A stretch of DNA of 64,000 nucleotides from Euglena gracilis. Its lineage: Eukaryota. The translations under genes were made by a program, and so were the position numbers. The stretch lies in NCBI GenBank assembly GCA_039621445.1, contig CP154954.1, forward strand, positions 5,743,919 through 5,807,918. The letters are read 5' to 3'. The notes under the pieces were generated by a model. It made no database searches. It was not told the DNA's origin and saw only the letters and a program-made list of their open reading frames with translations. This document shows positions 1-64,000 of the stretch, one piece after another (position 1 is the first letter of the stretch; each line of letters opens with the position of its first letter).

Positions 1-867
1 AGTCGGTTCCAATAACATGGCACTCCGCCAGTTATTTGGATGGGGGGGGGGGTCAGCGAACCCCCCCCCCGTGACCCGACCTAAGATCCTTTTCGGCCAA
101 TTTTTTTCTGAAAAAAATTGGCCGGTGATGCTAATTTGACAAAATATTCAGCTAGATTCCTGATTTTCAGGCATAAATTTTGCAAATTTTGGGATGCAAA
201 CCCCTATTTTTAGGTGTGGGGGTTCCTAATTTAAAGATTTCCCCCCAAAATTCGTTTTCAATGATTCCTAATTTGTCCACCGAAAATGTGGTGTTCCCCC
301 GTGACCCGAACCACCCCCAGAACTTTTTCCTCGAAAAAAGGGCCATTTCACAAGGAAAAAGGCCAATTTTTGCTTTTTCAAAAAAAACATGTTTTTTGGT
401 GTTTTTTTTTAAAAAACATGTTTTTTTTGCTTTATTTAAAAAAACAAAAAAAAACGACAACCCTGGGGGGGACACCCCCCTAAACAGTGGGGCAGTCCAG
501 TGACCGATTTTCGCCCCAGTGCGAAAGAAAAAATTTGACCCTCCTCCCCCCCAGTCTTAAAAAAACCCCAAAGCCCCTGGCCCACAACTTTACAGCCTCT
601 CAGCTGTGCCTGGGGGGGGGGCTTGTCAAGCAACACCCTGGTTGGATCGTGAGGGCACCCCCCATTGAGGGGTTTTTACGTTATTTCAATTTTTTTTGAC
701 CTAATACCCAAAAATTGCCGGGGGCCTGGGATGGTGCCGGACCTCCCTTCCCCTGGCACAAAGTGCTAAAAAAATTTTGAAAAATACTTTCAGGTTGCCC
801 AAGTTTGGGAGGCAGGCTTCTTTTTAAGACCCCCGGGGGGGGGCCACCCACCCAGGGTGGCGCGGGA
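1..867 (+). repeat. composite MITE block duplicated at ~5239-6526
   Basis: Near-identical sequence at both sites. The second copy carries an extra insertion at 5513-5923. Confidence 0.9.
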
Positions 868-3314
868 CCTTTTTTGCCTCCCCATTTTGTTAAATAACTT
901 ACAGCCACCTGGCTGTCCACGTGGAGCACAATTGTTTGTTTTGGTTTGGCTAGTGCCTGTACTGTTTCCACTGCAGCCTGCAACTCTTTTTGATTGATAT
1001 GAAGGACATGCAGGTCCCTCCAAAAATCCTGCACCTTTTGGCCTGAAGCTTTGTCCAGCCCCCCCCACTGCCAGGTGCTGCTGTCTGAAAAGAGCTCCTG
1101 AGAGGCCTGGGACTGAAATGCCCTGCCCACACCTGGCTGTAAAAAGGCTTTTAACTCCACAATTTGATCCTTGACCCCCTGGGGAATGGTCAGGGTGTGG
1201 TGCCAACCCCACTTTGTGTGCAAATCCACCATTTTGCAAAGTTGATCTGTCAGAATTCTGAGAAATGGCATTGAAACTAAATAGCTTCTGACTTGTCCCA
1301 CAATAGAACTGAGTTTTCTGCAGCTCATTTTCTGTGCTGTGAGCACTTTGCCTAGCTCCTCTCTTAAGGATTTTAGTTTTTCCTGAGGAATTTCCAATTG
1401 GCCTTTTTTCAAATTGATCCATTGGCCCAAATGTTTTATTTCCTGTGTGGGTTCCAGACAGGATTTGGGGAGGTTTAATCTGAAACCTGCCAGTAAAAGG
1501 TCTGTTTTTACTTCTGCCAAATGTTGGGCTGCTGTCTTTTTGCTGGGGGCTAACAGCAAAATGTCGTCCAGGTAGATGAAAACTACCTTGCCTTCCTTTC
1601 TCCATTTTCTTTCCCAGAAGCTCATAAGAGTCATAAATTTTTGTGGCAGGCTGCTTATACCAAAGCATGCAGCTTGAAATTGCCACGTTTCCCCCCCCAC
1701 CTGCATGCACACATGTTTTTCCAGACTGCTGTGCAGTTTTAAGTGGAAATATGCATCTTTCAGGTCTATTTTTCCACAGAACCAACCTTTTCTTAGATAT
1801 GGGAAGATGTTTCCCATGTGTTCCAATCTGAATTTCTGGGGGGTGAAATGGAGATTTAACTGTCGACAATCTGAAATCAGTCTTTCCTTGGTCTTTTCCC
1901 CTTCCTTTTTGGAAATGATAAAATAAGGGACAAAATGTTTTGCCTCCTGTGGGGTGATTTGCCTGGTTGCCCCTGCACATTCGTATTCTCTCAGAATTTT
2001 CTGGGCAGTCCTTATTTCTTGGGGAGTTTTGAAGGGAACTTTTAAGGACATCTGAGGGGGGAGGGGAAGATCTGCCCTGACCCCTTCCCTTATTAGGTTT
2101 AATACCTCTGTGCTGGCTCCTGCCTCGACCCAATGGGGGATGCTGGCCTGCAGGGCCCTGTAGGGGGGCACCCCTGGGTATAATGTGTCTGGGGATTCCA
2201 CAGGCCCCATCACTGGGGTCCTTTCCCCTGGCTGCCCCATCACTGGGGTCCATTCCCCTGGCTGCCCCATCACTGGGGTTGCCTCTGGCCCTGCCATAGG
2301 GCTGCTCAAAGACAGGCTTTCCCCCTGTTTTTGAAAGACGGGGGAAGGTCTGTGGTGGGGAGGTACATATAATGCTGGGGGGTGAGGGCTGATTACCTTC
2401 TGGGGGGGCCCTGGTGTAGCCAATCTTGGGCCTCCCCCCCAAGGGCTGATATCTTGAATGTACTGGCCTCCAGTGGCCACCTGAATTTGCTTGAAATGGC
2501 CTCCATTGGCCTTGATATCTTGATTGTAATGGCCTCCATTGGCCTTCAGGGCCATCTGGCCTTCTTGGTCTCCATTGACCTTCTCTCCAGCACTTTTCTT
2601 GTGTCTTCTTTTTCCCTCTTGGTTCCCCAGATGAGCCACCATGGCTGAATTATTCTGAGGGGTTTGATGCCACCTGTCTTGGCTGTGGCTTGCTTCCCCT
2701 GGGGGGAATGATTTTGAGGGTTCTGGGGGGATAGTTGGACATACCTCTCCCCACTGGGGTCCCCTGCTGGGATTCTGGGTTCTGTGTCCTTGAGAATGGG
2801 CACCATGCCCTTTTGAATGATGGCTGCCATAGCCTTGGGCCCCAGGCCCTGTAGATAGATGGCCGCCATGGCCATTTTGAGGAGGGTTTCCACCTTCCTG
2901 ACTTGAACCCTTTGAACTTGTCATATTTCCCCTGCCATAGGGGTGGGGATGAGAAGGGGGATGGGTAGTCTGCCAGACCTGTTTTTCCCGCTCCTGACAA
3001 TGTTTCCTTGATTGATGACTGTGATGGGTCCCCATGACCCAATGGGCCTTGCCCTGGATGGCTCCTCTGACGCTTTGCTCTGACCACGAGTGTCCAGGGT
3101 CCATGGCCGTCAGAAAAGCTTTGTTGAAAACAGGAAATTTCTGACGAACTGGGGGGCGGAAGGGTTGCGACGGCCACGGACGGACGTGTTGGCCCTGCTC
3201 CATCAGGTACTCCAGCGCCTGCAGTTCCTCGGTGTTTTCCAGCTTCGGCTGTCTGTCTTGAACGTCCTTGTGCTCCCACTTCCTCTTGACAGCTTGAAAT
3301 TTTTTCCAACACAT
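868..3314 (-). CDS. DIRS reverse transcriptase/RNase H (the C-terminal ~60 aa of ORF 681..3314 are read-through into unrelated repeat DNA)
   Basis: YLDD catalytic motif and RNaseH acidic residues are present. The frame is open, but the protein is cut after YLTKWGGKK, before the methyltransferase domain DIRS elements usually carry. Confidence 0.85.
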
Positions 3315-3554
3315 CTTTCATTGAATTCCGTTGAACACGTGTTTGATTTTTGAATGTCTTTGTCTTCAGTATTGACCGCACTCGTAGTGTTGAAATTCTT
3401 TCTCTTTGAGGTCGAAGGGCAGAAATAGCAATCAGCCAACTCCGGCAACAAAAAGCAGTAAGAAGCACCCCCCGCGCACGCACAAACACAGAACAGAACA
3501 GCCGGCAAGGAAAGCAGGACCTCACCATCTCGCAGTGCGGAGCCCGAATGGTCT
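868..3554 (-). mobile_element. DIRS-type retrotransposon copy 1 (left ITR 3554-3435, gag-like region, RT/RNaseH), 3'-truncated
   Basis: The ORF has DIRS-like RT motifs (KIDLKDAYFH, FGISSLP, FIYLDDILL) and RNaseH motifs (FSDSS..WGG, HINQKELQA, VDSQVA). Repeat 3435-3530 recurs at 4079-4178. Homology is lost at ~867, where a MITE composite begins. Confidence 0.9.
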
Positions 3555-3760
3555 TCTGCAAGAGGGGGGGGTGGACACCACCCACTGGAAACCCCACAGC
3601 ACCAGAGGACCTGGGGTTTTATGGTGGAAAAATGCTGGTTTGCAAGTGGAAGAAGTCCAGCAATTGGGTCAGTGGAAAAATTTTGGGGCCTTCCAAGCTC
3701 ATTATTTACGACTCGGTGTCGTTTCAAAAATTCAAAATCTTATGGCCCAAAGGGGAGTGC
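3553..3760 (+). pseudogene. tyrosine recombinase C-terminal fragment
   Basis: The frame of ORF 3406..4290 reads HSTRG (HxxR) ... LGQWKN ... FQAHYLR, with the candidate catalytic Tyr at 3703-3705. Confidence 0.85.
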
Positions 3761-4235
3761 ACAGTACCTCACCATCTCGAAGTGCGGAGCCCGAATGGTC
3801 TCGGACTCCCACGACAGAGGAAGGGGGAGGAATGGACCAAGAGGGCGAAGCACAAGAAGATGGTGAGCCCAACCCCCCCACCCAAAAAATCAGCAGAAAA
3901 AGAAAGACATCCCAACCAGAAAGGGGGCCCCCACCCAAGCAACCCCAACCACCCACCCAGAAACACAAAGAGAGACAACCATCCCCATCGAGGGGGGGGG
4001 GGGCACCAAGCAAACATGGGAGAGGGCGGGGCCACGACGGTTCAGCTTCGCCACGGTGTCGGAGGAGGCCTCATCATCGCCAACTCCGGCAACAAAGGCG
4101 CAGTAAGAAGCACCCCCCGCGCACACACAAACACACCAGAGCAGAACAGCCGGCAAGGAAAGCAGGACCTCACCATCTTCTTGTGCTTCGCCCTCTTGGT
4201 CCCTTCCTCCCCCTTCCTCTGTCGTGGGAGTCCGA
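3555..4235 (+). mobile_element. DIRS-type retrotransposon copy 2, 3' end: tyrosine recombinase C-terminus, ICR (3768-3867), right ITR (4079-4235)
   Basis: ICR 3768-3801 matches the outer end of the left ITR (3521-3554). ICR 3801-3867 is the reverse complement of 4169-4235. This is the canonical DIRS ICR/ITR layout. Confidence 0.85.
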
Positions 4236-4266
4236 TACCCTTCGCGGAAGTTACTTGGACATGGCA

Positions 4267-4691
4267 CATAGCTGGCATTTTTTTTCTTGAGAAAAAAACG
4301 TTTTTTGTTTTTTATTTTTAAAAAAACGGGCAAAAAAAAACGGCAAAAAAAACAAAGGGGAAAATGATGGTCCAAACTTTGATCGCAAGGGTGAACCAAT
4401 CTTAGCTCAAATGGCTTGAAAACCAATACTTTTTGGTTGTCTTCAACAAGAATGGTCAAAATAGGGCATTTTTCTGCCATTTTGGCTTGAAACCATTCCA
4501 AACTAACTTGAAACATCCCAAATTTGGTGTCTTTCTCTGACCGAGGATGGGCAAAAAATCTAAAATTAAAGGTAAAATTTTTTTTTGCCCTGGACCCTCA
4601 ATGGCGTTTTTTTTGTTTTTTTTAAAAAAAACATGTTTTTTTTAAAAAAACGTGTTTTTTTGACTTCGTTTTAAACGAAGTGCCAGCTATG
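4267..4691. mobile_element. hAT-like MITE
   Basis: TIRs CATAGCTGGCA/TGCCAGCTATG; perfect 8-bp TSD ACATGGCA (4259-4266, 4692-4699). Confidence 0.9.
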
Positions 4692-5512
4692 ACATGGCAA
4701 CATATGTTGACATCAGAGTGAAACTGGTCTTGATTGATATGATGACATCAGATCTTGAAACTGGAAAACAACTTGATTCTTTTTTGTGGCGATGGCAAAG
4801 TTTCGCAAAGCTGGAGGGCAAACAGCGGCGGATGTTCGGCAACGCTGTTCTCGCTGATTCCATAGCACGTGGCACTGCCAATAGGGATGAATAACTGCAA
4901 TTCTTTGGGTCAAACTCAGGCCTCATTTGTATTCTCCCCACTCGGTCAGCCGATGGAACCAGGCTGAAGTTGACCAATTGACCAGGGGGGGGGTTTGGAG
5001 TTTTTTTCCAAAAAATTTGTCACTGGAAAAAAAGTCCGACAGCAAGCCCTGCTAAACCCGCCCCCCCCCCCCCCAAAATAACCTGGCGGGGCCCTTGCGG
5101 GGCCCTGGCAGTGGCGGCAGGGGGAGGGGCAAAAAAGAAGCTTCCAGTAACTTGGCACCCCCTTTTTAAGGAAAATTCCTTTACGACGCTGAAAAAAAGG
5201 GCCCAAATAACCTGGCGGGGGGGGGGGGCAGGGCCAAAAGTCGGTTCCAATAACATGGCACTCCGCCAGTTATTTGGATGGGGGGGGGGTCAGCGACCCC
5301 CCCCCCCCCCCCGTGACCCGACCTAAGATCCTTTTCGGCCAAATTTTTTCTGAAAAAAATTGGCCGGTGATGCTAATTTGACAAAATATTCAGCTAGATT
5401 CCTGCTTTTGAGGCATAAATTTTGCAAATTTTGGGATGCAAACCCCTATTTTTAGGTGTGGGGGTTCCTAATTTAAGGATTTCCCCCCAAAATTCGTTTT
5501 CAATGATTCCTA

Positions 5513-5923
5513 CCCCCCCCCCCCCCTAGTCGTATGACCGGGTTCCTGCAACCTGTGACCGGGGGGGGTGGTCATAACACCCCCATAACCTGCAACCTGT
5601 GACCGGGGGGTGGTCATAGATGAGGGGGCGGTCGTAGAAGTGTGTGAAAACTGTCCCAAAATGGCAGATTTACCCCCCCCAAATGTCCCATTTTTCAAAA
5701 ATCCGGCGCTTCGCGCCAGCAGGGGGGACCTTATTTTGGGGGGGTCCATTTCATGGATTTTTGCTCGGACCGGCCAGGGGGGGGACTTATTTTGGGGGGT
5801 TAAATTTTTCGCAACCTGCAACCTGTGACCGGGGGGGGTGGTCATAACACCCCCATGACCTGCAACCTGTGACCGGGGGGTGGTCATAGATGAGGGGTGG
5901 TCGTACGACTAGGGGGGGGGGGG
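5513..5923. mobile_element. TA-TSD MITE (Tc1/mariner-like) with poly-C/CTAGTCGTA TIRs
   Basis: TIRs C(n)TAGTCGTA ... TACGACTAG(n), with TA on both sides. The empty site GATTCCTAATTTG is visible in the paralogue at ~263-275. Confidence 0.9.
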
Positions 5924-6471
5924 TAATTTGGCCACCGAAAATGTGGTGTTCCCCCGTGACCCGAACCACCCCCAGAACTTTTTCCTCGAAAAAATGGCCA
6001 TTTCACAAGGAAAACGGCCAATTTTTGCTTTTTCAAAAAAAACATGTTTTTGGTGTTTTTTTAAAAAACATGTTTTTTTTTGCTTTATTTAAAAAAACAA
6101 AAAAAAACGACAACCCTGGGGGGGACACCCCCCCACCTAAACAGTGGGGCAGTCCAGTGACCGATTTTCGCCCCAGTGCGAAAGAAAAAATTTGACCCCC
6201 CTCCCCCCCAGTCTTAAAAAAACCCCAAAGCCCCTGGCCCACAACTTTACAGCCTCTCAGCTGTGCCTGGGGGGGGGGGGGCTTGTCAAGCAACACCCTG
6301 GTTGGATCGTGAGGGCACCCCCCATTGAGGGGTTTTTACGTTATTTCAATTTTTTTGACCTAATACCCAAAAATTGCCGGGGGCCTGGGATGGTGCCGGA
6401 CCTCCCTTCCCCTGGCACAAAATGCTAAAAAAATTTTGAAAAATACTTTCAGGTTGCCCAAGTTTGGGAGG

Positions 6472-6716
6472 CAGGCTTCTTTTTAAGACCCCCGGGGGGG
6501 GGGGGCACCCAGCCAGGGTGGCGCGGGCCCCCCCGGGGGGGGGGGACCCCCAAAATCGGGCCCGTTAAAGGCAATTTTCAAAAATTTTCGGCGCTTTGCG
6601 CCGAAAAGGTATACCCAGCGCCTCCGGCGCGGGACCCCCCCCAGGGGGGGGGGTCCGGCCCGGACCCACCCACCCTCCCCCAGGGGGGGGGGTCAGGTGA
6701 CTTAAAAAGAAGCCTG
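6472..6716. mobile_element. hAT-like MITE
   Basis: TIRs CAGGCTTCTTTTTAAG/CTTAAAAAGAAGCCTG; 8-bp TSD TTGGGAGG. Confidence 0.9.
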
Positions 6717-9700
6717 TTGGGAGGGTCCTTCACCAGGCTGGATGGGTGCAAGGGGTTTGTTTTAGTCTTCGACCCCGGGGGGGGGGTGGGTCTGGCCGAG
6801 CCCCCAACCCCGGGTGGGGGTGGGATATACTTTTCGGCGAAAATTTTGAAAAAGGGGCTATTTTAAGCATTTTTCGTGATTTTGGCCATTTTCGGGTAAA
6901 AGCTGTGGGTCCCCCCGGGGGAGGGGGGTAACACTTTCCCAAAAATTTTCGGCGCCAAACATAAACCACCCCCGGGGGGGGGGGGGGCTCAGCCGGACCC
7001 ACCCATCCTCCCCCCCCCAGTGCAAGACTAAAAAAAACCCCTGTTTTGGGCTGCCTGGGAGAAGGCTGCTAGCTGAGCGCCCCCCCCCCCCCCACCGGGG
7101 TTCCCAGTGAAGATGGGCCGTCAAAAAAAGGTCCAAAAAACCGAAACTGCTAGAATGCCCCGAAAGCCACCAATTATGCAAAAAAACATCAATTTTTGAC
7201 CCAAATGTGTTTTGGCAAGCCCTGCTGTTAATTTGGAAATCCCTGATGATATGACCCCATCTAATATGCAACTTTGATAATGAAGTAATGAAGCCTGATG
7301 CGTGCATGGTGTTCTGTCCCCAAAGTGGGGTGACAACCCATAATGCCAGGTGGGCATCCATGGAATATGATTGGGGGGAACTGTGAATCAAGGCATGAGA
7401 TAGGTGGGCCACACCCATCCATCCTTGCACGACACCAAGTCCCAACACAAATTGATCGCTGCAAGTACATCGCTTTGCGCAAATATTTCACATCCATCCT
7501 GGGTGGTCCCCAAACAAAAAAAAACTTCCCAACACACACATTCAAATGACTCCAGACAATTGCTCAATATTCCCTTTTGCGCCGGCTGGGCTGATCCGGT
7601 ACAATCACATGCCAGGGGGGGGGGGGGATGCGCTGGACGGCCCTCGGAAAAAATGCGCAAAAATGCGCTGAGTTTGTACATTCCTAAGGGAAAAAAGACT
7701 TGGAAAAATTTCCAACAATAAACCCAAAATTAAACCAAAATCACCAAAAACAGCTGAAATGAAGGCAGTTTTGGTATATAAAAAAAATGCACGAGCAAGG
7801 CGTCACTCTCTGTCCACCATAACCAACAATGTCAGCCATGGTTGCCCCTTACTTGTGACGAGGGGAGAAGGATTCGATGTGGGGTCTCTGAAAACCCTGG
7901 TGTCCTCATCATCGTTGGATGAGTACCCACACCTCATCACCCAACGGTTTTTTCTTGAGGCGGGTCCCTTGGGTGGAAAAAAGTGCGGAAATGGGTTCGT
8001 TGGTTATAGAAATGGGTTAGTTGAATGTGGGCAAAATTCGGTGAGCATGTGGTTTGGTTGGTGTTGAAGAACGGTATTGAAGAACATCAATGTCAAGTGT
8101 TGTTTTTGGCATATGGACAATGTGGACAACATGGACAATATTGACAAAATGCCTCCAAAAAGTGTAAAAAAAAAAGTGGGAGAATGGAAAAAAATGCGCA
8201 AAAATGCGCATTTTTGAAAAAATGACAAAAATGCGCAAAAATGCGCAGCGCATCCCCCCCCCCTGCACATGGGGTAGAGTCAGATTCACAACACCTGTAT
8301 CCTTGCATCCAGAGTTCCTTTCCTGCTGAGAATTGGATGAGATCCCATTTAGGCCCGAATCGCTGACTGGACAAATACGCAGCGAAATATATGCAAGACG
8401 AAGCAGGGCGACTGGGAGCCGAACTTCACACTCGGCAGAGGCAAAAACCCTGAGTGGGAAAAATTCAGGTGTTTGCTTGAATTCTTCAAATCCCATGTCG
8501 AAAACCATGAATTATCTTGAATTCTTCTTGAGCCAGCCCAACTCGGCCGTCCTTGCCTTGCACAAATTGCAAATTAACCCCCAAATGGAGGTTTTGAAAA
8601 GCATTTGGGTGGGTTTTGAGTCATTTTCCTTCACATTTGATTGAAAAATTGGGGGGGGGGGCTTAAAAATTTCTTTAGAGGGGGGGTGGACTTATTATTG
8701 GTGGTCGGCCCGACCACCAATGGTCGCTAGCGACTAGTCGCCACCACCAAAAATCCATCACCAAATTCCCGCAATGAGCCCATCAATGGCACATTTTTGC
8801 AAACACAAACGTGGACCAGAAGAGAAGAAAGACAAGAAGACATGCCAGGGGAGATCCAGTCGCCCTGGGGGTTCACTGAACTGAACTGAACTCCCACTTT
8901 TGTCGCGTGCAAAATGAGAGCGAAGGGACGGAAGGGATTGCATTCCGCTTCCGTAATCCTGTGCGCTATGGATGGTGCATGTCGCTGCTTGATGGGGGTG
9001 AATGTGCCCACAATGGACCTGATCCCTTGTGCAAAGAAAAGAAAAGGAGGAAAGACTGAGAAGAACAGGGGGGGTGAGAGGGGAGGATGCAATGCTTGTG
9101 GGGATCATCCTTGAAAAACTCCCTGCTGAAATCCTCATTTTTGTTTCACTTTCCAGAGTGCCTCTGCTGTTATTTTTGCACAATTTGGGCATTCCGTCGT
9201 TCTTCTGTGAGGAACATGCTTTGGGTCTGTCCAAATTCGGGGGAGAAAAATTTTCTTCAGACGTCATTTGATTGTTCTGGTGATTCTGAGTTCGTCTCTG
9301 CCTCCCATTTCATCTTCACTTTCAAATCAGTGGGAGTTTGGAACAGGTGAAGAAACAAAGCTGACAGCAACACAGAAAGGTAATAGGCCCGATTTGCAGA
9401 CAACATGGGCCACCAAACTACAAGTACAGTTGTGTTGTCGGTTGGTTTGGCTTTTATATGCATGATGATGAGGAAATGCTCTTGTGGAACAGAGGGAATT
9501 GACCAGGGGTTCTTTTACCCCCCCCCCTGTCCAACAACCACTGAATATCGCGACTGACTGGGGGGGGGTAGCTATTTTGGCCAAATATCGCTACTGACCA
9601 GGGGGGGTGGTCGCTAGACAAGACCGGGGCCAAAAACACTTTCTCCCGCTTCGCCTCAAGGTGAAGAAAAAAGTTTCCTTTGCCTGACATGGCCACAACA

Positions 9701-9991
9701 CTCAGATTCTGGCTGAGCAAAAGACTGCCATTGCAAATCCAACCCACATCACATCTATAGCACACATCACATTAGCACATGTACCCCCCTTGTCTAAGAA
9801 CCAGAAAAAATGGGTAAGAACTGGGGGGGGTGCTTAGACAAGGGGGGAAAACGTATTACCCCCCAAAAAATCGGTGCTTCGCGCCGTAAGAGGTAAAAAA
9901 AAAACAAACCTTGTAACGTTCCATCAACATGGCAATGCAGCACAGAGACAGATGGTCACACTCGGTGGAGTCTTACAGTGGCATCGTGGTA

Positions 9992-10251
9992 CCCCCCCCT
10001 CCCCTAGTCGTATGACCGGGTTCCTGCAACCTGTGACCGGGGGGTGTGGTCGTAACACCCCCATAACCTGCAACCTGTGACCGGGGGGTGGTCGTAAATG
10101 AGGGGGCGGTCATAGGTAAGGTGGTGTTAAATTTTTCGCAACCTGCAACCTGTGACCGGGGGGTGTGGTCGTAACACACCCATGACCTGCAACCTGCGAC
10201 CGGGGGGTGGTCGTAAATGAGGGGTGGTCGTACGACTAGGGGAGGGGGGGG
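9992..10251. mobile_element. TA-TSD MITE, same family as 5513-5923
   Basis: Same TIRs, same internal ACCTGCAACCTGTGACCGGGG subrepeats, and TA flanks. Confidence 0.88.
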
Positions 10252-13200
10252 TAAAACTACGCTTTCTGTTCTACACCAAGCGGAACTTTTGGGGTAAGAT
10301 GTAAAACAATATGTGATATCCACCAAACAAGGTGACCTTTAAAAAGATGGGTAAGAACCGGGGGGGGTGCTTAGACAAGGGTGGTGCTACCTCCCCCCCC
10401 CTTGTCAATGTTCCAGGAGAGTGCCGTTGACACAGGGGGTGCGTCAACGACACGCCATGTCAATGTCACTGTGATTCAATAGGTAATGTTCCAGAAAAGT
10501 GTCGTTGAAGCGGGGGGGGGGGTGTCAACGACACGCCGTGTCAACGACAAGGGGGGGGGAGGTCAGACAATGGGGGGGGCAGGTATATACACACAGGTAT
10601 AAATCCGCCATGAAAGTTGTAAGAAAAGGCTGGAGGTAAGAACGCGAACATCTGGAAAAAAAGATCACCTGGAAAAAGATCGCTACTGACTGGGGGGGGG
10701 TCGTTGGACAAGGGGGGGGGTGAGGTAAGGCCGGGGGGATGGGGTCGGCACCCCCCCACCCACCCCTGGGATGGGCCCCCCCCCCCCGGGAGGTGGGTGG
10801 GTCCGGGGGACCCACCGCCAAAAATGCTAAAAATAGCACATTTTTCAAAAAAATTTCGGCGCCGAAAAAGATATACCCACCAGCCCCTATCCGGGGAGGG
10901 GGTCCAAGGGACCCCCCCCAGGGGGAGGGGGTCCAAGACTAAAAAAAACCCCTGGAAATGACCAACTGAACCACTGCAACCACAACCAAAACCTTTTGGA
11001 CTTGAACCAAGCAGACGAGAGAGGACTTTTTAAAATTAAAAAAAAACTGTGTGCTAAGGTCACCCTCTGGGCCTGATAAATCCCCGGAATAAAATACGCA
11101 AAGAAAAATCAAATTTGGAGACCTCAGGTGGGGGGACCACAAAATATGCACTAAAATGTGTGAAAAATTGTGCTGAAAAGCTGCGGAAAGCATATCATTT
11201 TTGGTTGTGTTCAGGTGACGTGGCAAGGCATTTCAGGCCACTGATATGCCGTTTTGCCACTGATGCCGATATGCCACTGATATGATGTTTTTGACCATTT
11301 CAGGCCATTTCGGGGCCATTTTGGTTGCCCCCAAAATTTCAAAAATTTTGCGGTCAAAACACACGTGGCAACAGACAAAATATCCTCACAAAGTGTGTGA
11401 CATATGCACTGTTTGGCCAAAAAAAATACACAAAATAAAAAAATAATGAATAATAAATGAATAATAAATAATAAAAAATGCAAAATATGCGAAATGCGCG
11501 CAAAATATGCACTCCGCATATCCCCTCCATGAGACCTGTTTTTGTGCAAATTTTTCAGCAGATTTTGGCCCTGTTTGCTGTGTGGACTTGTTCGGTGTTT
11601 TGACAGGAAACCTGAAGGGCTTCCAATTGGGGGGGTATGGATTCTTTAGTGCCTCGTACCCAACATGACGGCCGCTTTGCCTTTACTGAACATCCCTACA
11701 CCCGTGCCCCCCCCCCCCGATAATGTCCCATACCCGGCTGAACCACAGGGTGGGTATGGACACTATCGGGGGGGGGGGGGCAAATAAAAATCCTTTAGGA
11801 CCAGCTGTTCGGGTCCCGAGGCGGGGGGGGGGGGGGGGGGTTGGGGGAACTATTGGGGGGGGGGCAGGGAACTCACAGGTGTGAAAAAAAATTCAAAAAA
11901 ACCAGGGCAAAGAGCATTTCGCGTCTGCTTCGGCATATGTGGGATGATGATTTCTTGAAATAATGCTGGGGTCAACCATCAGCCCCTGGTGAGGAGCCTC
12001 TCACGACACACTCTTGTTTTTTTTAAGGACCCAGGGCAGGGTTCGATATAAAGACAGGTGGGGGGGGTGGTCCGGCCCCCCCCCCTGCGGCCAGGAGGGG
12101 GGGGGGTGGGGGGGGGACACCCCCCCACCTAAACAGTTGCGCGGTCTGGGTTTCCGAAAATTTTTGACCCCCCAAAACGACCAAAAGTGCCATTTTGGGC
12201 ACTTTTTGGGCAAAAAATGTGCCAAAAATGCAAAAAAATTTCGGCGCGAAGCGCCGGAGGAAAAAATTGACCCTTTTGGGGGGGGGGGTCCCGGGAACCC
12301 CCCCCCCGGTCCGGACCCCCCTGGCAGGGGGGGGGGGGGCCGGACCCCCCCTGCGGGCCAGGAGGGGGGCATTTTTGGCCACTTTTGAACACAGTTTTTC
12401 AAAAAATTTCGGCGCTTCGCGCCGAAAAATTCTGGGCTGGACCCCCAAAAAAGGGGCTGGCTAGCTGGGCTAGCAGCACCCCCCCCCCTGGGGGGTGCTG
12501 CTGCGGCTGGGCTGGGCCCAAATCGGGGCTGGCTGCAGCCGCCCCCCCCCTTAGATGCACTTTGGCTTCTGTAGCCGCCCCCCCCCCCCGGGGGGGGTTC
12601 GCAAAACCTTAGAGAGATGTATGTATGACCCTGACCCAGGGGGTCCGCTGGAAAGCCTGGTGGGAGGACCAGTCCCGCCCCACCAAATGGGGCACCCCTT
12701 CACCCGGGGAGGGAGGTGCGGCGGACCCAAAATCTTGGTGCTTTGTGGGGTTCCAACCAGGCTGTTTGTTTAGCCAACCCCTGGCTGGGGGTCCGGGGTG
12801 CCCTCGAGTGCCTGCCCAGGCAGGCACGGGTCAACCGCAAAAATGGAATCCAGGAGGTTACCTGCCGGAGGCTCCAGGGAGGCTCAGGTAACCAGCCTCC
12901 AGGGAGCCTCCCTGGAGGCTCCAGGTAACCAAAAGTGAGGATTCCAAATTTTCTGGGACCTACTCCCCTCCGGGGGGGGGGGGGGGGCGGGTCGGATTTC
13001 GGCCTGTGCCCAGGAACTTTCCTCAGAAAAAAGGCCATTTTCCTTGAAAATAGGCATTTTTTGAGCCTTCCGGAGCCTTCCGCGCCGGAGTGCCTGGTAG
13101 GCACTTTTGGCCGAGTGCCCTCCCCCCCGGAGGGGGGTCGGATTTGGAGTGCCTGCCCAGGCAGCCCCCCCCCCCCCGGGGTGGGGGTCGGCACCCAAAT

Positions 13201-13662
13201 ACAGCCTGGTTCCAACCATGCCATTGCTTCGTAACCCCCCCAAGGGGTCACTGTCCACTTTCAAAAAACCAGTCAGTCCACTACGCACCAACAACCCGGG
13301 GGGGGGGGGTTGGTCACTCTGGCCACTGGGCCAAAGATGACTCAAAACCAATGGGTTTTGGCCAAACCCAAAAAAAATTCCGGGCCACCGGGGGCTTTTT
13401 CAAGGACCAGGGGGTCTTGCACGCCAGCTGGGAAATAGGTGCTGGCTGGACATCCCCCCCTGGGGGAGGGGGGGGGGTCCAGGTCCGGCCGGCAGCTGGA
13501 CGGCGAGGACCCAAAAACACGCAAAAAAAGTCCAAATCCTCCTTTGCATTTAAATCAAGGGACAAAACGCCAACCATCTTCATTTTTTTCTCTTCTTTCT
13601 TCTGAGCACTTTGGGTTGGTATTTGTGGACTTTGTGCTGTGTGTGTGTTTGTGGACTTTGTG

Positions 13663-13665
<3 letters not shown>

Positions 13666-13717
<52 letters not shown>

Positions 13718-13750
13718 TGTGTGCGTGCGTGCGTGTGCGTGTGTGTGCGC
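13666..13750. repeat. compound (TC)n(TG)n microsatellite in the probable 3' UTR of the host gene
   Basis: Directly visible, ~125 bp past the stop codon at 13874. Confidence 0.95.
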
Positions 13751-13873
13751 GTGCCGCCTGAGTGTGTGGCGTGAGCTCTTGGTACAACACAAAAGTTGAG
13801 AGACTCGTCGTTCACAGGACACATCACTGCGGCTTGGTCAAGCACAGGGTGGAGCAGCAGGCTGGAGAGCTGA

Positions 13874-14038
13874 TCAGTAGAGAACCACGTGGTGCGGAGA
13901 GTCGGTGGTCGGAACGGGGGTCGGGGCAGCATGCGGGTTGTACTCCTCGTACACCCCGTCAAACGGGACCTCCTGCCCATCCACATAGAACTCCTTCTCC
14001 TTCACATCGAGATCAAGCAGCTGGTACTTCTTCAGCTT
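13874..14038 (-). CDS. claudin/amastin-like tetraspan protein, exon 4 (cytoplasmic tail, stop)
   Basis: Reads KLKKYQLLDLDVKEKEFYVDG...HHVVLY* with GC3-rich codons. Joins exon 3 in frame across a stem-paired intron. Confidence 0.8.
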   Translation of the reverse strand, partial: KLKKYQLLDLDVKEKEFYVDGQEVPFDGVYEEYNPHAAPTPVPTTDSPHHVVLY

Positions 14039-14250
14039 GGCAACAGGGTGCTGGACAACTGGCAAATAATGAGCTCAATTAAAAAAATATATTTAAGCAA
14101 CCTTTTAAAAAAAAGTGGGAATATAAATTCTTGAATTCTTGATTTTTGAACTCTCAAAAAAAACACAACAGCAGAACAAAATGTTCTGAGATGCATGCCG
14201 AGCAAAAAAAAGGCCTGTGCAGCACCTTAATGCTGTCCAATTCCCTGATC
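14039..14250 (-). other. non-conventional intron 3 (212 bp)
   Basis: Starts GATCAGGGAATTGGACAGC and ends GTTGTCCAGCACCCTGTTGCC. CAG at +4..+6 pairs with CTG at -8..-6 and the stem extends further. No GT-AG. Confidence 0.8.
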
Positions 14251-14436
14251 CCTGATGCCCAAAAAGCCAGTCGCAGTGGCTCCAAGCGAAAGGGCAGAGG
14301 AGAAGACAAGCAGGATGAACCCATAAGAGTAGCCATGCGTTGGGAAAATACTATTGGCGTGGCAGGTCATTTCGGCATACGCGATGAAGACAGAATAGGA
14401 GCAGATGCAGGAGGCAGGTACCATGATGATGAACAC
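14251..14436 (-). CDS. claudin/amastin-like protein, exon 3 (TM3-TM4)
   Basis: Reads VFIIMVPASCICSYSVFIAY...HGYSYGFILLVFSSALSLGATATGFLGIR. The aromatic/Gly motif before TM4 is typical of the claudin fold. Confidence 0.82.
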
Positions 14437-14504
14437 CCGGCCAGGCCCTTTCTGAACAACAACCCCTTGACCATTGGGATGAACAAAATTCAGTCTTAAA
14501 TTAT

Positions 14505-14815
14505 TTTAATCAGAAATTTCAGTTTCGTTGGTCAAGAATTTGGGGAAATCTAGATGTTGCCAAAAATGGAACAAAACGTCATAAAAAGGTTGGTCAATTT
14601 CAAAGACATCGGAATAGCCAAAAAAGTGGTTTTTTGGCCCATTAACAGCCGCCTGAATGGAAATCAACTGACGTAAACGGATTCCGATGCCTTGGGAATC
14701 GACCAACCTTTCTTGTTTTCATTTTTAAGAACGCCGTTTTGTTCCATTTTGTGCCTTTTTGGCAATATCCAGATTTCCCCAATTCCTTGACCAATGAAGA
14801 TGAAATTCCTGAATT
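14505..14815. repeat. degenerate long inverted repeat (old MITE)
   Basis: ~14505-14580 is an imperfect reverse complement of ~14735-14815. Confidence 0.6.
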
Positions 14816-15040
14816 TAGACGATCGGGATTGTATCCATCTGTTTCAAAAATCGACCGACACCAACGGTTTCAGCAGGGGCTCCGGGTGCGAGCGAGCAAA
14901 GCAAGCCGCCCGGCGCCCTCTGCTGAAATCGAAGCCAATCAATTGATCAAACGACATAAATGGGCGCCGTCTTGGAAAGCGATCAACATAAACAATTTCA
15001 GCCTGAAATCCGTTGATGTCAGTGGAATTTCAAGACAGGC

Positions 15041-15340
15041 CAGGGGGTTTTTTTAAGACCGGGGGGTGGGGGGGGGGGGGGCCCCCCGCCACCCACCCAC
15101 CCCCCTGGGGGGGCCCCCCCCCGGGGGGGGGAGGGGGGTCCGGGGGACCCAAAAAAAAAATGGCCGAAAAATCGCGAAAAGTGCTAAAAATAGAATTTTT
15201 TCGGCGCCTGCGGCGCCGAAAAGTATATCCCACCCCCCTCCGGGGGGGGACCCCCCCCGGGGGGGGGGAGGGGGTCCGGCGGACCCACCCACCCTACCCC
15301 CCCCTCCCCCCCCGGGGGTCCAAACTTAAAAAAATCCCTG
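15041..15340. mobile_element. hAT-like MITE
   Basis: Ends CAGGGGGTTTTTTTAAG / CTTAAAAAAATCCCTG; 8-bp TSD AGACAGGC. Confidence 0.9.
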
Positions 15341-15752
15341 AGACAGGCGTCGGGCCATGGAAATAGGTTTTAACAGTTGCCAAAACACCCCCGATTGAAA
15401 GCTTCTCATCAGGCGCAGGCTGTTTTTTAGCAACCCCGGGGGGGGGAGGGGGGGGGTCGGAGTGCCTGCCCAGGCAGGCACTACCCCCCCGGGGGGGGGG
15501 TCGGATTTCGGCCTGTGCCCAGGCACATTCCTTTGAAAACAGGCTATTTTTGGCTCCCCGCGCCGGGGTTGTGCCTGCGCAGGCAGGCACCCCCCACCCC
15601 TGGGTGTGGTCGGCACCCGACTAAAATACAGCCTGATCAGGCGTCCAGCGATGACAACGGAATCTGGCCAAATTGTACAGAATGCTTATTCTGAAGTTCC
15701 AGAAAATGAAACGGACATCCTAACTTCGGCCTGTTAGCCAGTTGTGACATCT

Positions 15753-17833
15753 GGCTCCGTGCGGATTTCCGGTGGTCGCCGTCGTGGTGGTCGGGCCGAC
15801 CATGGTCGGCCCGACCTGTGGTGGTCGGGCCGACCACCATTTTCCCGCAATACCCCCCCCTTTTGAACTTTTAAGCCCCCCCCCCTGGTCGGTGGCTAGT
15901 CGGTGGGCATAAAAATGGTCTGTGGCCGGCCCAAATCACCCGGAAATGCACTTGTGGCCAGTTCCCCCCCCAGGACCCTGTCCTGGGGCGGTCCTGGGGG
16001 GGGGGGGTCCTTTGGAGGGTCCTGGGGGGGTGCTGGGGGGGGGGGGTCCTGGGTGGGTCCCACAACTTTTTGGCAGAAATTTTGCAGCACAAATTCAGGT
16101 TTCTTTGAAATGGGTACCGCCCCCCGGTGGGTCCTGGGGGGGTCCTGGGGGGGGGAACTGGCCATGACTCTTACGAGAGGCAGAAAACTCCCCCCTCCAC
16201 CCCCATCCGAAGTTTTTTTTCATGGGGGGGGGGGCTTAAAAGTCGGCGGTTGACTCACCAGCACATTAGAGTGGGTATTTCGCCGACTAGTCTGCCAACT
16301 GTCTCTCCCCCCCCGTTCGCCGACTCGCGGCGACTAGGCCGACGCCAAAATGGATCGGTCGCCGACAATTGGCCCCCCCCCCTTTTTTTTTTTTTCCTCC
16401 CGTCCCAATTTGCGTTGTCGGTCCGCCTACCCTTGTCTATTCAGCGGACTCGCCACCCCCCCCTCCAGCCTACCACCAAGTAGTTGAAGGGTCGATCGAC
16501 CAGTTGAGGGGGCGGTGACTGATGCGTGATAAATTGGTGCCTGCAGGGGACCAGCTACCCCAAAGAGGCGCCCAACTAGGGTTAATACACATTGGGGGAC
16601 CCTCGCTCGGCGCCTTCGGCGCCTCGCTCGGGTCCCCCAATGTTTTTAACCCTAGTTGGGCGCCTCTTTGGGTTCGCTGGGTCCCCTGCAGACACCAATT
16701 GAACGACGTTGAGGGGATGGGATGGGACAGTTAGGAATGGAAACTTGACCCTAACCCTACGCCTTTAAATAACATCATCAACTGATCAGGTTCTGAAACT
16801 GCAGCGGCCTTCGGCCGCTGCGCGGCCTTCGGCCTTCGGCCTTCGGCCGCTGCGCGGCCTTCGGCCTTCGGCCTTCGGCCGCTGCGCGGCCTTCGGCCTT
16901 CGGCCAGGCGGCCTTCGGGGCGCATGGCGGTAGACTGGGGGGGGGGGTAGTCGGCCGACTAATGGTCGGTAGCTAGTCGGCGAGACGGGGTGGGGGGGGG
17001 TGGTATTGGGTAGTCGGCCGACTACCCACTCTAATGTACTAACGGGTCACTACCGCCGACATTTAAATCTATGAAGAAAATCCTTAAGAAATTCCCTGAT
17101 GCAGAATGCTTGCATTTCTAAAGGATTTTCAAGTAATCCCCGTTTCATCATTGGTTTTTTACCCCTCATCAAGGGCCCACCGACCCCCACCGACCAAAGA
17201 TTTCCATCTGGGGGTGTTTATGTTGGTGTAAGACATTTATTTGGACCCATCCGGACCATTTCCGGGTGATTTGGGCCCGCCACAGACCATTTTTATGACC
17301 ACCGACTAGCCACCGCCTCGTTTGCGGGGGGGGGGGGGGTCAGCCTCCGGCTGGCAAAAAGGCTGCTGGCTGGATTTGAGCTGCTGGCTGGACCCCCCCC
17401 CCCCGGGGGGGAGGAGGGGGGAGGGGGGAGGGGAGGGGTCCGGGGCTGGAGGGGGCTGGGCTGGGCTGAGTCCGCCCCCCCCCCCCGCACCCCCCCCTCA
17501 GATAACAAAATCCCCTAATGTTGGCAACATACTTGGAGGGATAAATCCTTTTTGTGCAGAATTTTGCAATTATATTGAAAATCCGATGGGGAGAAGTGTT
17601 CTTTTGCCAAAAGTGGCCCAAAATGGGCATTTTCCCCCCAAGTTTTTGCATATTCATCCCCGATTGGGGGGTTCTGGAGCCATTTAAGTGGGTTTTGACT
17701 GGTGTTGGGGTGATTTGGACAAAAGTTTTTCAGAGGGGGGGGCTTAAATCTCCAGAAAGGGGGGGGGGTAGTGCAAAAAAATGGTGGTCGGGCCGACCAC
17801 CACAAGGACGACCACCGGAAATCCGCTTGGGGC
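15753..17833 (+). mobile_element. ~2.1-kb non-autonomous composite TIR element (inverted sister copy at 19750-22055)
   Basis: TIRs GGC.CCG.GCGGATTTCCGG, GGTCGGCCCGACC subrepeats, an internal long palindrome and CTTCGG hairpin repeats. Confidence 0.7.
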
Positions 17834-18342
17834 CATCTGACTGCAAGATTTAGCCATTGTCTGGTCCAAAACGCTTCCATAACCCCGCACAACCAAAAAA
17901 ATGTCGAAAAAAGGTGGAAATCCAAAATTTCACTAAAATTCCGAATCTTACCAACAACAGATTTCAGTGTCTTGGAAATCGACTGACCCTGAATGGAAAT
18001 CCACTGACCTAAACGGGTGAATTTCCCCAATTTGACCAAAAAAGCATTTTTTGTCAATTTCCAAAAAAAAACACATTTTTGAGGGTTTTTTTTAGAATTG
18101 GCGTTCTTCAACGAAAAAAAACAAACAATTTTTGCATTTTCAAATGCATTCAAATGCAAATTTTTCATTTTTGCATTTTGCTTTTTGGTGTGTTTTCTTT
18201 TGGGAAAAAAACTTTTTTTTGCTTTCTTTTTAAAAAAAAATGTCAACCTTGCGCCCCACCCAGTGAGGATCCGTGGAAATCCGCACAGAGAAAGTGCTGC
18301 CAATGGCGGGTGGGACATCCTGACTTCAGAAAATGCCTGGAC

Positions 18343-18414
18343 CTGGCAAATGATGGCCAGGATCAAAGGGCGTGACCACAGTCTGAGGATCACAAACACA
18401 AGTGGAATCAAGAC
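18343..18414 (-). CDS. claudin/amastin-like protein, exon 2
   Basis: Reads VLIPLVFVILRLWSRPLILAIICQ. Both flanks base-pair with the partner intron ends. The 5' boundary is uncertain by a few nt. Confidence 0.75.
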
Positions 18415-19092
18415 CAGTGGAAGAATTTCGGCCCGTTTTCAATGCCAGGTAAGAAGACAAGGAAATGGAGGACAGGCTGGGGTGTCTCAGAGCACCCTGG
18501 GTGGATTTTTGGCCGTGGCGGTTTTGGTGGTTGGGCTGACCTCTCGTGGTCAATGAGGATGCCCTGCATCAACCCCCCCCCGCGTTGCTTTGCGACTCCC
18601 CAAGGGGGTCCAGCTCAGAGGCTGGAAAATATTCTCGTCGATGGGGTGGGGGATGGGGGTCCAGGGATGGAAAAAGACTGGCCGGGCGGAACCCCCTGGG
18701 GCATGGGGTCCCCTTCGGCTTTAGCGACGCCCTGGCCTGGTCTGCCCGCCAGCCAACCTGAGGTCGGACCGACCTGTTGGAACTTTGGAACAACAGGTCC
18801 AGCGGCCCTCGCCCACCCACCCTCAAAAACCAACGTATCACCAGAAAGATACCGAAAATCGAGAAAAATCCCATTTCGCACATACAGAAATAATTACTTA
18901 AATTACTAAAAATTTCCACTTTTTTGACCCGGTTTTGACCCAAAGTCAATGGGTCGGCAGCCCAAAACGGGGCGCTGGTGGGTCGAAAAACGCTCGTTTT
19001 CGGCTCAAAAACAGTTTTTTCTGGGTCCGGGAGGCCAAAAAACATCGTTTCGGGCAAAAAAATATTTTTCGATTTTTTTTCGACTTTTTTGG

Positions 19093-19530
19093 CCGAAAAC
19101 GGCTAAGTCGAACAGCGGGAAAAGTGTACAAAATGGCCTAAAATGGCCTAAATTGGCCAAAAAAACGCCCGTATCTCGGGCTGGGCGGGCAGTTGCGGGG
19201 AAACCAAAATCCCAGTAGATAGAGCGTTCCAAGGGCTTCAATTTAGGTCTCCGGACATTTCCTTTGATTTTGCATCATTTTCGAGAAATGTTGAAAACAT
19301 CGATTTTTTGACCCCCCACCCCCCGAAAACGGCTAAGTCGAACAGTGGGAAAAGTGTACAAAACGGCCATCTGCGCCGAAAACGGCCGTATCTCGGGCTA
19401 GGCGGGGAGTTGCGGGGAAATCAAAATACCAGTAGATGGGGCGTTCCAAGGGCTTCAAATTAGGTCTCCGGACATTTCCTTTGATTTTGCTTCATTTTGG
19501 AGATATTTTGAAAATTGACATTTTTTTTTG
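19093..19530. repeat. tandem duplication of a ~230-bp unit
   Basis: CCGAAAACGGCTAAGTCGAACAG...TTAGGTCTCCGGACATTTCCTTTGATTTTGC occurs twice. Confidence 0.8.
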
Positions 19531-19749
19531 GCCGAAATGGCAGAGTCCAAAGGGGGGGGCTTAAAAAGGGGGGCGGGCCGATCCTACCCAGTTTGGACCC
19601 CTTCGCGCGTGAATAACTCGGGCCTGGCGGGGAGTTGGGGGTCAAACCCAGGTGATTCGGAAACTAGAAATCCAGTCGCTCGCGACTGAAAAAAAAATTT
19701 CGGGAACGGGGTCGGGATCATGGTGATAATCCGCCGGATCCCGAGGTGG

Positions 19750-22055
19750 GGCCCCGAGCGGATTTCCGGAGGTGGTCGCTGTGGAGGTCGGGCCGACCTG
19801 GTCGGCCCGACCATGGTCGGCCCGACCAATGGTCGGCCCGACCTTATCGACCTGTGGAGGTCGGGCCGACCTGGTCGGCCCGACCTCCATTTTTTTGCAC
19901 TACCCCCCCCCCCTTTCTGGAAATTTAAGCTCCCCCCTGAAATTTTTTATTGTCCAAATCACCCCAAAACCAGTCAAAACCCACTTAAATGGCTCCAGAA
20001 CCCCCCAATCGGGGGTGAATATGCAAAAACGTGGGGGGGAATTGCCCATTTTGGGCCACTTTTGGCAAAAGAACACCTCTCCCCATCTGATTTTCAATAT
20101 AATTGCAAAATTTTGTACAAAAAGGATTTAGCCCTTCAAGTACGTTGCCAACATAGAGGGGATTTTGTTATTTGAGGGGGGGGGTGCGGGGGGGGGCAGA
20201 GCCCCCCCCGCCTATGAAAAAAGTGAGCCACAAAAACAACTTATCCCCCGAGTATGTTGCCAACTCAGAAGGGATTTTGTTATTTGATGTTCGGATGGGG
20301 GTGGAGGGAGGAGTTTCCTGCCTCTCGTGATGCAGAATGCTTGCATTTCTAAAGGATTTTCATGTAATCCCTGTTTCATCATTGTTTTTTTACCCCTCCG
20401 GGCCCCCATCAAGGGTCCACCGACCCCCCACCGTCCAAAGATTTCCATCTGGGGGTGTTTATGTTGGTGTAAGACACTTATTTGGACCCATCCGGACCAT
20501 TTCCGGGTGATTTGGGCCCGCCACAGACGATGTTTATGACCACCGACCAGCCACCGACCTGTTTGCATGGGATTTTCTTCAGGGGGACTTAAATGTCGGC
20601 GGTACTGACCCGTTAGTACATTAGAGTGGGTAGTCAGACTACCAAATACCCTACCTACCCCGTCTCGCCAACTAGCTACCGACCATTAGTCGGCCGACTC
20701 CCCCCCCCACCCCCCAGTCTACTGCCATGCGCCACGAAGGCCTCCTGGTCGAAGGCCGCGCAGCGGCCAAGGGCCACCGCAACAGCCGTAGGCTGCTGCA
20801 ATTCTGACCAACCAGTCGGCCAACTACCCAACCCCCCCCCCCCCCACCCCTCTCCCACCCCCCCACCCCTCTCGCCAACTAGCTACCGACCATTAGTCGC
20901 CCGACTCCCCCCCCCCAGTCTACCGCCATCCGCCCCGAAGGCCGCCTGGCCGAAGGCCGAAGGCCGCGCAGCGGCCGAAGGCCGCTGCAATTCAGAACTT
21001 GAAAAGTTGATGACGTTATTTAAAGGAGTAGGGTTAGGGTCAAGTTTCCATCCCTAACTGTCCCACCCCGTCCCCTCAACGTCGTTAAATTGGTGTCTGC
21101 AGGGGACCCAGCGAACCCAAAGAGGCGCCCAACTAGGGTTAAAAACATTGGGGGACCCGAGCGAGGCGCCGAAGGCGCCGAGCGAGGGTCCCCCAATGTG
21201 TATTAACCCTAGTTGGGCGCCTCTTTGGGGTAGCTGGTCCCCTGCAGGCACCACTTTTTCACGCATCAGTCACCGACCCTTCAGGGGGTCGATTGACCCT
21301 TCAACTATTTGGTGGCAGGCTGGAAGGGGGGGCTGGCTAGTCGGCCGACTAGTCGGCTGACTGGCCAATTGGTTGGCCGACCGACGACGCCAATTGGTCG
21401 GTTGGCCTAGTCGGCAGCTAGTCGGTGAGGCACGGGGGGGGGGGAGCCAGTTGGCCGACTAGTCGGCGAACTACCGCGAACTACCCACTCTGTGCTTCTG
21501 AGTCAACTGCCGACTTTTAAACCCCCCCCTGAAAGAAAACTTCGGATGGGGTGGAGGGGGGAGTTTTCTGCCTCTCGTGAGAGTCATGGCCAGTTTCCCC
21601 CCTAGGACCCCCCCAGGACCCACCGGGGGGCGGTACCCACTTTAGAATAACCTGAACTTGTGCTGCAAAATTTCTGCCAAAAAATGCGGGACCCACCAAG
21701 GACCCCCCACAGCACCCCCCCAGGACCCCCCAGCACCCTCAGAAGGACCCCCCCCAGGACCGCCCCCAGGACCCCCCCAGGACATGGTCCTGGGGGGGGA
21801 GAACTGGCCATAAGTGCATTTCCGGGTGATTTGGGGCCGCCACAGACCATTTTTATGCCCACCGACCACCCACCGACCAGGGGGGGGGGGGGGGCTTAAA
21901 AATGCAAAAAAGGGGGGGGTAGTGCAAAAAAATGGTGGTCGGCCCGACCTCCACAGGTCGGTCGACCACCTCCACAGGTCGGGCCGACCATGGTCGGCCC
22001 GACCATGGTCGGGCCGACCTCCACAGCGACCACCTCCGGAAATCCGCACAGAGCC
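19750..22055 (-). mobile_element. ~2.3-kb non-autonomous composite TIR element, possibly Mutator-like
   Basis: Reverse-complement sister of 15753-17833. Flanked by the 9-bp direct repeat CCGAGGTGG; the sister copy shows only a 4-bp ATCT repeat. Confidence 0.7.
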
Positions 22056-22171
22056 CCGAGGTGGCCCCGAGGGGGGGGGAGGGGGGGGGGTTCGGGGGGG
22101 TTTTCCCCCAGGGGTGAGCTTCGCTCTTACCCATAAAGGGATAAGAGCTCAGCGACCCCCCCCCTACCACC

Positions 22172-22471
22172 CAGGGGTTTTTTTTAAGACCAGGGGGGGG
22201 GGAGGGGGGGTCCCCCCCCACCCACCCGCCCACCCCCCTGGGGGCCCCCCCCCCGGGGGGGGGGGGAGGGGGTCCCGGGGGACCCACAAAAAATGGCTGA
22301 AAAATCGCGAAAAGTGCTAAAAATAGATTTTTTTCGGCGCCTGCGGCGCCGAAAAGTATATCCCACCCCCCTCCGAGGGGGATCCCCCCCCCCGAGAGGG
22401 GGGGGAGGGGGTCCGGCGGACCCACCCACCCTACCCCCCCCCCGGGTGTCCAAACTTAAAAAAAATCCCTG
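22172..22471. mobile_element. hAT-like MITE, same family as 15041-15340
   Basis: CAGGGG...CCCTG ends; 8-bp TSD CTACCACC. Confidence 0.9.
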
Positions 22472-22739
22472 CTACCACCTACCTCAATACCGAAGGGCTG
22501 CCCATCCAACCCTGGGGGTAGGGTTTGCACATGGCCCTGCTGTACCTTGGCACACAGAAGGAAACCCAAAGGCGGCAGATGAACAGGGGTGAAGAAAAAT
22601 AAAGCCCACCGACCCTTCGGCCCAAAAGGGGATTTGCTATCCTGAACATTGAGAAACAGGGCAATTTGTCAAAAATTGGCCCAATTCAAAAAAAGACTAC
22701 CCCCCCCCTAGTCATATGACCAGGTTCCTGCAACCTGTG

Positions 22740-23394
22740 CAGGGTTGACGTTTTTTTTATATAAAAAAAATGTTTTTTTTTAAAAAAAACGCAAAAAAAC
22801 ATGTTTTTTTTTGAAAAAGCAAAAATTGACCTTTTTCCTTGCAAAATGACCATTTTTTTGAAGAAAATTTTTCGCGGGTGGTTCGGGTCACGAGGGGGTC
22901 ACAGGGGGGGGGGTCACGAGGGGGGTGTCACATTTTCGGTGGCCAGATTAGAAATCACCGAAAACGAATTTTTGGGAAAAAATCCTTTTTAGGCTCCAAA
23001 ATAGGAATCCCCCAAACGAAAATTAGGAAATCTACCGGAATATTTTGTCAAATTAGGCATCACCGGCCAAGTTTTTCAGAAAAAATGGCCGAAACGGGTC
23101 TTAGGTCGGGTTGGGGGAGGGGGGTCATGGGGGGAACACCCCTTGTGAAGTTTTTTTTTTCAAATGTGTGAAAGTATTTCCAAATCTGTGTTTTCTGGTG
23201 CGAAAAATCATGCTTTCAACCCAAAAAAATGAATGTTGTTGAGATAAAAAATGCACTTTTCCCAAAAAAAAACAATGCAAAAAATTTTCCCCCAAACCCT
23301 CCTCCATGACGTTTTTTTGTTTTTTAAAAAAAACATATTTTTTTTTAAAAAAAACATGTTTTTTTGTTTCAAAAAAAACAAGCCGTCAACCTTG
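22740..23394. mobile_element. hAT-like MITE nested in a TA-family MITE
   Basis: TIRs CAGGGTTGACG/CGTCAACCTTG; 8-bp TSD AACCTGTG. The body is related, in reverse, to 1-465. Confidence 0.88.
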
Positions 23395-25434
23395 AACCTG
23401 TGACCGGGGGGGGTCATAACACAGTCCTAGGCGGTAGACTGGGGGGGGGGGGTCCTGGGTGGTCGGCCGACCACCCAACTGGTCGGCCGACTAGCTGCCG
23501 ACCAGTCGCCGACTAGCTGCCGGCAGCTAGTCGGCGAGAAAGTGGGGGGGGGGGGGTTCCTGGGTGGTCGGCTGACTAGTCGGCCGACCACCCACTCTAA
23601 TGCAGTTACGGGCCAGTCTCGCCAACTTTTTAGAAGAAAATTGTATGCAAACTAGTCGGTGGCTAGTCGGTGGTCATAAAAATGGTCTGTGGCGGGTCCA
23701 AACCACCCCGAAATGGTCCGGATGGGTCCAAATAAGTGCCTTACACCAACAGGAACATGTGTTGGCATCATACTCGGGGGCTAAATCATTTTGTGGCTCA
23801 CTTTGCCATGGGCGGGGGGGGGGCTCCGCCCCCCCCCGCACCCCCCCCTCAAATAACAAAATCCCTTCTACGTTGGCAACATACTCCGGGGGTAAGTCGT
23901 TTTTGTGGCTCACTTTGGCATAGGCGGGGGGGGCTCCGCCCCTCCCCCCCCCCCCACCCCCCCCCCAAAAAACAAAAACCCCTCTCCGTGGGCAACATAC
24001 AACGGGGAAAGGTGTTCTTTTGCCAAGAGTGGCCCAAAATGGACATTTTGCACCCAGTTTTTTGCATATTCACCCCCGATTGGGGGGTTCTGGAGCCAAT
24101 TGGGTGGGTTTTGACTGGTGTTGAGGTGATTTGGACAAAAAATTTTTCACAGGGGGGGGCTTAGGCTCCGAGCGGAAAATTGGCCATGGAACTTTTGGTG
24201 GTCGCTAGCGACCGGTCGCTAGGGTCGCTAGCGACCATTGGTGGTCGGAGCGACCGGTCGCTCCGACCACCAATTTTAAGTCCACCCCTTAGTCGGCCTA
24301 CGGCCTCCTCCGGGGGGGGGGGGGCTGCCCCCCCCCCCCCCCCGGACCCCCCCCCCCCCCCCCCCCCCCCCCGCCCAAAATAACAAAATCCCCTTGTGTG
24401 TGCAAGGCAAGGATGGCCGAGTCGCTCCGTAATGAATGTAGTCTTATGTGTGCAAGGTAAGGATAAAGTCACACTATGGCTATGGTTTCACAGAACAGGT
24501 GCAAAGAGAAGATATTACTCAATTTTTTTTGCAAATTGACCCCCGAATGGAGGGTTTGGAAGGCATTTGGGTGGGTTTTGAGTCATTTTCCTCCAAATTT
24601 GAAAAAAAAAATTTCGAGGGGGGGGGTAAAAACTTTCGAAGGGGACAGGTTGCAGGTCATGGGGGTGTTATGACCACCCCCCGGTCACAGGTTGCAGGTT
24701 GCGAAAAACTTAACCCCACCTCACCTATGACCGCCACCTCATTTACGACCACCCCCCGGTCACAGGTTGCAGGTTATGGGGGTGTTATGACAGTGCCAAA
24801 CGGTAGACTGGGGGGGGGGTTCTGGGTGGTCGGCCGACTAGTCGGCCGACCACCCACTCTAATGTAGTTACGGGTCAGTCTCGCCGACTTTTAAGCCCCC
24901 GGCTCATTGCGGATTATTGGCCATGGAACTTTTGGTGGTCGCTAGCGACCGGTCGCTAGCGACCAAGTCTACTGACCATTGGTGGTCGGGCCGACCACCA
25001 ATTTTAAGTCCACCCCCCCCTCTAAATATTTTTTAAGCCCCCCCCCTCCAAAATTTTTTCCAACTATTTTCCAAAATTTCCATTCGGGGTTCAATTTTTG
25101 TGGTTAATTTGCAATATACGCGAACTTAGTCGGCCTACGGCTTCCTACGGGGGGGGGGCTGCCGCCCCCCCCGGACCCCCCCAAAATAACAAAATCCCCT
25201 TGTGTGTGCAAGGCAATGATGGCCGAGTCGCGCTCCGTAATGAATGTAGTCTTATGTGTGCAAGGTAAGGATGGCCGAGTCGCGCTCCCTAATGCACCCC
25301 GATACGCGGACCGGGGGGGGGGTCGTAAATGAGGGGTGGTCGTACAACTAGGGGGGGGGGTAAAACCCCAACCGCACCTCTCACCGTGACCCTCTGGCAG
25401 GGCAGAACAGGAGGGCCTGGTGGGGGGGGTCGAC

Positions 25435-25766
25435 CAGGGTTCGATATAAGGACAGGTGGGGGGGGTGGTCCGGACCCCCCCCACCTAAACGTGGTCCGGG
25501 TGACCGATTTTCGGCCCGGTGCGAAGCGCCGGGCCAAAAATTTGACATCCAGCGAAATCAAAGAGCAAGCAGCACATTGTGTTTTTTCATCAGGTCAATG
25601 GCAGAAAATTACCAAAAACTCTGGCGCGAAGCGCCGGAGGAAGAAATTGACCTTTTGGGGGGGGGTCCCAGGTCGGTCTGGACCCCCCTGCGGGCCAGTA
25701 GGGGGGGGGGGGTGGGGGGACACCCCGCCACCTAAACCATGTACGCCCTCCTTATGTCGAACCCTG
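25435..25766. mobile_element. hAT-like MITE
   Basis: TIRs CAGGGTTCGATATAAGG/CCTTATGTCGAACCCTG; TSD GGGTCGAC/GGGTCAAC (7/8). A related end lies at ~12036. Confidence 0.75.
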
Positions 25767-28210
25767 GGGTCAACCCCCCCACCCACCACAGCATTTTCAC
25801 CGGATTCTGACCGTATTTCCGGGAGCACCAATTTTTGGACCCAAAACTTTCCGGCGCCAGGTGTTTTTTTGACCCATTTTGGGACCCATATGGGAGGTCC
25901 CTCCAAAACCCCCTCAAAACCCCATTTTTTCACACCTTCCAAAATTCAACATTGATTTTGAGAGGTTTTTGAAGCAAAAAAAAAATGCCATTGAAAGTCC
26001 AAAAAAATTCAAAGAGAAAAAAAGTCAGTAAAATTTGACTGTGTCAAAATTTGGTCCACTTTTTTTTTGACCTGCATTTTTTTCACCCCCCTCCTGAAAA
26101 CTACCAATTTTTAACCCTGAAATTTTTGAGATTTTTTGTGAAAAAAAATGTGGTTTTCCATCAAAAAATCACATGTTTGGGGTTCATTTTTCAAAATGAT
26201 TTTCAAAAAATTTTCTGGTCAAAATCCTGTGGTGGATGTAAGAGGTGGTGGGGGGGGGGTGGTCGACCCCCCCCCACCCTGGCTGTTTGGCCGATTCCCG
26301 TTCTGCCCTGCCCTTCGGCAGCCGAGCATTTGGCTGGGCATGTCACAACCCTACCCTGTTCTTCAAATAACACCATAACACCCCGTTTCTGGGCTCAAGG
26401 AAACTTTTGGAGGTCATTGGTCATTTTGGAGGTGGCGGTCGAGTGGCGAACAAGTACCAATTTTTCTTTGTCTGATGAGGGATAAGAGGCACAATTTGGT
26501 TTTTGAAGGGGCGGGGGTGTAAATTCAGGTGCCATTTTCGCAAAGTGACATCCAGCGGGGAGCATGGTCCATGCATGAGGGGGCATGCCTGGTACTATCA
26601 ATTTTTGATTATTCCCCCCCCCAGGAGCCGAAAACTAGGAGGCGGGGGAATAATCGCCCGGGTTTACCTCCTGCAGACTCCGCTTCTTCATCTAACCAAC
26701 TTTCTGGGCAGGGGCAGGGGGAGGAGGTTGACATTGACGACGGCCTTGACGCCGAGTGTCATGACGACGCTCCGGCTGCCGATGTCGATGCCATTGCTGC
26801 GCAGCTGGATGCACAGCTTGCAGCAGAACTGCACGCGCAAATAAACAATTTGCGCCCTCGCCGCAAGTGAGTCAAGCACTGCCTGTGGTGTACTAGCTTT
26901 GATTTGTCCACCATCCGGATTGTCTGAAAAATTTGGGGGGGGGGAATAATCACAGGTCCAACTTTCCTGTTTTCGGGCGAAAAGTGGGGGGGATATACCA
27001 CCGGGGAAAATAATCGGAATGTTATAATACATCGGTACTGTTTCGCTATCCCACCGCTGCCTAACCCTGACCCTTCATCAGGGATGGCAATTCGGCCAGC
27101 GTTGCCCTGCATACACAAGGGGATATTGCCATTGGAGGGTGGGGCGTCCGTGGGGGGGGGGCAGGAGGAGGCCGTTGGCCAAGTTCATCACGGAGCGTGA
27201 TTTGGCCATCGTTGCCTTGCACACACAAGGGTATTTTGCTGTTGGAGGGTGGGGGTGTCCGTGTGGGGGGGGGGGGGCAGGCGGAGACCGTTGGCCGACT
27301 AAGTTCACCAGGGAGCTCGATTCGGCCATTGTTGCCTTGCACACACAAGGGGATTTTGTTGTGCAGCGGCAGCTTGCACAGGCGCCTTCAGCAGAACAGC
27401 CCAAAAAGAACTCACTACCCAATTTTTTTTAACAAATTGACCCCGAATGGAGGTTTTTGAAGGCATTTGGGTGGGTTTCGAGTCATTTTCCTTCACATTT
27501 GTTTGATTTTTTTGGGGAGGGGGCCTGGAAACTGTTTTAGGGGGGGGGGAGTAATTATTGGTGGTCGACTGGTCGGCCCAATCACCAATGGTCGCTAGGC
27601 CATCACCAACAGTCGCTAGCGACCACCAAAATCCAACACCAATTTCCCGCAACGAGCCCAAACCCTAACGCTGACCCTAACCCCAACTGCCAATCTGGGG
27701 GGACTAAGTTCATCAACAGCGTTTGCCCGTGAACAATAGTGTTTACCCCTACAACAGTGTTTACCTAAAGACTTGCACACAAAGAAATTTTTCACAGAGG
27801 ATTTTTGTGGCAGCCGTAACCCTGGCTGTGCCCCTTTGAGCATTTGGGGGGTCCGTTGGCCCGTGGGTGTGCTCAAATAAAGGGGGGGGGGTGGTATAGC
27901 CGTTCCACCCATGTGGACAAGGAAGCCCCCTTGAGCCCCAAAATGTGGTATTATGACGCTATTTAAAGGAGTAGGGTTGGGGTTAAGTGTCTCATGCAAC
28001 CAGTTGAACCATTCCCACTCAGCTTCGTTATATTGGCCTCTAGCGAACCCAAAGAGCCGCCCAACCAGGGTTGACCAACATGGGTGGACCCGAGCAAGGC
28101 GCCGAAGGCAGAGCGAGGGTCCACCCATGTGTATTAACCCTGGTTGGGCGGGTCTTTGGGGTAGCTGGTACCCTGTAGGGGCCAATTTATCACGTTATTG
28201 TGTGATGCAC

Positions 28211-28277
28211 CCTGACCCTAACCCCACCCTGACCCTGACCCAACCCGAACCCTAACCCTACTCCTAACCCTAACCCT
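28211..28277 (+). repeat. degenerate interstitial (CCCTAA)n telomere-like repeat
   Basis: Array of CCCTAA/CCCTGA units; shorter runs at ~27660, ~16749 and ~21030. Confidence 0.7.
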
Positions 28278-29123
28278 GTTTTTCTTTTTATTCTTTTCCA
28301 AGGCCGACTTGTAAAATTCTGGGTGGGGGTCGTTTAGCGAAGGAGTAACAAAAGTGGGTACTCCTTCGCTAGACGACCCCCACCCAAATGGGTTATCGTT
28401 GGGGTATTTGGAGGAGGGAGGGTTAGAGAGACATGGTCACGTTGCACTAAGCCTACTCCTTCAAATAACCCCATCCAACTTGAAAATTTTCGGTGGGGGT
28501 CGTTTAACGAAGGGGTACCCAAAGTGCTCCACACACAACAAGCTAAAATGAAACATGGATGGGAAAAGAAACATGGATTTTGGACCGGGTCAAACACCGA
28601 GCCGCTCTGGAACCGTGAGGAGTTGGGCTCTGGAGGGTTGGTTTCCCGGAAAAGGGTTCAAAAACAAAATTTACCATCTGTTCCCGCAGTATCACCCAGA
28701 ATCTTGTTTCCGAAATATTTTCAGTTTATGATGCCAGGTCCAAGGAAAAATGCTCTGTTTGGAGTGGGAAAACACAGCGTGCTGCGTTTTATGGAGCTGG
28801 CTTTTTTGGCCATTTTTGGAAGTTTTTGTTTAAAACATTTTGAACCAATCAAAAGAAAAAGTGGAGGACGGGCCGACCTGGTCAGACCGACCTCCATATC
28901 TCATGCCTGTGCATCAATTTCATAAGTCCATCCACACCCTATTCCGCCTTGTTCAGTTGGAACCGTGTGACGTCATCCAGGAGTGTGCAGCTGAGGAATG
29001 ACGTCATAAGGTCAACATCATCTGTGATTTATGACGAAAGGGTGTGAATCGAGTGGTTTTGGCGTGGATCGACTGACGGAAAAGTGCGTGAAAGAGTATG
29101 AGTATGAGAGCCGAAACCCTTGT

Positions 29124-29474
29124 CAGAAGTGCAATAAGGAAGCCAACGAACCCAAGGGCGATCGCAACAAGGAGGAATTGCTTGCACGTGTTGTTTCCTC
29201 CGGTCAAGGGGGCACCCTTGGGGCCGACGATGAAGTCGTTGTCCATGCAAGTCTGCTGATGCACAGGGCTGAAGGTTTGAACATAGCACGTCTTGAATGG
29301 GTACGAAAAGACACGGGTGCCGATGGCGGCATCCATTTGAACCCAGGGAACAAACAGCGAAATGAACCCCAGGAGGATGGCAAGACAGAGGAGAAGGATG
29401 GTGAGAAGGTACATAACCAAAGCAGGGTGGTGCTCACGTCGGCCGGTGGCGGCTTGCAGGGCGTGACCGATCAT
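29124..29474 (-). CDS. claudin/amastin-like protein, exon 1 (TM1, Cys-containing loop, TM2)
   Basis: Reads MIGHAL...YLLTILLLCLAILLGFISLFVPW...KTC...TC...TCKQFLLVAIALGFVGFLIALL: Trp after TM1 and loop cysteines. The ATG lies 3 nt after a pyrimidine-AG acceptor. Confidence 0.85.
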
Positions 29475-29477
29475 GCT

Positions 29478-29510
29478 CTGGAAAAAACCCACTGGCGAAG
29501 AAGTTGAATT
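29478..29510 (-). promoter_or_regulatory. putative spliced-leader trans-splice acceptor
   Basis: TTCTTCGCCAGTGGGTTTTTTCCAG|AGCATG directly before the start codon. Confidence 0.55.
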
Positions 29511-29940
29511 TAGAACTAACATAGACAACTTCAACAATTATACAAAATATTGGGCAAATATGTGCTAAAATGGGCAAGTGTTGAGAATGGGAAAAACAGA
29601 ATCACTGGTCCCTTTGGTTTGAAACAAAGAAATCCAGAAAACCCCAAGGTCCCCCTGTTGCAAACCAGACTGGTCCAAGTTTGAAACAACTGTCATCAAA
29701 TATCAAATTTCAGTGCATGTGAAATTTGACCGATTCTCTGGAAATGGAATAACGGCTGATGGAGGCGTGGTTGGACCCAGAATTCAACGACTCAAATGGG
29801 GTTATGTGCTAACTTTCGCGTGATTCCCAATCTGCTGCGGTCGTGTCTCTTTTCAGCTTGTGCTGAAGCACGACAGCAGAGGCTGCACGCCGCCTTGGAA
29901 GGGACAGAAAAATTGAAGTTCTCGTGCCAGATGAAGCCAA

Positions 29941-31410
29941 ATGCCATGGCATGGGCCTCATGGCATGGGCCTCAGATTGCAAGTGGTCCCTTGGTCACCA
30001 CGGGAAGGCATTACCGTGCTCGGAATCCCAGTAGACCACCCCGCGTCCTCCGACACCACCAAGAAAGCGTGGGCGGATGCTGCCGCCAAGATCGAGAAGG
30101 CCTCATCTACCATAACGGCCCTCACCGACGCCCAGGTGGCACATCACCTTCTGCGGAGCTGTCTAGACGGCTGCAAAGTGAACCACCTCCTTCGCGCGTC
30201 CGACTCGTATGGCAGCCAAGATCAGGTTACAGGCTGCTCGGAGGTCATCATGAACGCCTTCGAGGACATACTGGGCACGGCACTGAACCCACAACAGCGG
30301 ACACAAGCGTCGCTGCCCCTATCCAGCGGGGGCTGCGGCCTCCGCGTCCCGTCCTGCACTCAGCCCGCAGCCAGGATCTCCTGCCTTGCAGACTTCTACT
30401 CAGACGGGGCCAGGCGCGTGGGTGTGCCCGACTACGCATCCGGCCTGCAGCTACCCCTGGTCGCGCCCGTCCTGGACGACCTCCGGGGCAGGCTAGGAGC
30501 CAACCGTGCCACGGTCACCACCTTCCTCCACAACCCACAACGACTCGCCTCCGCGGACCAAGAACCCCGGAGGCAAAAGTGGTGGAACCACGAGCTGGGC
30601 AAAAAGGCGATGGATGGCCTTGTGGACCAGGCCCGGCCCCGCGACCAGAACCGCCTCCTTGAACAAGCCACGGGGTTCGGACACGGGTGGATGGCGGCCA
30701 CCCCTTCCAACAACTCCCACACCACCTGGTCTAGCGAGGAGTACACCTTGGGACTGAAGTGGTGGTTAGGGCTTCTGGTGCTGGAGGACGTCAGCCAGCC
30801 GTGCACAGGGTGCGGCCAGCCTCTGGACCAGGAAGGCGACCACCTGCTTTGCTGCCGCAGGAACAACTTCTCAGCCCGGCACAACGCTGTTCAGGACGCT
30901 CTGTTTCAAACCTTGTCCAACAGCGGTCACCGGGTGCAGAAGGAAGTTTCCCTGCCAACGGCCCGAGACAGTCACCTACGCCCGGCGGACCTCCTGCTGG
31001 ACTGCTGGTCCGAGGGGAAGCCGACGGCGCTGGACGTTACCGTCTGCCACGGATGGCAAGCGGCAGAACACACAGCGACCCGCGAACGCTGGAGATCCTT
31101 CCTGAAGAGGAGGGAGGACGCCAAAAAACAGAAATACAACGTGCCATGTCAGCAAGCAGGGTGGGGCTTCACACCTTTCGCCCTCGGGACATGGGGTGGC
31201 ATGGGACCGGAAACGGCCAAGACACTGAGCAGAGTGGCCAAACGCGCATCGTCCTGGCAACAGGGCGCTGAGCGCGAAACCAAGCAAGCGGAAATCTACC
31301 AAAATGTGGCCATCTCCTTGCTCCGAGAAGTGTTCCACCTCTTACAACCCAAGCACGTCCTCCGTTAACCACGGGAGGAGTGTATGGCAAAAAAAATAAA
31401 TAAAAAAAAA
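29941..31410 (+). mobile_element. 5'-truncated CRE-like non-LTR retrotransposon (RT C-terminus, Zn knuckle, restriction-like endonuclease; ORF ends 31368, A-rich tail)
   Basis: Motifs GITVLGIPV, LPLSSGGCGL, CTGC..DHLLCC, RHNAVQD, RPADL..LDVTV, KKQKY, FTPFALGTWGG; A-tail at 31389-31410. Confidence 0.88.
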
Positions 31411-31500
31411 CCCACACACAACACAACCACACACCCATACCCACACACGCACACACACCCACACCCACACACGCACACACGCACACCAACACACCACAAC
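31411..31500 (+). repeat. degenerate (CA)n tract
   Basis: Directly follows the A-tail. Confidence 0.85.
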
Positions 31501-31639
31501 CATCCGCCCGCCCTCCCGCCCGCGCCAAGCAGGCCGCCTCACCCCTACCGTCAGCCACCCCAGCCGTCGGCCACACCAGCCGTCCCTCTGCGCCTTATAT
31601 TGAAGATGGGCCTTGCCCGTTTTCCTCCTGCCCTGCCCT

Positions 31640-32481
31640 GCACCACCTGTATATACTGTTAACCTCCTCCGGACCTTCAAACCCAGTAGGCTGTGCCACT
31701 GGTCGGTGGATTCGGTTCGCCCCACCACCGCAGTCGACATGGGCCCATTGACACCGTGTGCCTCGACCAAAACACTGATTCCCACCAGAGAATTTCAGGC
31801 GATCGTCCAGTGGTGTCTGGGTGCCCCGGTGGTCAGCGCTACGGACAGCCCACCTGCCTGCCCAAGATGCCACAACCCCACAGATGTCAGAGGCCACCAC
31901 CTTGTCTGCTGCCACAAAAACAAAATTGTCCGGCGGCACAATGCGGTGCAATCGCACATCCTCGGGCTCGCGCAGCGTACAGGCTTCCCAGCCAGAAGGG
32001 AAGAAAGTGCCCCAGATGGCTCACGACCAGGCGACGTATTCGTCATGAGGTACGATGCAAACGGCCCAGCAGCCATCGACGTCACCATTCGTCACCCACT
32101 TGCGCCTTCGCGAAATCGCGCCGGCTTGGAGGATATTGGCAGGTGGCATGAGGCACAAGAGCTGGACAAGATAAAGAAGTATGGAGATGGTTGCCAACGC
32201 AGAGGCTGGACATTCATACCCTTTGTGTTGGACGGTTATGGTGGCATGGGGGATGGTGCGCTCACCTTTGTTGGCAACTGCATCAAGTTGCTAGCATGCA
32301 AACACGACGCCTGGGAGAGGAGGGGCGTCGAGGGGACCTGCTGGCAAGGAATAAGCATGACTCTGGCCCGGGAGGTTCGACGACAATTGGTTTGGGGACA
32401 ATGCCCCGAAGAGCTCGCTGACCATAGCCTCCCTGAATCTCATAAACCCTACTGTACTTCATAGCCCCGAGGCTGAACCAG
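31640..32481 (+). mobile_element. second, divergent CRE-like 3' fragment (ORF ends 32464), cut by the Gypsy nest
   Basis: Motifs CPRC..GHHLVCC, RRHNAV, RPGDV..IDVTI, KIKKY, FIPFVLDGYGG. Confidence 0.85.
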
Positions 32482-33340
32482 TGTACGTCTGATTCCCAAT
32501 TCCCCTTTCCCAATTCCCAAAAGCCTTCGCTTTCGCCTTGGCGCACCTACTTGGGAACTGAAAATCAGAGTAACAGAAAATCCCTTTTCCCACTTCCCAA
32601 GAAGCAAAGCACAGAGCAATGCAGGGAGGACGGACTGGATATCCAAGTCCGGTCCGGAGAAAAGGAAAGACAAAGGGAAGAACAGAATACCACCTGTGGA
32701 GAGAGAAGGGGCACCCATTAGGAAATCCTAATAGGATCTGCTTCCATCCTAACTTCCTCAACGGAAGGGGACAGAAGCATACGACTGGTACACATCCCCC
32801 TCCCAGGGCTATGCCCCATTTCCCCTTTGGACCAGGCATTCTGGCCACAGGGATTTCGGACACAGACCTGGTCTGTGGGAGGTGCACCCTGGCGCATCCA
32901 CGGGGGCCCTTTCTATCGCACAGGGGTCCACTCAAAGGGGGGGGGGCGGAAAGGAATGGACCCAAAAAGCCCAAAACGCGCAAAATGGTTTCACCCATTC
33001 TGCGGTGGCTTATGGGTATATAGTATATTACAGCCCGCTGGGGAAAATGGGGCTGGCAGGTATCCTTGCCAAGCAAACCCATCCACCCAGTTTGGGTGTG
33101 CCCAAGGCACTTGGGGTTGGGTCCATGGGCATTCCAGGAAAACCCATGGGTTGGGTGTGGAAGGAGGGGGCCTCTGACCAGTCAAACCTGGGCAGGGCGC
33201 ATGGCCAGTCAAACCTGACCACGCAAAAGGAAATCCTACTCTACAAAGTGGCGACAGCATTTGCCCCGGGGGGAAAGTAGAGAGGAGTGGGGGGTTGGTT
33301 TAGGCCAGAAAACTGGTGCTGTGTGGCAGCCTTATGGCCT
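32482..33340 (-). repeat. 3' terminal region / putative LTR of element B
   Basis: Colinear conserved blocks shared with 35009-35975; both begin (CAG)TGTACGTC on the + strand. The inner boundary is not resolved. Confidence 0.65.
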
Positions 33341-33608
33341 CAAACGGCCGAAAAGAAAAGAAACGGAAAGGAAAAGAGGCCGTCGGCCCTGTGCGCTGCG
33401 TGTCGCACCCGCGAGAGGGGAGAGGGGAGAGGGGTGTGCATGCATGCGCACGGAATCCTGCACATGGCAGCATCCCGGTGGGAACTTACTAGCGGCGAAT
33501 ACCGCAAAGGGTCTTCGAAGGGGTTGTTCGGGCGAATACCCAAACAGGGTGTCAGGCGAATACCTGACGAGGGTTCTGAAAGCCGCCGCATTGGCGCTTA
33601 CAGACACC

Positions 33609-35008
33609 TCACCTGCCTTTATCGGCTGGACGTTCACGCACCTCACGCCAGTAGTCGTGTTGGGGGTCCCCTAATGGGTCCTCAACCAACTCCAGTTGGC
33701 GTGGGGAACGCGGCGGAGCTGATTCACTCCGAATGGTGTTGAGCTCCGGATCGTTGACATCAAAGGAAGGGGTCTCCCAGTCCTTGATCCAATTATCCGG
33801 CAGCTTCTCCCTGGTACGTTCAGCATGATGCTGAAGATACCGTTGGAGCTGCTCCCAGAAAATTGTGGGCAGCATCACCGGCCAGATGATGTAATTCATC
33901 CGGGGGTGATTCGCAGGCACCTGCGGGGGCATCCCCGGGGTCTGCTTGAAGTTGATGTCATACATCCACCTCGCTGTCCGAGCTCTTGCGGTATGGGGCC
34001 GTAATACAGCCGCCAACCAACCTCTGAAGTCCACCAAATCGTGTTCTTCAGGAAGCCACAGTGGCAAGGCGTATCCGCCATGCTGACGCTTGGAGAACAG
34101 GGGGTAAACCTGTGTCTCCCAGTCGCCATCGGTTCAGAGGTAAGGCATTCTTACCTTGGCGTGTTCCTCGACGGCGAGGCGCATTGCCCAAGCGTCGATC
34201 TGGAACTCACGGGCCATTCCCGTGTGGCGGTAGCTTTCTACCTTGCGGAAGTCGGAGTGCTTCAGGCGGCCTTCCACCTGTTTGTACTCCTTCTTCCACT
34301 TCTCCATTGTCTCCCAGTGGTGGGGGACAATGGTGGTGACTGCTCCATCAGCAGTCTGCACGAACTTGGCTCCTATACAGTTGATGCACAAGGCAGGGAT
34401 ATCCCTGTCGTGAGCATTCTCACTGTAGGAGTAGTTCAAGCTGTGCTTCCAGGCGTTCAGGCACTCGCCACATACGAGCGCCACACAGTTCGGCACATAT
34501 GCCCTGTGATGGAACCACGAGGATTGCACCTGCCGCTTGCACACATGCACAAGCGGTTGGTTGTGCCGCACATGGTGGCACACGGTGCACGTCCAGGCAA
34601 AGGACGTGCCGTGCTGGAAATCCAACACGCAGTCCTCACCAAAGTACTGTGCCAGTACTCTGGGTGAGCGCCTATTCCAGAATGTCCAGGTGCTGGGCAT
34701 CCGCAGACACGGGAGGTGAAGCAGGTTCGTCCTGCTCCTCATCCGTCGATCCGGCGGAAGACTGGGCCTGTCGACCACGAGCCTTACCTTTCGGTTTGCT
34801 CTGGCCGTACCCGGACGATGCAACGGCCGAATAGTCGTGCATTGTCGTAGGGCCTTTCGGCTGTCCGCCAGTCTGACCTCCAGCGCCACCTTTCGGTGAT
34901 GGTTTCCCATCACCGCCTTTGGCAGGGGGCTTACAGGGTGCAGCACCCGGTTTGCCTCCGTTCGGCTTCGCACTCCCGGAATCAGGAGGCGATGCCTGCG
35001 GCTTACAG
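33609..35008 (-). pseudogene. element B accessory protein, C-terminal part with Cys/His finger
   Basis: KPGAAPCKP, SSGYG, RSPRVLAQYFGE, CTVCH..HVC..NCVALVCGEC..LCINC, YRHTGMAR, NHPRMNY and LVEDPL match copy A. Stops and frameshifts are present. Confidence 0.85.
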
Positions 35009-35975
35009 TGTACGTCCAAAGCTTTCCCTTTTCCCCTTTTTGGAACTTTCTGTAAAAGCCTTTCGCTTTCGCCTTGGTGCGCAGCCTACTTATGGTAGGG
35101 AAAAGTCTTTGGAGTAACGAAAAGTGGTTTTCCCCTTTGCTTCCCAATTCCCCAAGAAGCAAAGCACAAAGCAAAGACTCAGAAGTTTCTTCTGAGATCA
35201 AGTTCGATTGTTCCGAGGGTTTTTCCCTCTGACAAAACCAATGGTCAAACTTGGAAGTGATGACAGTGAAGAATACCACCTGTGGGGGAGGAGAGAAAAG
35301 TGCTGACGTGTCCAGGGGCAGATCCCAGAAGGGTATGCCACGATCCTACCAGCTGTGGTTTTCCACAGTGGTGCGACCGTCACAGAACCCACTCTGCAGA
35401 TATCCTACAGAGCTGGGACGTGCCTGGTACACATCCCCCTCCCAGGGCTACGCCCGATTTCCTTCATGGACCAGGGTTTCCCAGTCCAGTCAGGATATCT
35501 GACGCTGCCCCAGGTGGGGTTCACTTCTCCATTCGGTGTCTCTCCTTTCCGCACAGTGGCATCCACCCAAAGCCCAAAAACGCAAAAAAGGTTAGCCGCG
35601 TTTCGCGGTTACCTATTAGCCGTTTCGGCTTAGGTGGGGTGTGAAAAAGCCCACTGTGGGAAACGGGGCTTGGCAGGTTTCCTGACAAAGTGTCCCATCC
35701 ACCCACTTTGGGTGTGCCAAAGGCACGCAGGGTTGGTCAAGCGATTCGCTGAAAACCCGAGGGGAGAGGTGTGGAAGGGGGGGGGGGCAGGCTCCTATCC
35801 TGGTCATACCCGGATAGGGCTCCTAGGCGGTCATATCCGCACTAGGAAACAAAAGCCTACTTACAAAACCGACTGCCGGCGACAGCTTTGCGGGGGTGGG
35901 GGGGAAGTAGGGAGGAGAGGGGGGCTGGCTTAGGCCAGAACAGAATTTTTGCTGTCTGGCAGCCTTAAGAGGCCT
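35009..35975 (-). repeat. 3' terminal region / putative LTR of element A
   Basis: Homologous to 32482-33340; abruptly interrupts the coding sequence of element B at 35008. Confidence 0.65.
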
Positions 35976-36339
35976 TAGGGCCAAAAAGTGACAAGTTGGC
36001 CTATTATTACGGCATGCGCGCTGTGTGCTGTGTGTCACTTAGCAGCTTGCCAGGTTTCCCGGCTGCCAAGGTCTTCACAGCAGTAGCTCCTTCACGACGC
36101 AATAAGAGGCGATTACCTCTTGCAGACGGTTTCCGTCCGGATGGGGGGGGGCTCGTGGCGGGGGGGGGGGGGGGGGGTTTTGGATGCTTCCATCCAGAGC
36201 GTAGCGTGACACAGACCCAGGTTCATCCCAGGGCTGTTCAGCGATTTCCGCTACCAATGTATATATATGTATAGTATATGGATGTCCAGGCTCCATGAAG
36301 GCACTTACCTTACATGAGCCTGGTAATGCCGTTTTGGCA

Positions 36340-37360
36340 TTACATCCGTTCCAGCCGCCAATAATCATGGCGGGAGTCCAAGGGATCTTCCACAAGGACC
36401 ATCTGGAATTGAGGTGGTGGTGGCCTATCTACGAGCCAGGTTTCTGGCGATTCGTATTCGAAATCAGGTGCCACCCAGTCCCGAACCCATCCTTCGGGGA
36501 CTGTGTGCTTGGTTGCACTCGCTCTTTCTGCGAGGAACCATTGCAGCTTCTCCCAGAATTTCCTGGGCAGAGTTGCTGGCCCGATGAAGTAGTTCATCCT
36601 TGGGTGATTGGCTGACACCTGCGGGGCATTCCCTGGGTGGAAGTCAATCGGCATGTGATACGCACATTCTGCGCGGACTGTATGGGGTCGTAATACGGCC
36701 CCAAGCCAGTCTTTCCAGGTCATCCCGTGGTTTTCGGGTGGCCATTGTGGCAGGCACCAGCGACCGTTTCGGTCCTGGTTTTGGAACAGGCGGAAAAGTA
36801 TCTTTTCCCTGTCTGCTGTCTCCCAGAGGTAAGGTAATCTTACCCCTGCCTCCTCAGCAGCGAGGCGTATCGCCCCACTGTCGATCTGCCACCCACGGGC
36901 CATTCCCGTGTGGCGGTAGTCGTCGAGCTTGAGGTTGGCATACTTGAAAAAGTCCTTGAACTTTTTGTTCAAGGTGGAGTATTCCTCCAGTGGCTTCTCG
37001 GCACTTGGCACGATTGTGCGTACTGCGCCTTCCGCAGTGTGCCAGAAGGTACCTCGAAGGCAGTTGACGCAGAGAACTGGTACATTCGTACCGTCTCGGT
37101 CTGTGTAGCTGAAATTGTGCTTGTGGGTCCAACTGTCCACGCACTTGGCGCATACCAAGGCGGCACAGTTAGGGATGTATACATCCTTGTGGAACGATTT
37201 CCGATCCACAGGGTTGCACACATGGACGAGGGGTAATCCCAGGTCAAGTGCACTGTTGTACATCTTGTGGCATACAGTGCAAAGCCACACAAAACGGTTT
37301 TCCGTTGTTTTGTCGATGAGGAATTCCTCACCGAAGAATTGGGCCAAAACACGGGGAGAT
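36340..37360 (-). CDS. accessory protein, exon 2 (Cys/His cross-brace-like finger and Trp-rich domain)
   Basis: Open ~340-codon frame with no initiator ATG, preceded by TTCCAG. Intact in both A copies and conserved in B. Confidence 0.8.
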
Positions 37361-37478
37361 CTGGAATTCTAATAATTACAGGTCACATTCTGACCATTTC
37401 CGTCCCTGACAGAACAGTGGCTCAATCCACCGGTTAAGGCATTGCTGTGTCCTCAATTTATGTGCGATCATCATGTAC
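37361..37478 (-). other. putative 118-bp GT-AG intron inside the retrotransposon
   Basis: AACAG|GTACAT ... TTCCAG|ATCT, both phase 2. The spliced product LKNRSPRVLAQ aligns with B, which lacks the segment. Confidence 0.7.
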
Positions 37479-40400
37479 CTGTTTTTCAGGTCATGAATGT
37501 CAGGGTCATCCTGATTGATCGCGTTCCAGTCGATGACAACTTCGTCTTCTGAAGGTGTCTCGGCTGTCGAGGCGCGGGATTTTCCCAGCCCCTTTGACGG
37601 AGGTTTCGGCTGTGAGGTTTTCCCATAGCCGGATGACGTGACGTGCGTGAATCCTTGTCCCGAGGTTAATCCCCGAGAAGAGGATGCAGCACTCTGGCCG
37701 CCAGCACCACCACCGCCTTTCGGTGGGGGCTGATCACCAGATTTCGGTGTGGGTTTGCAAGGTGCGGCGCCCGGCTTACTTTTCGCCGGGGCCTTCGGGC
37801 TTCCGGCTTCCGGAGTCTCCGAGGGCCGCCGCTCGGCGTCTCGCTTGCTTGCCCACGTGCGTGGTGACGCTTGGGACGGGGGTCTTTTCCCCGACGCCGA
37901 ACGTCGTTGACCTTCAGCAGGGGTTTCCCGAGCTGATGGTCGTCCTACACGCTCCTTCGCGGCTCCCGAAGGTTTCCCAGGGGTAGCCGTGGGGGATGGT
38001 GTTGGTGTAGGCCTAGCCTGTGCACTTCGCGCTGGCTGAGCCTGTGGTGCAGGCATGGACGCCCGCTCGGCCTGTTTTTCAGGCGCCGGTGTCCGTGTGC
38101 CTTGACGCTTCTCTGGCGTGACTGTGGCTGTACCATGAGATACGGGTTCATCCCGTGCCTCCGGTGGTACCGCCGGTGTCGATACAGGTTCATCCTGTAC
38201 TGACACGGCTGGTGTTGTCTCCACAGTCATTGCCATCTGTTCGCCTTCCGTCCGTGTCGCTTCCGACACTGGCGGTGGCGCTGCCGTTGGGGAAGGTTCA
38301 TCCTCCACCATGGCTGCAATGTCAGATGTGTCTTCCGTCAGCTGGGCAGTTTCCGCCGCAGCTGTGGAAGAACTGGCCGCAGTGCCACGTGGAGTGACTA
38401 CTGCGATCAGTGACCGTAAACCACCGAGTACGCGTCCGCCCAGTGAGGTGCGTCTCTCCTCACCTGAAGTGGGCTCCTCGGCTGGCTCCTCGGTTAACGG
38501 GGTTTCCCCGGAAACAGGGAGCTTGAGGCGTAATACCTCGGGCGTGTGGGGTACCGTTTCCGGCGGGTTTTCCCGCGGAGGGGTTGGTACACCCGCTGTA
38601 CCCAGTGAGGCTGGTGATAGAGGGACAGGTGTCATTTCACCTGCTTGTGATCCTGGGTGTTGGGCGGTTTCTGCCACAGTATCCAGCATCACTACCGATG
38701 GGCTACGGGTTTCCCGTGCCGGAGGTTCCGTTGGCTGAGGTTCATCCTCAGCCATTGGGACCTCCTCCTCCTCCTCATCCGCTTCCGGAGAGGATTCGGC
38801 TGCGTGTAGCTGTGCTGCAGAACGCGGGTCTTTCCTGCTCCTGTAGCACCCTTGTGCGTTTGACAGGCGGAAAAAGCTAATACTTTCACTCCTGTCAGAG
38901 TTGGGGTATGGGGGCGGCCACGTCGCTCTCACCCAGCTTTCGGGTGGAGGCTGTGGTTGATCATCGTCGATCAAGCAAAGGTCTTCCCACTGCCGTCGAC
39001 AATGGTCAGTCACGCCAAACTCTCCTGTTTCTTCCAGGAATGCTGGCAGTGGCAACGCGTAACGAGGGACTTCCCCTTCGTGCGCCGCGAAAAACATCTG
39101 AAAATCCTCCCATATCAGGATATTCCCGAATTGGGTATCCAGGTGTTCCTGGAGACCGATTTCGGCCTCTTCCCAGTCTGGTCGCAGGTTCATCCTGCGC
39201 TGGTCTGGGTCATTGGGTCTGGCGTTCACCTCCATATATCCCCGAGGCAACCACTTTCTGTGGATTTCCACATCGGCGGTCATATATTCCAGGAAATATA
39301 TGTAGACCTCCAGGACGTAGGTAATCCACGCCCTGTGCCAGTACTGCTGCAGCAGAAATATTTTCTGCCGGTGCTGTTTCAGCACCTTTCGGTCTTGCGT
39401 TCCAATCTGGGGATTCCGGCACTGATGCAGGAGGCTGGCTGCCGGCATTCTTGGCAGACGGAGGCGGTTTTCCGCGTTCTCCGAAACCCCAGAAGTCAAC
39501 GATGTGGACTTCCTTGCAAAACTGGCATTCCAGTTTGTACCGCTGGGGGTATGCGAGGTCCACGTCCAGTACCTTGAACAGCATGCCATACATGCTGTCC
39601 AGGAAGACTTGGAGGTTGTTCGTGAACATTACCGCAGCCTGTGCCTGGAGTTTCTCCGGCAGGGGGTAATACTTCCACTGGATTCCCAGTGCGCTGACTG
39701 AAAACATGTGGTTGAAGATTTCCTTCAACTGTGCGACGAACGTTTCGCCGTCTTCACAGGTATTCAGGCAATCGATATACGTCAGACCGTTTCGGTCGGT
39801 AAAAATGCCGAAATTCTGGCAGGGGTATCCCAACCAGAACCACAGTTCCCAGAAACCAGGCATCTGGTCCAGGCCAACTTCATGCGAATGAGGGTATCCC
39901 TCGAACGCATGAAGTTCGGCACTGTAGAAAAAACGTTTGCAGTGATCGTTCATACGATTCTGCACCACTTCGAGCACCGCATCCGGTGGTCGGTGGATCA
40001 CGTTGCCTGCCCTTGTGAACTTTTGGAGATCCTCGTCGATTTTCGGCCAGATCTCCTCCAGGTACTTGAACACTGAGGCAACGTCATAATCCTTCGTTTT
40101 CGAAGGTTCGGCGGCTTTCCCGCCCTTGCTTGCTGCGGGTCCGGCAGATTTTCCGCCTTTGCCTGGAGCTGGCCAGGCGGCTTTTCCGCCTTTGCCAGGT
40201 GGGGCTTTCCCACCTTTCTCTTGGCCTTTTCCTTTCTCCTTACCTTTGCCCTTTCCTTTACCCTTGCCCTTTGTGTTTGACAGCCATTCGAATGTCGCCC
40301 GGTATGGGTCAAAGTATTCCCAGTATTCTGGGTCTTCTGGCGTAAACACTGGGTAAGTCACGGATTCCGTGCTTGGCGTTCGAGCAAATTCCTGCTCAGC

Positions 40401-41762
40401 ATCACCACGATTCGAGTAAACCGGTGCGACTGGGGATGGTCGGGTTTCCCGACGTGCCCGTTCTGCCGTCACGTCGGGCGCTGGTGGAGCTTCCTCCTCA
40501 GCGTCGACGTGCATCGCCGCGGGCGGATTTTCCGACCTCGGCGAGCGGCGCTGTGGCTGCGGCGTCAGATTTTCCGGGCCGCGGTCACGCTTGCCGGCGG
40601 CAGAACTTGTGGGCCGTGCTAGAGGCGCTTCCGCCACAGCAACGTCCTGCTGTCGCGCTGGTTGCCTTGATCGTGATGGAGCTGGGACTCCTGTGAGAGC
40701 CGACACAGCAGCATCATACTGCTGGCGCTCTTCCCGTGTCATTTCCGCCCGGGCAGGGTATCCCTGGCCAGCGGAAACAGGGGGGCGACGTGCGATTTGT
40801 CGTTGGATCGTCACAGCATATTCGTACTGTTGACGCTCCTCCTCAGTCTCAAACGGCCGGCCAGTCCACGGGTTAACGGGTTCATCCCGTACCGGGGGAA
40901 CTGGTGCCGCACGAGGCGCTGCCGCGGCTTCCCGCGGACGAGCGCTTCGGGCAGAGTCAGACGTCGGGGGAGGATTTCCCTCCGCAGGACGTCGTGGGAT
41001 AGGGTCAGGTATGGTTGGGTGGGGTTGAGGTGGATATACGTACTGATCCCGTGGCCTTGGCGCCTCCTGGGGATAATCCCCAGAGACGGTGTACTGAGAC
41101 ACAGGCTCCTGTGCAGGATAATCCCGCCGGGGCATGCGCTCAGGGGATCGAAAAATACTTTCTTTCACACGTGGGTGTTCACTCCGGACAGGTGCTTCCA
41201 CTGTCTCTTCCTCGGGTAATCCGGGGGAGTGAGCACGAAAATGTGCCGTGTAAGTGCCAACTGGCGGTATCTGCCGTGCTACCTGTGGCGGGACTTCCAC
41301 GCCCAGGTCACGCATGGTAATGTCCGCCGCGAATCCTGACGTGTCCGGGCCGGTGTAATACACCAGACCGGTCATCGTCGCCTGGGCGCACATACACCAC
41401 AGGGCTGGAGGGGTATTCGCGATGGTCAAAACTTTACGGCAGTGGTCATCCCACAATGCCTGTGTCAGTTGGTCTGGTGCCGGGTTTGCGCTCATAGGCA
41501 TAACCCGGTTCATCGTCTCCGCCGTGCGGTGGATCATCACACCCGCATACGGTGGGAGGCGACGAGAGCCTGATGGCTGAGATGGCCGCGCTTCCGCGGG
41601 CATCTGGGTCATCCTGCTACTGCTGCTGGCTTCAGGGTTTCCCTGAGCCGCAGTCCGTGTAGGTGGCTGCGTACCGTATCGGTACGCATACTGGTCAGGT
41701 TGAGGGTGCGTGGTGGGGTGGTAAGGCGGTCCTCCGCCTGGCTCCCTTCCACCGGGCAGCAT
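37479..41762 (-). CDS. accessory protein, exon 1 (Pro/Arg-rich linkers, KG repeat, two conserved globular blocks); one 14-bp deletion frameshift at ~39433
   Basis: ORFs 39210..41762 and 37376..39589 fuse when the 14 nt present in copy 2 (~58537-58550) are restored. Confidence 0.8.
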
Positions 41763-41847
41763 GATACAGCCCGGGGTCGGTACGGTGGGATGTTTGGGTT
41801 GTTGGTTGTAGTAAGGGTAACCGCTTGAGTATTATTTGCTAAAAAGT

Positions 41848-41900
41848 CTGCGGAAAGAAAGAATGATAAGAATCAATGATAAAAAGAAAAGAAAACAACA
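41848..41900 (-). promoter_or_regulatory. polypyrimidine tract + CGCAG splice acceptor ahead of the accessory ORF
   Basis: TTCTTTCTTTCCGCAG|ACTTTT. Equivalents: TTTCTCTATCTTTCTCGCAG|AGTTTT in B (53271) and the same site in copy 2 (60965). Confidence 0.7.
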
Positions 41901-41918
41901 TGGGTTTCCCATGAGTTC

Positions 41919-44900
41919 TCAAAAACTTGTCATGGAAACATCAATGTTATGTTTCTTGTTCCACAGCTTCCAATCTTGCTGGACATACCCAACAAAACTG
42001 GTTGCTGGCTCCCAAGTGTCCTCCTCGGGCCCATACCCTCTCCAGCGGACCTTCCAAAGGTGCATACCTTTGTCGATTTTGTGATCGATAATTTTATCGA
42101 CTACAAAGTCGTCCGTCTCAGGTAATCTGGAACGGGGTTTGAAGTGCAAACACGGGATGGGTTTCCCATCCGGTGGCGACAGGTATGGTTTGAAGTCGTC
42201 TATATGAACGTCCTCGACACCATTCGGTAATGCAACCTTGTAACGCCCGCTGGTACCTAGTCTTTCTAGGATTTCACAGGGGCCGAGCCAGAGGGGGTCC
42301 AGCTTGGAAGACTGCATGCGAGTGCGGCTATTCCGCACCCACACGCGGTCACCGGGACTATACACAGGTGACTTGAAATTCTGCAAAAACGATTTCCGTT
42401 TGGTTGCATGAATATCAGTCACGCACTTCTGGACTGCAGAACGTAGATTTTCTACTTCCGCAAACCAGGTCTCGCAACTGACACTCGTTCGGGCGGGTCT
42501 CTCCGAAGGGACATCCCCTATGGCCGGAGGGTCCCGTCCGAAAACTAATTTTTAAGGGGAGTGAGGTAAAACCAACCCTGGTAGGGTATTGATATAAAAC
42601 AAAGACCATGGTAGAACTGATATCCAGTTGCTGCGCGAGTCAGCCAGTGAAAGGCGAAGCATATTCACAACGGATTTCACGGCTGCCTCGGCTCTACCAT
42701 TGCCTTTGGGTCGGTATATAATGGAAAAATGTTGCTCGATTCCGAGTAAACCGCACAAAGTGGTGAAAAACCTTGAAGAAATCAAATGGTCTTGATCACT
42801 CACGATTTCATTCGGTAAACCCATTAAGCAAATGCATTTCTCCAAAAATATAGTTGCCAAACTTTGGGCAGTCAACCCTGACTTCTGCCATGGAATGGCT
42901 ACAATGTACCCACTCAGCCTGCAGACGACAACAAAAACGTAATCGTAAATTCTGTCGTCCGTTCCTTTGCACGGTTCTAATTCCAGAAAATCCATGCAGA
43001 GGGATGTAAAAATGTCAGGGGGTACGGGGAAAAAGTCCATCGTACCAGGGGGGGTACCTCTGCGGGGTTTTACCGCTTGACAAATTTGACACCGTTGCGC
43101 TATTCGCAAACAGCGTGAGTAAAGCTCTTTCTCGCTCAGGGTTGTGCAATATCTGCGGCCGTTGTGCAATATCTCCCACCAACGAAAGAAGTTTGGGGGC
43201 CCCAGGGTGACCATGGTTGTGATAACACAAAATCACATCATCAACCAGGTCCTGGGGAATACCATATTTGTAACCCGATTCATTGCGAAAAATGACCGGA
43301 CGTGCTTCCACGTCGGCGCCTTCCGCGCACTGGTGCGATCAGGAATAGTTGTGAAACGGGAAAAGAATCCAAAAGATTATCCGCAGCGTCGTTTCGACGT
43401 GCGTATTCGTCAGCTTCCTGACTTCCATGAAAAGTCGCGTCTCCCTCATCCGGGTTCCCAGGGTAATACCAAGGGGCCCGACTGAGCGGATCCGCTACTT
43501 TTTGTGTGTGACCAGGGGTATAAATAACCACAAGTTTGAATTGACTCAAGAACTCATGCCATCTGCATCGCCTTCCGACCGATGACATGGCCTTGTTCAA
43601 ATCCTCGGTGTACCAGTGTTGGAGACTCTCATGGTCGGTCTTGACGAGGATCTGGACGAGGCTGCTGGCTACCCAGCTTCGGAATTTCTGGAGTATAAGC
43701 ACGATTGCGTAGGTTTCCTTCTCGCGTATACTCCATTTGACTTGACCTTTTCCAGCGTCGCCCTGTAACTTTCTGCTGAAGAAAGCCACAGGTCGGAGCT
43801 CATTCGCCGCATTATGCTGGCTAAGAACTCCGCCAACAGCGTAATCGCTGCTGTCGACTTCCAACACGTATGGTTTGTACGGGTCCGCGATTTCGAGGAC
43901 AACATTCTCCAAAAGCAAAACCTTGATTTTCTCAAGGGCCTCACGCATTTGGTCATCCCAAATGACTTTGATGTTGTCAACAGCCCGGTTTTTGAGCTGT
44001 TTGGTGAGGGGCACCGCGATTTTCGCGAAGTCCTTCATATAAATCGCGTAGTATTGGGCTAATCCCAAAAATCCTTTGAGGTGAGTAATCGTTTTGATTA
44101 CCTCAGGGGTCCATTTCTTAATGGCTTCAAGTTTACTCGGAGCGGCTTTCCGCTGTCCATTGCTAAGGATGTGACCGCAAAATTTTATAAGTAGCCGAAA
44201 CAAATGCAGTTTCGCGCCTTTCGCGAAAAGCACATGTTTTTGAAAAGCGGTTAATACCGCGCAAACATGGTGGAAGTGTGTGACGAGGATATCCTCGCTC
44301 GATTTTGCGGATGGTGGTGGTGTTCCCACCAGCACATCATCAATGTACACAATGGCAAACGGTAAATCGCGTAGAACCCATTGTATCATGCGCTGAAACA
44401 TGGCTGGGCCATTCTTAACACCCATGGGGAGTACCGTCCATTGGTACACACCCTTGGATGTCACGAATGCCGTGTATGGTTGGGAGACAGGGTGTAAGTG
44501 CATTTGGTGAAAACCGTCCTCCAGATCGAAAATTGACCACAACCGGTTTTCCGATTGTTTGGTGATCAAATCCTCGATCAGGGGGAGCGGGAAGGGATCA
44601 TCCCTTGTTTGGGAGTTCAGGTACCGGTAATCCAGCACCAGCCTCCATTTCTTCTGACCTGAGGGGTCTGGGGGTTTAGGAACAACGAATGCCTGGGATG
44701 TCCACTCGCTTTTCGAGGGTACAATCCACTTGCGCTGAATAAGCTTCTCAATCATTTCATTGAGAGCTTGTTCGCGTTCTCCCGAACAACGAAAAAATTT
44801 CCGGTGCATTGGCTTGGCTCCATCCTTAAGCTCGATCTTACAAACACCGAACGGACCGCGTATCGCGGGGTCGATGTCGCACGCGTATACTGGATTTTCC

Positions 44901-46887
44901 AGCACACCGTGAAATTCGCGGGTAATCCGCGAACAGAATTCGGCTGACTTAGGATGCTGACCTGCACTCTCGATGACTGCGGAAACCGCCAGGGTATCCC
45001 TGGGGCTACCGAGCTTCCTCGGCACCGCGAATTCGGACATTCCGAATGCATCGAAGAAACATACGCGAAAAATGATTTCTTGCAAGGGTGGTAATATTTT
45101 GCCACAAAAATCCTCAAAAATAGGCACATTAGTGGGTAAATCCCACCAATGAAAACATACATACGATAGTTGGGTGAACCATTCCGCTTCCGGAATGATG
45201 GGTATGAGAATAACTCCACGGGCTTCATCCCGCAGAATTTTCTCAACCGCACATTCGATAAGTTTTGGGGGATGGTGCATCCATAACACCGTGTCACCCC
45301 AAAATTTATCAAATGCGTTGGAGTGTTGTGACCAATGACGTGGCAAACGGGCATGTGCATTGGATGAAAACACATCGATTTCCAATGCCAAATCAAAAGA
45401 ATCAGCCAATGTCGCGATTTTGGAAAACCATCGTTCCAAAATGCGATATTGACCAAAATTGAAAGCATTCCATACGCGTTTCGCGTATTCGTGCACCCGA
45501 TTTCCGGGTTGGAGAGAAGAAACACAATGAATGGATCCACAAACATGCGGGTTGTCTTCCACTACCTCAAGGGGTAATCCCAAGGGAGTTTGGACAGGTT
45601 GGGGATTTCCCCATTCCGCATCAAATTTATACCAAGTGTACTTGGGATGGTGGTTAGGCATGACGCTTTTCGCGTTTCCGAACAACGAGGTTATTCCGCG
45701 TTGTTGGAGTACTCGGTGTATCTCCGCGCATTGCGGGTTACAACCAAGTGTATCCTGGGGTGTGGATTCCGTATTCGGAATTGCGATTAGTGTCGGATTT
45801 TCAACTAAACATCCACAATCGAAATCCGATTGGGTGGAAATTCTCCTGCAGTGCACACATTGGAAGGAAGTGTGTTGGTGTGACAGGTGTGCGTGTAAGT
45901 GGGTGTCGATGGCATTAGCCGGTGAGTCTTGTACAGGTGTGCCTGGATTCGGCACAACTGGTAGGAAACGGAGTGGTGGTGTAGCTGGGCGACTACTCGA
46001 CACCGATATATCTTCAGGCCTTTGGGCTTTCGTCTTGTAACCCAGTGAAACGGCGGGGGTACCGCTACTCGCTTGCCCTGCCTCATGTGGAACGCATGTT
46101 GGTGTGTCATTGGGCAGGGGGGAGGCTTTCTCCGTACCCCGGGTGTGGAAAACGGTTGTTGGTGTGGTGGATAACGGTGTTGCCATTGTAGGTAACGGTG
46201 TTGGAAAAGTGGTGGTCATCATGGCTGATGCCAACGGTGATGGTGGTTTGGGTGTCAATGAAGTGGTGGGTGCTGTGCGCAGACCGTGGGAGTGGCAATC
46301 CACAACCAATCGGTACTGGCGTAAAAATAGGTATCCCAAAATTACATCAGACCCGTGAATTCCGGACTCGTAACCCAAATATTGGTGAAATGTTGTAATT
46401 GTGGGGGTTGTGAGTGATGCTTCGGAATGATGGGCAAGAGTATCTCGAGCACACATCCCAAATCACCACCACACATGGGGGTGTTATCCGCGGTTGTAAT
46501 TTTGATCAGTTTCTTGGCGCTTACCAAGAGCGTGGTCGGTATCAACCCCAACCGAAAGAGCAGTGCAATGCGACAACCAGTGTCAATGAGAATTTTAACT
46601 TTAGTGGAGAAATTTTGGACGCGGATTTCCGCTTGGACGAGCAATTCCATTGGTGGTACGCAAAGTGAAGGGTCTGGCGGAAATACGTTTACACGCCAGC
46701 TCTCCCATGAACCCTTTCCTACTTTGCTCAGCATTCCGAGCGGAAATGTGGAGTGGGGGGTACGGGACCCGAAATAATTCCGGGTACTGACCGTGAAGGC
46801 GGATGGGCAGGGGGGGTAAGGTTGATCAGGTCTTACCTCCATCTGTTCATCAGCCCAGAGGTCCGTGCCCTCGGACCTCGGGCTCCC
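41919..46887 (-). pseudogene. pol: pol of copy A1: protease, MTase-like domain, RT, RNaseH, integrase, chromodomain
   Basis: Motifs ILIDTG, LDYRYLN, FDLEDGFHQ, YIDDVL, VDSSD, TDHESL, H..GHPG..CQIC, MDF..SDQ..GRAE, GPCEI, WKVRWRGYGPEEDTWEP. Lesions: frameshift ~46420, ~150-bp deletion ~43292, short duplication ~43160, stop at 42552. Confidence 0.92.
45050..45400 (-). other. DNA N6-adenine methyltransferase-like (Dam/DIRS-type) domain within pol
   Basis: EIDVFSSNAHARLPRHWS...NAFDKFWGDTVLWMHHPPKLIECAVEKILRDEARGVILIP...EWF follows the DIRS MT pattern (DxF..N..LPxxxS..DAF..W....xPP..LI....K........LI.P.....WF). Confidence 0.72.
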
Positions 46888-46890
46888 CTA
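46852..46890 (-). promoter_or_regulatory. putative stop-codon readthrough signal (UAG-GGG + hairpin)
   Basis: TAG GGG AGCCC-GAGGTCCG-AGGGCA-CGGACCTC-T-GGGCT; gag and protease are in the same frame. Confidence 0.7.
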
Positions 46891-49220
46891 CTCCAAGTCC
46901 GAACCGGCCGCATAGCCGGCAACGGACTTTTTGGTGGAATAGCTGGAATTCAATGAGCGCACCGCCATTCGGGCCTCATTAAATTCCCCGTCCGAGGTCT
47001 CATCCCCCTCCCTGCCCGAAGCCGGGGTGTCCTCCTCCAAACAAGATATCTTGAAACCGACCTTTTGCCGGTTGGAGGAGTAACCACGGTCATCGCGGCG
47101 CTTACCGCGATTTCCGTAGCCGGGCCGGGGGGAACGAGATCCGGGACATTTGGATGCGTGGTGATCTTTGGAACCGCAAAGTGAACAACGGGATTTGTGG
47201 CGGGATTCTGCATAACGGGGGGAACGGTATTCCGTTCGACCGTCAAACCGTCGTTGTGTACGGGTTTCCCGTCGACCATGACCGGTGTACCGGGGTTTCC
47301 CCGGTGACTCCCGCGAAGAGGATGATCCACTTCGCGAACGAGATCGTGAATAGTCGCGATTGAAATCCCGTTTTCGGGTAGGGGGTCCAGGTGACCGACC
47401 GCGAGAAGGACGGGTTTCCCGACCATCACGCGATGGTGACTTGGGCCTGCTACCGCTAAAGCGTTTCTCCGAAGAACGTGAAACTCCTGATTGACGTGAG
47501 GAGGTCGAGCCCCTTGGGCTTCCAATACGCTTTCGCGCATCGGGATTCGGACATTCCCGAGACATGTGACCAGATTTGTTGCACAAAAAGCACCGTTTAT
47601 CCGTGCCCTGGTCCGAAGAACGCTGATTCCGCGTTTTCGGTCCCGTGGTGGGTGATCTTGGTGACTTGGGTGATTTGTACAACGCATTAACCGCACCCGC
47701 AGGGATTCCCGCGGTGGGATGCGTTTGGAAAGCGGACTGTATTTGTCCCAAAACTTGTGTGAGTTTGAGTTGCTTTGACACATAATTCCAACGTTGGGCA
47801 AGAGTCATCTCATGCCCTGCCAACTCCTCGCGATGGATATCCTTCACGAGGGATGGTGTGAAATGCAACAAAACCACATCTAATTGTTCGCGCATTTGCT
47901 TCTCGCTAAGTTCATCAACTTCGGCAGCAAGTGCTAACCATTTGGCATACCAAAGGTCAATGGATTTCCATTTGCGATCCGATGGCGCGGATTGTCGCCA
48001 CTTCTTCTCCACGGTAATCCTGGTGACCAAGCTTGAGTTGGTTGAAGCGTATTGCTCAACCAGGTCATCGAATGATACGCCATTACGTATCACCAAATTA
48101 CGTGCGCGTTCTCGCTCTTCCCTCGGTAGGCAATCGATGAATTCCATCTTGACTACCTCGGGATTCGGGTCTTGGGTGGGTCCCTTTAGTGCCCAGTGAT
48201 ACTCCCAGTCCCGAAAAAATTGTCTTCATGTGGTTGGATCCCCGTCCCATTGGGGTTTCACCTTGTTCGCGATTGCGATGGTGCCCTTGAAGTCTCTCTG
48301 AGTAACCCGCTGACCCTCGGTGGTATTCCAGGGGTTTGGGTCAGGGTGATTCTTTACACCAAACGCGTTTCGCGGATTTTCCGCTCCATGTGTACCCCGT
48401 GCAGGATTTCACGCACCAAGTGTAGGTGTGGCAGGATTTTCCTGCGGGAAGTGCAAAAAATGTGGTGAATTTCTCCCGGTGGGGCGGGTTTCCCGCCGAA
48501 AACCCGATGGGTGATCTGGTAATCCAGAACCCGTTGGTGATTGGTATGATCACGAATGCGACACATGACCAATACCAGGTGTGGGGTGTTGGCTCATTCC
48601 TCGTACAAGGTTGGAATGTTGAATTTCTTGGTGGAGACTCGAATTTGCGAGCGGGGCGTCAATTTCCTCATCGGAAATGTTGAGCGAAAGGTGGGTTTGT
48701 GGTGTGGGCAAAAGCAAAGGTGGTACAATTCGCGTTTTAGCGGGTGGTTGTACCAAATTCGCGGTGGATGTAGGGATTCCTACTCCAGAAATGGTAATTT
48801 GAGAACGCGATTCTGGGACATTTGGAATACCAACCGCAGCGCTTACCGCGGTGGATGGTGGCACAACCGGTGCCGGAGTGGACATTTTATCCAAACTCGC
48901 GGACAAGTCATGCACCGTTTCTTCCAAATGTTCCACCAACTGGAGTTGGCCGCAAATACGGTCAACCTCAGTCTCCAAATGTCTAATGCGTTTGCGGTAA
49001 CGGGAAAAATAGTCCAAGTGTGGTAACTTTTCAGAAACCAAGTGTAGGTCTTGGACAAGTTGTCTCTGGGACTCCTCCACATTCCGGAGTTGACCCGCAA
49101 GCGCTTTTACTGCATTTGAGACAATTTGCAATTGGTGGGGTGACTTGGTGGGGGTTTCCGCGGTGGTGCGCGAATTTTCCGCGGTTGGCTTTTCCAACAG
49201 CGCAGAATAAGGAGCCGATG
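46888..49220 (-). pseudogene. gag: gag (coiled-coil N-terminus disrupted; open 46888-48147)
   Basis: Two CCHC knuckles (CFLCNKSGHMSREC, CSLCGSKDHHASKC) separated by an RS-rich tract; heptad-like segment at ~48890-49135. Confidence 0.8.
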
Positions 49221-52200
49221 GTGCCGGAGTAGACGCTTGCCGTCTGGGCGAAGCGGGCATACTGACCGCTGGGTCACGCATGACGCTCGCAGGGGTCGGC
49301 AATCGTTCCGGGGGTTGTTCAGACGGCCGTCGCCGAGCAGGTTCATCCTGTCCGACGAGGCGTGGCACTGTGGTCGTCACCGGAAGCGGTGCTTCCACAG
49401 GTGCTGGCACTCCCAGAAACTCTGCCATTGTCTTCGGGATGGCAGGGACCCTGCGCGGTGTCAGTGGTCGTGGGGGTATCTCCTCCACTTCCATTTCGAC
49501 ATCCGGTCAATGAGGTTGATCCTCCACAACCGCTGGCGCAGGTGCTACGGGAGGTTGATCCTCCGATGTAGCCGGTGCGACAGATGGCCCTGTCGGCTGG
49601 GGTTCATCCCCTGATGGTGGTTGCTCTGCTGTCGGAGATGGGGGTGAGGGAACGCCGACATCCGGCGTCTCCACGACCTCAGCGGCGGAGCTTGATGCTA
49701 CGCCTCCACCTCGTGGCGTTAGTGCAGCAGCCACGGCAGTAATGCCGGTGACTACGGCGCCGAGCACACGGCCTCCTAACTAGGTGCGTGCTGTGGGACT
49801 GGCAGGTTCTTCGAGGATATCCTCGACGACCATACCAGTCACCTCGGCTGGAGGCTCAGCCGTTGGAACAGGCGTAGCAGCCACAGGTATATCCCCTGCG
49901 GGTGCTCCGTCTGGTCTAGGCTGTGCCGGAGCAGGCAGAGCAGGGTAGAGGATATCCTCCACGTTCTCACCTTCCTCCTCAGGAAGTTCCTAGTCTCCAC
50001 CTACCGGTGGACAGACGCAAGCCGCCGCGGGAGCCGGGGAAACCGATCGTTCCCCTGCCGCTCGCGGGGCAGAGACGAAGGATACAGCCGTTCCTGTCGG
50101 AGACGGCGGCGCTGCCTCTAGAATGGTGACGGAGGGGCTGCGGTCGCGTTCCTCCCGCCGCGGAATCGCGGTGGTGGAAGCGACTGACGCCTCACGTCTC
50201 CTTGGCGCCAGAGGTTCATCCTCCGGGGCGATGAAGGCGCGCAGATCCTCGGGCGAACGAGGATCGTCGGGGTTCCATCGGCATCCCTGGGCATCCGCCA
50301 GCCTGTAAAAGGCCAGCGTACTGCTGCTGGCGCTGTTGGGCCAGGGTGGCGGCCATGATGGCTGCACCCAGGCGTTGGCAGGCCTGTTCGGGCCCATGAA
50401 GCCGCGGTAACGCGTGTCTTCTCAGACCTCGAAAAAGCCCTCCTCGAACTCCTGAACGCATGCCAGAATCGGCATACGCTGTTCGAGGATGGCCTGCGGG
50501 TGACACATCAGCGGAAGGAATACCTCCCGGTCGAGGGTACCGCCAAACTGTCGCCGCAAATGTTCCTCCATGCTGATATCAGCCATGTGCCAGTTGGGGC
50601 GCAGGTGGCCGAGAATCCGACGACGAGGACCCTCGATGGCGTCACCGTAATCCGGTGGCAGGCTTTCCATACCAGGCCTATCGTCCTGGGGGTCACGGAG
50701 ATGTATATACACCTCCATGACATAGGTGGTCCAGGCTCGCCACCAGAACTGCTGCAGCATAAAAATACGCTGCTTGTGGACGCGGCGACTTTTGCCCTGG
50801 ACATCCGGGGCGTCGCGGCACACATGCATAGGCATGCGGCGTCCCATCTCCAGGCCCGGGTTATCCCGAGGCGGTGGAGGACTTCCGCGCACGCCGAATC
50901 CCCAGAAGTCGACAGGAAATTCCTGCCGGCAGTACTTACAGCAGAGGTCATACCTCTGCGGGTAAGCCAGGGAAACGCGCTTAACGCGGAAGGTGGAGCC
51001 GTAATGGCTCACCAGCCACACCTGGAGGTTGTTGCACCACAACACCTCGATCAGGCGTTCGATGTCGGGGTGTAGTGAGTAGAATTCCCACTACACGCCG
51101 AGGGGTCCGACTGTATGAATACAGTCGAAGATTGCCTTCAGCCTTCGGGCCAACACACGCTGGTCCCGAAATCTCAACTGGTGCAGGTAACTGCGACCAG
51201 TGGAGTCGCCGAAGAGACCCCAGTTCTGGCAGGGGTATCCCAGCCAAAACCAGAGCTCCCAGAAACCTGGCTGGGTTTCCAGCAAGGGTCTGCCACCTTC
51301 ACCTTCGAAGGCGTACAGATCTATCCCGTAATGGAATGGTCTGACTCTGTTCTCGGTGTGGCGTAATACCACATCGATGACTGCTTGTGGAGGGGTGACG
51401 GGGCGGTTTCCTGCAACATGGTAATCATGCTGCATTCGCCAGCCTTCGTCCTCCAGCTCCTCCTTGAACCTGAGCATATGCTCAAAGTCCGAGAGGACTT
51501 CTGCTGGTTCCTCTTCCTCCTCACGTGCTGTTCCCTTACCTTTACCCTCACCCTTCCCTTTGCCGGCCACGCCTTTGCCTTCTCCCTTGCGTTTGCCCTC
51601 GGCCTTGCCTGTGTCCTTTCCCGTCTGGCGAATACCAGAGGGTCGGGCGCTCGGTGCCGCCGGAGTCGGTTCGGTTCCTTCCCATTCCATCTCTGGGGAG
51701 GGACCTGGCCGACCCGCTGCACGTCGCGGTGACGGCGTGGCTGGGCGTCGGCTAGGAGTCTGGCGTGGGCTTGGCTTCGACGCAGGTGGTCGCGGCTCCT
51801 TCCATACCGGAGGGATCGGCGGTGGCATGGTGGCAACAGGACGGCTCATCGCCACCTGTGCCTCTGCCGGTGGTCGTCCAGCCGGGGTGTCCTGGCTGGC
51901 TTCCACCTGCATCGCCACACCGCCTTCCGCGTCCCGTGGGCTGGGTCGCCTGGGCTGTGGGGTAAGGTTCTCCGTAGTCCTGTCGTGCTTCAGGGTGGCA
52001 GGTAATACTGCTCCACCTGCCGGGGGCTCACCGTGTAATACCGGGGTTGCCACCCGCAGCTGCGGCTGGTACGGATGGTATGGGGTGTATCCACGGCCCT
52101 GAAGGGCAGCCAGAGAGGAATAATACCTCGTCCGGTGCTCTTCAGACGCGAATACTGGCTCCTGCAGGAAGTGTCGAGCAAGCTCATCCTGCTCGGTTCC

Positions 52201-53171
52201 CGAAGGTGCCATGTGGTAGTAGGGAGTCTCCTGCCGACGGGGGATATCCCCAGTCTGGACAGGAGCTGCACTGGGCGGTCGGGCTGCCACACGGTGGGGA
52301 GGTTCATCCTCCACCACTATGGGCTCCGGCTGCAGCCGTGGCTCAACGCCAGGGACAGGGGCGACCGGTGATGCCTGTGGCATCCTGTGCATGAACATGT
52401 GTTGGACGTATGCCACAGGGGGCACGTCCGACTGTCCGGCTGGGAGCACGCGTGCGCCGCGCGGGTAATCCGCGTGCGTCGCGTACTGCGAGACAAAGTG
52501 CTCCGCTGGCGGCTCGCGCGGCGGCATTCGCTGCGGCGAGGGCGGGCGAGCAAAAATTTTCGTCATCCCAGGTGGGACATGCACAGCCTCACATACCGGT
52601 GGGGGCGTGTGCTCACGCATATGCACGGTGTGGGATCCCACCGGCGTCTGCGTTTGCAGCATGGGCGGCACATACACGCCCAGGTCCATCATTGTCTCGC
52701 CAGGCTCGAATCCGGAATCGGATGCCGACGAGAAATACCGTCTCCCCGTCATCAGGGCTTGACCACAGGGACACCACTGAGCCACCGGCGTGTTGGCTAC
52801 CACCAACAACTGAGCACAGTATGCATCCCAAAGGGCTTGCATAAAGGGCTCTGTTGGGGGGTGTGCGCACATACGCATCGCCCGCTCCAACGTCTCCGTA
52901 GTGCGGAAGATCATCTCTCCCGCATACGGGGGCAGGCGCGATCTGCGCTGCGCTGGTGGCTGAGGTGCCGGCTGCTGGACGGCAGATGGATCTGGTACCG
53001 CATATGCGGACCGGCTGCTGGTAGCTGCGGCGAATACCGGGTCTGAAACCCTCTCAGCATGTGGGCACCCGGAATCGGGGCCTCAGCATACTGAGGGTAC
53101 TGGGGGTATGGCGCGCCAGGAGGCTGCGGCCATGGTGGACCTGGTCCAGGTCCGCGCCCAGGCAGCAGGAT
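49221..53171 (-). pseudogene. element B accessory protein, N-terminal and central part
   Basis: QALWD..C..L..ANTP...WC.C.QA.MTG..Y, ENLTPQP.R, KG repeat, PGFWELWFWLGYPCQN, LAYPQRY.L.C..C, VDFWGFG and LRP.W are shared with A. Several stops. Confidence 0.85.
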
Positions 53172-53363
53172 GCTACCCGAACGACGACGACAACTAAGAG
53201 TAACCTTGTTGTCAGTCGCTTTGAGTGCTGGTGCACTGAAAAAGGTAGGCTTCTATCTTAATCAAAAACTCTGCGAGAAAGATAGAGAAATAAGGAAGTG
53301 CAGGGGGGGTATAAACGCGAAACATTCACATAAAACACACGCATTTTCCAAAACGAAATCGTT

Positions 53364-55253
53364 TCAGAAAGTGTTTATGTTTATGCCTACGTGATTGCGC
53401 TTGTTCCACAGCTTCCAATCCTGCTGGATATCCAACAAAACTGGATGCTGGCTCCCAAGTGTCCTCCTCTGGCCCATACCCTTTCCAGCGAACTTTCCAG
53501 TAGTGCACACCCCTGTCGACCTTGTGGTCTATTATCTTATTGACCACAAAGTCGTCCGTTTCAGGTAATCTGGAACGGGGCTTGAAATACAGGCAGGGGA
53601 TAGCTTTTCCGTCTGGAGGGCTTAGGTACGGTTTGAAGTCGTCCATATGGACGTCCTCAATCCTGTTGGGCAAGGCAACTTTATATCGCCCGCTACTACC
53701 TAACCTCTCCAAAATTTCGCATGGGCCGAGCCAAAGAGGATCTAGCTTGGAAGATTGCATGCGGGTGCGGTTATTCCGTACCCACACGCGGTCACCTGGA
53801 CTATACACAGGTGTGTTGAAGTTCTGTAAAAACGATTTCGGTTTGTTGGAATGAATTTCTGTGATACGTGATTGGACTGCGGAGCGGAGTGATTCCACTT
53901 CTGCAAACCACGTTTCACAGCTGACGCTACTTCGGGCGGGTCTCTCCGAGGGGATATCCCCTATGGCCGGAGGGTCTCGTCCGAAAACAATTTTGTACGG
54001 TGAGTGTGGTAATACCAACCCTGGCAAGGTATTGATGTAAAATAAACACCAATGAAGAACGGATAACCAATTCTTACCCGAGTCAGCCAGTGAAAGGCGA
54101 AGCATATTGACAACGGATTTCACGGCTGCCTCGGCTCTACCATTGCCTTTCGGGCGGTATATAATGGAAAAATGGTGCTCAATGCCGAGTAAACCGCACA
54201 AAGTTGTGAAAAACCGCGAAGAGATCAAGTGACCTTGATCACTCACGATTTCGTTCGGTAAACCCATTAAGCAGATACATTTCTCCAGGAATATGGATGC
54301 CAAAATCTAGGCTGTCAACCCTGCTTTCCGGCATGGAATGGCTACAATGTACCCACTCAGCCGACAGACGACAACAAAAACGTAATCGTAAATTTTGCCA
54401 TCTGATCCTTTGCAAGGTTCAAGTTCGAGAAAATCCATGCAGAGGGACGTAAAAGTGTCTGGTGGTACGGGGAAAAAGTCCATCGTACCAGGGGGGGTAC
54501 GTCTGCGCGGTTTTACAGCCTGACAAATTTGGCACCGTTGCGAAATTCGCAAACAGCGCGAATATAATTCTTTTTCACTCAGGGTTGTGCCATATCTGCG
54601 ACCCACTAGTGAAAGAAGTTTGGGGGCCCCAGGGTGACCATGGTTGTGATAGCTCAAAATCACATCATCAACCAGGTCTTGGGGTATACAATATTTATAA
54701 ACAGAATTCCGTAAAATAAGCCGCAATGGTGATAGAGAGTAATTCTCTATGGATTCACCACTACGAAGTCTATTCACAATGGTACTATATATAGGGTCAC
54801 GCGAATAATCCCATTCACGGAAAAATAGGCGGGTAGGAGTTTCCGTACGCGTAATGCGACGGGGTCCGGCAGTGCGTCCGCGCCGGCGCCTTCCACGCAA
54901 TGGTGAAATGGCGATGCTGCGATATACCCGGGAAACGGGTAGTGAATCGAGCATGTTGTCCGCAGCGTCGGATCGACATGCGAACTGGTCAGCCTCATGG
55001 CTGCCATGAAAAGTCGCATCACCCTCATCCGGGTTCCCAGGATAATACCAGGGGGCTCGGCTGAGAGGTTCCGCAACTTTTTTTGTGTGACCTGGGGTAT
55101 AGATAACCAGCAGGTTAAACTGGCTCAAGAACTCATGCCATCGGCATCTTCTGCCAACTGATGACATGGCCTTGTTTAGGTCCTCAGTATACCAGTGTTG
55201 AAGGCTCTCATGATCCGTCAACACGAGTATCTGGACCAAGCTGCTGGCTATCC
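53364..55253 (-). pseudogene. pol: element B pol, 3' part (RNaseH end, integrase, chromodomain)
   Basis: Close homologue of A pol; in-frame stop at 54307 and a frameshift at ~53430. Confidence 0.9.
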
Positions 55254-55266
55254 NNNNNNNNNNNNN
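55254..55266. other. assembly gap
   Basis: 13 N next to a poly-G run. Confidence 1.
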
Positions 55267-55444
55267 GGGGGGGGGGGGGGGCGCTTGGATGCTTCCATCC
55301 AGAGCGTAGAGTGACACAGACCCAGGTTCATCCCAGGGCTGTTCAGCGATTTCCGCTACCAATGTATATATATGTATAGTATATGGATGTCCAGGCTCCA
55401 TGAAGGCACTTACCTTACATGAGCCTGGTAATGCCGTTTCGGCA

Positions 55445-58400
55445 TTACATCCGTTCCAGCCGCCAATAATCATGGCGGGAGTCCAAGGGATCTTCCACAA
55501 GGACCATCTGGAATTGTGGTGGTGGTGGCCTATCTACGAGCCAGGTTTCTGGCGATTCGTATTCGAAATCAGGTGCCACCCAGTCCCGAACCCATCCTTC
55601 GGGGACTGTGTGCTTGGTTGCACTCGCTCTTTCTGCGAGGAACCATTGCAGCTTCTCCCAGAATTTCCTGGGCAGAGTTGCTGGCCAGATGAAGTAGTTC
55701 ATCCTTGGGTGGTTGGCTGACACCTGCGGGGCATTCCCCGGGTGAAAGTCAATTGGCATGTGATATGCGCATTCCGCGCGGACTGTATGGGGTCGTAATA
55801 CGGCCCCAAGCCAGTCTTTCCAGGTCATCCCGTGGTTTTCGGGTGGCCATTGTGGCAGGCACCAGCGACCGTTTCGGTCCTGGTTTTGGAACAGGCGGAA
55901 AAGTATCTTTTCCCTGTCTGCTGTCTCCCAGAGGTAAGGTAATCTTACCCCTGCCTCCTCAGCAGCGAGGCGTATCGCCCCACTGTCGATCTGCCACCCA
56001 CGGGCCATTCCCGTGTGGCGGTAGTCGTCGAGCTTGAGGTTGGCATACTTGAAAAAGTCCTTGAACTTTTTGTTCAAGGTGGAGTATTCCTCCAGTGGCT
56101 TCTCGGCACTTGGCACGATTGTGCGTACTGCGCCTTCCGCAGTGTGCCAGAAGGTACCTCGAAGGCAGTTGACGCAGAGAACTGGTACATTCGTACCGTC
56201 TCGGTCTGTGTAGCTGAAATTGTGCTTGTGGGTCCAACTGTCCACGCACTTGGCGCATACCAAGGCGGCACAGTTAGGGATGTATACATCCTTGTGGAAC
56301 GATTTCCGATCCACAGGGTTGCACACATGGACGAGGGGTAATCCCAGGTCAAGTGCACTGTTGTACATCTTGTGGCATACAGTGCAAAGCCACACAAAAC
56401 GGTTTTCCGTTGTTTTGTCGATGAGGAATTCCTCACCGAAGAATTGGGCCAAAACACGGGGAGATCTGGAATTCTAATAATTACAGGTCACATTCTGACC
56501 ATTTCCGTCCCTGACAGAACAGTGGCTCAATCCACCGGTTAAGGCATTGCTGTGTCCTCAATTTATGTGCGATCATCATGTACCTGTTTTTCAGGTCATG
56601 AATGTCAGGGTCATCCTGATTGATCGCGTTCCAGTCGATGACAACTTCGTCTTCTGAAGGTGTCTCGGCTGTCGAGGCGCGGGATTTTCCCAGCCCCTTT
56701 GACGGAGGTTTCGGCTGTGAGGTTTTCCCATAGCCGGATGACGTGACGTGCGTGAATCCTTGTCCCGAGGTTAATCCCCGAGAAGAGGATGCAGCACTCT
56801 GGCCGCCAGCACCACCACCGCCTTTCGGTGGGGGCTGATCACCAGATTTCGGTGTGGGTTTGCAAGGTGCGGCGCCCGGCTTACTTTTCGCCGGGGCCTT
56901 CGGGCTTCCGGCTTCCGGAGTCTCCGAGGGCCGCCGCTCAGCGTCTCGCTTGCTTGCCCACGTGCGTGGTGACGCTTGGGACGGGGGTCTTTTCCCCGAC
57001 GCCGAACGTCGTTGACCTTCAGCAGGGGTTTCCCGAGCTGATGGTCGTCCTACACGCTCCTTCGCGGCTCCCGAAGGTTTCCCAGGGGTAGCCGTGGGGG
57101 ATGGTGTTGGTGTAGGCCTAGCCTGTGCACTTCGCGCTGGCTGAGCCTGTGGTGGAGGCATGGACGCCCGCTCGGCCTGTTTTTCAGGCGCCGGTGTCCG
57201 TGTGCCTTGACGCTTCTCTGCCGTGACTGTGGCTGTACCATGAGATACGGGTTCATCCCGTGCCTCCGGTGGTACCGCCGGTGTCGATACAGGTTCATCC
57301 TGTACTGACACGGCTGGTGTTGTCTCCACAGTCATTGCCATCTGTTCGCCTTCCGTCCGTGTCGCTTCCGACACTGGCGGTGGCGCTGCCGTTGGGGAAG
57401 GTTCATCCTCCACCATGGCTGCAATGTCAGATGTGTCTTCCGTCAGCTGGGCAGTTTCCGCCGCAGCTGTGGAAGAACTGGCCGCAGTGCCACGTGGAGT
57501 GACTACTGCGATCAGTGACCGTAAACCACCGAGTACGCGTCCGCCCAGTGAGGTGCGTCTCTCCTCACCTGAAGTGGGCTCCTCGGCTGGCTCCTCGGTT
57601 AACGGGGTTTCCCCGGAAACAGGGAGCTTGAGGCGTAATACCTCAGGCGTGTGGGTACCGTTTCCGGCGGGTTTTCCCGCGGAGGGGTTGGTACACCCGC
57701 TGTACCCAGTGAGGCTGGTGATAGAGGGACAGGTGTCATTTCACCTGCTTGTGATCCTGGGTGTTGGGCGGTTTCTGCCACAGTATCCAGCATCACTACC
57801 GATGGGCTACGGGTTTCCCGTGCCGGAGGTTCCGTTGGCTGAGGTTCATCCTCAGGCATTAATACCTCCTCCTCCTCCTCATCCGCTTCCGGAGAGGATT
57901 CGGCTGCGTGTAGCTGTGCTGCAGAACGCGGGTCTTTCCTGCTCCTGTAGCACCCTTGTGCGTTTGACAGGCGGAAAAAGCTAATACTTTCACTCCTGTC
58001 AGAGTTGGGGTATGGGGGCGGCCACGTCGCTCTCACCCAGCTTTCGGGTGGAGGCTGTGGTTGATCATCGTCGATCAAGCAAAGGTCTTCCCACTGCCGT
58101 CGACAATGGTCAGTCACGCCAAACTCACCTGTTTCTTCCAGGAATGCTGGCAGTGGCCACGCGTAACGAGGGACTTCCCCTTCGTGCGCCGCGAAAAACA
58201 TCTCAAAATCCTCCCATATCAGGATATTCCCGAATTGGGTATCCAGGTGTTCCTGGAGACCGATTTCGGCCTCTTCCCAGTCTGGTCGCAGGTTCATTCT
58301 GCGCTGGTCTGGGTCATTGGGTCTGGCGTTCACCTCCATATATCCCCGAGGCAACCACTTTCTGTGGATTTCCACATCGGCGGTCATATATTCCAGGAAA

Positions 58401-60879
58401 TATATGTAGACCTCCAGGACGTAGGTAATCCACGCCCTGTGCCGGTACTGTTGTAGCAGAAATATTTTCTGCCGGTGCCGTTTCAGCACCTTTCGGTCTT
58501 GCGTTCCAATCTGGGGATTCCGGCACTGATGCAGGAGGAACCTCCTGGTCGGCTGGCTGCCGGCATTCTCGGCAGACGGAGGCGGTTTTCCGCGTTCTCC
58601 GAAACCCCAGAAGTCAACGATGTGGACTTCCTTGCAAAACTGGCATTCCAGTTTGTACCGCTCGGGGTATGCGAGGTCCACGTCCAGTACCTTGAACAGC
58701 ATGCCATACATGCTGTCCAGGAAGACTTGGAGGTTGTTCGTGAACATTACCGCAGCCTGTGCCTGGAGTTTCTCCGGCAGGGGGTAATACTTCCACTGGA
58801 TTCCCAGTGCGCTGACTGAAAACATGTGGTTGAAGATTTCCTTCAACTGTGCGACGAACGTTTCGCCGTCTTCACAGGTATTCAGGCAATCGATATACGT
58901 CAGACCGTTTCGGTTGGTAAAAATGCCGAAATTCTGGCAGGGGTATCCCAACCAGAACCACAGTTCCCAGAAACCAGGCATCTGGTCCAGGACAACTTCA
59001 TTCGAATGAGGGTATCCCTCGAACGCATGAAGTTCGGCACTGTAGAAAAAACGTTTGCAGTGATTGTTCATACGATTCTGCACCACTTCGAGCACCGCAT
59101 CCGGTGGTCGGTGGATCACGTTGCCTGCCCTTGTGAACTTTTGGAGATCCTCGTCGATTTTCGGCCAGATCTCCTCCAGGTACTTGAACACTGAGGCAAC
59201 GTCATAATCCTTCGTTTTCGAAGGTTCGGCGGCTTTCCCGCCCTTGCTTGCTGCGGGTCCGGCAGATTTTCCGCCTTTGCCTGGAGCTGGCCAGGCGGCT
59301 TTTCCGCCTTTGCCAGGTGCGGCTTTCCCACCTTTCTCTTGGCCTTTTCCTTTCCCCTTACCTTTACCTTTCCTTTACCCTTGCCCTTTGTGTTTGACAG
59401 CCATTCGAATGTCGCCCGGTATTGGTCAAAGTATTCCCAGTATTCTGGGTCTTCTGGCGTAAACACTGGGTAAGTCACGGATTCCGTGCTTGGCGTTCGA
59501 GCAAATTCCTGCTCAGCATCACCACGATTCGAGTAAACCGGTGCGACTGGGGATGGTCGGGTTTCCCGACGTGCCCGTTCTGCCGTCACGTCTGGCGCTG
59601 GTGGAGCTTCCTCCTCAGCGTCGACGTGCATCGCCGCGGGCGGATTTTCCGACCTCGGCGAGCGGCGCTGTGGCTGCGGCGTCAGATTTTCCGGGCCGCG
59701 GTCACGCTTGCCGGCGGCAGAACTTGTGGGCCGTGCTAGAGGCGCTTCCGCCACAGCAACGTCCTGCTGTCGCGCTGGTTGCCTTGATCGTGATGGAGCT
59801 GGGACTCCTGTGAGAGCCGACACAGCAGCATCATACTGCTGGCGCTCTTCCCGTGTCATTTCCGCCCGGGCAGGGTATCCCTGGCCAGCGGAAACAGGGG
59901 GGCGACGTGCGATTTGTCGTTGGATCGTCACAGCATATTCGTACTGTTGACGCTCCTCCTCAGTCTCAAACGGCCGGCCAGTCCACGGGTTAACGGGTTC
60001 ATCCCGTACCGGGGGAACTGGTGCCGCACGAGGCGCTGCCGCGGCTTCCCGCGGACGAGCGCTTCGGGCAGAGTCAGACGTCGGGGGAGGATTTCCCTCC
60101 GCAGGACGTCGTGGGATAGGGTCAGGTATGGTTGGGTGGGGTTGAGGTGGATATACGTACTGATCCCGTGGCCTTGGCGCCTCCTGGGGATAATCCCCAG
60201 AGACGGTGTACTGAGACACAGGCTCCTGTGCAGGATAATCCCGCCGGGGCATGCGCTCAGGGGATCGAAAAATACTTTCTTTCACACGTGGGTGTTCACT
60301 CCGGACAGGTGCTTCCACTGTCTCTTCCTCGGGTAATCCGGGGGAGTGAGCACGAAAATGTGCCGTGTAAGTGCCAACTGGCGGTATCTGCCGTGCTACC
60401 TGTGGCGGGACTTCCACGCCCAGGTCACGCATGGTAATGTCCGCCGCGAATCCTGACGTGTCCGGGCCGGTGTAATACACCAGACCGGTCATCGTCGCCT
60501 GGGCGCACATACACCACAGGGCTGGAGGGGTATTCGCGATGGTCAAAACTTTACGGCAGTGGTCATCCCACAATGCCTGTGTCAGTTGGTCTGGTGCCGG
60601 GTTTGCGCTCATAGGCATAACCCGGCTCATCGTCTCCGCCGTGCGGTGGATCATCACACCCGCATACGGTGGGAGGCGACGAGAGCCTGATGGCTGAGAT
60701 GGCCGCGCTTCCGCGGGCATCTGGGTCATCCTGCTACTGCTGCTGGCTTCAGGGTTTACCTGAGCCGCAGTCCGTGTAGGTGGCTGCGTGCCGTATCGGT
60801 ACGCATACTGGTCAGGGTGAGGGTGCGTGGTGGGGTGGTAAGGCGGTCCTCCGCCTGGCTCCCTTCCACCGGGCAGCAT
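55445..60879 (-). pseudogene. accessory protein of copy A2 (putative intron 56466-56583; 1-bp frameshifts at ~59365 and ~57652)
   Basis: Near-identical to copy A1 but with different lesions. Confidence 0.82.
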
Positions 60880-61035
60880 GATACAGCCCGGGGTCGGTAC
60901 GGTGGGATGTTTGGGTTGTTGGTTGTAGTAAGGGTAACGGCTTGAGTATTATTTGCTAAAAAGTCTGCGGAAAGAAAGAATGATAAGAATCAATGATAAA
61001 AAGAAAAGAAAACACCATGGGTTCCCCATGAGTTC

Positions 61036-64000
61036 TCAAAAACTTGTCATGGAAACATCAATGTTGTGTTTCTTGTTCCACAGCTTCCAATCTTGCTGGA
61101 CATACCCAACAAAACTGGTTGCTGGCTCCCAAGTGTCCTCCTCGGGCCCATACCCTCTCCAGCGGACCTTCCAAAGGTATACAAGGTTATACCTTTGTCG
61201 ATTTTGTGATCGATAATTTTATCGACTACAAAGTCGTCCGTCTCAGGTAATCTGGAACGGGGTTTGAAGTGCAAACACGGGATGGGTTTCCCATCCGGTG
61301 GCGACAGGTATGGTTTGAAGTCGTCCATATGAACGTCCTCGACACCATTCGGTAATGCAACCTTGTAACGCCCGCTGGTACCTAGTCTTTCTAGGATTTC
61401 ACAGGGGCCGAGCCAGAGGGGGTCCAGCTTGGAAGACTGCATGCGAGTGCGGCTATTCCGCACCCACACGCCGTCACCGGGACTATACACAGGTGACTTG
61501 AAATTCTGCAAAAACGATTTCCGTTTGGTTGCATGAATATCAGTCACGCACTTCTGGACTGCGGAACGTAGATTTTCTACTTCCGCAAACCAGGTCTCGC
61601 AACTGACACTCGTTCGGGCGGGTCTCTCCGAAGGGACATCCCCTATGGCCGGAGGGTCCCGTCCGAAAACTAATTTATAGGGGGAGTGAGGTAAAACCAA
61701 CCCTGGTAGGGTATTGATATAAAACAAAGACCATGGTAGAACTGATATCCAGTTGCTGCGCGAGTCAGCCAGTGAAAGGCGAAGCATATTCACAACGGAT
61801 TTCACGGCTGCCTCGGCTCTACCATTGCCTTTGGGTCGGTATATAATGGAAAAATGTTGCTCGATTCCGAGTAAACCGCACAAAGTGGTGAAAAACCTTG
61901 AAGAAATCAAATGGTCTTGATCACTCACGATTTCATTCGGTAAACCCATTAAGCAAATGCATTTCTCCAAAAATATAGTTGCCAAACTTTGGGCAGTCAA
62001 CCCTGACTTCTGCCATGGAATGGCTACAATGTACCCACTCAGCCTGCAGACGACAACAAAAACGTAATCGTAAATTCTGTCGTCCGTTCCTTTGCACGGT
62101 TCTAATTCCAGAAAATCCATGCAGAGGGATGTAAAAATGTCAGGGGGTACGGGGAAAAAGTCCATCGTACCAGGGGGGGTACCTCTCCGGGGTTTTACCG
62201 CTTGACAAATTTGACACCGTTGCGCTATTCGCAAACAGCGTGAGTAAAGCTCTTTCTCGCTCAGGGTTGTGCAATATCTGCGGCCCACCAACGAAAGAAG
62301 TTTGGGGGCCCCAGGGTGACCATGGTTGTGATAACACAAAATCACATCATCAACCAGGTCCTGGGGAATACAATATTTGTAACCCGATTCATTGCGAAAA
62401 ACCAACCGTAAAGGTGAAAGAGTGTAATTCTCCAGCACTTCGCCATTACGAAGTGTGATGACAATGGTGTCATACACCGGGTCACGACTATAATCCCATT
62501 CGCGAAAGAACAGTGGGGAAGGGGACTCCGTGCGCGTAATACGCCGGGGTCCGGACGTGCTTCCACGTCGGCGCCTTCCGCGCACTGGTGCGATCAGGAA
62601 TAGTTGTGAAACGGGAAAAGAATCCAAAAGATTATCCGCAGCGTCGTTTCGACGTGCGTATTCGTCAGCTTCCTGACTTCCATGAAAAGTCGCGTCTCCC
62701 TCATCCGGGTTCCCAGGGTAATACCAAGCGGCCCGATTGAGCGGATCCGCTACTTTTTGTGGGTGACCAGGGGTATAAATAACCACAAGTTTGAATTGAC
62801 TCAAGAACTCATGCCATCTGCATCGCCTTCCGACCGATGACATGGCCTTGTTCAAATCCTCGGTGTACCAGTGTTGGAGACTCTCATGGTCGGTCTCGAC
62901 GAGGATCTGGACGAGGCTGCTGGCTACCCAGCTTCGGAATTTCTGGAGTATAAGCACGATTGCGTAGGTTTCCTTCTCGCGTATACTCCATTTGACTTGA
63001 CCTTTTCCATCGTCGCCCTGTAACTTTCTGCTGAAGAAAGCCACAGGTCGGAGCTCATTCGCCGCATTATGCTGGCTAAGAACTCCGCCAACAGCGTAAT
63101 CGCTGCTGTCGACTTCCAACACGTATGGTTTGTACGGGTCCGCGATTTCGAGGACAACATTCTCCAAAAGCAAAACCTTGATTTTCTCAAGGGCTTCACG
63201 CATTTGGTCATCCCAAATGACTTTGGTGTTGTCAACAGCCCGGTTTTTGAGCTGTTTGGTGAGGGGCACCGCAATTTTCGCGAAGTCCTTCATATAAATC
63301 GCGTAGTATTGGGCTAATCCCAAAAATCCTTTGAGGTGAGTAATCGTTTTGATTACCTCAGGGGTCCATTTCTTAATGGCTTCGAGTTTACTCGGAGCGG
63401 CTTTCCGCTGTCCATTGCTAAGGATATGACCGCAAAATTTTATAAGTATCCGAAACAAATGCAGTTTCGCGCCTTTCGCGAAAAGCACATGTTTTTGAAA
63501 AGCGGTTAATACCGCGCAAACATGGTGGAAGTGTGTGACGAGGATATCCTCGCTCGATTTTGCGGATGGTGGTGGTGTTCCCACCAGCACATCATCAATG
63601 TACACAATGGCAAACGGTAAATCGCGTAGAACCCATTGTATCACGCGCTGAAACATGGCTGGGCCATTCTTAACACCCATGGGGAGTACCGTCCATTGGT
63701 ACACACCCTTGGATGTCACGAATGCCGTGTATGGTTGGGAGTCAGGGTGTAAGTGCATTTGGTGAAAACCGTCCTCCAGATCGAAAATTGACCACAACCG
63801 GTTTTCCGATTGTTTGGTGATCAAATCCTCGATCAGGGGGAGCGGGAAGGGATCATCCCTTGTTTGGGAGTTCAGGTACCGGTAATCCAGCACCAGCCTC
63901 CATTTCTTCTGACCTGAGGGGTCTGGGGGTTTAGGAACAACGAATGCCTGGGATGTCCACTCGCTTTTCGAGGGTACAATCCACTTGCGCTGAATAAGCT
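61036..64000 (-). CDS. pol: pol of copy A2 (RT, RNaseH, integrase; chromodomain frameshifted at ~61185)
   Basis: Open frame of at least 948 aa with all catalytic motifs. Confidence 0.92.

Follow-up and report, generated by a model that had tools for sequence, protein, structure and literature searches.

Dam domains have been described for LTR elements with a chromodomain, Euglena gracilis included, in a preprint of May 2026 (10.64898/2026.05.21.726589). There, an Asn-Pro-Pro motif is reported as nearly universal in the Dam domains of these DAM-LTR elements, the conserved triplet being followed by an aromatic residue, and a methylation assay in E. coli was negative. Dam-carrying chromoviruses are a newly recognised means by which retrotransposons interact with host epigenetics. 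The Dam-like 'MT' domain has its source type in DIRS1-like elements. LTR retrotransposons in which extra ORFs separate pol from the 3' LTR are already known, and some of these ORFs, e.g., that of Bagy2, are expressed via splicing (PMC7264820).

The locus studied here is located in a window of 64,000 nucleotides, i.e., the whole stretch of DNA that was analysed. It resembles the DAM-LTR/DIRS group of Euglena in being a Ty3-like LTR element that has a chromodomain and whose Pol includes a Dam-like domain of DIRS type, and in showing a truncated Dam fold with a beta-sheet core. That is, the hallmark of DAM-LTRs, a Dam-like domain encoded by pol in an LTR element other than DIRS, is present. An undescribed euglenid lineage, as proposed in the first-pass annotation, is thus not what we find with regard to the methyltransferase, since the DAM-LTR elements of the preprint (10.64898/2026.05.21.726589) include an E. 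gracilis group. The main text of that preprint mentions no ORF after pol, whereas the element described here has a third one (ORF3). In the aORF-3S elements (PMC7264820), a sense ORF between pol and the 3' LTR is also kept in most family copies. Those ORFs are described as env-like with membrane segments, while ORF3 lacks such segments, is much longer with its about 1,800 codons and falls into no described family. Retand elements (PMC11963269) have a similarly long region between pol and the 3' LTR (2.9-6.6 kb; about 6.9 kb here), likewise encoding a protein without a known function. They are, however, plant non-chromoviruses with antisense TRP28-domain ORFs, in contrast to the sense ORF of a chromovirus found here. 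ORF3 is apparently the part that remains new, and current views of LTR elements are not overturned by any of our findings.

Very probably, the insertion studied (copy A) is a recent, 5'-truncated and mutated Ty3/Gypsy chromovirus of the DAM-LTR kind that carries ORF3 and is nested in an older element of a sister subfamily. Its layout is ORF0/gag, a TAG that is read through into the protease (PR), a Cys motif, the Dam-like domain, reverse transcriptase (RT), RNase H (RH), integrase (IN), SH3, chromodomain, ORF3 and the 3' LTR. The respective features are as follows.

32479..35006, minus strand: fragment D, the remainder of the interrupted divergent element with ORF3 C-part, 3' region and LTR end (collinear with A 37840-35016)
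35007..49207, minus strand: copy A, Dam-chromovirus insertion, 5'-truncated, 14.2 kb (loose ends and empty-site contigs; collinear flanks)
35007..36339, minus strand: 3' untranslated region including the 3' LTR, with the end ...GACGTACACT(G) (copies A and D end alike)
36340..37368, minus strand: C-terminal Cys/His-rich part of ORF3, 342 codons, +1 frame (sense-frame conservation versus D)
37376..41762, minus strand: main part of ORF3, starting with the ATG at 41762 and interrupted in A where 14 nt are lost (about 39435) (ORFs; homolog P0016)
41848..41900, minus strand: polypyrimidine tract ending in CGCAG, AG at 41849-41848, splice-acceptor-like, ahead of ORF3 (sequence)
41919..42551, minus strand: SH3 and chromodomain of the integrase C-terminus; pol ends with TGA, 41919-41921 (Pfam)
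42552..43232, minus strand: integrase core, rve (E 2.8e-10)
43280..46462, minus strand: pol ORF with the C-part of PR, Cys motif, Dam-like domain, RT and RNase H (Pfam)
45026..45508, minus strand: Dam-like methyltransferase-fold core, residues 80-240 of P0003, motif HHPP (PF05869, E 0.0063)
46342..46887, minus strand: N-part of the protease, DTG motif, in the gag frame (translation)
46888..48225, minus strand: gag with CCHC zinc knuckle, ends in TAG (PF00098, E 2e-6)
48550..49207, minus strand: ORF0, coiled-coil-like, upstream of gag, 5' side cut off (open frame)
49208..55253, minus strand: copy C, divergent subfamily, with RH-IN-chromodomain and the first ~1,300 codon-equivalents of ORF3, interrupted by A (nucleotide identity and tblastx)
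55254..55266: assembly gap of 13 N that separates copies C and B
55267..64000, minus strand: copy B, same subfamily as A, runs past the window end (nucleotide identity to A)

The domain content supports a long Ty3/Gypsy chromovirus whose Pol includes a methyltransferase-like domain. The order PR-RT-RNase H-IN and a DDE integrase are as in Ty3/Gypsy elements (Metaviridae), and the chromodomain at the integrase C-terminus is that of chromoviruses. Within the pol ORF, Pfam reports RVT_1 (E 1.5e-24) and RT_RNaseH_2 (E 7e-24), followed downstream by SH3_Tf2-1 (E 1.5e-7) and Chromo (PF00385, E 2.8e-11, residues 149-184 of the 41919-42551 ORF). Among solved structures, Ty3 Gag-Pol (7q5b, E 8e-61) and Ty3 RT (4ol8) are closest, i.e., yeast Ty3 provides the closest solved RT-RH-IN with the same domain order, but has neither a Dam domain nor a chromodomain nor a third gene. 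A tyrosine recombinase, the DIRS hallmark, is not among the Pfam matches; DIRS elements differ here, since the locus encodes an rve integrase and a chromodomain instead. Copy A has lost the N-terminal zinc region of its integrase through a 146-nt deletion at about 43296 relative to copy B, in which this region is intact (P0002).

Gag and a readthrough pol, as claimed in the first-pass annotation, could both be located. The CCHC gag stops with TAG (46888-46890) followed by GGG, PR with its DTG motif continues in the same frame, and the remaining pol domains follow. The PR frame of copy A is split by a 1-nt loss at about 46373, while an extra C is found behind this position in contigs of the runs X1 (26 contigs), X15 and X18. 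For ORF0, Pfam yields weak coiled-coil matches only (E 0.003); by our own reading of the loose-end consensus, its frame goes on upstream in other copies.

The methyltransferase-like domain that had been noticed in Pol was confirmed between PR and RT. PF05869 is matched by 10/12 aligned family members (best E 7e-6), and the AF2 model of the core shows pLDDT values of about 79-96. The top Foldseek match is PCIF1 (6irw, probability 1.00, E 2.3e-4), and VIA-align Z scores are 10.4 for PCIF1, 8.6 for T4 Dam, 8.3 for M.TaqI and 8.2 for EcoDam. The same Dam-like domain is present in 12 metagenome polyproteins, 7 of which have a precomputed Chromo domain. Atlas clusters combining RVT_1 and Dam come from Evosea and Arthropoda. 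The metagenome scan with the Dam alignment A1 gave no related locus.

The catalytic motif of copy A reads HHPPK rather than NPP. Among the 12 aligned members, the catalytic position is N in 6 and H in 6 (the window copy among the latter), which differs from the nearly universal Asn-Pro-Pro of 10.64898/2026.05.21.726589. Strict NPP is found in 4/12 members and an aromatic residue after the triplet in two (P0010, P0012). Since the catalytic Asn is His in copy A and 6/12 members, the working 'DNA-modification toolkit' suggested by the first-pass annotation is doubtful for copy A. His in place of a supposedly invariant catalytic Asn in half of the lineage also bears on whether such Dam domains methylate. 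No cytosine DNMT is among the Pfam matches of any copy A ORF or of copy C ORF3; the element is therefore not an 'EpiLTR' (DAM, DNMT and chromodomain combined).

Copy A was inserted into the ORF3 of an older sister-subfamily element, of which C and D are the remaining parts. Both flanks are collinear with copy A's own ORF3: the ORF3 part of copy C corresponds to A from 41762 to about 37931, with tblastx matches reaching about 49285. Copy C differs clearly from A (83% nucleotide and 88% amino-acid identity in IN-chromodomain), while copy B matches A with 98.6% identity along 7,153 nt and with 99.1% along 1,450 nt. In copy B, RT-RH-IN is intact and an 8-nt insertion breaks the chromodomain; indels are present in every element copy within the window. 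Given that elements are nested in the window, which also has an N gap, that X1 contigs show many odd joints, and that, for the DAM-LTRs of E. gracilis, the preprint (10.64898/2026.05.21.726589) itself cautions on assembly artefacts as well as nested insertions, the architecture might be a chimera from nested insertions or repeat assembly instead of one transcription unit. We consider this very unlikely: pol is followed by ORF3 in copies A, B and C, with the same junction in all three although one belongs to a subfamily about 17% diverged, and a 942-nt contig of run X15 crosses the junction (41764-42699).

The element had been placed at 35009-49220. A minus-strand retroelement is indeed located there, but its borders shift to about 35007-49207, given that empty-site contigs and loose ends are found at both borders (35006/35007 and 49207/49210). 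It is also not one whole element of more than 14 kb, as was assumed, but a broken copy. A direct repeat linking its ends was not detected (blastn, word size 7, 34000-37000 versus 46000-51500; best match 29 nt, E 0.17), and upstream of 49207 the sequence runs on in contigs from other copies; from these two observations we conclude the 5' truncation. Accordingly, 5' LTR and primer-binding site (PBS) are missing from copy A, and no PBS motif was found within the whole window. That the family has LTRs follows from contigs of other copies (runs X15, X17), where a PBS-like (tRNA-primer-like) TGGTAGCAGATTTAGGC... follows the same 3' end (35007). Rfam and tRNA scans of the whole window gave no match. 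By our own reading of the contigs, the C/A/D junctions show no target-site duplication, and ~8 nt of the empty-site form are gone. Copy A may have arisen from an incomplete reverse transcript captured at a DNA break; the truncated nested copy would record a non-integrase insertion route.

ORF3 is a sense accessory ORF of about 1,800 codons (about 1,466 + 342) between pol and the 3' end, and it belongs to the element. It is located upstream of the 3' LTR end, and in both A and D the end of ORF3 is followed by about 1.3 kb and then the identical LTR end (32479-32489 in D). Its place inside the element, as well as its retention in two divergent subfamilies (same place in copies A/B and C), bear out the respective claims of the first-pass annotation. 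The start is supported by the homolog P0016, which begins at the same Met. ORF3 is disrupted in every copy of the window, with two frame changes in A, three in B and several in C and D. In copy A, it is spread over three frames (39210-41831, 37376-39628 and 36340-37368); restoring the 14 nt of copy B opens 1,489 codons from 41831 to 37378. Its last 342 codons lie in the +1 frame wherever they are covered, i.e., in the three copies A, B and D.

A large sense ORF in the position of env suggests an env-like gene that gives an extracellular virus-like phase, and both the splice-acceptor-like site ahead of ORF3 and weak PDB sequence matches to astrovirus spike/capsid (E 0.4 only) point that way. 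We rule this reading out and give it next to no credence: as had been noted from the sequence, neither a signal peptide nor a membrane-spanning stretch is present (highest Kyte-Doolittle mean over 19 residues 1.16, on a crude scale rather than from a dedicated predictor), and no envelope family is matched in Pfam.

That ORF3 is coding is supported by the long open frame obtained with the 14 nt of copy B and by its conservation. Where the DNA stops aligning, similarity is kept in the sense frame alone. The dN/dS is 0.21 versus C (361 codons) and 0.32 versus D (227 codons), values that overstate the constraint since the HSPs were picked by protein similarity and dS is saturated (1.6-2.1). ORF3 could also be a passenger, i.e., a host or foreign gene that was transduced once by the ancestor of both subfamilies and is now decaying without a role in the cycle. 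Such decay would fit an orphan ORF with long low-complexity tracts that is broken in every window copy and whose divergence is much faster than that of pol (amino-acid identity of 42-67% in HSPs versus 88% in IN-chromodomain), and its distant M-domain relatives P0021-P0023 sit on short contigs. Nevertheless, we regard a passenger as improbable, since both subfamilies retain its position, the order in which conserved blocks follow each other and the acceptor-like motif upstream, similarity is confined to the sense frame with dN/dS below 1, and 1.84 billion representatives, among which ORF3 has 8 matches, yielded no stand-alone cellular homolog.

A working accessory gene is a bolder reading, which we consider less likely than not. 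ORF3 of a 'complex' protist retroelement would then be made from spliced or trans-spliced RNA at the conserved acceptor, comprise N1, CxxC...DFWG...HxC 'M' and Cys/His-rich C-terminal domains without known relatives, and be needed for replication or silencing escape. If so, gene regulation in this Gypsy lineage would resemble that of retroviruses, though an envelope is lacking. As part of our main explanation, we presume only that the product is largely disordered, zinc-binding and non-membrane, and that it serves the element's own cycle instead of cell entry.

With regard to expression, the polypyrimidine-AG site lies 86 nt before the ORF3 ATG. The motif is identical in copy B, and copy C has a shorter pyrimidine-rich tract with the same CGCAG end at about 53270-53290. 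At least two subfamilies therefore carry a very large, fast-evolving extra gene behind a conserved splice-acceptor-like site, which might serve to express ORF3 from a spliced or spliced-leader trans-spliced subgenomic RNA. If expressed, ORF3 would correspond in a protist to the accessory genes of retroviruses and would provide protein folds that are as yet unknown. RNA joints at 41848 or 37478/37361 are absent from the RNA-labelled runs X15, X17 and X18, which is uninformative either way because these are contigs only, with thin cover (low at 37306-39509) and possibly from DNA.

The C-terminal part could be joined by a short intron (candidate 37478-37361) or a +1 frame change. A programmed +1 frameshift at the ORF3 stop was set aside, since a TAG follows two codons later in A and B, such that an intron or separate reading is favoured. 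For the candidate intron, a GT-AG pair in the right phase easily arises by chance in about 250 nt, and by our own count its counterpart in D is not in phase.

Finally, we searched for relatives of ORF3. Neither Pfam nor PDB gave a match, nor did any fold match with confidence, such that nothing links ORF3 to chromatin or DNA modification, the role that had been envisaged for it. P0027 is a pol with the Dam motif (98% identical to copy C), and P0016, the start of an ORF3, shares 94% identity with copy C. Each is on a JGI contig of 5,563 bp, and given the equal sizes they probably share one contig, which would again place ORF3 in the element. None of the ORF3 relatives (9/11 checked) is on a contig of 12-19 kb, as recorded for more distant Dam-chromoviruses, so that Dam and ORF3 are shown together only in two close subfamilies. 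A metagenome scan with the ORF3 N-domain alignment A3 and one viral-contig scan gave no relative, and for the C-part 0/728 candidates of near length passed E 0.001. The M-domain profile A4 retrieved 3 proteins among 2,613 candidates, of which P0028 is new while P0017 and P0022 were already query rows. The AF2 model of the M domain has a mean pLDDT of 46.7, and a VIA-wide search with it found long-helix matches only (Z ≤ 4.9), which is uninformative and no sign of a new fold. PDB sequence searches with ORF3 parts reached E 0.18 and 0.38 at best. For the C-terminal part, Atlas feature scores (0.82-0.85) are no more than leads to a possible RING/zinc-finger E3-like domain; the best Pfam match is Zn_ribbon_10 (E 0.039), and PDB gave RNF141 (E 1.7).

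In the 32.5-64 kb part of the window, every long ORF is located on the minus strand. Window self-comparison and translated comparison separated four related pieces, i.e., two copies of one subfamily (A, B) and two pieces of a divergent sister subfamily (C, D). The respective features, including the main ORFs of copy A, are:

35007-49207, minus strand: copy A
55267-64000, minus strand: copy B, leaving the window at its edge
~49208-55253, minus strand: copy C
32479-35006, minus strand: fragment D, collinear with A 37840-35016
55254-55266: assembly gap of 13 N between C and B
46888-48225, minus strand: gag of A, with a CCHC knuckle
43280-46462, minus strand: pol ORF of A, with RVT_1 and RNase H
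41762, minus strand: start ATG of ORF3, the large accessory ORF of A, 154 nt past the pol stop TGA (41919-41921)

B and A share 98.6% identity across 7,153 nt, rising to 99.1% in another 1,450 nt. C shows 83% DNA identity to A in the integrase-chromodomain part; beyond it, C matches only at the protein level, namely A's downstream ORF, collinear to ~49285. Since the end of C (~37931) and the start of D (~37840) are neighbours on the map of A, both look like one older sister-subfamily element interrupted by A. The C/B junction is uninformative on element ends due to the 13-N gap. Two long poly-C runs are found in the 3' region (36145-36176, minus strand). Contigs of the public sequencing runs X17 and X18 break at poly-C, and the contig of copy B stops there too, beside the gap (55254-55266); given these shared stops, the homopolymer probably broke the assembly.

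The gag of A terminates with TAG followed by GGG, and the protease (DTG motif) continues in the gag frame. In A, the protease is divided over two frames, which are joined by an extra C behind 46373 present in the contigs of 3/4 runs. The family is thus organized as gag-TAG-pol in a single frame, as the first-pass annotation had proposed. Downstream of RNase H follow integrase core, SH3 and chromodomain. Compared to B, A misses 146 nt at the integrase N-terminus and carries 16 extra nt nearby, while B's chromodomain is broken by an 8-nt insertion absent from A. RT-RH-IN of B is open across 983 codons. The closest solved relatives are Ty3 Gag-Pol and Ty3 RT.

Three further observations concern this part of the element. 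Between protease and Dam-like domain (45750-45830, minus strand), a conserved Cys motif of the type QC-x2-C-x11-C-x-C (FQCVHCRRISTQSDFDCGC in A) is found, also in the relatives P0004-P0014; it resembles an additional zinc knuckle. At window position 47494, within the Arg/Ser-rich part of gag, contigs of X15, X17 and X18 have 27 nt inserted in frame; none of the X1 contigs has them, which points to a family variant. Finally, ORF0 (48550-49207, minus strand), located ahead of gag, is coiled-coil-like and in the gag frame, but stops in 48226-48549 separate the two. It may represent an N-terminal extension of Gag that is broken in copy A, or else a separate gene.

P0003, the 336-residue stretch that separates protease from RT in A, gave one weak Pfam match (Dam, PF05869, E 0.0063). 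A word-indexed search identified 12 relatives among 1,662 candidates, all polyprotein-like and from metagenome assemblies, with precomputed RT domains in 10/12 and chromodomains in 7/12. When aligned members were scanned singly, 10/12 matched PF05869 (best E 7e-6). An AlphaFold model based on the family alignment is confident in its core only (residues 80-240 score ~79-96, vs. a mean of 63 for the model). For this predicted model, the top Foldseek hit is PCIF1, a cap-specific adenosine N6-methyltransferase (probability 1.00, E 2.3e-4). An independent all-against-representatives alignment likewise reports PCIF1 (Z 10.4, rmsd 2.8, 128 aligned), along with T4 Dam (Z 8.6), M.TaqI (Z 8.3) and EcoDam (Z 8.2), and its best 50 rows are methyltransferase-fold proteins. 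The "MTase-like" label from the first reading thus holds. The family's catalytic motif is W-[IML]-[NH]-P-[PSHM], with Asn and His in 6/12 members each; an aromatic residue after the triplet is found in 2/12 members only. Given that the window copy reads HHPP instead of the Asn form, catalysis by its Dam-like domain is doubtful.

ORF3 starts at the same Met as its public homolog P0016. The spacer between pol and ORF3 holds an acceptor-like site, i.e., a pyrimidine tract of ~50 nt ending in CGCAG, which is identical in B and represented in the divergent C by a shorter pyrimidine-rich tract with the same CGCAG end. In A, ORF3 is spread over three frames. A loss of 14 nt, found in A only, causes the first break; restoring B's 14 nt yields 1,489 open codons (41831 to 37378). 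The second break is common to A, B and D and puts the final 342 codons into the +1 frame. A candidate GT-AG interval of 118 nt (37478-37361) would bring the frames of A together, but such pairs easily arise by chance and the equivalent in D is out of phase. No RNA joint was seen for it in the thinly covering contigs of the RNA-labelled runs X15, X17 and X18. A simple +1 shift at the ORF3 stop codon was also considered; it would meet a TAG in both A and B.

Beyond DNA alignability, similarity between A and C/D persists in the sense frame, e.g., with 130 bits vs. 29-91 in other frames for 41265-41561 and 119 vs. 35-50 for 39417-39752. For such segments, whose choice relied on protein similarity and which show saturated dS, dN/dS is 0.21 and 0.32. 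The collinear sense-frame similarity of A/B and C/D agrees with the earlier proposal that the ORF is kept in two divergent subfamilies. Pro, Ala and Glu are abundant in its protein, which also has Lys/Gly-rich tracts. No hydrophobic stretch exceeds 1.16, in line with the lack of an evident membrane segment noted before, such that an envelope role is unlikely. Three conserved blocks are distinguished:

N-terminal block: shared with the relatives P0016, P0019 and P0020
Middle block: C189, C192, D199-F-W-G202, R206, H227 and C229 invariant in five sequences
C-terminal block: Cys/His-rich

HMMER found 8 proteins for an 873-residue ORF3 piece among 1.84 billion representatives. The middle-block profile retrieved 3, of which 1 is new and 2 were already rows of the query alignment, while no relatives at near lengths were found for the C-terminal block. 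ORF3 has no Pfam or PDB sequence match. For the middle block, structure prediction gave a poor model, and a fold search with it yielded nothing informative. The C-terminal block has RING-like leads that score under the tool's trust level.

We also studied whether Dam-like domain and ORF3 co-occur. The pol protein P0027 is 98% identical to C and carries the Dam motif, while P0016 is 94% identical to the ORF3 start of C; each is recorded on one JGI contig of 5,563 bp, probably the same. Both subfamilies thus combine Dam, chromodomain and ORF3. For the more distant Dam-chromoviruses in the set of 12 relatives, no ORF3 relative was found on contigs of matching size (9/11 ORF3 relatives checked). 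As ORF3 diverges fast, this does not exclude its presence there.

No direct repeat linking both ends of A was found. A and D share the terminal sequence GACGTACACTG, which occurs 2x in the window (0.32 expected). We compared the contigs of four public runs with 34000-50500. Loose contig ends fall exactly at 35006/35007 and 49207/49210. For contigs matching rightwards from 35007, the preceding letters are, on the element strand, the LTR end and then TGGTAGCAGATTTAGGC..., read as a putative primer-binding site since its end is complementary to a tRNA-like ...CCA 3' end. LTR end and PBS-like site indicate that the 1.3 kb behind ORF3 contain an LTR acting as 5' LTR in other copies. A second TGGTAGCGGAAATCGC string, resembling the PBS-like site of other copies, is located at 36255-36240 (minus strand) behind an AT-rich patch, ~85 nt after the stop codon of ORF3.

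Contigs matching up to 49207 (12 records of X1, 1 of X17) extend into sequence that the window lacks and that, as we read the consensus, keeps the ORF0 frame. Copy A is therefore 5'-truncated and has neither a 5' LTR nor a PBS. Some contigs join 35006 straight to ~49210/49228 and represent the C/D family in its empty-site form. At the insertion of A, ~8 nt of this form are missing and no target duplication is visible. Because the 3' end is intact while the 5' part is missing, A may, by analogy with yeast Ty1 cDNA capture, derive from a minus-strand reverse transcript that was left incomplete and became captured at a DNA break. Of the single element annotated at 35-49 kb, the gag-pol-ORF3 order stands, but copy A is defective and truncated, with a cut 5' side, no 5' LTR and broken frames.

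Dam domains in LTR retrotransposons, including chromodomain-bearing ones, are described in a preprint (bioRxiv, May 2026, 10.64898/2026.05.21.726589), which also names a Euglena gracilis DAM-LTR/DIRS group. There, Asn-Pro-Pro is given as nearly universal, 6mA was not raised in a heterologous expression assay, and elements adding a DNMT are termed "EpiLTRs". Copy A differs from the latter, as Pfam searches of its ORFs gave no DNMT match. The idea of an undescribed lineage thus stands only in part: the Dam-chromodomain combination is already in the preprint, but its main text is silent on an ORF after pol, with the terms "ORF3", "accessory", "third ORF" and "additional ORF" occurring zero times, while the supplements may show element maps. 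Plant and rotifer LTR elements with extra ORFs lying between pol and the 3' LTR have been reported as well (PMC7264820, PMC11963269, PMC5408684). In contrast to sense extra ORFs described as env-like (PMC7264820), ORF3 is non-membrane, very large and orphan, and unlike the antisense ORFs of Retand (PMC11963269) it is sense. The element is a variant of DAM-LTR chromoviruses; apparently new are the orphan, non-membrane sense gene of very large size that follows a conserved acceptor-like site, and a catalytic motif departing from the preprint's Asn-Pro-Pro consensus.

Outside the four pieces, window positions 1-28200 are densely patched with direct as well as inverted repeats of 72-96% identity (e.g., 1-869 with 5239-6530; 15753-16998 with 22055-20858, inverted), and the entire window looks like nested repeats without obvious host gene. 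An 878-codon open frame at 681-3317 (minus strand) holds a reverse-transcriptase domain (RVT_1, E 1.4e-13); as blastn found no nucleotide-level match to copies A-D, it is a separate retroelement. The runs X15, X16 and X17 are labelled as other organisms, one being a leaf-litter metatranscriptome, and contain 0.28-0.40 of the sampled words; most X15 and X17 contigs compared with the window are >=95% alike. Word share and contig likeness indicate that the family or its host occurs outside "organism A" samples.

What the first reader, a model, noticed from the sequence alone, without database searches (positions are those of the whole stretch)
36340..41762. Accessory ORFs reconstruct to one 1,772-aa protein conserved across subfamilies
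Seen: copies A1 and A2 have complementary lesions. 5423 nt - 118 (intron) + 14 (deletion) = 5319 nt, an exact multiple of 3. Against subfamily B, blocks such as PGFWELWFWLGYPCQN, LAYPQRY, VDFWGFG, YRHTGMAR and NHPRMNY are retained while the Pro-rich linkers diverge, which suggests purifying selection. I recognise no family for the globular blocks.
Basis: partly seen in the sequence, partly recalled or inferred. Interest (0 to 1): 0.8.

Follow-up and report, generated by a model that had tools for sequence, protein, structure and literature searches.

The report
Giant extra gene of Euglena retrotransposons
A Ty3/gypsy-type retrotransposon family, almost certainly of Euglena gracilis, carries behind its integrase a gene of about 1,800 residues from no known family; selection has kept it, but every copy in this window is broken and the proposed repairing intron is really coding sequence.

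Summary
On the minus strand, two 98.6%-identical chromovirus copies (A1, A2) and a diverged subfamily (B1, B') carry about 5.4 kb of coding sequence after the integrase. A1 lacks 14 nt and A2 lacks two single nt at other places. All five quoted motifs are shared with B.

The 118-nt "intron" is wrong. That stretch encodes a motif (LNRW...PLF) conserved in B-type Euglena gracilis transcripts and in distant relatives. A1 and A2 instead share a frame break at 37369-37392. Two contigs of a public run carry 8 more letters there, which puts the frames in register. The intact protein would be about 1,814 aa, not 1,772.

The globular parts are under purifying selection. In the C-terminal domain, 8 of 9 A1/A2 differences are synonymous, and non-synonymous sites are far better kept than silent sites between A and B.

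Pfam, PDB sequences, Foldseek, VIA-align and the ESM Atlas gave no significant match. An exhaustive HMM search found about 18 relatives. Two unnamed 2,200-2,300-aa proteins hold both main domains in the same order.

There is no signal peptide or membrane helix, so it is not an env. Function is unknown; a zinc-binding, largely disordered nuclear scaffold is my best guess.

The parts
36340..41762 (-). It lies in three frames, from the first ATG after the integrase to the stop at 36340-36342.
39436..41762 (-). A1 ORF3, first frame. It holds a Pro/Tyr-rich start, an N-terminal conserved domain (about residues 89-200 of P0001), Pro-rich linker 1, a Lys/Gly-rich tract and the first half of the central domain.
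39435..39436 (-). Place where A1 lacks 14 nt that A2 has (A2 58539-58552). This is a lesion private to A1.
37376..39433 (-). A1 ORF3, second frame. It holds the second half of the central domain, Pro-rich linker 2 and the conserved LNRW...PLF motif. It ends at TAA 37376-37378.
37361..37478 (-). It is coding sequence in frame 2, not an intron.
37369..37392 (-). Frame break shared by A1 and A2. Other copies have 8 more letters at 37391/37392. TAA in frame 2 and TAG (37369-37371) in frame 3.
   Evidence: (table 7)
36340..37368 (-). A1 ORF3, third frame: the C-terminal domain. It has a Cys/His cluster (about residues 27-100 of P0003), then a helical part with YRHTGMAR and NHPRMNY.
36607..36670 (-). 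Cluster of 7 A1/A2 differences in 64 nt, all at third codon positions and all synonymous, over the PG..PQV.ANHPRMNY block.
41848..41898 (-). T/C-rich tract ending in CGCAG between the integrase stop (41919-41921) and ORF3. The core CGCAGA.TTTTT is shared with B1. It is a candidate splice acceptor (inferred).
41919..43232 (-). A1 integrase with SH3 and chromodomain, split by an in-frame stop at 42552.
43280..46462 (-). A1 pol frame (reverse transcriptase, RNase H).
46888..48225 (-). A1 gag-like frame with a CCHC zinc knuckle.
55445..60879 (-). A2 copy of ORF3. It has two private 1-nt deletions plus the break shared with A1. The stretch 57657-59227 is an unbroken 523-residue reading of the central domain.
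48550..53168 (-). B1 copy of ORF3 (N-terminal domain to linker 2), 30-36% identical to A at protein level. It has CTG where A has the ATG, one frameshift near the start and at least 5 in-frame stops.
33636..35030 (-). B' copy of the end of linker 2 and the C-terminal domain, 45% identical to A. It has one TGA in place of Trp and a deletion of about 130-146 nt over the LNRW region.
53271..53310 (-). B1 counterpart of the T/C-rich tract ending in CGCAG.

Best explanation
The region is a genuine third gene (ORF3) of a chromodomain-bearing Ty3/gypsy retrotransposon family. The host is Euglena gracilis or a very close relative.

The gene lies after the integrase stop and is a separate ORF, not part of Pol. 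When intact it encodes one protein of about 1,800 residues. Its parts, in order:
- a Pro/Tyr-rich start;
- a small conserved N-terminal domain;
- a long Pro-rich linker and a Lys/Gly-rich basic tract;
- a central domain of about 420 residues with a CxxC...HxC signature;
- a second long linker;
- a C-terminal domain of about 340 residues, which opens with a nine-residue Cys/His cluster and ends in a helical part.

The globular domains have been kept by purifying selection in the active lineages. All four copies in this window are dead. There is no 118-nt intron; A1 and A2 share a frame break there.

The A and B versions of ORF3 are much older than the split of their pol/integrase. The gene therefore behaves as an exchangeable cassette, moved by recombination between element lineages (inferred).

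How it works is inferred only, at about 0.3:
- It would be translated from a sub-genomic mRNA that uses the conserved T/C-rich tract plus AG upstream of the first ATG. In Euglena this would plausibly be by spliced-leader trans-splicing.
- The protein would be a soluble, largely disordered, zinc-binding scaffold acting on nucleic acid or chromatin, or on the ubiquitin system. It would help the element replicate, integrate or escape silencing.
For: Element and host:
- RVT_1, RNase H, rve, SH3_Tf2-1, Chromo and zf-CCHC lie on the same strand upstream.
- P0005, a record named Euglena_gracilis EG_transcript_25142, is 97.7% identical to B'.

One protein:
- A2 is open for 523 residues across A1's deletion.
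- B1 is collinear in one frame, E 1e-122.
- P0021 and P0025 hold both domains in order.

Separate ORF:
- Two stops in A, and three in B, lie between the integrase and ORF3.
- The first ATG after the conserved CGCAG is 41762.

Selection:
- A versus B gives dN 0.47-0.69 against dS 1.4 or more. Codon positions 1+2 are 52-69% identical, position 3 is 30-50%.
- In the C-terminal domain 8 of 9 A1/A2 differences are synonymous, binomial p 3.5e-5. In pol the figure is 4 of 13.
- 10 of the 14 variant places listed for other copies in that domain are third codon positions, p 0.004.

No intron: and table 7.

Older cassette:
- Four-fold sites under identical residues are 129 of 203 identical in pol/IN, against 116 of 363 in ORF3, Fisher p 4.5e-13.
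- Nucleotide similarity stops at about 41955 and resumes at about 35967.

Soluble protein: no 19-residue window reaches hydropathy 1.6; the maximum is 1.16.

Zinc lead:
- Cys/His columns are conserved in 17 rows.
- Weak RING/PHD/ZZ rows appear in three searches.
Against: - No intact copy was seen. All four copies here are broken.
- B1 has CTG where A has the start ATG.
- A1/A2 differences in the first two thirds of the gene are not biased to synonymous: 3 of 15 and 7 of 15.
- dS between A and B is saturated, so the ratio is only an upper bound. Protein-guided alignment of the Pro-rich linkers favours positions 1+2.
- The 8-of-9 result rests largely on one 64-nt cluster, which may be a single conversion tract.
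- Expression of the A type is near nil: 36 and 29 reads laid, most of them only in part. No spliced or trans-spliced RNA was seen.
- No LTR pair was found for A1.
- Every fold and family lead is below significance.
- The central-domain model is useless (pLDDT 35).
- Whether the distant relatives sit in retroelements is unknown.
Confidence: 0.75

Rival explanations
1. One reading: one 1,772-aa protein whose mRNA loses a 118-nt GT-AG intron (37478-37361).
For: - GT and AG stand at the stated places, and 118 = 3n+1 restores the frame.
- Both A copies have the stretch unchanged, with 0 differences in 118 nt.
- A simple ribosomal slip cannot join the frames, so some bypass is needed if these very copies are to be expressed.
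Against: - The stretch encodes LNRWIEPLF in frame 2. This aligns with SLNRWIQPLF of the Euglena transcript P0005 and with N.W in P0008, P0011, P0013, P0021 and P0025.
- P0005 reads through the place without interruption.
- Two X6 contigs have 8 more letters, which put the frames in register.
- By my own count, the 21 positions between the conserved G and SPR then match P0005 in number.
Confidence: 0.04
2. An envelope-like gene, as in errantiviruses and retroviruses. This would make the element an endogenous retrovirus of a protist.
For: Its position after pol and its large size. The candidate acceptor upstream would fit an env-like sub-genomic mRNA.
Against: - The start MLPGGREPGGG... is no signal peptide.
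- No hydrophobic window reaches 1.6 in any piece, nor in P0021 or P0025.
- There is no Pfam env family.
- No fold match to fusion proteins was listed.
- About half of the protein is Pro-rich, low-complexity linker.
Confidence: 0.03
3. A cellular gene of euglenids or other protists that a chromovirus captured. The distant relatives would be host genes, and the element copy may serve no purpose for the element.
For: - P0021 and P0025 are stand-alone ORFs that begin with Met. They carry a further C-terminal domain of about 650 residues that the window lacks.
- Silent-site divergence of ORF3 exceeds that of pol, as after a separate origin.
Against: - Both A and B carry the gene at the same place, with the same conserved upstream signal.
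- At least three diverged versions exist in Euglena gracilis records: A, B, and P0009 at 33-35% identity.
- Near-duplicate fragments occur among the metagenome hits; P0006 and P0008 overlap almost letter for letter. That is typical of repeats.
- Synonymous bias within the A family shows selection while it was part of the element.
Confidence: 0.12
4. A C-terminal extension of Pol made by stop-codon read-through. ORF3 is in the same frame as the integrase in both A and B.
For: The frames coincide: 42551-41831 = 720 and 54306-53082 = 1224, both multiples of 3.
Against: - Two stops (TGA, TAA) in A, and three in B, lie in the spacer.
- The spacer is poorly conserved apart from the CGCAG island.
- B1 needs a further frameshift near the start of ORF3.
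Confidence: 0.04

Closest known systems
Euglena gracilis 'EpiLTR' / DAM-LTR retrotransposons (bioRxiv 10.64898/2026.05.21.726589; passages read)
   Same: Same host species. These are LTR retrotransposons with a chromodomain that carry extra protein-coding modules beyond gag-pol. The authors also report mosaic or nested elements in this genome.
   Different: Those modules are adenine and cytosine DNA methyltransferases. Here Pfam finds no methyltransferase or any other family in ORF3. I did not compare sequences with their elements, because supplements are closed.
Extra ORFs of plant Ty3/gypsy elements (Ogre, Retand/Tat; Retand paper PMC11963269 seen as a search listing only; the rest recalled)
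   Same: A long coding or non-coding region between pol and the 3' LTR. Additional ORFs of unknown function are kept within a lineage.
   Different: Those are non-chromovirus plant lineages. No sequence comparison was made here. The present protein is far longer and has relatives in unnamed protist-like metagenome records.
env of errantiviruses and retroviruses
   Same: A third gene after pol, probably needing its own mRNA.
   Different: There is no signal peptide, no membrane helix and no fusion-protein fold.
Cross-brace zinc fingers (RING, PHD, ZZ, ADD)
   Same: Residues 27-100 of the C-terminal domain have conserved C-x2-C, H-x-C, C-x4-C-x2-C and C-x2-C pairs. The best, weak rows in three searches are such fingers.
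   Different: - The spacing between the second and third ligand pair is about 21 residues. In RING and PHD it is 2-5 (consensus recalled).
- There is no Pfam hit.
- Z is at most 3.5, Foldseek E at least 0.18 and Atlas score at most 0.85, all within noise.

Membership tests
Chromovirus (Ty3/gypsy, Metaviridae) | Reverse transcriptase and RNase H of the Ty3/gypsy type | tested here: met
   RVT_1 E 1.5e-24; RT_RNaseH_2 E 7e-24
Chromovirus (Ty3/gypsy, Metaviridae) | Integrase after RT, with a C-terminal chromodomain | tested here: met
   rve E 2.8e-10; SH3_Tf2-1; Chromo E 2.8e-11 in A1 and 7.6e-11 in B1
Chromovirus (Ty3/gypsy, Metaviridae) | Gag with a CCHC zinc knuckle | tested here: met
   zf-CCHC E 2e-6 in 46888-48225
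Chromovirus (Ty3/gypsy, Metaviridae) | Pair of long terminal repeats | tested here: inconclusive
   Local alignment of 34800-36400 against 48150-49700 scored 27, no better than shuffles. A1 may be truncated or nested, and no whole genome is held.
Retroviral/errantiviral Env | N-terminal signal peptide and at least one membrane-spanning helix | tested here: not met
   Maximum 19-residue hydropathy is 1.16 in the window's pieces. No window reaches 1.6.
Retroviral/errantiviral Env | Match to a known envelope or fusion family or fold | tested here: inconclusive
   No Pfam family. None listed by Foldseek or VIA-align on the C-terminal domain only. The central domain could not be modelled.
   The interior encodes LNRWIEPLF, conserved in P0005, P0008, P0011, P0013, P0021 and P0025.
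   Depth over 37270-37723 is 0 to 0.18 in the two raw RNA runs, and no such joint is listed.
RING/PHD-type zinc finger | Eight Cys/His ligands in cross-brace spacing, recognised by family models | tested here: inconclusive
   Nine conserved Cys/His. No Pfam hit. Weak structural rows only. Spacing is atypical.
Euglena DAM/DNMT 'EpiLTR' | DNA adenine or cytosine methyltransferase domain in the element | tested here: not met
   No such Pfam family at E up to 0.01 in gag, pol, integrase or ORF3 pieces.

The most novel reading that the evidence does not exclude
ORF3 founds an unrecognised, ancient family of giant (1,800-2,300 aa) zinc-binding scaffold proteins. It would be carried as an exchangeable cassette by retroelements of euglenids and other protists. 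Its atypical cross-brace finger would act as a ubiquitin ligase or chromatin reader. The element would use it to tamper with the host's heavy DNA-methylation and silencing system or to direct integration. That would be a third kind of 'epigenetic' accessory beside the methyltransferases already reported in Euglena elements.
Probability: 0.15. Interest if true: 0.75.

Novelty: new variant of a known kind. Interest (0 to 1): 0.5.

Why it matters
LTR retrotransposons make up a fifth to a third of the 2.37-Gb Euglena gracilis genome (PMC11252322, passages read). Very little is known about what they encode beyond gag-pol.

This family is very abundant: 30,507 contigs of one public run lay on the element. 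It devotes 40% of its length to one protein with no recognisable family or fold, yet the protein has domains under selection and relatives up to 2,300 aa long in unnamed environmental records. That makes it a concrete, testable candidate for a new retroelement accessory function in a protist with unusual RNA processing and chromatin.

The finding that the gene is older than the pol it travels with also gives a clean case for studying module exchange between retroelements.

For annotation, the result warns against repairing frames with ad hoc introns.

Tried and rejected
- Word-index protein searches found nothing: P0003 at near length, P0001 residues 575-800, and alignment A3 at longer lengths. 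The last did not recover P0018, which is in range, so it is weak evidence.
- Two metagenome-contig scans with the A/B alignments found nothing: 230 and 130 pattern matches, 0 confirmed.
It was repeated with a 4-row alignment: 78 pattern matches, 0 confirmed.
- The ESM Atlas gave a best score of 0.85 for the C-terminal domain, below the 0.9 line. It gave no usable hit for the central domain.
- PDB sequence profiles gave one chance hit at E 0.57 (ribosomal protein L31) and none.
- The AlphaFold model of the central domain from a 2-row alignment had pLDDT 35 and was not searched.
- Fold searches on the C-terminal model (pLDDT 71):
  - Foldseek PDB: 0 of 390 rows at E up to 0.001.
  - VIA-align wide: 0 of 48,161 chains at Z 5 or more; best Z 3.7.
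  - BFVD: best E 0.18.
- RNA gave no verdict on splicing or on the 5' end. In the two raw-read runs 36 and 29 reads laid, 31 and 24 of them only partly.
P0005 showed that B' instead has a deletion of about 130-146 nt with different borders, so I dropped that reading.
- The search for an LTR pair and exact ends of A1 failed.
- No whole genome is held.
- Earlier notes of this scan held nothing.
- Paper searches for a description of this gene found only the methyltransferase preprint as relevant. Supplements, including element libraries and the Euglena proteome tables, could not be seen.


Full report
**What is there**

The window is repeat-rich eukaryotic DNA, and no whole genome is held for it. 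On the minus strand lies a Ty3/gypsy element, A1, with these parts:
- a gag-like frame with a CCHC knuckle at 46888-48225;
- a pol frame with RVT_1 and RNase H at 43280-46462;
- an integrase with SH3 and chromodomain at 41919-43232.

After the integrase stop come three long frames: 39210-41831, 37376-39628 and 36340-37368.

A second copy, A2 (55267-64000), is 98.6% identical over 7,154 nt. It ends at a 13-N gap (55254-55266), so its junction with the next element is a scaffold join.

A diverged subfamily is present twice:
- B1 (48550-55253) holds integrase, then ORF3 as far as the second linker.
- B' (33636-35030) holds the end of the second linker and the C-terminal domain.

**Host**

The exhaustive profile search returned P0005. 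Its source names it Euglena_gracilis EG_transcript_25142, and it is 97.7% identical to B' over 130 residues. A second named Euglena gracilis transcript, P0009, is a third version at 33-35% identity. The window is therefore from E. gracilis or a very close relative. The 50-60% G+C and the very high copy number in run X6 (30,507 contigs laid) fit this. The published 2.37-Gb assembly has LTR elements as 22-33% of the genome (PMC11252322, passages).

**Checking the observation**

The alignment of A1 and A2 over the region shows exactly these indels:
- A1 lacks 14 nt at about 39435.
- A2 lacks one nt at the places matching A1 40251 and 38551.

Fourteen added letters join frame 1 to frame 2. A2 indeed reads 523 residues without a stop across that place, and B1 is continuous there too. 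The arithmetic is correct.

**The intron is not real**

GT at 37478 and AG at 37361 exist. Four findings count against an intron:
- In frame 2 the 118 nt read ...RYMMIAHKLRTQQCLNRWIEPLFCQGRKWSECDL, then a stop.
- The B-type transcript P0005 reads, without interruption...SLNRWIQPLFVRGEPFHYVPEHTWTFWNRRSPRVLAQYF....
- An N.W motif at the same distance before the AQ.F block is present in P0008, P0011, P0013, P0021 and P0025.
- The interior of the "intron" is therefore conserved protein.

What A1 and A2 share is a break. Frame 2 is closed by TAA (37376-37378) before frame 3 is opened by TAG (37369-37371). A simple slip therefore cannot join them.

Two contigs of run X6 depart from A1 at 37392. Their loose end consists of 8 additional letters followed by sequence that matches A1 again (table 7; compared with the window letters printed). 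Eight more letters bring frames 2 and 3 into register: (2260+8) mod 3 = 0. By my own count, the 21 positions between the conserved Gly and Ser-Pro-Arg then equal those of P0005.

With 14 and 8 letters added, the gene would have 1,815 codons, still with one in-frame TAG in A1 and A2.

I had first read B' as an intron-less copy. P0005 shows that B' instead carries a deletion of about 130-146 nt with other borders.

**State of the copies**

All are dead.
- A1: the 14-nt deletion plus the shared break and stop.
- A2: two 1-nt deletions plus the same shared lesions.
- B1: CTG at the place of A's ATG, a frameshift near the start and at least 5 in-frame stops.
- B': the deletion and a TGA where A has Trp.
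- The A1 integrase also has in-frame stops.

**One protein, a separate gene**

Two unnamed proteins from metagenome assemblies, P0021 (2,207 aa) and P0025 (2,294 aa), match both main domains of ORF3:
- The central domain matches at P0021 residues 244-438 and P0025 residues 605-825 (E 4e-9 and 4e-15).
- The C-terminal domain matches at 1004-1290 and 1343-1654.
- The two domains lie in the same order and at a similar distance.
- Both proteins also have a Lys/Gly- or Arg/Gly-rich tract before the central domain.
- Both carry a further C-terminal domain of about 650 residues that the window lacks.

ORF3 is in the same frame as the integrase in A and in B, but two (A) or three (B) stops intervene.

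The spacer is poorly conserved except for a T/C-rich tract ending in CGCAGA.TTTTT. I take this as a candidate acceptor for a sub-genomic, possibly trans-spliced, mRNA. That is inference; no RNA evidence was obtained.

**Selection**

Between A and B:

| Region | dN | dS |
|---|---|---|
| pol/integrase | 0.05-0.10 | 0.5-1.2 |
| ORF3 | 0.47-0.69 | 1.4 to saturation |

In every ORF3 block, codon positions 1+2 are better kept than position 3:

| Block | Identity at positions 1+2 | Identity at position 3 |
|---|---|---|
| N-terminal domain | 0.69 | 0.50 |
| Central domain | 0.58-0.60 | 0.35-0.41 |
| C-terminal domain | 0.65-0.67 | 0.41-0.48 |

The ratio is thus at most about 0.2-0.45, not near 1. 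It is an upper bound because dS is saturated, and the linker figures are biased by protein-guided alignment.

Within the A family:
- In the C-terminal domain 8 of 9 differing codons are synonymous (p 3.5e-5). Seven of them lie at third positions within 64 nt over the most conserved block.
- This looks like a short tract copied from a sister lineage that had diverged under strong constraint.
- The first two thirds of the gene show no such bias (3 of 15 and 7 of 15 synonymous). Nor does pol (4 of 13).
- Ten of the 14 variant places listed for other copies in the C-terminal domain are third positions, p 0.004. A further 168 rows of that table were not shown.

**An older cassette**

At four-fold sites under identical residues, A and B agree at 129 of 203 sites in pol/integrase but at 116 of 363 in ORF3 (Fisher p 4.5e-13). 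In the well-aligned globular blocks alone the agreement is 27-48%.

Nucleotide similarity between A and B ends at about 41955, the end of the integrase. It resumes in patches of 77-89% from about 35967, some 370 nt after the ORF3 stop. The simplest reading is that the two ORF3 versions split long before the pol genes now next to them. That implies recombination between element lineages. This is inferred, not shown.

**What the protein is**

No family or fold match was found:
- No Pfam family matches any piece or any relative.
- No PDB sequence matches.
- The ESM Atlas gives no row at 0.9 or more.
- The C-terminal domain was modelled with a 17-row alignment. From the 21 proteins in hand I left out P0014 and P0020 as decayed, P0016 and P0017 as unrelated repeats, P0018 as the same as P0025, and P0022 as 39 aa. 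The model reached pLDDT 71 and pTM 0.69.
- Foldseek on PDB and on BFVD, and VIA-align on 48,161 chains, gave nothing above noise: best E 0.7 and 0.18, best Z 3.7.

The only recurrent, weak lead for residues 1-120 is cross-brace zinc fingers:
- The Atlas rows include RING families.
- VIA-align lists PHD, ADD, ZZ and RING rows at Z 2.5-3.5.
- BFVD lists baculoviral IE2/PE38/CG30 RING proteins.
- The alignment shows conserved C-x2-C-H, H-x-C, C-x4-C-x2-C and C-x-N-C.
- The central domain has a similar C-x2-C...H-x-C.

No 19-residue window reaches hydropathy 1.6, and the start is not a signal peptide. An env is therefore excluded as far as sequence can tell. About half of the protein is Pro-rich, low-complexity linker.

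**Expression**

B-type and a third-type fragment exist as assembled E. gracilis transcripts. In two raw RNA runs labelled with the same species code as the best holder, only 36 and 29 reads lay on the 13.6-kb A1 element, most of them partly. No joint at the proposed intron or at the candidate acceptor was listed. This is no verdict.

**Comparison and novelty**

Extra genes in LTR retrotransposons are a known kind: env in errantiviruses, additional ORFs in plant Ogre/Retand (recalled; listing), and methyltransferases in Euglena and other protists (bioRxiv 10.64898/2026.05.21.726589, passages). This gene shares its position with them but none of their domains.

Four full-text searches found no description of it. 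Supplements and element libraries could not be seen, so an unnamed consensus may exist in a repeat library.

I rate it a new variant of a known kind, of moderate interest. The gene, its selection, its family and its mosaic history are well supported. Its function is not.

Noticed in passing
window 55254-55266: A run of 13 N lies exactly between the 3' end of A2 and the RNase H of B1. The apparent A2/B1 junction is a scaffold join, and the 3' end of A2 is unknown.
   Followed up: yes
window 33636-35030, 35040-48555 and 48550-55253: A1 seems to be inserted into the ORF3 of a B element. B1 stops at about 48555, where 3 X6 contigs diverge. B' resumes at about 35030. Exact ends, target-site duplication and LTRs of A1 could not be found.
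   Followed up: partly
window 35054-35967 and 32519-33334: The regions after the ORF3 stops of A1 and B' share patches of 77-89% nucleotide identity, far more than the ORF3 between them. They are candidate cis-acting 3' sequences or LTR parts.
   Followed up: partly
window 43292-43296 versus 62401-62551: A2 has about 146-149 nt between pol and integrase that A1 lacks. One contig of the leaf-litter metatranscriptome run X3 has the longer form.
   Followed up: no
window 43280-46462, first 594 residues of the pol frame: The long N-terminal part of pol before the reverse transcriptase has no Pfam match at E up to 0.01. Not even a protease was found.
   Followed up: no
window 681-3317: Another reverse-transcriptase frame (RVT_1 E 1.4e-13, weak RNase H) of a different element. 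The stretches 1-866 and 5239-6527 are 96% identical direct repeats.
   Followed up: no
window 15040-17799 and 19872-22471: A large inverted arrangement with arms 84-93% identical in several pieces. Its nature is unknown.
   Followed up: no
run X3 (leaf litter metatranscriptome) on window 35000-48600: 195 contigs, 95-99% alike, cover 29 of 30 bins of the element. A euglenid with this family, or its DNA, was present in that sample. The tool warns that DNA can be present in an RNA library.
   Followed up: no
proteins P0018, P0021, P0025 (C-terminal about 650 residues): The distant relatives carry a further large conserved domain with no Pfam match. It is absent from the window's copies.
   Followed up: partly

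Follow-up and report, generated by a model that had tools for sequence, protein, structure and literature searches.

The stretch of Euglena gracilis DNA analysed here, a window of 64,000 nucleotides, carries on its minus strand a Ty3/Gypsy chromovirus organized as gag, protease, Cys4 linker, Dam-like domain, reverse transcriptase, RNase H, integrase and chromodomain. The gag ORF (46891-48225), which encodes two CCHC zinc knuckles (47551-47592 and 47146-47187; zf-CCHC, E 2e-6), ends at an in-frame TAG (46888-46890); a hairpin of 13 bp (46852-46884) begins 3 nt beyond it. The segment 46800-46893 folds with a dG of -42.7 kcal/mol (z -3.13), a value reached by 1 of 200 shuffled sequences, and the TAG with its hairpin is a candidate programmed read-through signal. 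The pol ORF, as translated, occupies 43283-46462 (1060 codons, stop codon at 43280-43282). The retropepsin-type protease (46268-46650) is interrupted by a frame break close to 46373, its N-terminal half lying in ORF 46345-46887 (LIDTGC, 46573-46590) and its C-terminal half in the pol frame (VILGYLFL, 46322-46345). A Pfam scan of the split protease ORF gave no match, and both halves match one unbroken stretch in the relatives P0010, P0011, P0006, P0005 and others (BLASTP E 1e-31 to 1e-6). Next, roughly 100 residues before the Dam-like domain, comes a Cys4 motif, C-x2-C-x-R-x7-D-C-G-C (45809-45859; residues 202-218 of pol). All seven of its specified residues (C, C, R, D, C, G, C) are the same in eight aligned sequences, and the motif recurs in 6 of the 29 homologues having at least 150 residues N-terminal to the domain, as well as in P0004; from this pattern of residues, it is possibly a zinc knuckle.

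The Dam-like (PF05869-type) domain, delimited by sequence profiles and predicted fold, spans 45038-45508 on the minus strand, about 160 residues; these limits enclose the part whose fold was modelled with confidence, and the family HMM places them at about 45023-45502. In the pol ORF, its motif string reads EIDVFSSNAHARLPRHWSQHSNAFDKFWGDTVLWMHHPPKLIECAVEKILRDEARGVILIPIIPEAEWF. It includes an E-I-D-V-F-S-S motif (45362-45382), which aligns with the E-x-D of phage Dam and in which D and F reach 96-97% conservation across the family, and a degenerate motif IV, H-H-P-P (45266-45277, codons cac cat ccc cca), at the position where the family has N-P-P-F. The initial annotation had described a motif series running from DVFSS through HHPP to WF, in frame with the reverse transcriptase and preceded by a CxxC..CxC segment; each of these elements is present in the sequence, on the minus strand, the domain and RVT_1 (residues 595-765) sharing the pol ORF. 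The span it had assigned, 45050-45400, covers the core, but the full domain is wider. Its placement of the domain between the protease and reverse transcriptase of a Ty3/Gypsy-type pol also holds, and the order is common to relatives: the protease is unbroken and N-terminal to the Dam domain in these proteins, and RVT_1 lies downstream of it in 8 of 21 long homologues. We conclude that this chromovirus family carries the Dam-like domain as a fixed and conserved component of its Pol.

Downstream, on the same strand, are the reverse transcriptase (44168-44680; RVT_1, E 1.5e-24; YIDD at 44336-44347) and a Ty3/Gypsy-type RNase H (43538-43960; RT_RNaseH, E 5.1e-23; RT_RNaseH_2, E 7.2e-24). Self-BLAST and alignment with P0002 locate a break between RNase H and integrase at 43233-43295, where the pol frame ends: this copy, A, lacks 150 bp present in a second copy, B (62402-62550), and loose ends occur at 43292 in DNA runs. 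The integrase core (42555-43232; rve, E 2.8e-10) is separated by a stop codon private to this copy (42552-42554) from the integrase C-terminal SH3 and chromodomain (41922-42551, chromodomain at 42000-42107; Chromo, E 2.8e-11; SH3_Tf2-1, E 1.5e-7). Another letter stands at 42552 in 97-100% of the depth of the four runs, and at 46373 about half of the contig depth in the DNA runs differs by one letter in length; all four runs consist of contigs, and depth in them is not copy number. Directly downstream of the chromodomain, an 873-codon ORF (39213-41831, minus strand) with no Pfam family shares 33% identity (E 2e-71) with ORF 51094-53082, which follows the chromodomain of a further fragment, C. 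Since such an ORF follows the integrase and chromodomain in two subfamilies, it is probably part of the element.

Copies A and B are 98.6-99.1% identical by self-BLAST, and in one DNA run 53,570 contigs map to the element. Copy B encodes reverse transcriptase, RNase H, integrase and SH3 in a single ORF (61050-63998) and additionally shows Integrase_H2C2; the position of its Dam domain lies past base 64000, outside the window. Contigs from RNA libraries (X15, X20) are no proof of transcription. The family is young, recently active and very high in copy number, and the window element is a damaged copy of it. The initial annotation had called it an LTR element, a view that the pol domain order and chromodomain support, but no LTR pair brackets it among the repeats and self-BLAST matches at 28-56 kb, where the only tblastx signal is a weak colinear resemblance of 38.8-39.2 kb to 50.2-50.6 kb. 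Given a 13-N assembly gap and other copies nearby, the LTRs may be missing from the assembly. The window contains no tRNA genes. It holds no second Dam-like domain either, the best other matches reaching E 0.04 with tblastn and E 2.1 with the family HMM over 1009 six-frame ORFs.

The domain is almost certainly a phage-Dam-type (PF05869) N6-adenine-methyltransferase-fold domain. Searching 1.84 billion proteins with phmmer returned 241 matches at E<=1e-3 (80 at E<=1e-10), and among the best 150 of these 241 homologues, 94 match Pfam Dam. The Pfam family is matched in 20 of the 21 long homologues, with 10 scoring above the gathering cut-off, and in 44 of 57 short ones. An alignment of the family (57 rows, window sequence included) matched a template of three annotated phage N-6-adenine methyltransferases with an hhalign probability of 98.9% (E 1.3e-17, 116 columns, template positions 35-155 of 172). 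In addition, BLASTP aligned the window domain with the end of an ORF of DIRS order, RT-RNaseH-Dam (E 9e-11, 33% over 79 residues) at L001, the sole locus recovered from a metagenome scan seeded with a seven-row alignment; the scan seeded with a single protein recovered no locus. A word-index protein search gave one match for the long ORF and none at E<=1e-10 for a 204-residue piece. Two of the 57 family members weakly touch Pfam PCIF1_WW.

The window's own match to Pfam Dam is weak (14.6 bits, E 0.027 within the ORF; 17.9 bits, E 0.0026 for the isolated domain), short in both forms of the 28.1-bit gathering cut-off of PF05869, and PDB sequence searches, whether started from the domain or from the family or phage profile, gave nothing, or chance antibody and thioredoxin rows at E>=0.27. 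These results would fit a Dam likeness that is a chance motif pattern in the linker between protease and reverse transcriptase. The structural check called for by the initial annotation makes this extremely improbable. The AlphaFold (AF2) model of the domain (mean pLDDT 84.8, pTM 0.76) is predicted to adopt a class I SAM-methyltransferase Rossmann-type fold, with phage enzymes and PCIF1 as its best counterparts. A fold search of BFVD returned 19 matches at E<=1e-3 (best 9.1e-9), in which phage DNA N-6-adenine-methyltransferases are the best match and the majority of named matches. Against the PDB, PCIF1 ranked top both with Foldseek (E 4.4e-4) and with VIA-align (Z 10.3, rmsd 2.6 A over 127 residues), followed in the latter by METTL5, KsgA, M.BseCI, T4 Dam, M.TaqI and E. 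coli Dam (Z 7.4-8.7 as a group; individually, T4 Dam Z 7.9 and M.TaqI Z 7.5). The confident model thus fits both phage Dam structures and solved N6-adenine methyltransferases, and, together with the hhalign probability and the Pfam counts over homologues, these fold searches rule out the chance-pattern reading. The identity proposed from motif order, a Dam/DIRS-type methyltransferase-like domain, is borne out by Pfam counts, phage profile, fold search and the match to L001 alike. PCIF1/CAPAM (PDB 6irw, 6irx), a cap-specific adenosine N6-methyltransferase, is the best solved structural neighbour; sharing about 10% identity, much larger and acting on capped RNA, it is a fold neighbour that carries no family assignment.

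The initial annotation had further proposed that a Gypsy element captured the domain and that DIRS elements are present in the same window. A Dam-like domain does reside in a Gypsy pol. What the window contains is one DIRS/Ngaro-like RT-RNaseH ORF (684-3317, minus strand), without recombinase or Dam, whose two homologues carry RVT_1 only; neither Phage_integrase nor Dam was found in 74 ORFs of at least 130 codons, 8 further ORFs and 39 ORFs within 1-7487, so that neither DIRS elements nor a DIRS donor were confirmed in the window. Moreover, the order protease, Dam, reverse transcriptase is common to relatives only 30-50% identical, indicating that the capture was neither local nor recent. DIRS1-type elements are described as combining RT-RH-MT with a tyrosine recombinase, without protease or DDE integrase (PMC3783388). 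Their methyltransferase domain falls in the same family, Pfam Dam PF05869, with no function assigned to it (PMC3266345, PMC3783388). By contrast with the DIRS1-type order (PMC3783388), the window element is arranged PR-MT-RT-RH-IN-chromo, its methyltransferase-like domain lying upstream of the reverse transcriptase; protease, rve and Chromo are present, and the scanned ORFs hold no Phage_integrase.

Gypsy elements with a DIRS-derived Dam were first described, as DAM-LTRs, in May 2026 in a preprint whose text distinguishes five lineages (Fernandez-Moreno et al., bioRxiv 10.64898/2026.05.21.726589). The window element is a DAM-LTR retrotransposon, a divergent variant and not unprecedented: a Dam-like domain and RVT_1 share one ORF, with rve and Chromo downstream. 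As in the DAM-LTRs outlined there, which are Ty3/Gypsy-type and in some cases chromodomain-bearing, a DIRS-derived, phage-like DAM sits in pol as a compact alpha/beta domain that aligns with only part of prokaryotic Dam. The text of the preprint does not state where DAM lies in its chromovirus clade, and the order PR-DAM-RT may or may not coincide with it. Among the DAM-LTR traits it lists are an AMT1-encoding host and 6mA-enriched insertions, the enrichment being reported in two ichthyosporeans and Euglena; according to the same text, eukaryotic NPP DAMs gave no 6mA gain in E. coli, and LTR elements are proposed to have taken the domain to write 6mA, mimicking active host chromatin (10.64898/2026.05.21.726589). 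The Asn-Pro-Pro triplet is said there to be retained in almost all DAMs; the window differs in having His-His-Pro, and P0002 in having His-Pro-Pro. With the phage PF05869 enzymes, exemplified by Edwardsiella phage eiAU, Planktothrix phage PaV-LD and Aeromonas phage 4_4572, the window domain shares the core from E-x-D through W-x-N-P-P-Y to E-K, L-V-P and W-F. Unlike them, it has no N-terminal W-x-T-P segment and no G-R-x-x-F arginine, is embedded in a polyprotein and reads HHPP rather than NPPY.

Motif IV of N6-adenine methyltransferases has the form (D/N/S)-P-P-(Y/F/W), in agreement with the preprint text, and the H-H-P-P of the window does not fit it. The suspicion voiced in the initial annotation that the catalytic position is altered is justified, and HHPP in place of the family's NPPF makes canonical catalysis doubtful. 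HPPL is the tetrad of the nearest relative, P0002, and NPP[I/L/V] that of the surrounding clade; with I, L or V as the fourth residue, the aromatic that stacks on the target adenine is absent, and only 3 of the 13 sequences of the nearest clade have an aromatic there. Of the 92 aligned domains closest to that of the window, 63 have N at position 1 of the motif, 17 have H, 9 have C and 3 another residue. His at this position arises at least five times on the tree; one deep clade of 11 sequences has H-P-P-[D/N/E/P] or a near variant, and another C-P-P-F. Being common to the window and P0002, the Asn to His change is older than this copy. Pro to His at the second position is seen in none of the other 91 aligned sequences, and the copy is damaged elsewhere; this change may be a private lesion. 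No variant fell inside 45050-45400 among the 40 of 384 variants listed, a count that is not evidence on the motif.

The degenerate tetrad, combined with the retained fold residues, leads us to read the domain as no longer a canonical methyltransferase. Taken as a whole, we consider it probable that a Dam-fold domain has been fixed in this chromovirus Pol as a binding or scaffold module; that it is non-catalytic, judged from the motif, is a view we favour slightly. The most likely role would be binding or scaffolding for S-adenosylmethionine and/or nucleic acid, by analogy with METTL14 beside METTL3. METTL14, the inactive partner of METTL3, has a degenerate EPPL without the stacking aromatic and is described as retained for binding and scaffolding (PMC5023411); the HPPL of P0002 and the NPP[I/L/V] of the clade resemble it, an analogy of function only, as METTL14 belongs to another family, MT-A70. 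The domain is translated together with the reverse transcriptase and hence presumably packaged with it, near RNA and cDNA. The tetrad is degenerate in the family and the other fold-defining residues are retained; canonical adenine methylation would have been lost and the module kept to bind or scaffold SAM and/or nucleic acid.

This reading has to be weighed against continued methylation. If His took over from Asn the contact with N6, the domain could be an active adenine methyltransferase despite its non-canonical motif IV, and it would place 6mA on element cDNA or new insertions, the role suggested for DAM-LTRs in the preprint. In favour of this, neither the fold nor the conserved Asp of D-x-F has been lost, His could still hydrogen-bond adenine N6, its recurrence and retention through a deep clade resemble selection rather than decay, and the reported 6mA enrichment on DAM-LTR insertions points the same way. 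The clade-wide keeping of HPP[D/N/E/P] or CPPF could mean altered rather than lost chemistry. Nevertheless, the tetrad of the window copy has lost its first Pro as well, together with the aromatic or aliphatic residue at its fourth position, the stacking aromatic is missing from the nearest clade, and no eukaryotic DAM was active in the one heterologous test that the preprint reports, so that we regard an active enzyme as unlikely. We are aware of no N6-adenine methyltransferase whose motif IV starts with His. That even NPP DAMs gave no 6mA gain suggests that the motif is perhaps a poor predictor either way. At the other extreme, the domain might be a functionless passenger in pol, its odd tetrad the decay of a dead copy that also bears the protease frame break, the 150-bp loss between RNase H and integrase and the private stop before the chromodomain; the Pro to His change unique among the 92 sequences would fit such decay. 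We think this quite unlikely: the Dam core is 70% identical to that of P0002, against 43-52% in the flanking linkers (84% in the reverse transcriptase, 91% in RNase H), and the window retains 31 of 39 positions of at least 60% family consensus and 12 of 13 of at least 85%, the one lost being the first Pro of motif IV. Likewise, the Asn to His change predates this copy, and the same placement of the domain extends to relatives down to about 30% identity.

Extending the preferred reading of a binding or scaffold module beyond this family, we suggest, tentatively and with more doubt than confidence, that retrotransposon-borne Dam domains in general are not selected for adenine methylation and act as a pseudo-enzyme of the replication complex, which would bind SAM or nucleic acid and perhaps recognise 6mA or hybrids. 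Pointing in this direction are the His (17/92) and Cys (9/92) variants, whole clades included, the missing stacking aromatic of the nearest clade, and the very high copy number and near-identical copies of a family with the His variant. If true, this would account for the negative activity assays and for the long-unknown role of the DIRS methyltransferase domain. An abundant, recently active chromovirus family that has kept the fold and lost the tetrad offers a natural test of the 6mA-writing proposal: should the domain bind SAM or nucleic acid without methylating, its selected function lies elsewhere, and should it methylate, the (D/N)PP(Y/F) rule is too narrow. The preprint's screen for DAM applied hmmsearch at E<=1e-5 (10.64898/2026.05.21.726589), a threshold that the window domain does not reach. 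Six of the seven nearest relatives scanned, P0002, P0005, P0006, P0008, P0010 and P0011 (E 1.8e-5 to 4e-3), would likewise be left out, and P0003 (E 5.4e-6) would pass. Strict Pfam thresholds in such screens overlook a whole divergent clade of these elements.

The additional domain sits in the pol gene of the Ty3/Gypsy element (copy A) on the minus strand of the window. There, Pfam and a pattern search place a gag ORF with a CCHC knuckle, and a second knuckle by pattern only, at 46891-48225. Gag is followed by an ORF whose translation contains L-I-D-T-G-C (46345-46887) and by an open frame of 1060 codons (43283-46462), in which Pfam recognizes a reverse transcriptase (RVT_1, residues 595-765, E 1.5e-24) and a Ty3-type RNase H (residues 835-975). 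An integrase core (42555-43232) and an ORF for an SH3 and a chromodomain (41922-42551) complete the minus-strand series. This order is that of a Ty3/Gypsy chromovirus with one additional domain between protease and RT. In copy A the protease is divided over two frames, and its halves match one unbroken stretch that precedes the Dam-like domain on the N-terminal side in homologues P0010, P0011, P0006, P0005 and others. Repeat searches and self-BLAST of the window region found no LTR pair around the element, so it is by its pol architecture that it is classed as an LTR element.

The initial annotation had read a series of methyltransferase-like motifs between protease and RT, and the pol frame gives exactly the same series: E-I-D-V-F-S-S (45362-45382, minus strand), R-L-P-R-H-W-S, N-A-F, H-H-P-P (codons cac cat ccc cca, 45266-45277, minus strand) within W...L-W-M-H-H-P-P-K-L-I, then E-K-I, I-L-I-P and W-F. 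The series shares its reading frame with RT and lies behind a CxxC...DCGC segment (45809-45859), both as had been described; the core span was also correctly placed, but the strand is minus and the domain is wider, about 45038-45508. The cysteine segment, C-x2-C-x-R-x7-D-C-G-C, is about 100 residues upstream of the domain on the same strand. Eight aligned relatives from the nearest clade share it without variation, and it may be a zinc knuckle. Additional Cys pairs at 45716-45742 and 45524-45541 (minus strand) are common to the window and its nearest homologue, P0002, only.

Copy B (55267-64000) matches region 36162-44745 at 98.6-99.1% identity by self-BLAST and carries RT, RNase H, integrase and SH3 as one open frame (61050-63998), but the window end cuts it about 300 nt short of its own Dam region. 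In copy A, 150 bp are missing where RNase H meets the integrase. At its stop ahead of the chromodomain, 97-100% of the depth in four public sequencing runs reads another letter; at its protease frame break, a one-letter difference in length appears in about half the depth of two DNA runs and in the one contig of run X15 that covers it. Fragment C (53400-55253), with about 83% identity to the integrase-chromodomain part, is a third, older piece of the element, and an assembly gap of 13 N beside a poly-G run (55254-55266) separates it from copy B. Public runs show extreme abundance of the family in one organism, with 53,570 contigs of run X1 falling on 6.4 kb. Contigs from one leaf-litter RNA library span 45177-45882, domain included, which is no proof of transcription.

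The window's own Pfam Dam match (residues 352-431 of the long ORF, minus strand) scores 14.6 bits (E 0.027), which is under the 28.1-bit threshold. A phmmer search of 1.84 billion representatives with the 204-residue window piece returned 241 homologues at E<=1e-3, of which 80 reach E<=1e-10 and 8 reach E<=1e-30. Pfam Dam (PF05869) is present at E<=0.01 in 20 of 21 long homologues (10 exceed the gathering score) and in 44 of the 57 rows of the family alignment, which comprises the window piece and 56 short homologues. Among the best 150 of the 241 homologues, 94 match it at E<=0.001, and Pfam detected neither a competing methyltransferase family nor Phage_integrase. By tblastn, homologue P0151 reached annotated phage N-6-adenine methyltransferases, spread over 14 phage records, at E values of 9e-6 to 1e-4. 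The family profile, in which the window sequence is one row of 57, aligned with three such phage enzymes at 98.9% probability (hhalign, E 1.3e-17, 116 columns, template positions 35-155 of 172).

The AlphaFold2 model built on the same 57 rows is an alpha/beta sandwich (mean pLDDT 84.8, pTM 0.76, 135 residues with pLDDT >=90). Foldseek gave 19 BFVD matches at E<=1e-3; the named ones are mostly phage DNA N-6-adenine-methyltransferases, including the best (9.1e-9), and that of Edwardsiella phage eiAU is among the matches. The top PDB match was the cap-specific adenosine N6-methyltransferase PCIF1 (E 4.4e-4), followed by KsgA and further class I SAM methyltransferases. VIA-align, run against 48,161 chains, also placed PCIF1 first (Z 10.3, rmsd 2.6 A over 127 residues), ahead of METTL5 (8.7), KsgA (8.6), M.BseCI and T4 Dam (7.9), M.TaqI (7.5) and E. 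coli Dam (7.4); T4 and E. coli Dam belong to a Pfam family other than PF05869. Both structure searches thus find a methyltransferase fold in the predicted model, as the initial annotation had anticipated.

The domain also occurs in other family members. P0002, 74% identical to the window over the region, carries it at the same place, with RT, RNase H and the integrase zinc finger downstream. Among the 21 long homologues, RVT_1 lies downstream of Dam in 8, a weak protease match lies upstream in 3, and one has the order RT-RNaseH-Dam-IN. Copia-type RVT_2 follows Dam in 2 of the 21. Copia-type pol proteins with Dam, both of metagenome origin, are P0126 (rve-Dam-RVT_2) and P0151 (Dam-RVT_2, RVT_2 E 2e-65); the main text of a preprint on DAM-LTR retrotransposons makes no mention of Copia (10.64898/2026.05.21.726589). 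Identity of the window to P0002 rises from 43-52% in the linkers, through 67% for the Cys motif and 70% for the Dam core, to 84% for RT and 91% for RNase H. The Dam core being above the linkers and under RT, the domain is constrained, though less so than the polymerase. We show that a chromovirus family that has proliferated recently translates a Dam-fold domain within its Pol, between the protease and RT.

DIRS1-type elements are described with the order RT-RH-MT (PMC3266345, PMC3783388). The sole metagenome locus recovered, L001, has an ORF (1129-2514, plus strand) in which the end of RVT_1 is followed by an RNase H-like RVT_3 match and by Dam (E 1.9e-5), and its Dam segment matches the window domain at E 9e-11 (33% over 79 residues). 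The L001 contig is too short to reveal a recombinase; its tetrad is F-P-P-F, so the catalytic Asn is not universal in DIRS-order elements either. DIRS elements had been reported from the window itself, which yielded only a DIRS/Ngaro-like RT-RNaseH ORF lacking recombinase and Dam. This ORF (684-3317, minus strand; RVT_1 and a weak RNase_H by Pfam) is colinear with the L001 RT-RNaseH (E 4e-12, 23% over 250). It is enclosed by 96% direct repeats, 1-869, which overlaps it by about 190 bp, and 5239-6530, which is broken at 5513-5923. No integrase was detected at 1-6530, and the region is compatible with a DIRS/Ngaro-like element. Pfam on ORFs and the family HMM found no tyrosine recombinase and no second Dam-like domain there or elsewhere in the window, which therefore supplies no donor. 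Since the PR-Dam-RT order is common to distant relatives, the capture long predates the element's family. Diverged repeats, both direct and inverted, form a mosaic between 7000 and 36000 of the window, with pieces 70-95% identical and no Pfam family in ORFs of >=130 codons.

Motif IV is defined as (D/N/S)-P-P-(Y/F/W). We aligned the window with the 91 of 151 homologues that cover the core, and the family consensus is L-W-[I/M]-N-P-P-F; the catalytic position is indeed altered, as had been suspected, with H-H-P-P instead of N-P-P-F. N occupies the first tetrad position in 63 of the 92 sequences; 17, the window among them, have H, 9 have C, and one each has Y, F or A. His arises there at least 5 times on the tree. 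One deep clade of 11 sequences keeps H-P-P-[D/N/E] in place of N-P-P-F, a separate clade of about 9 keeps C-P-P-F, and a further group has N-A-P-F. The nearest clade comprises 13 sequences, the window and P0002-P0013: the tetrad begins with N in eight of them, with H in four and with Y in one, only three have an aromatic fourth residue, and P0002 reads H-P-P-L. Of the 39 positions with >=60% consensus the window retains 31, and of the 13 with >=85% it retains 12. The lone loss among the latter is the tetrad's first Pro, replaced by His in the window and in 0 of the 91 others.

The kind of element is already described: the preprint's main text reports DAM in LTR elements with and without a chromodomain as "the first identification" outside DIRS, among 10,030 eukaryotic DAM proteins, mostly of one clade, and infers at least four DIRS to Ty3/Gypsy-like transfers and five DAM-LTR lineages (Chlorophyta, Chloro-Ochrophyta, Ichthyosporea, Pyropia and Euglena) (10.64898/2026.05.21.726589). 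The altered tetrad, the conserved upstream Cys4 motif and the divergence set the present domain apart from that main text, where the Asn-Pro-Pro triplet is conserved in almost all DAMs (10.64898/2026.05.21.726589). At the preprint's detection cut-off (E<=1e-5; 10.64898/2026.05.21.726589), the window would escape detection, as would 6 of the 7 nearest relatives scanned; P0003 (E 5.4e-6) would pass.

As part of Pol, the domain would enter the particle along with RT, near template and cDNA. The window tetrad lacks the Asn, one Pro and the mostly aromatic position, while the scaffold is retained. METTL14 is inactive, with EPPL and without the stacking aromatic (PMC5023411), a residue likewise missing from most of the nearest clade. 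Because the tetrad is degraded, the scaffold kept and the aromatic lost as in METTL14, we lean towards a role in binding or scaffolding without catalysis. That the unusual motif belongs to an active enzyme appears unlikely: non-canonical tetrads are kept by whole clades and DAM-LTR insertions are enriched in 6mA in three species, but DAM expression in E. coli gave no detected 6mA gain (10.64898/2026.05.21.726589). That the domain is a functionless relic, to which the degraded tetrad would also be suited, seems a little less probable again given the constraint on its core.

Two further features lie outside the pol frame. At 46852-46890 (minus strand), gag ends in an in-frame TAG and a 13-bp hairpin starts 3 nt later (dG -42.7 kcal/mol over 94 nt, z -3.13); this arrangement resembles a read-through signal more than a defect. 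The chromodomain is followed immediately by an 873-codon ORF (39213-41831, minus strand) with no Pfam family, which is Pro-rich, has a Gly-Lys repeat and is conserved in its C-terminal part. A counterpart at 51094-53082 (33%, E 2e-71) follows the chromodomain of fragment C, and the ORF is therefore probably an extra ORF of the element.
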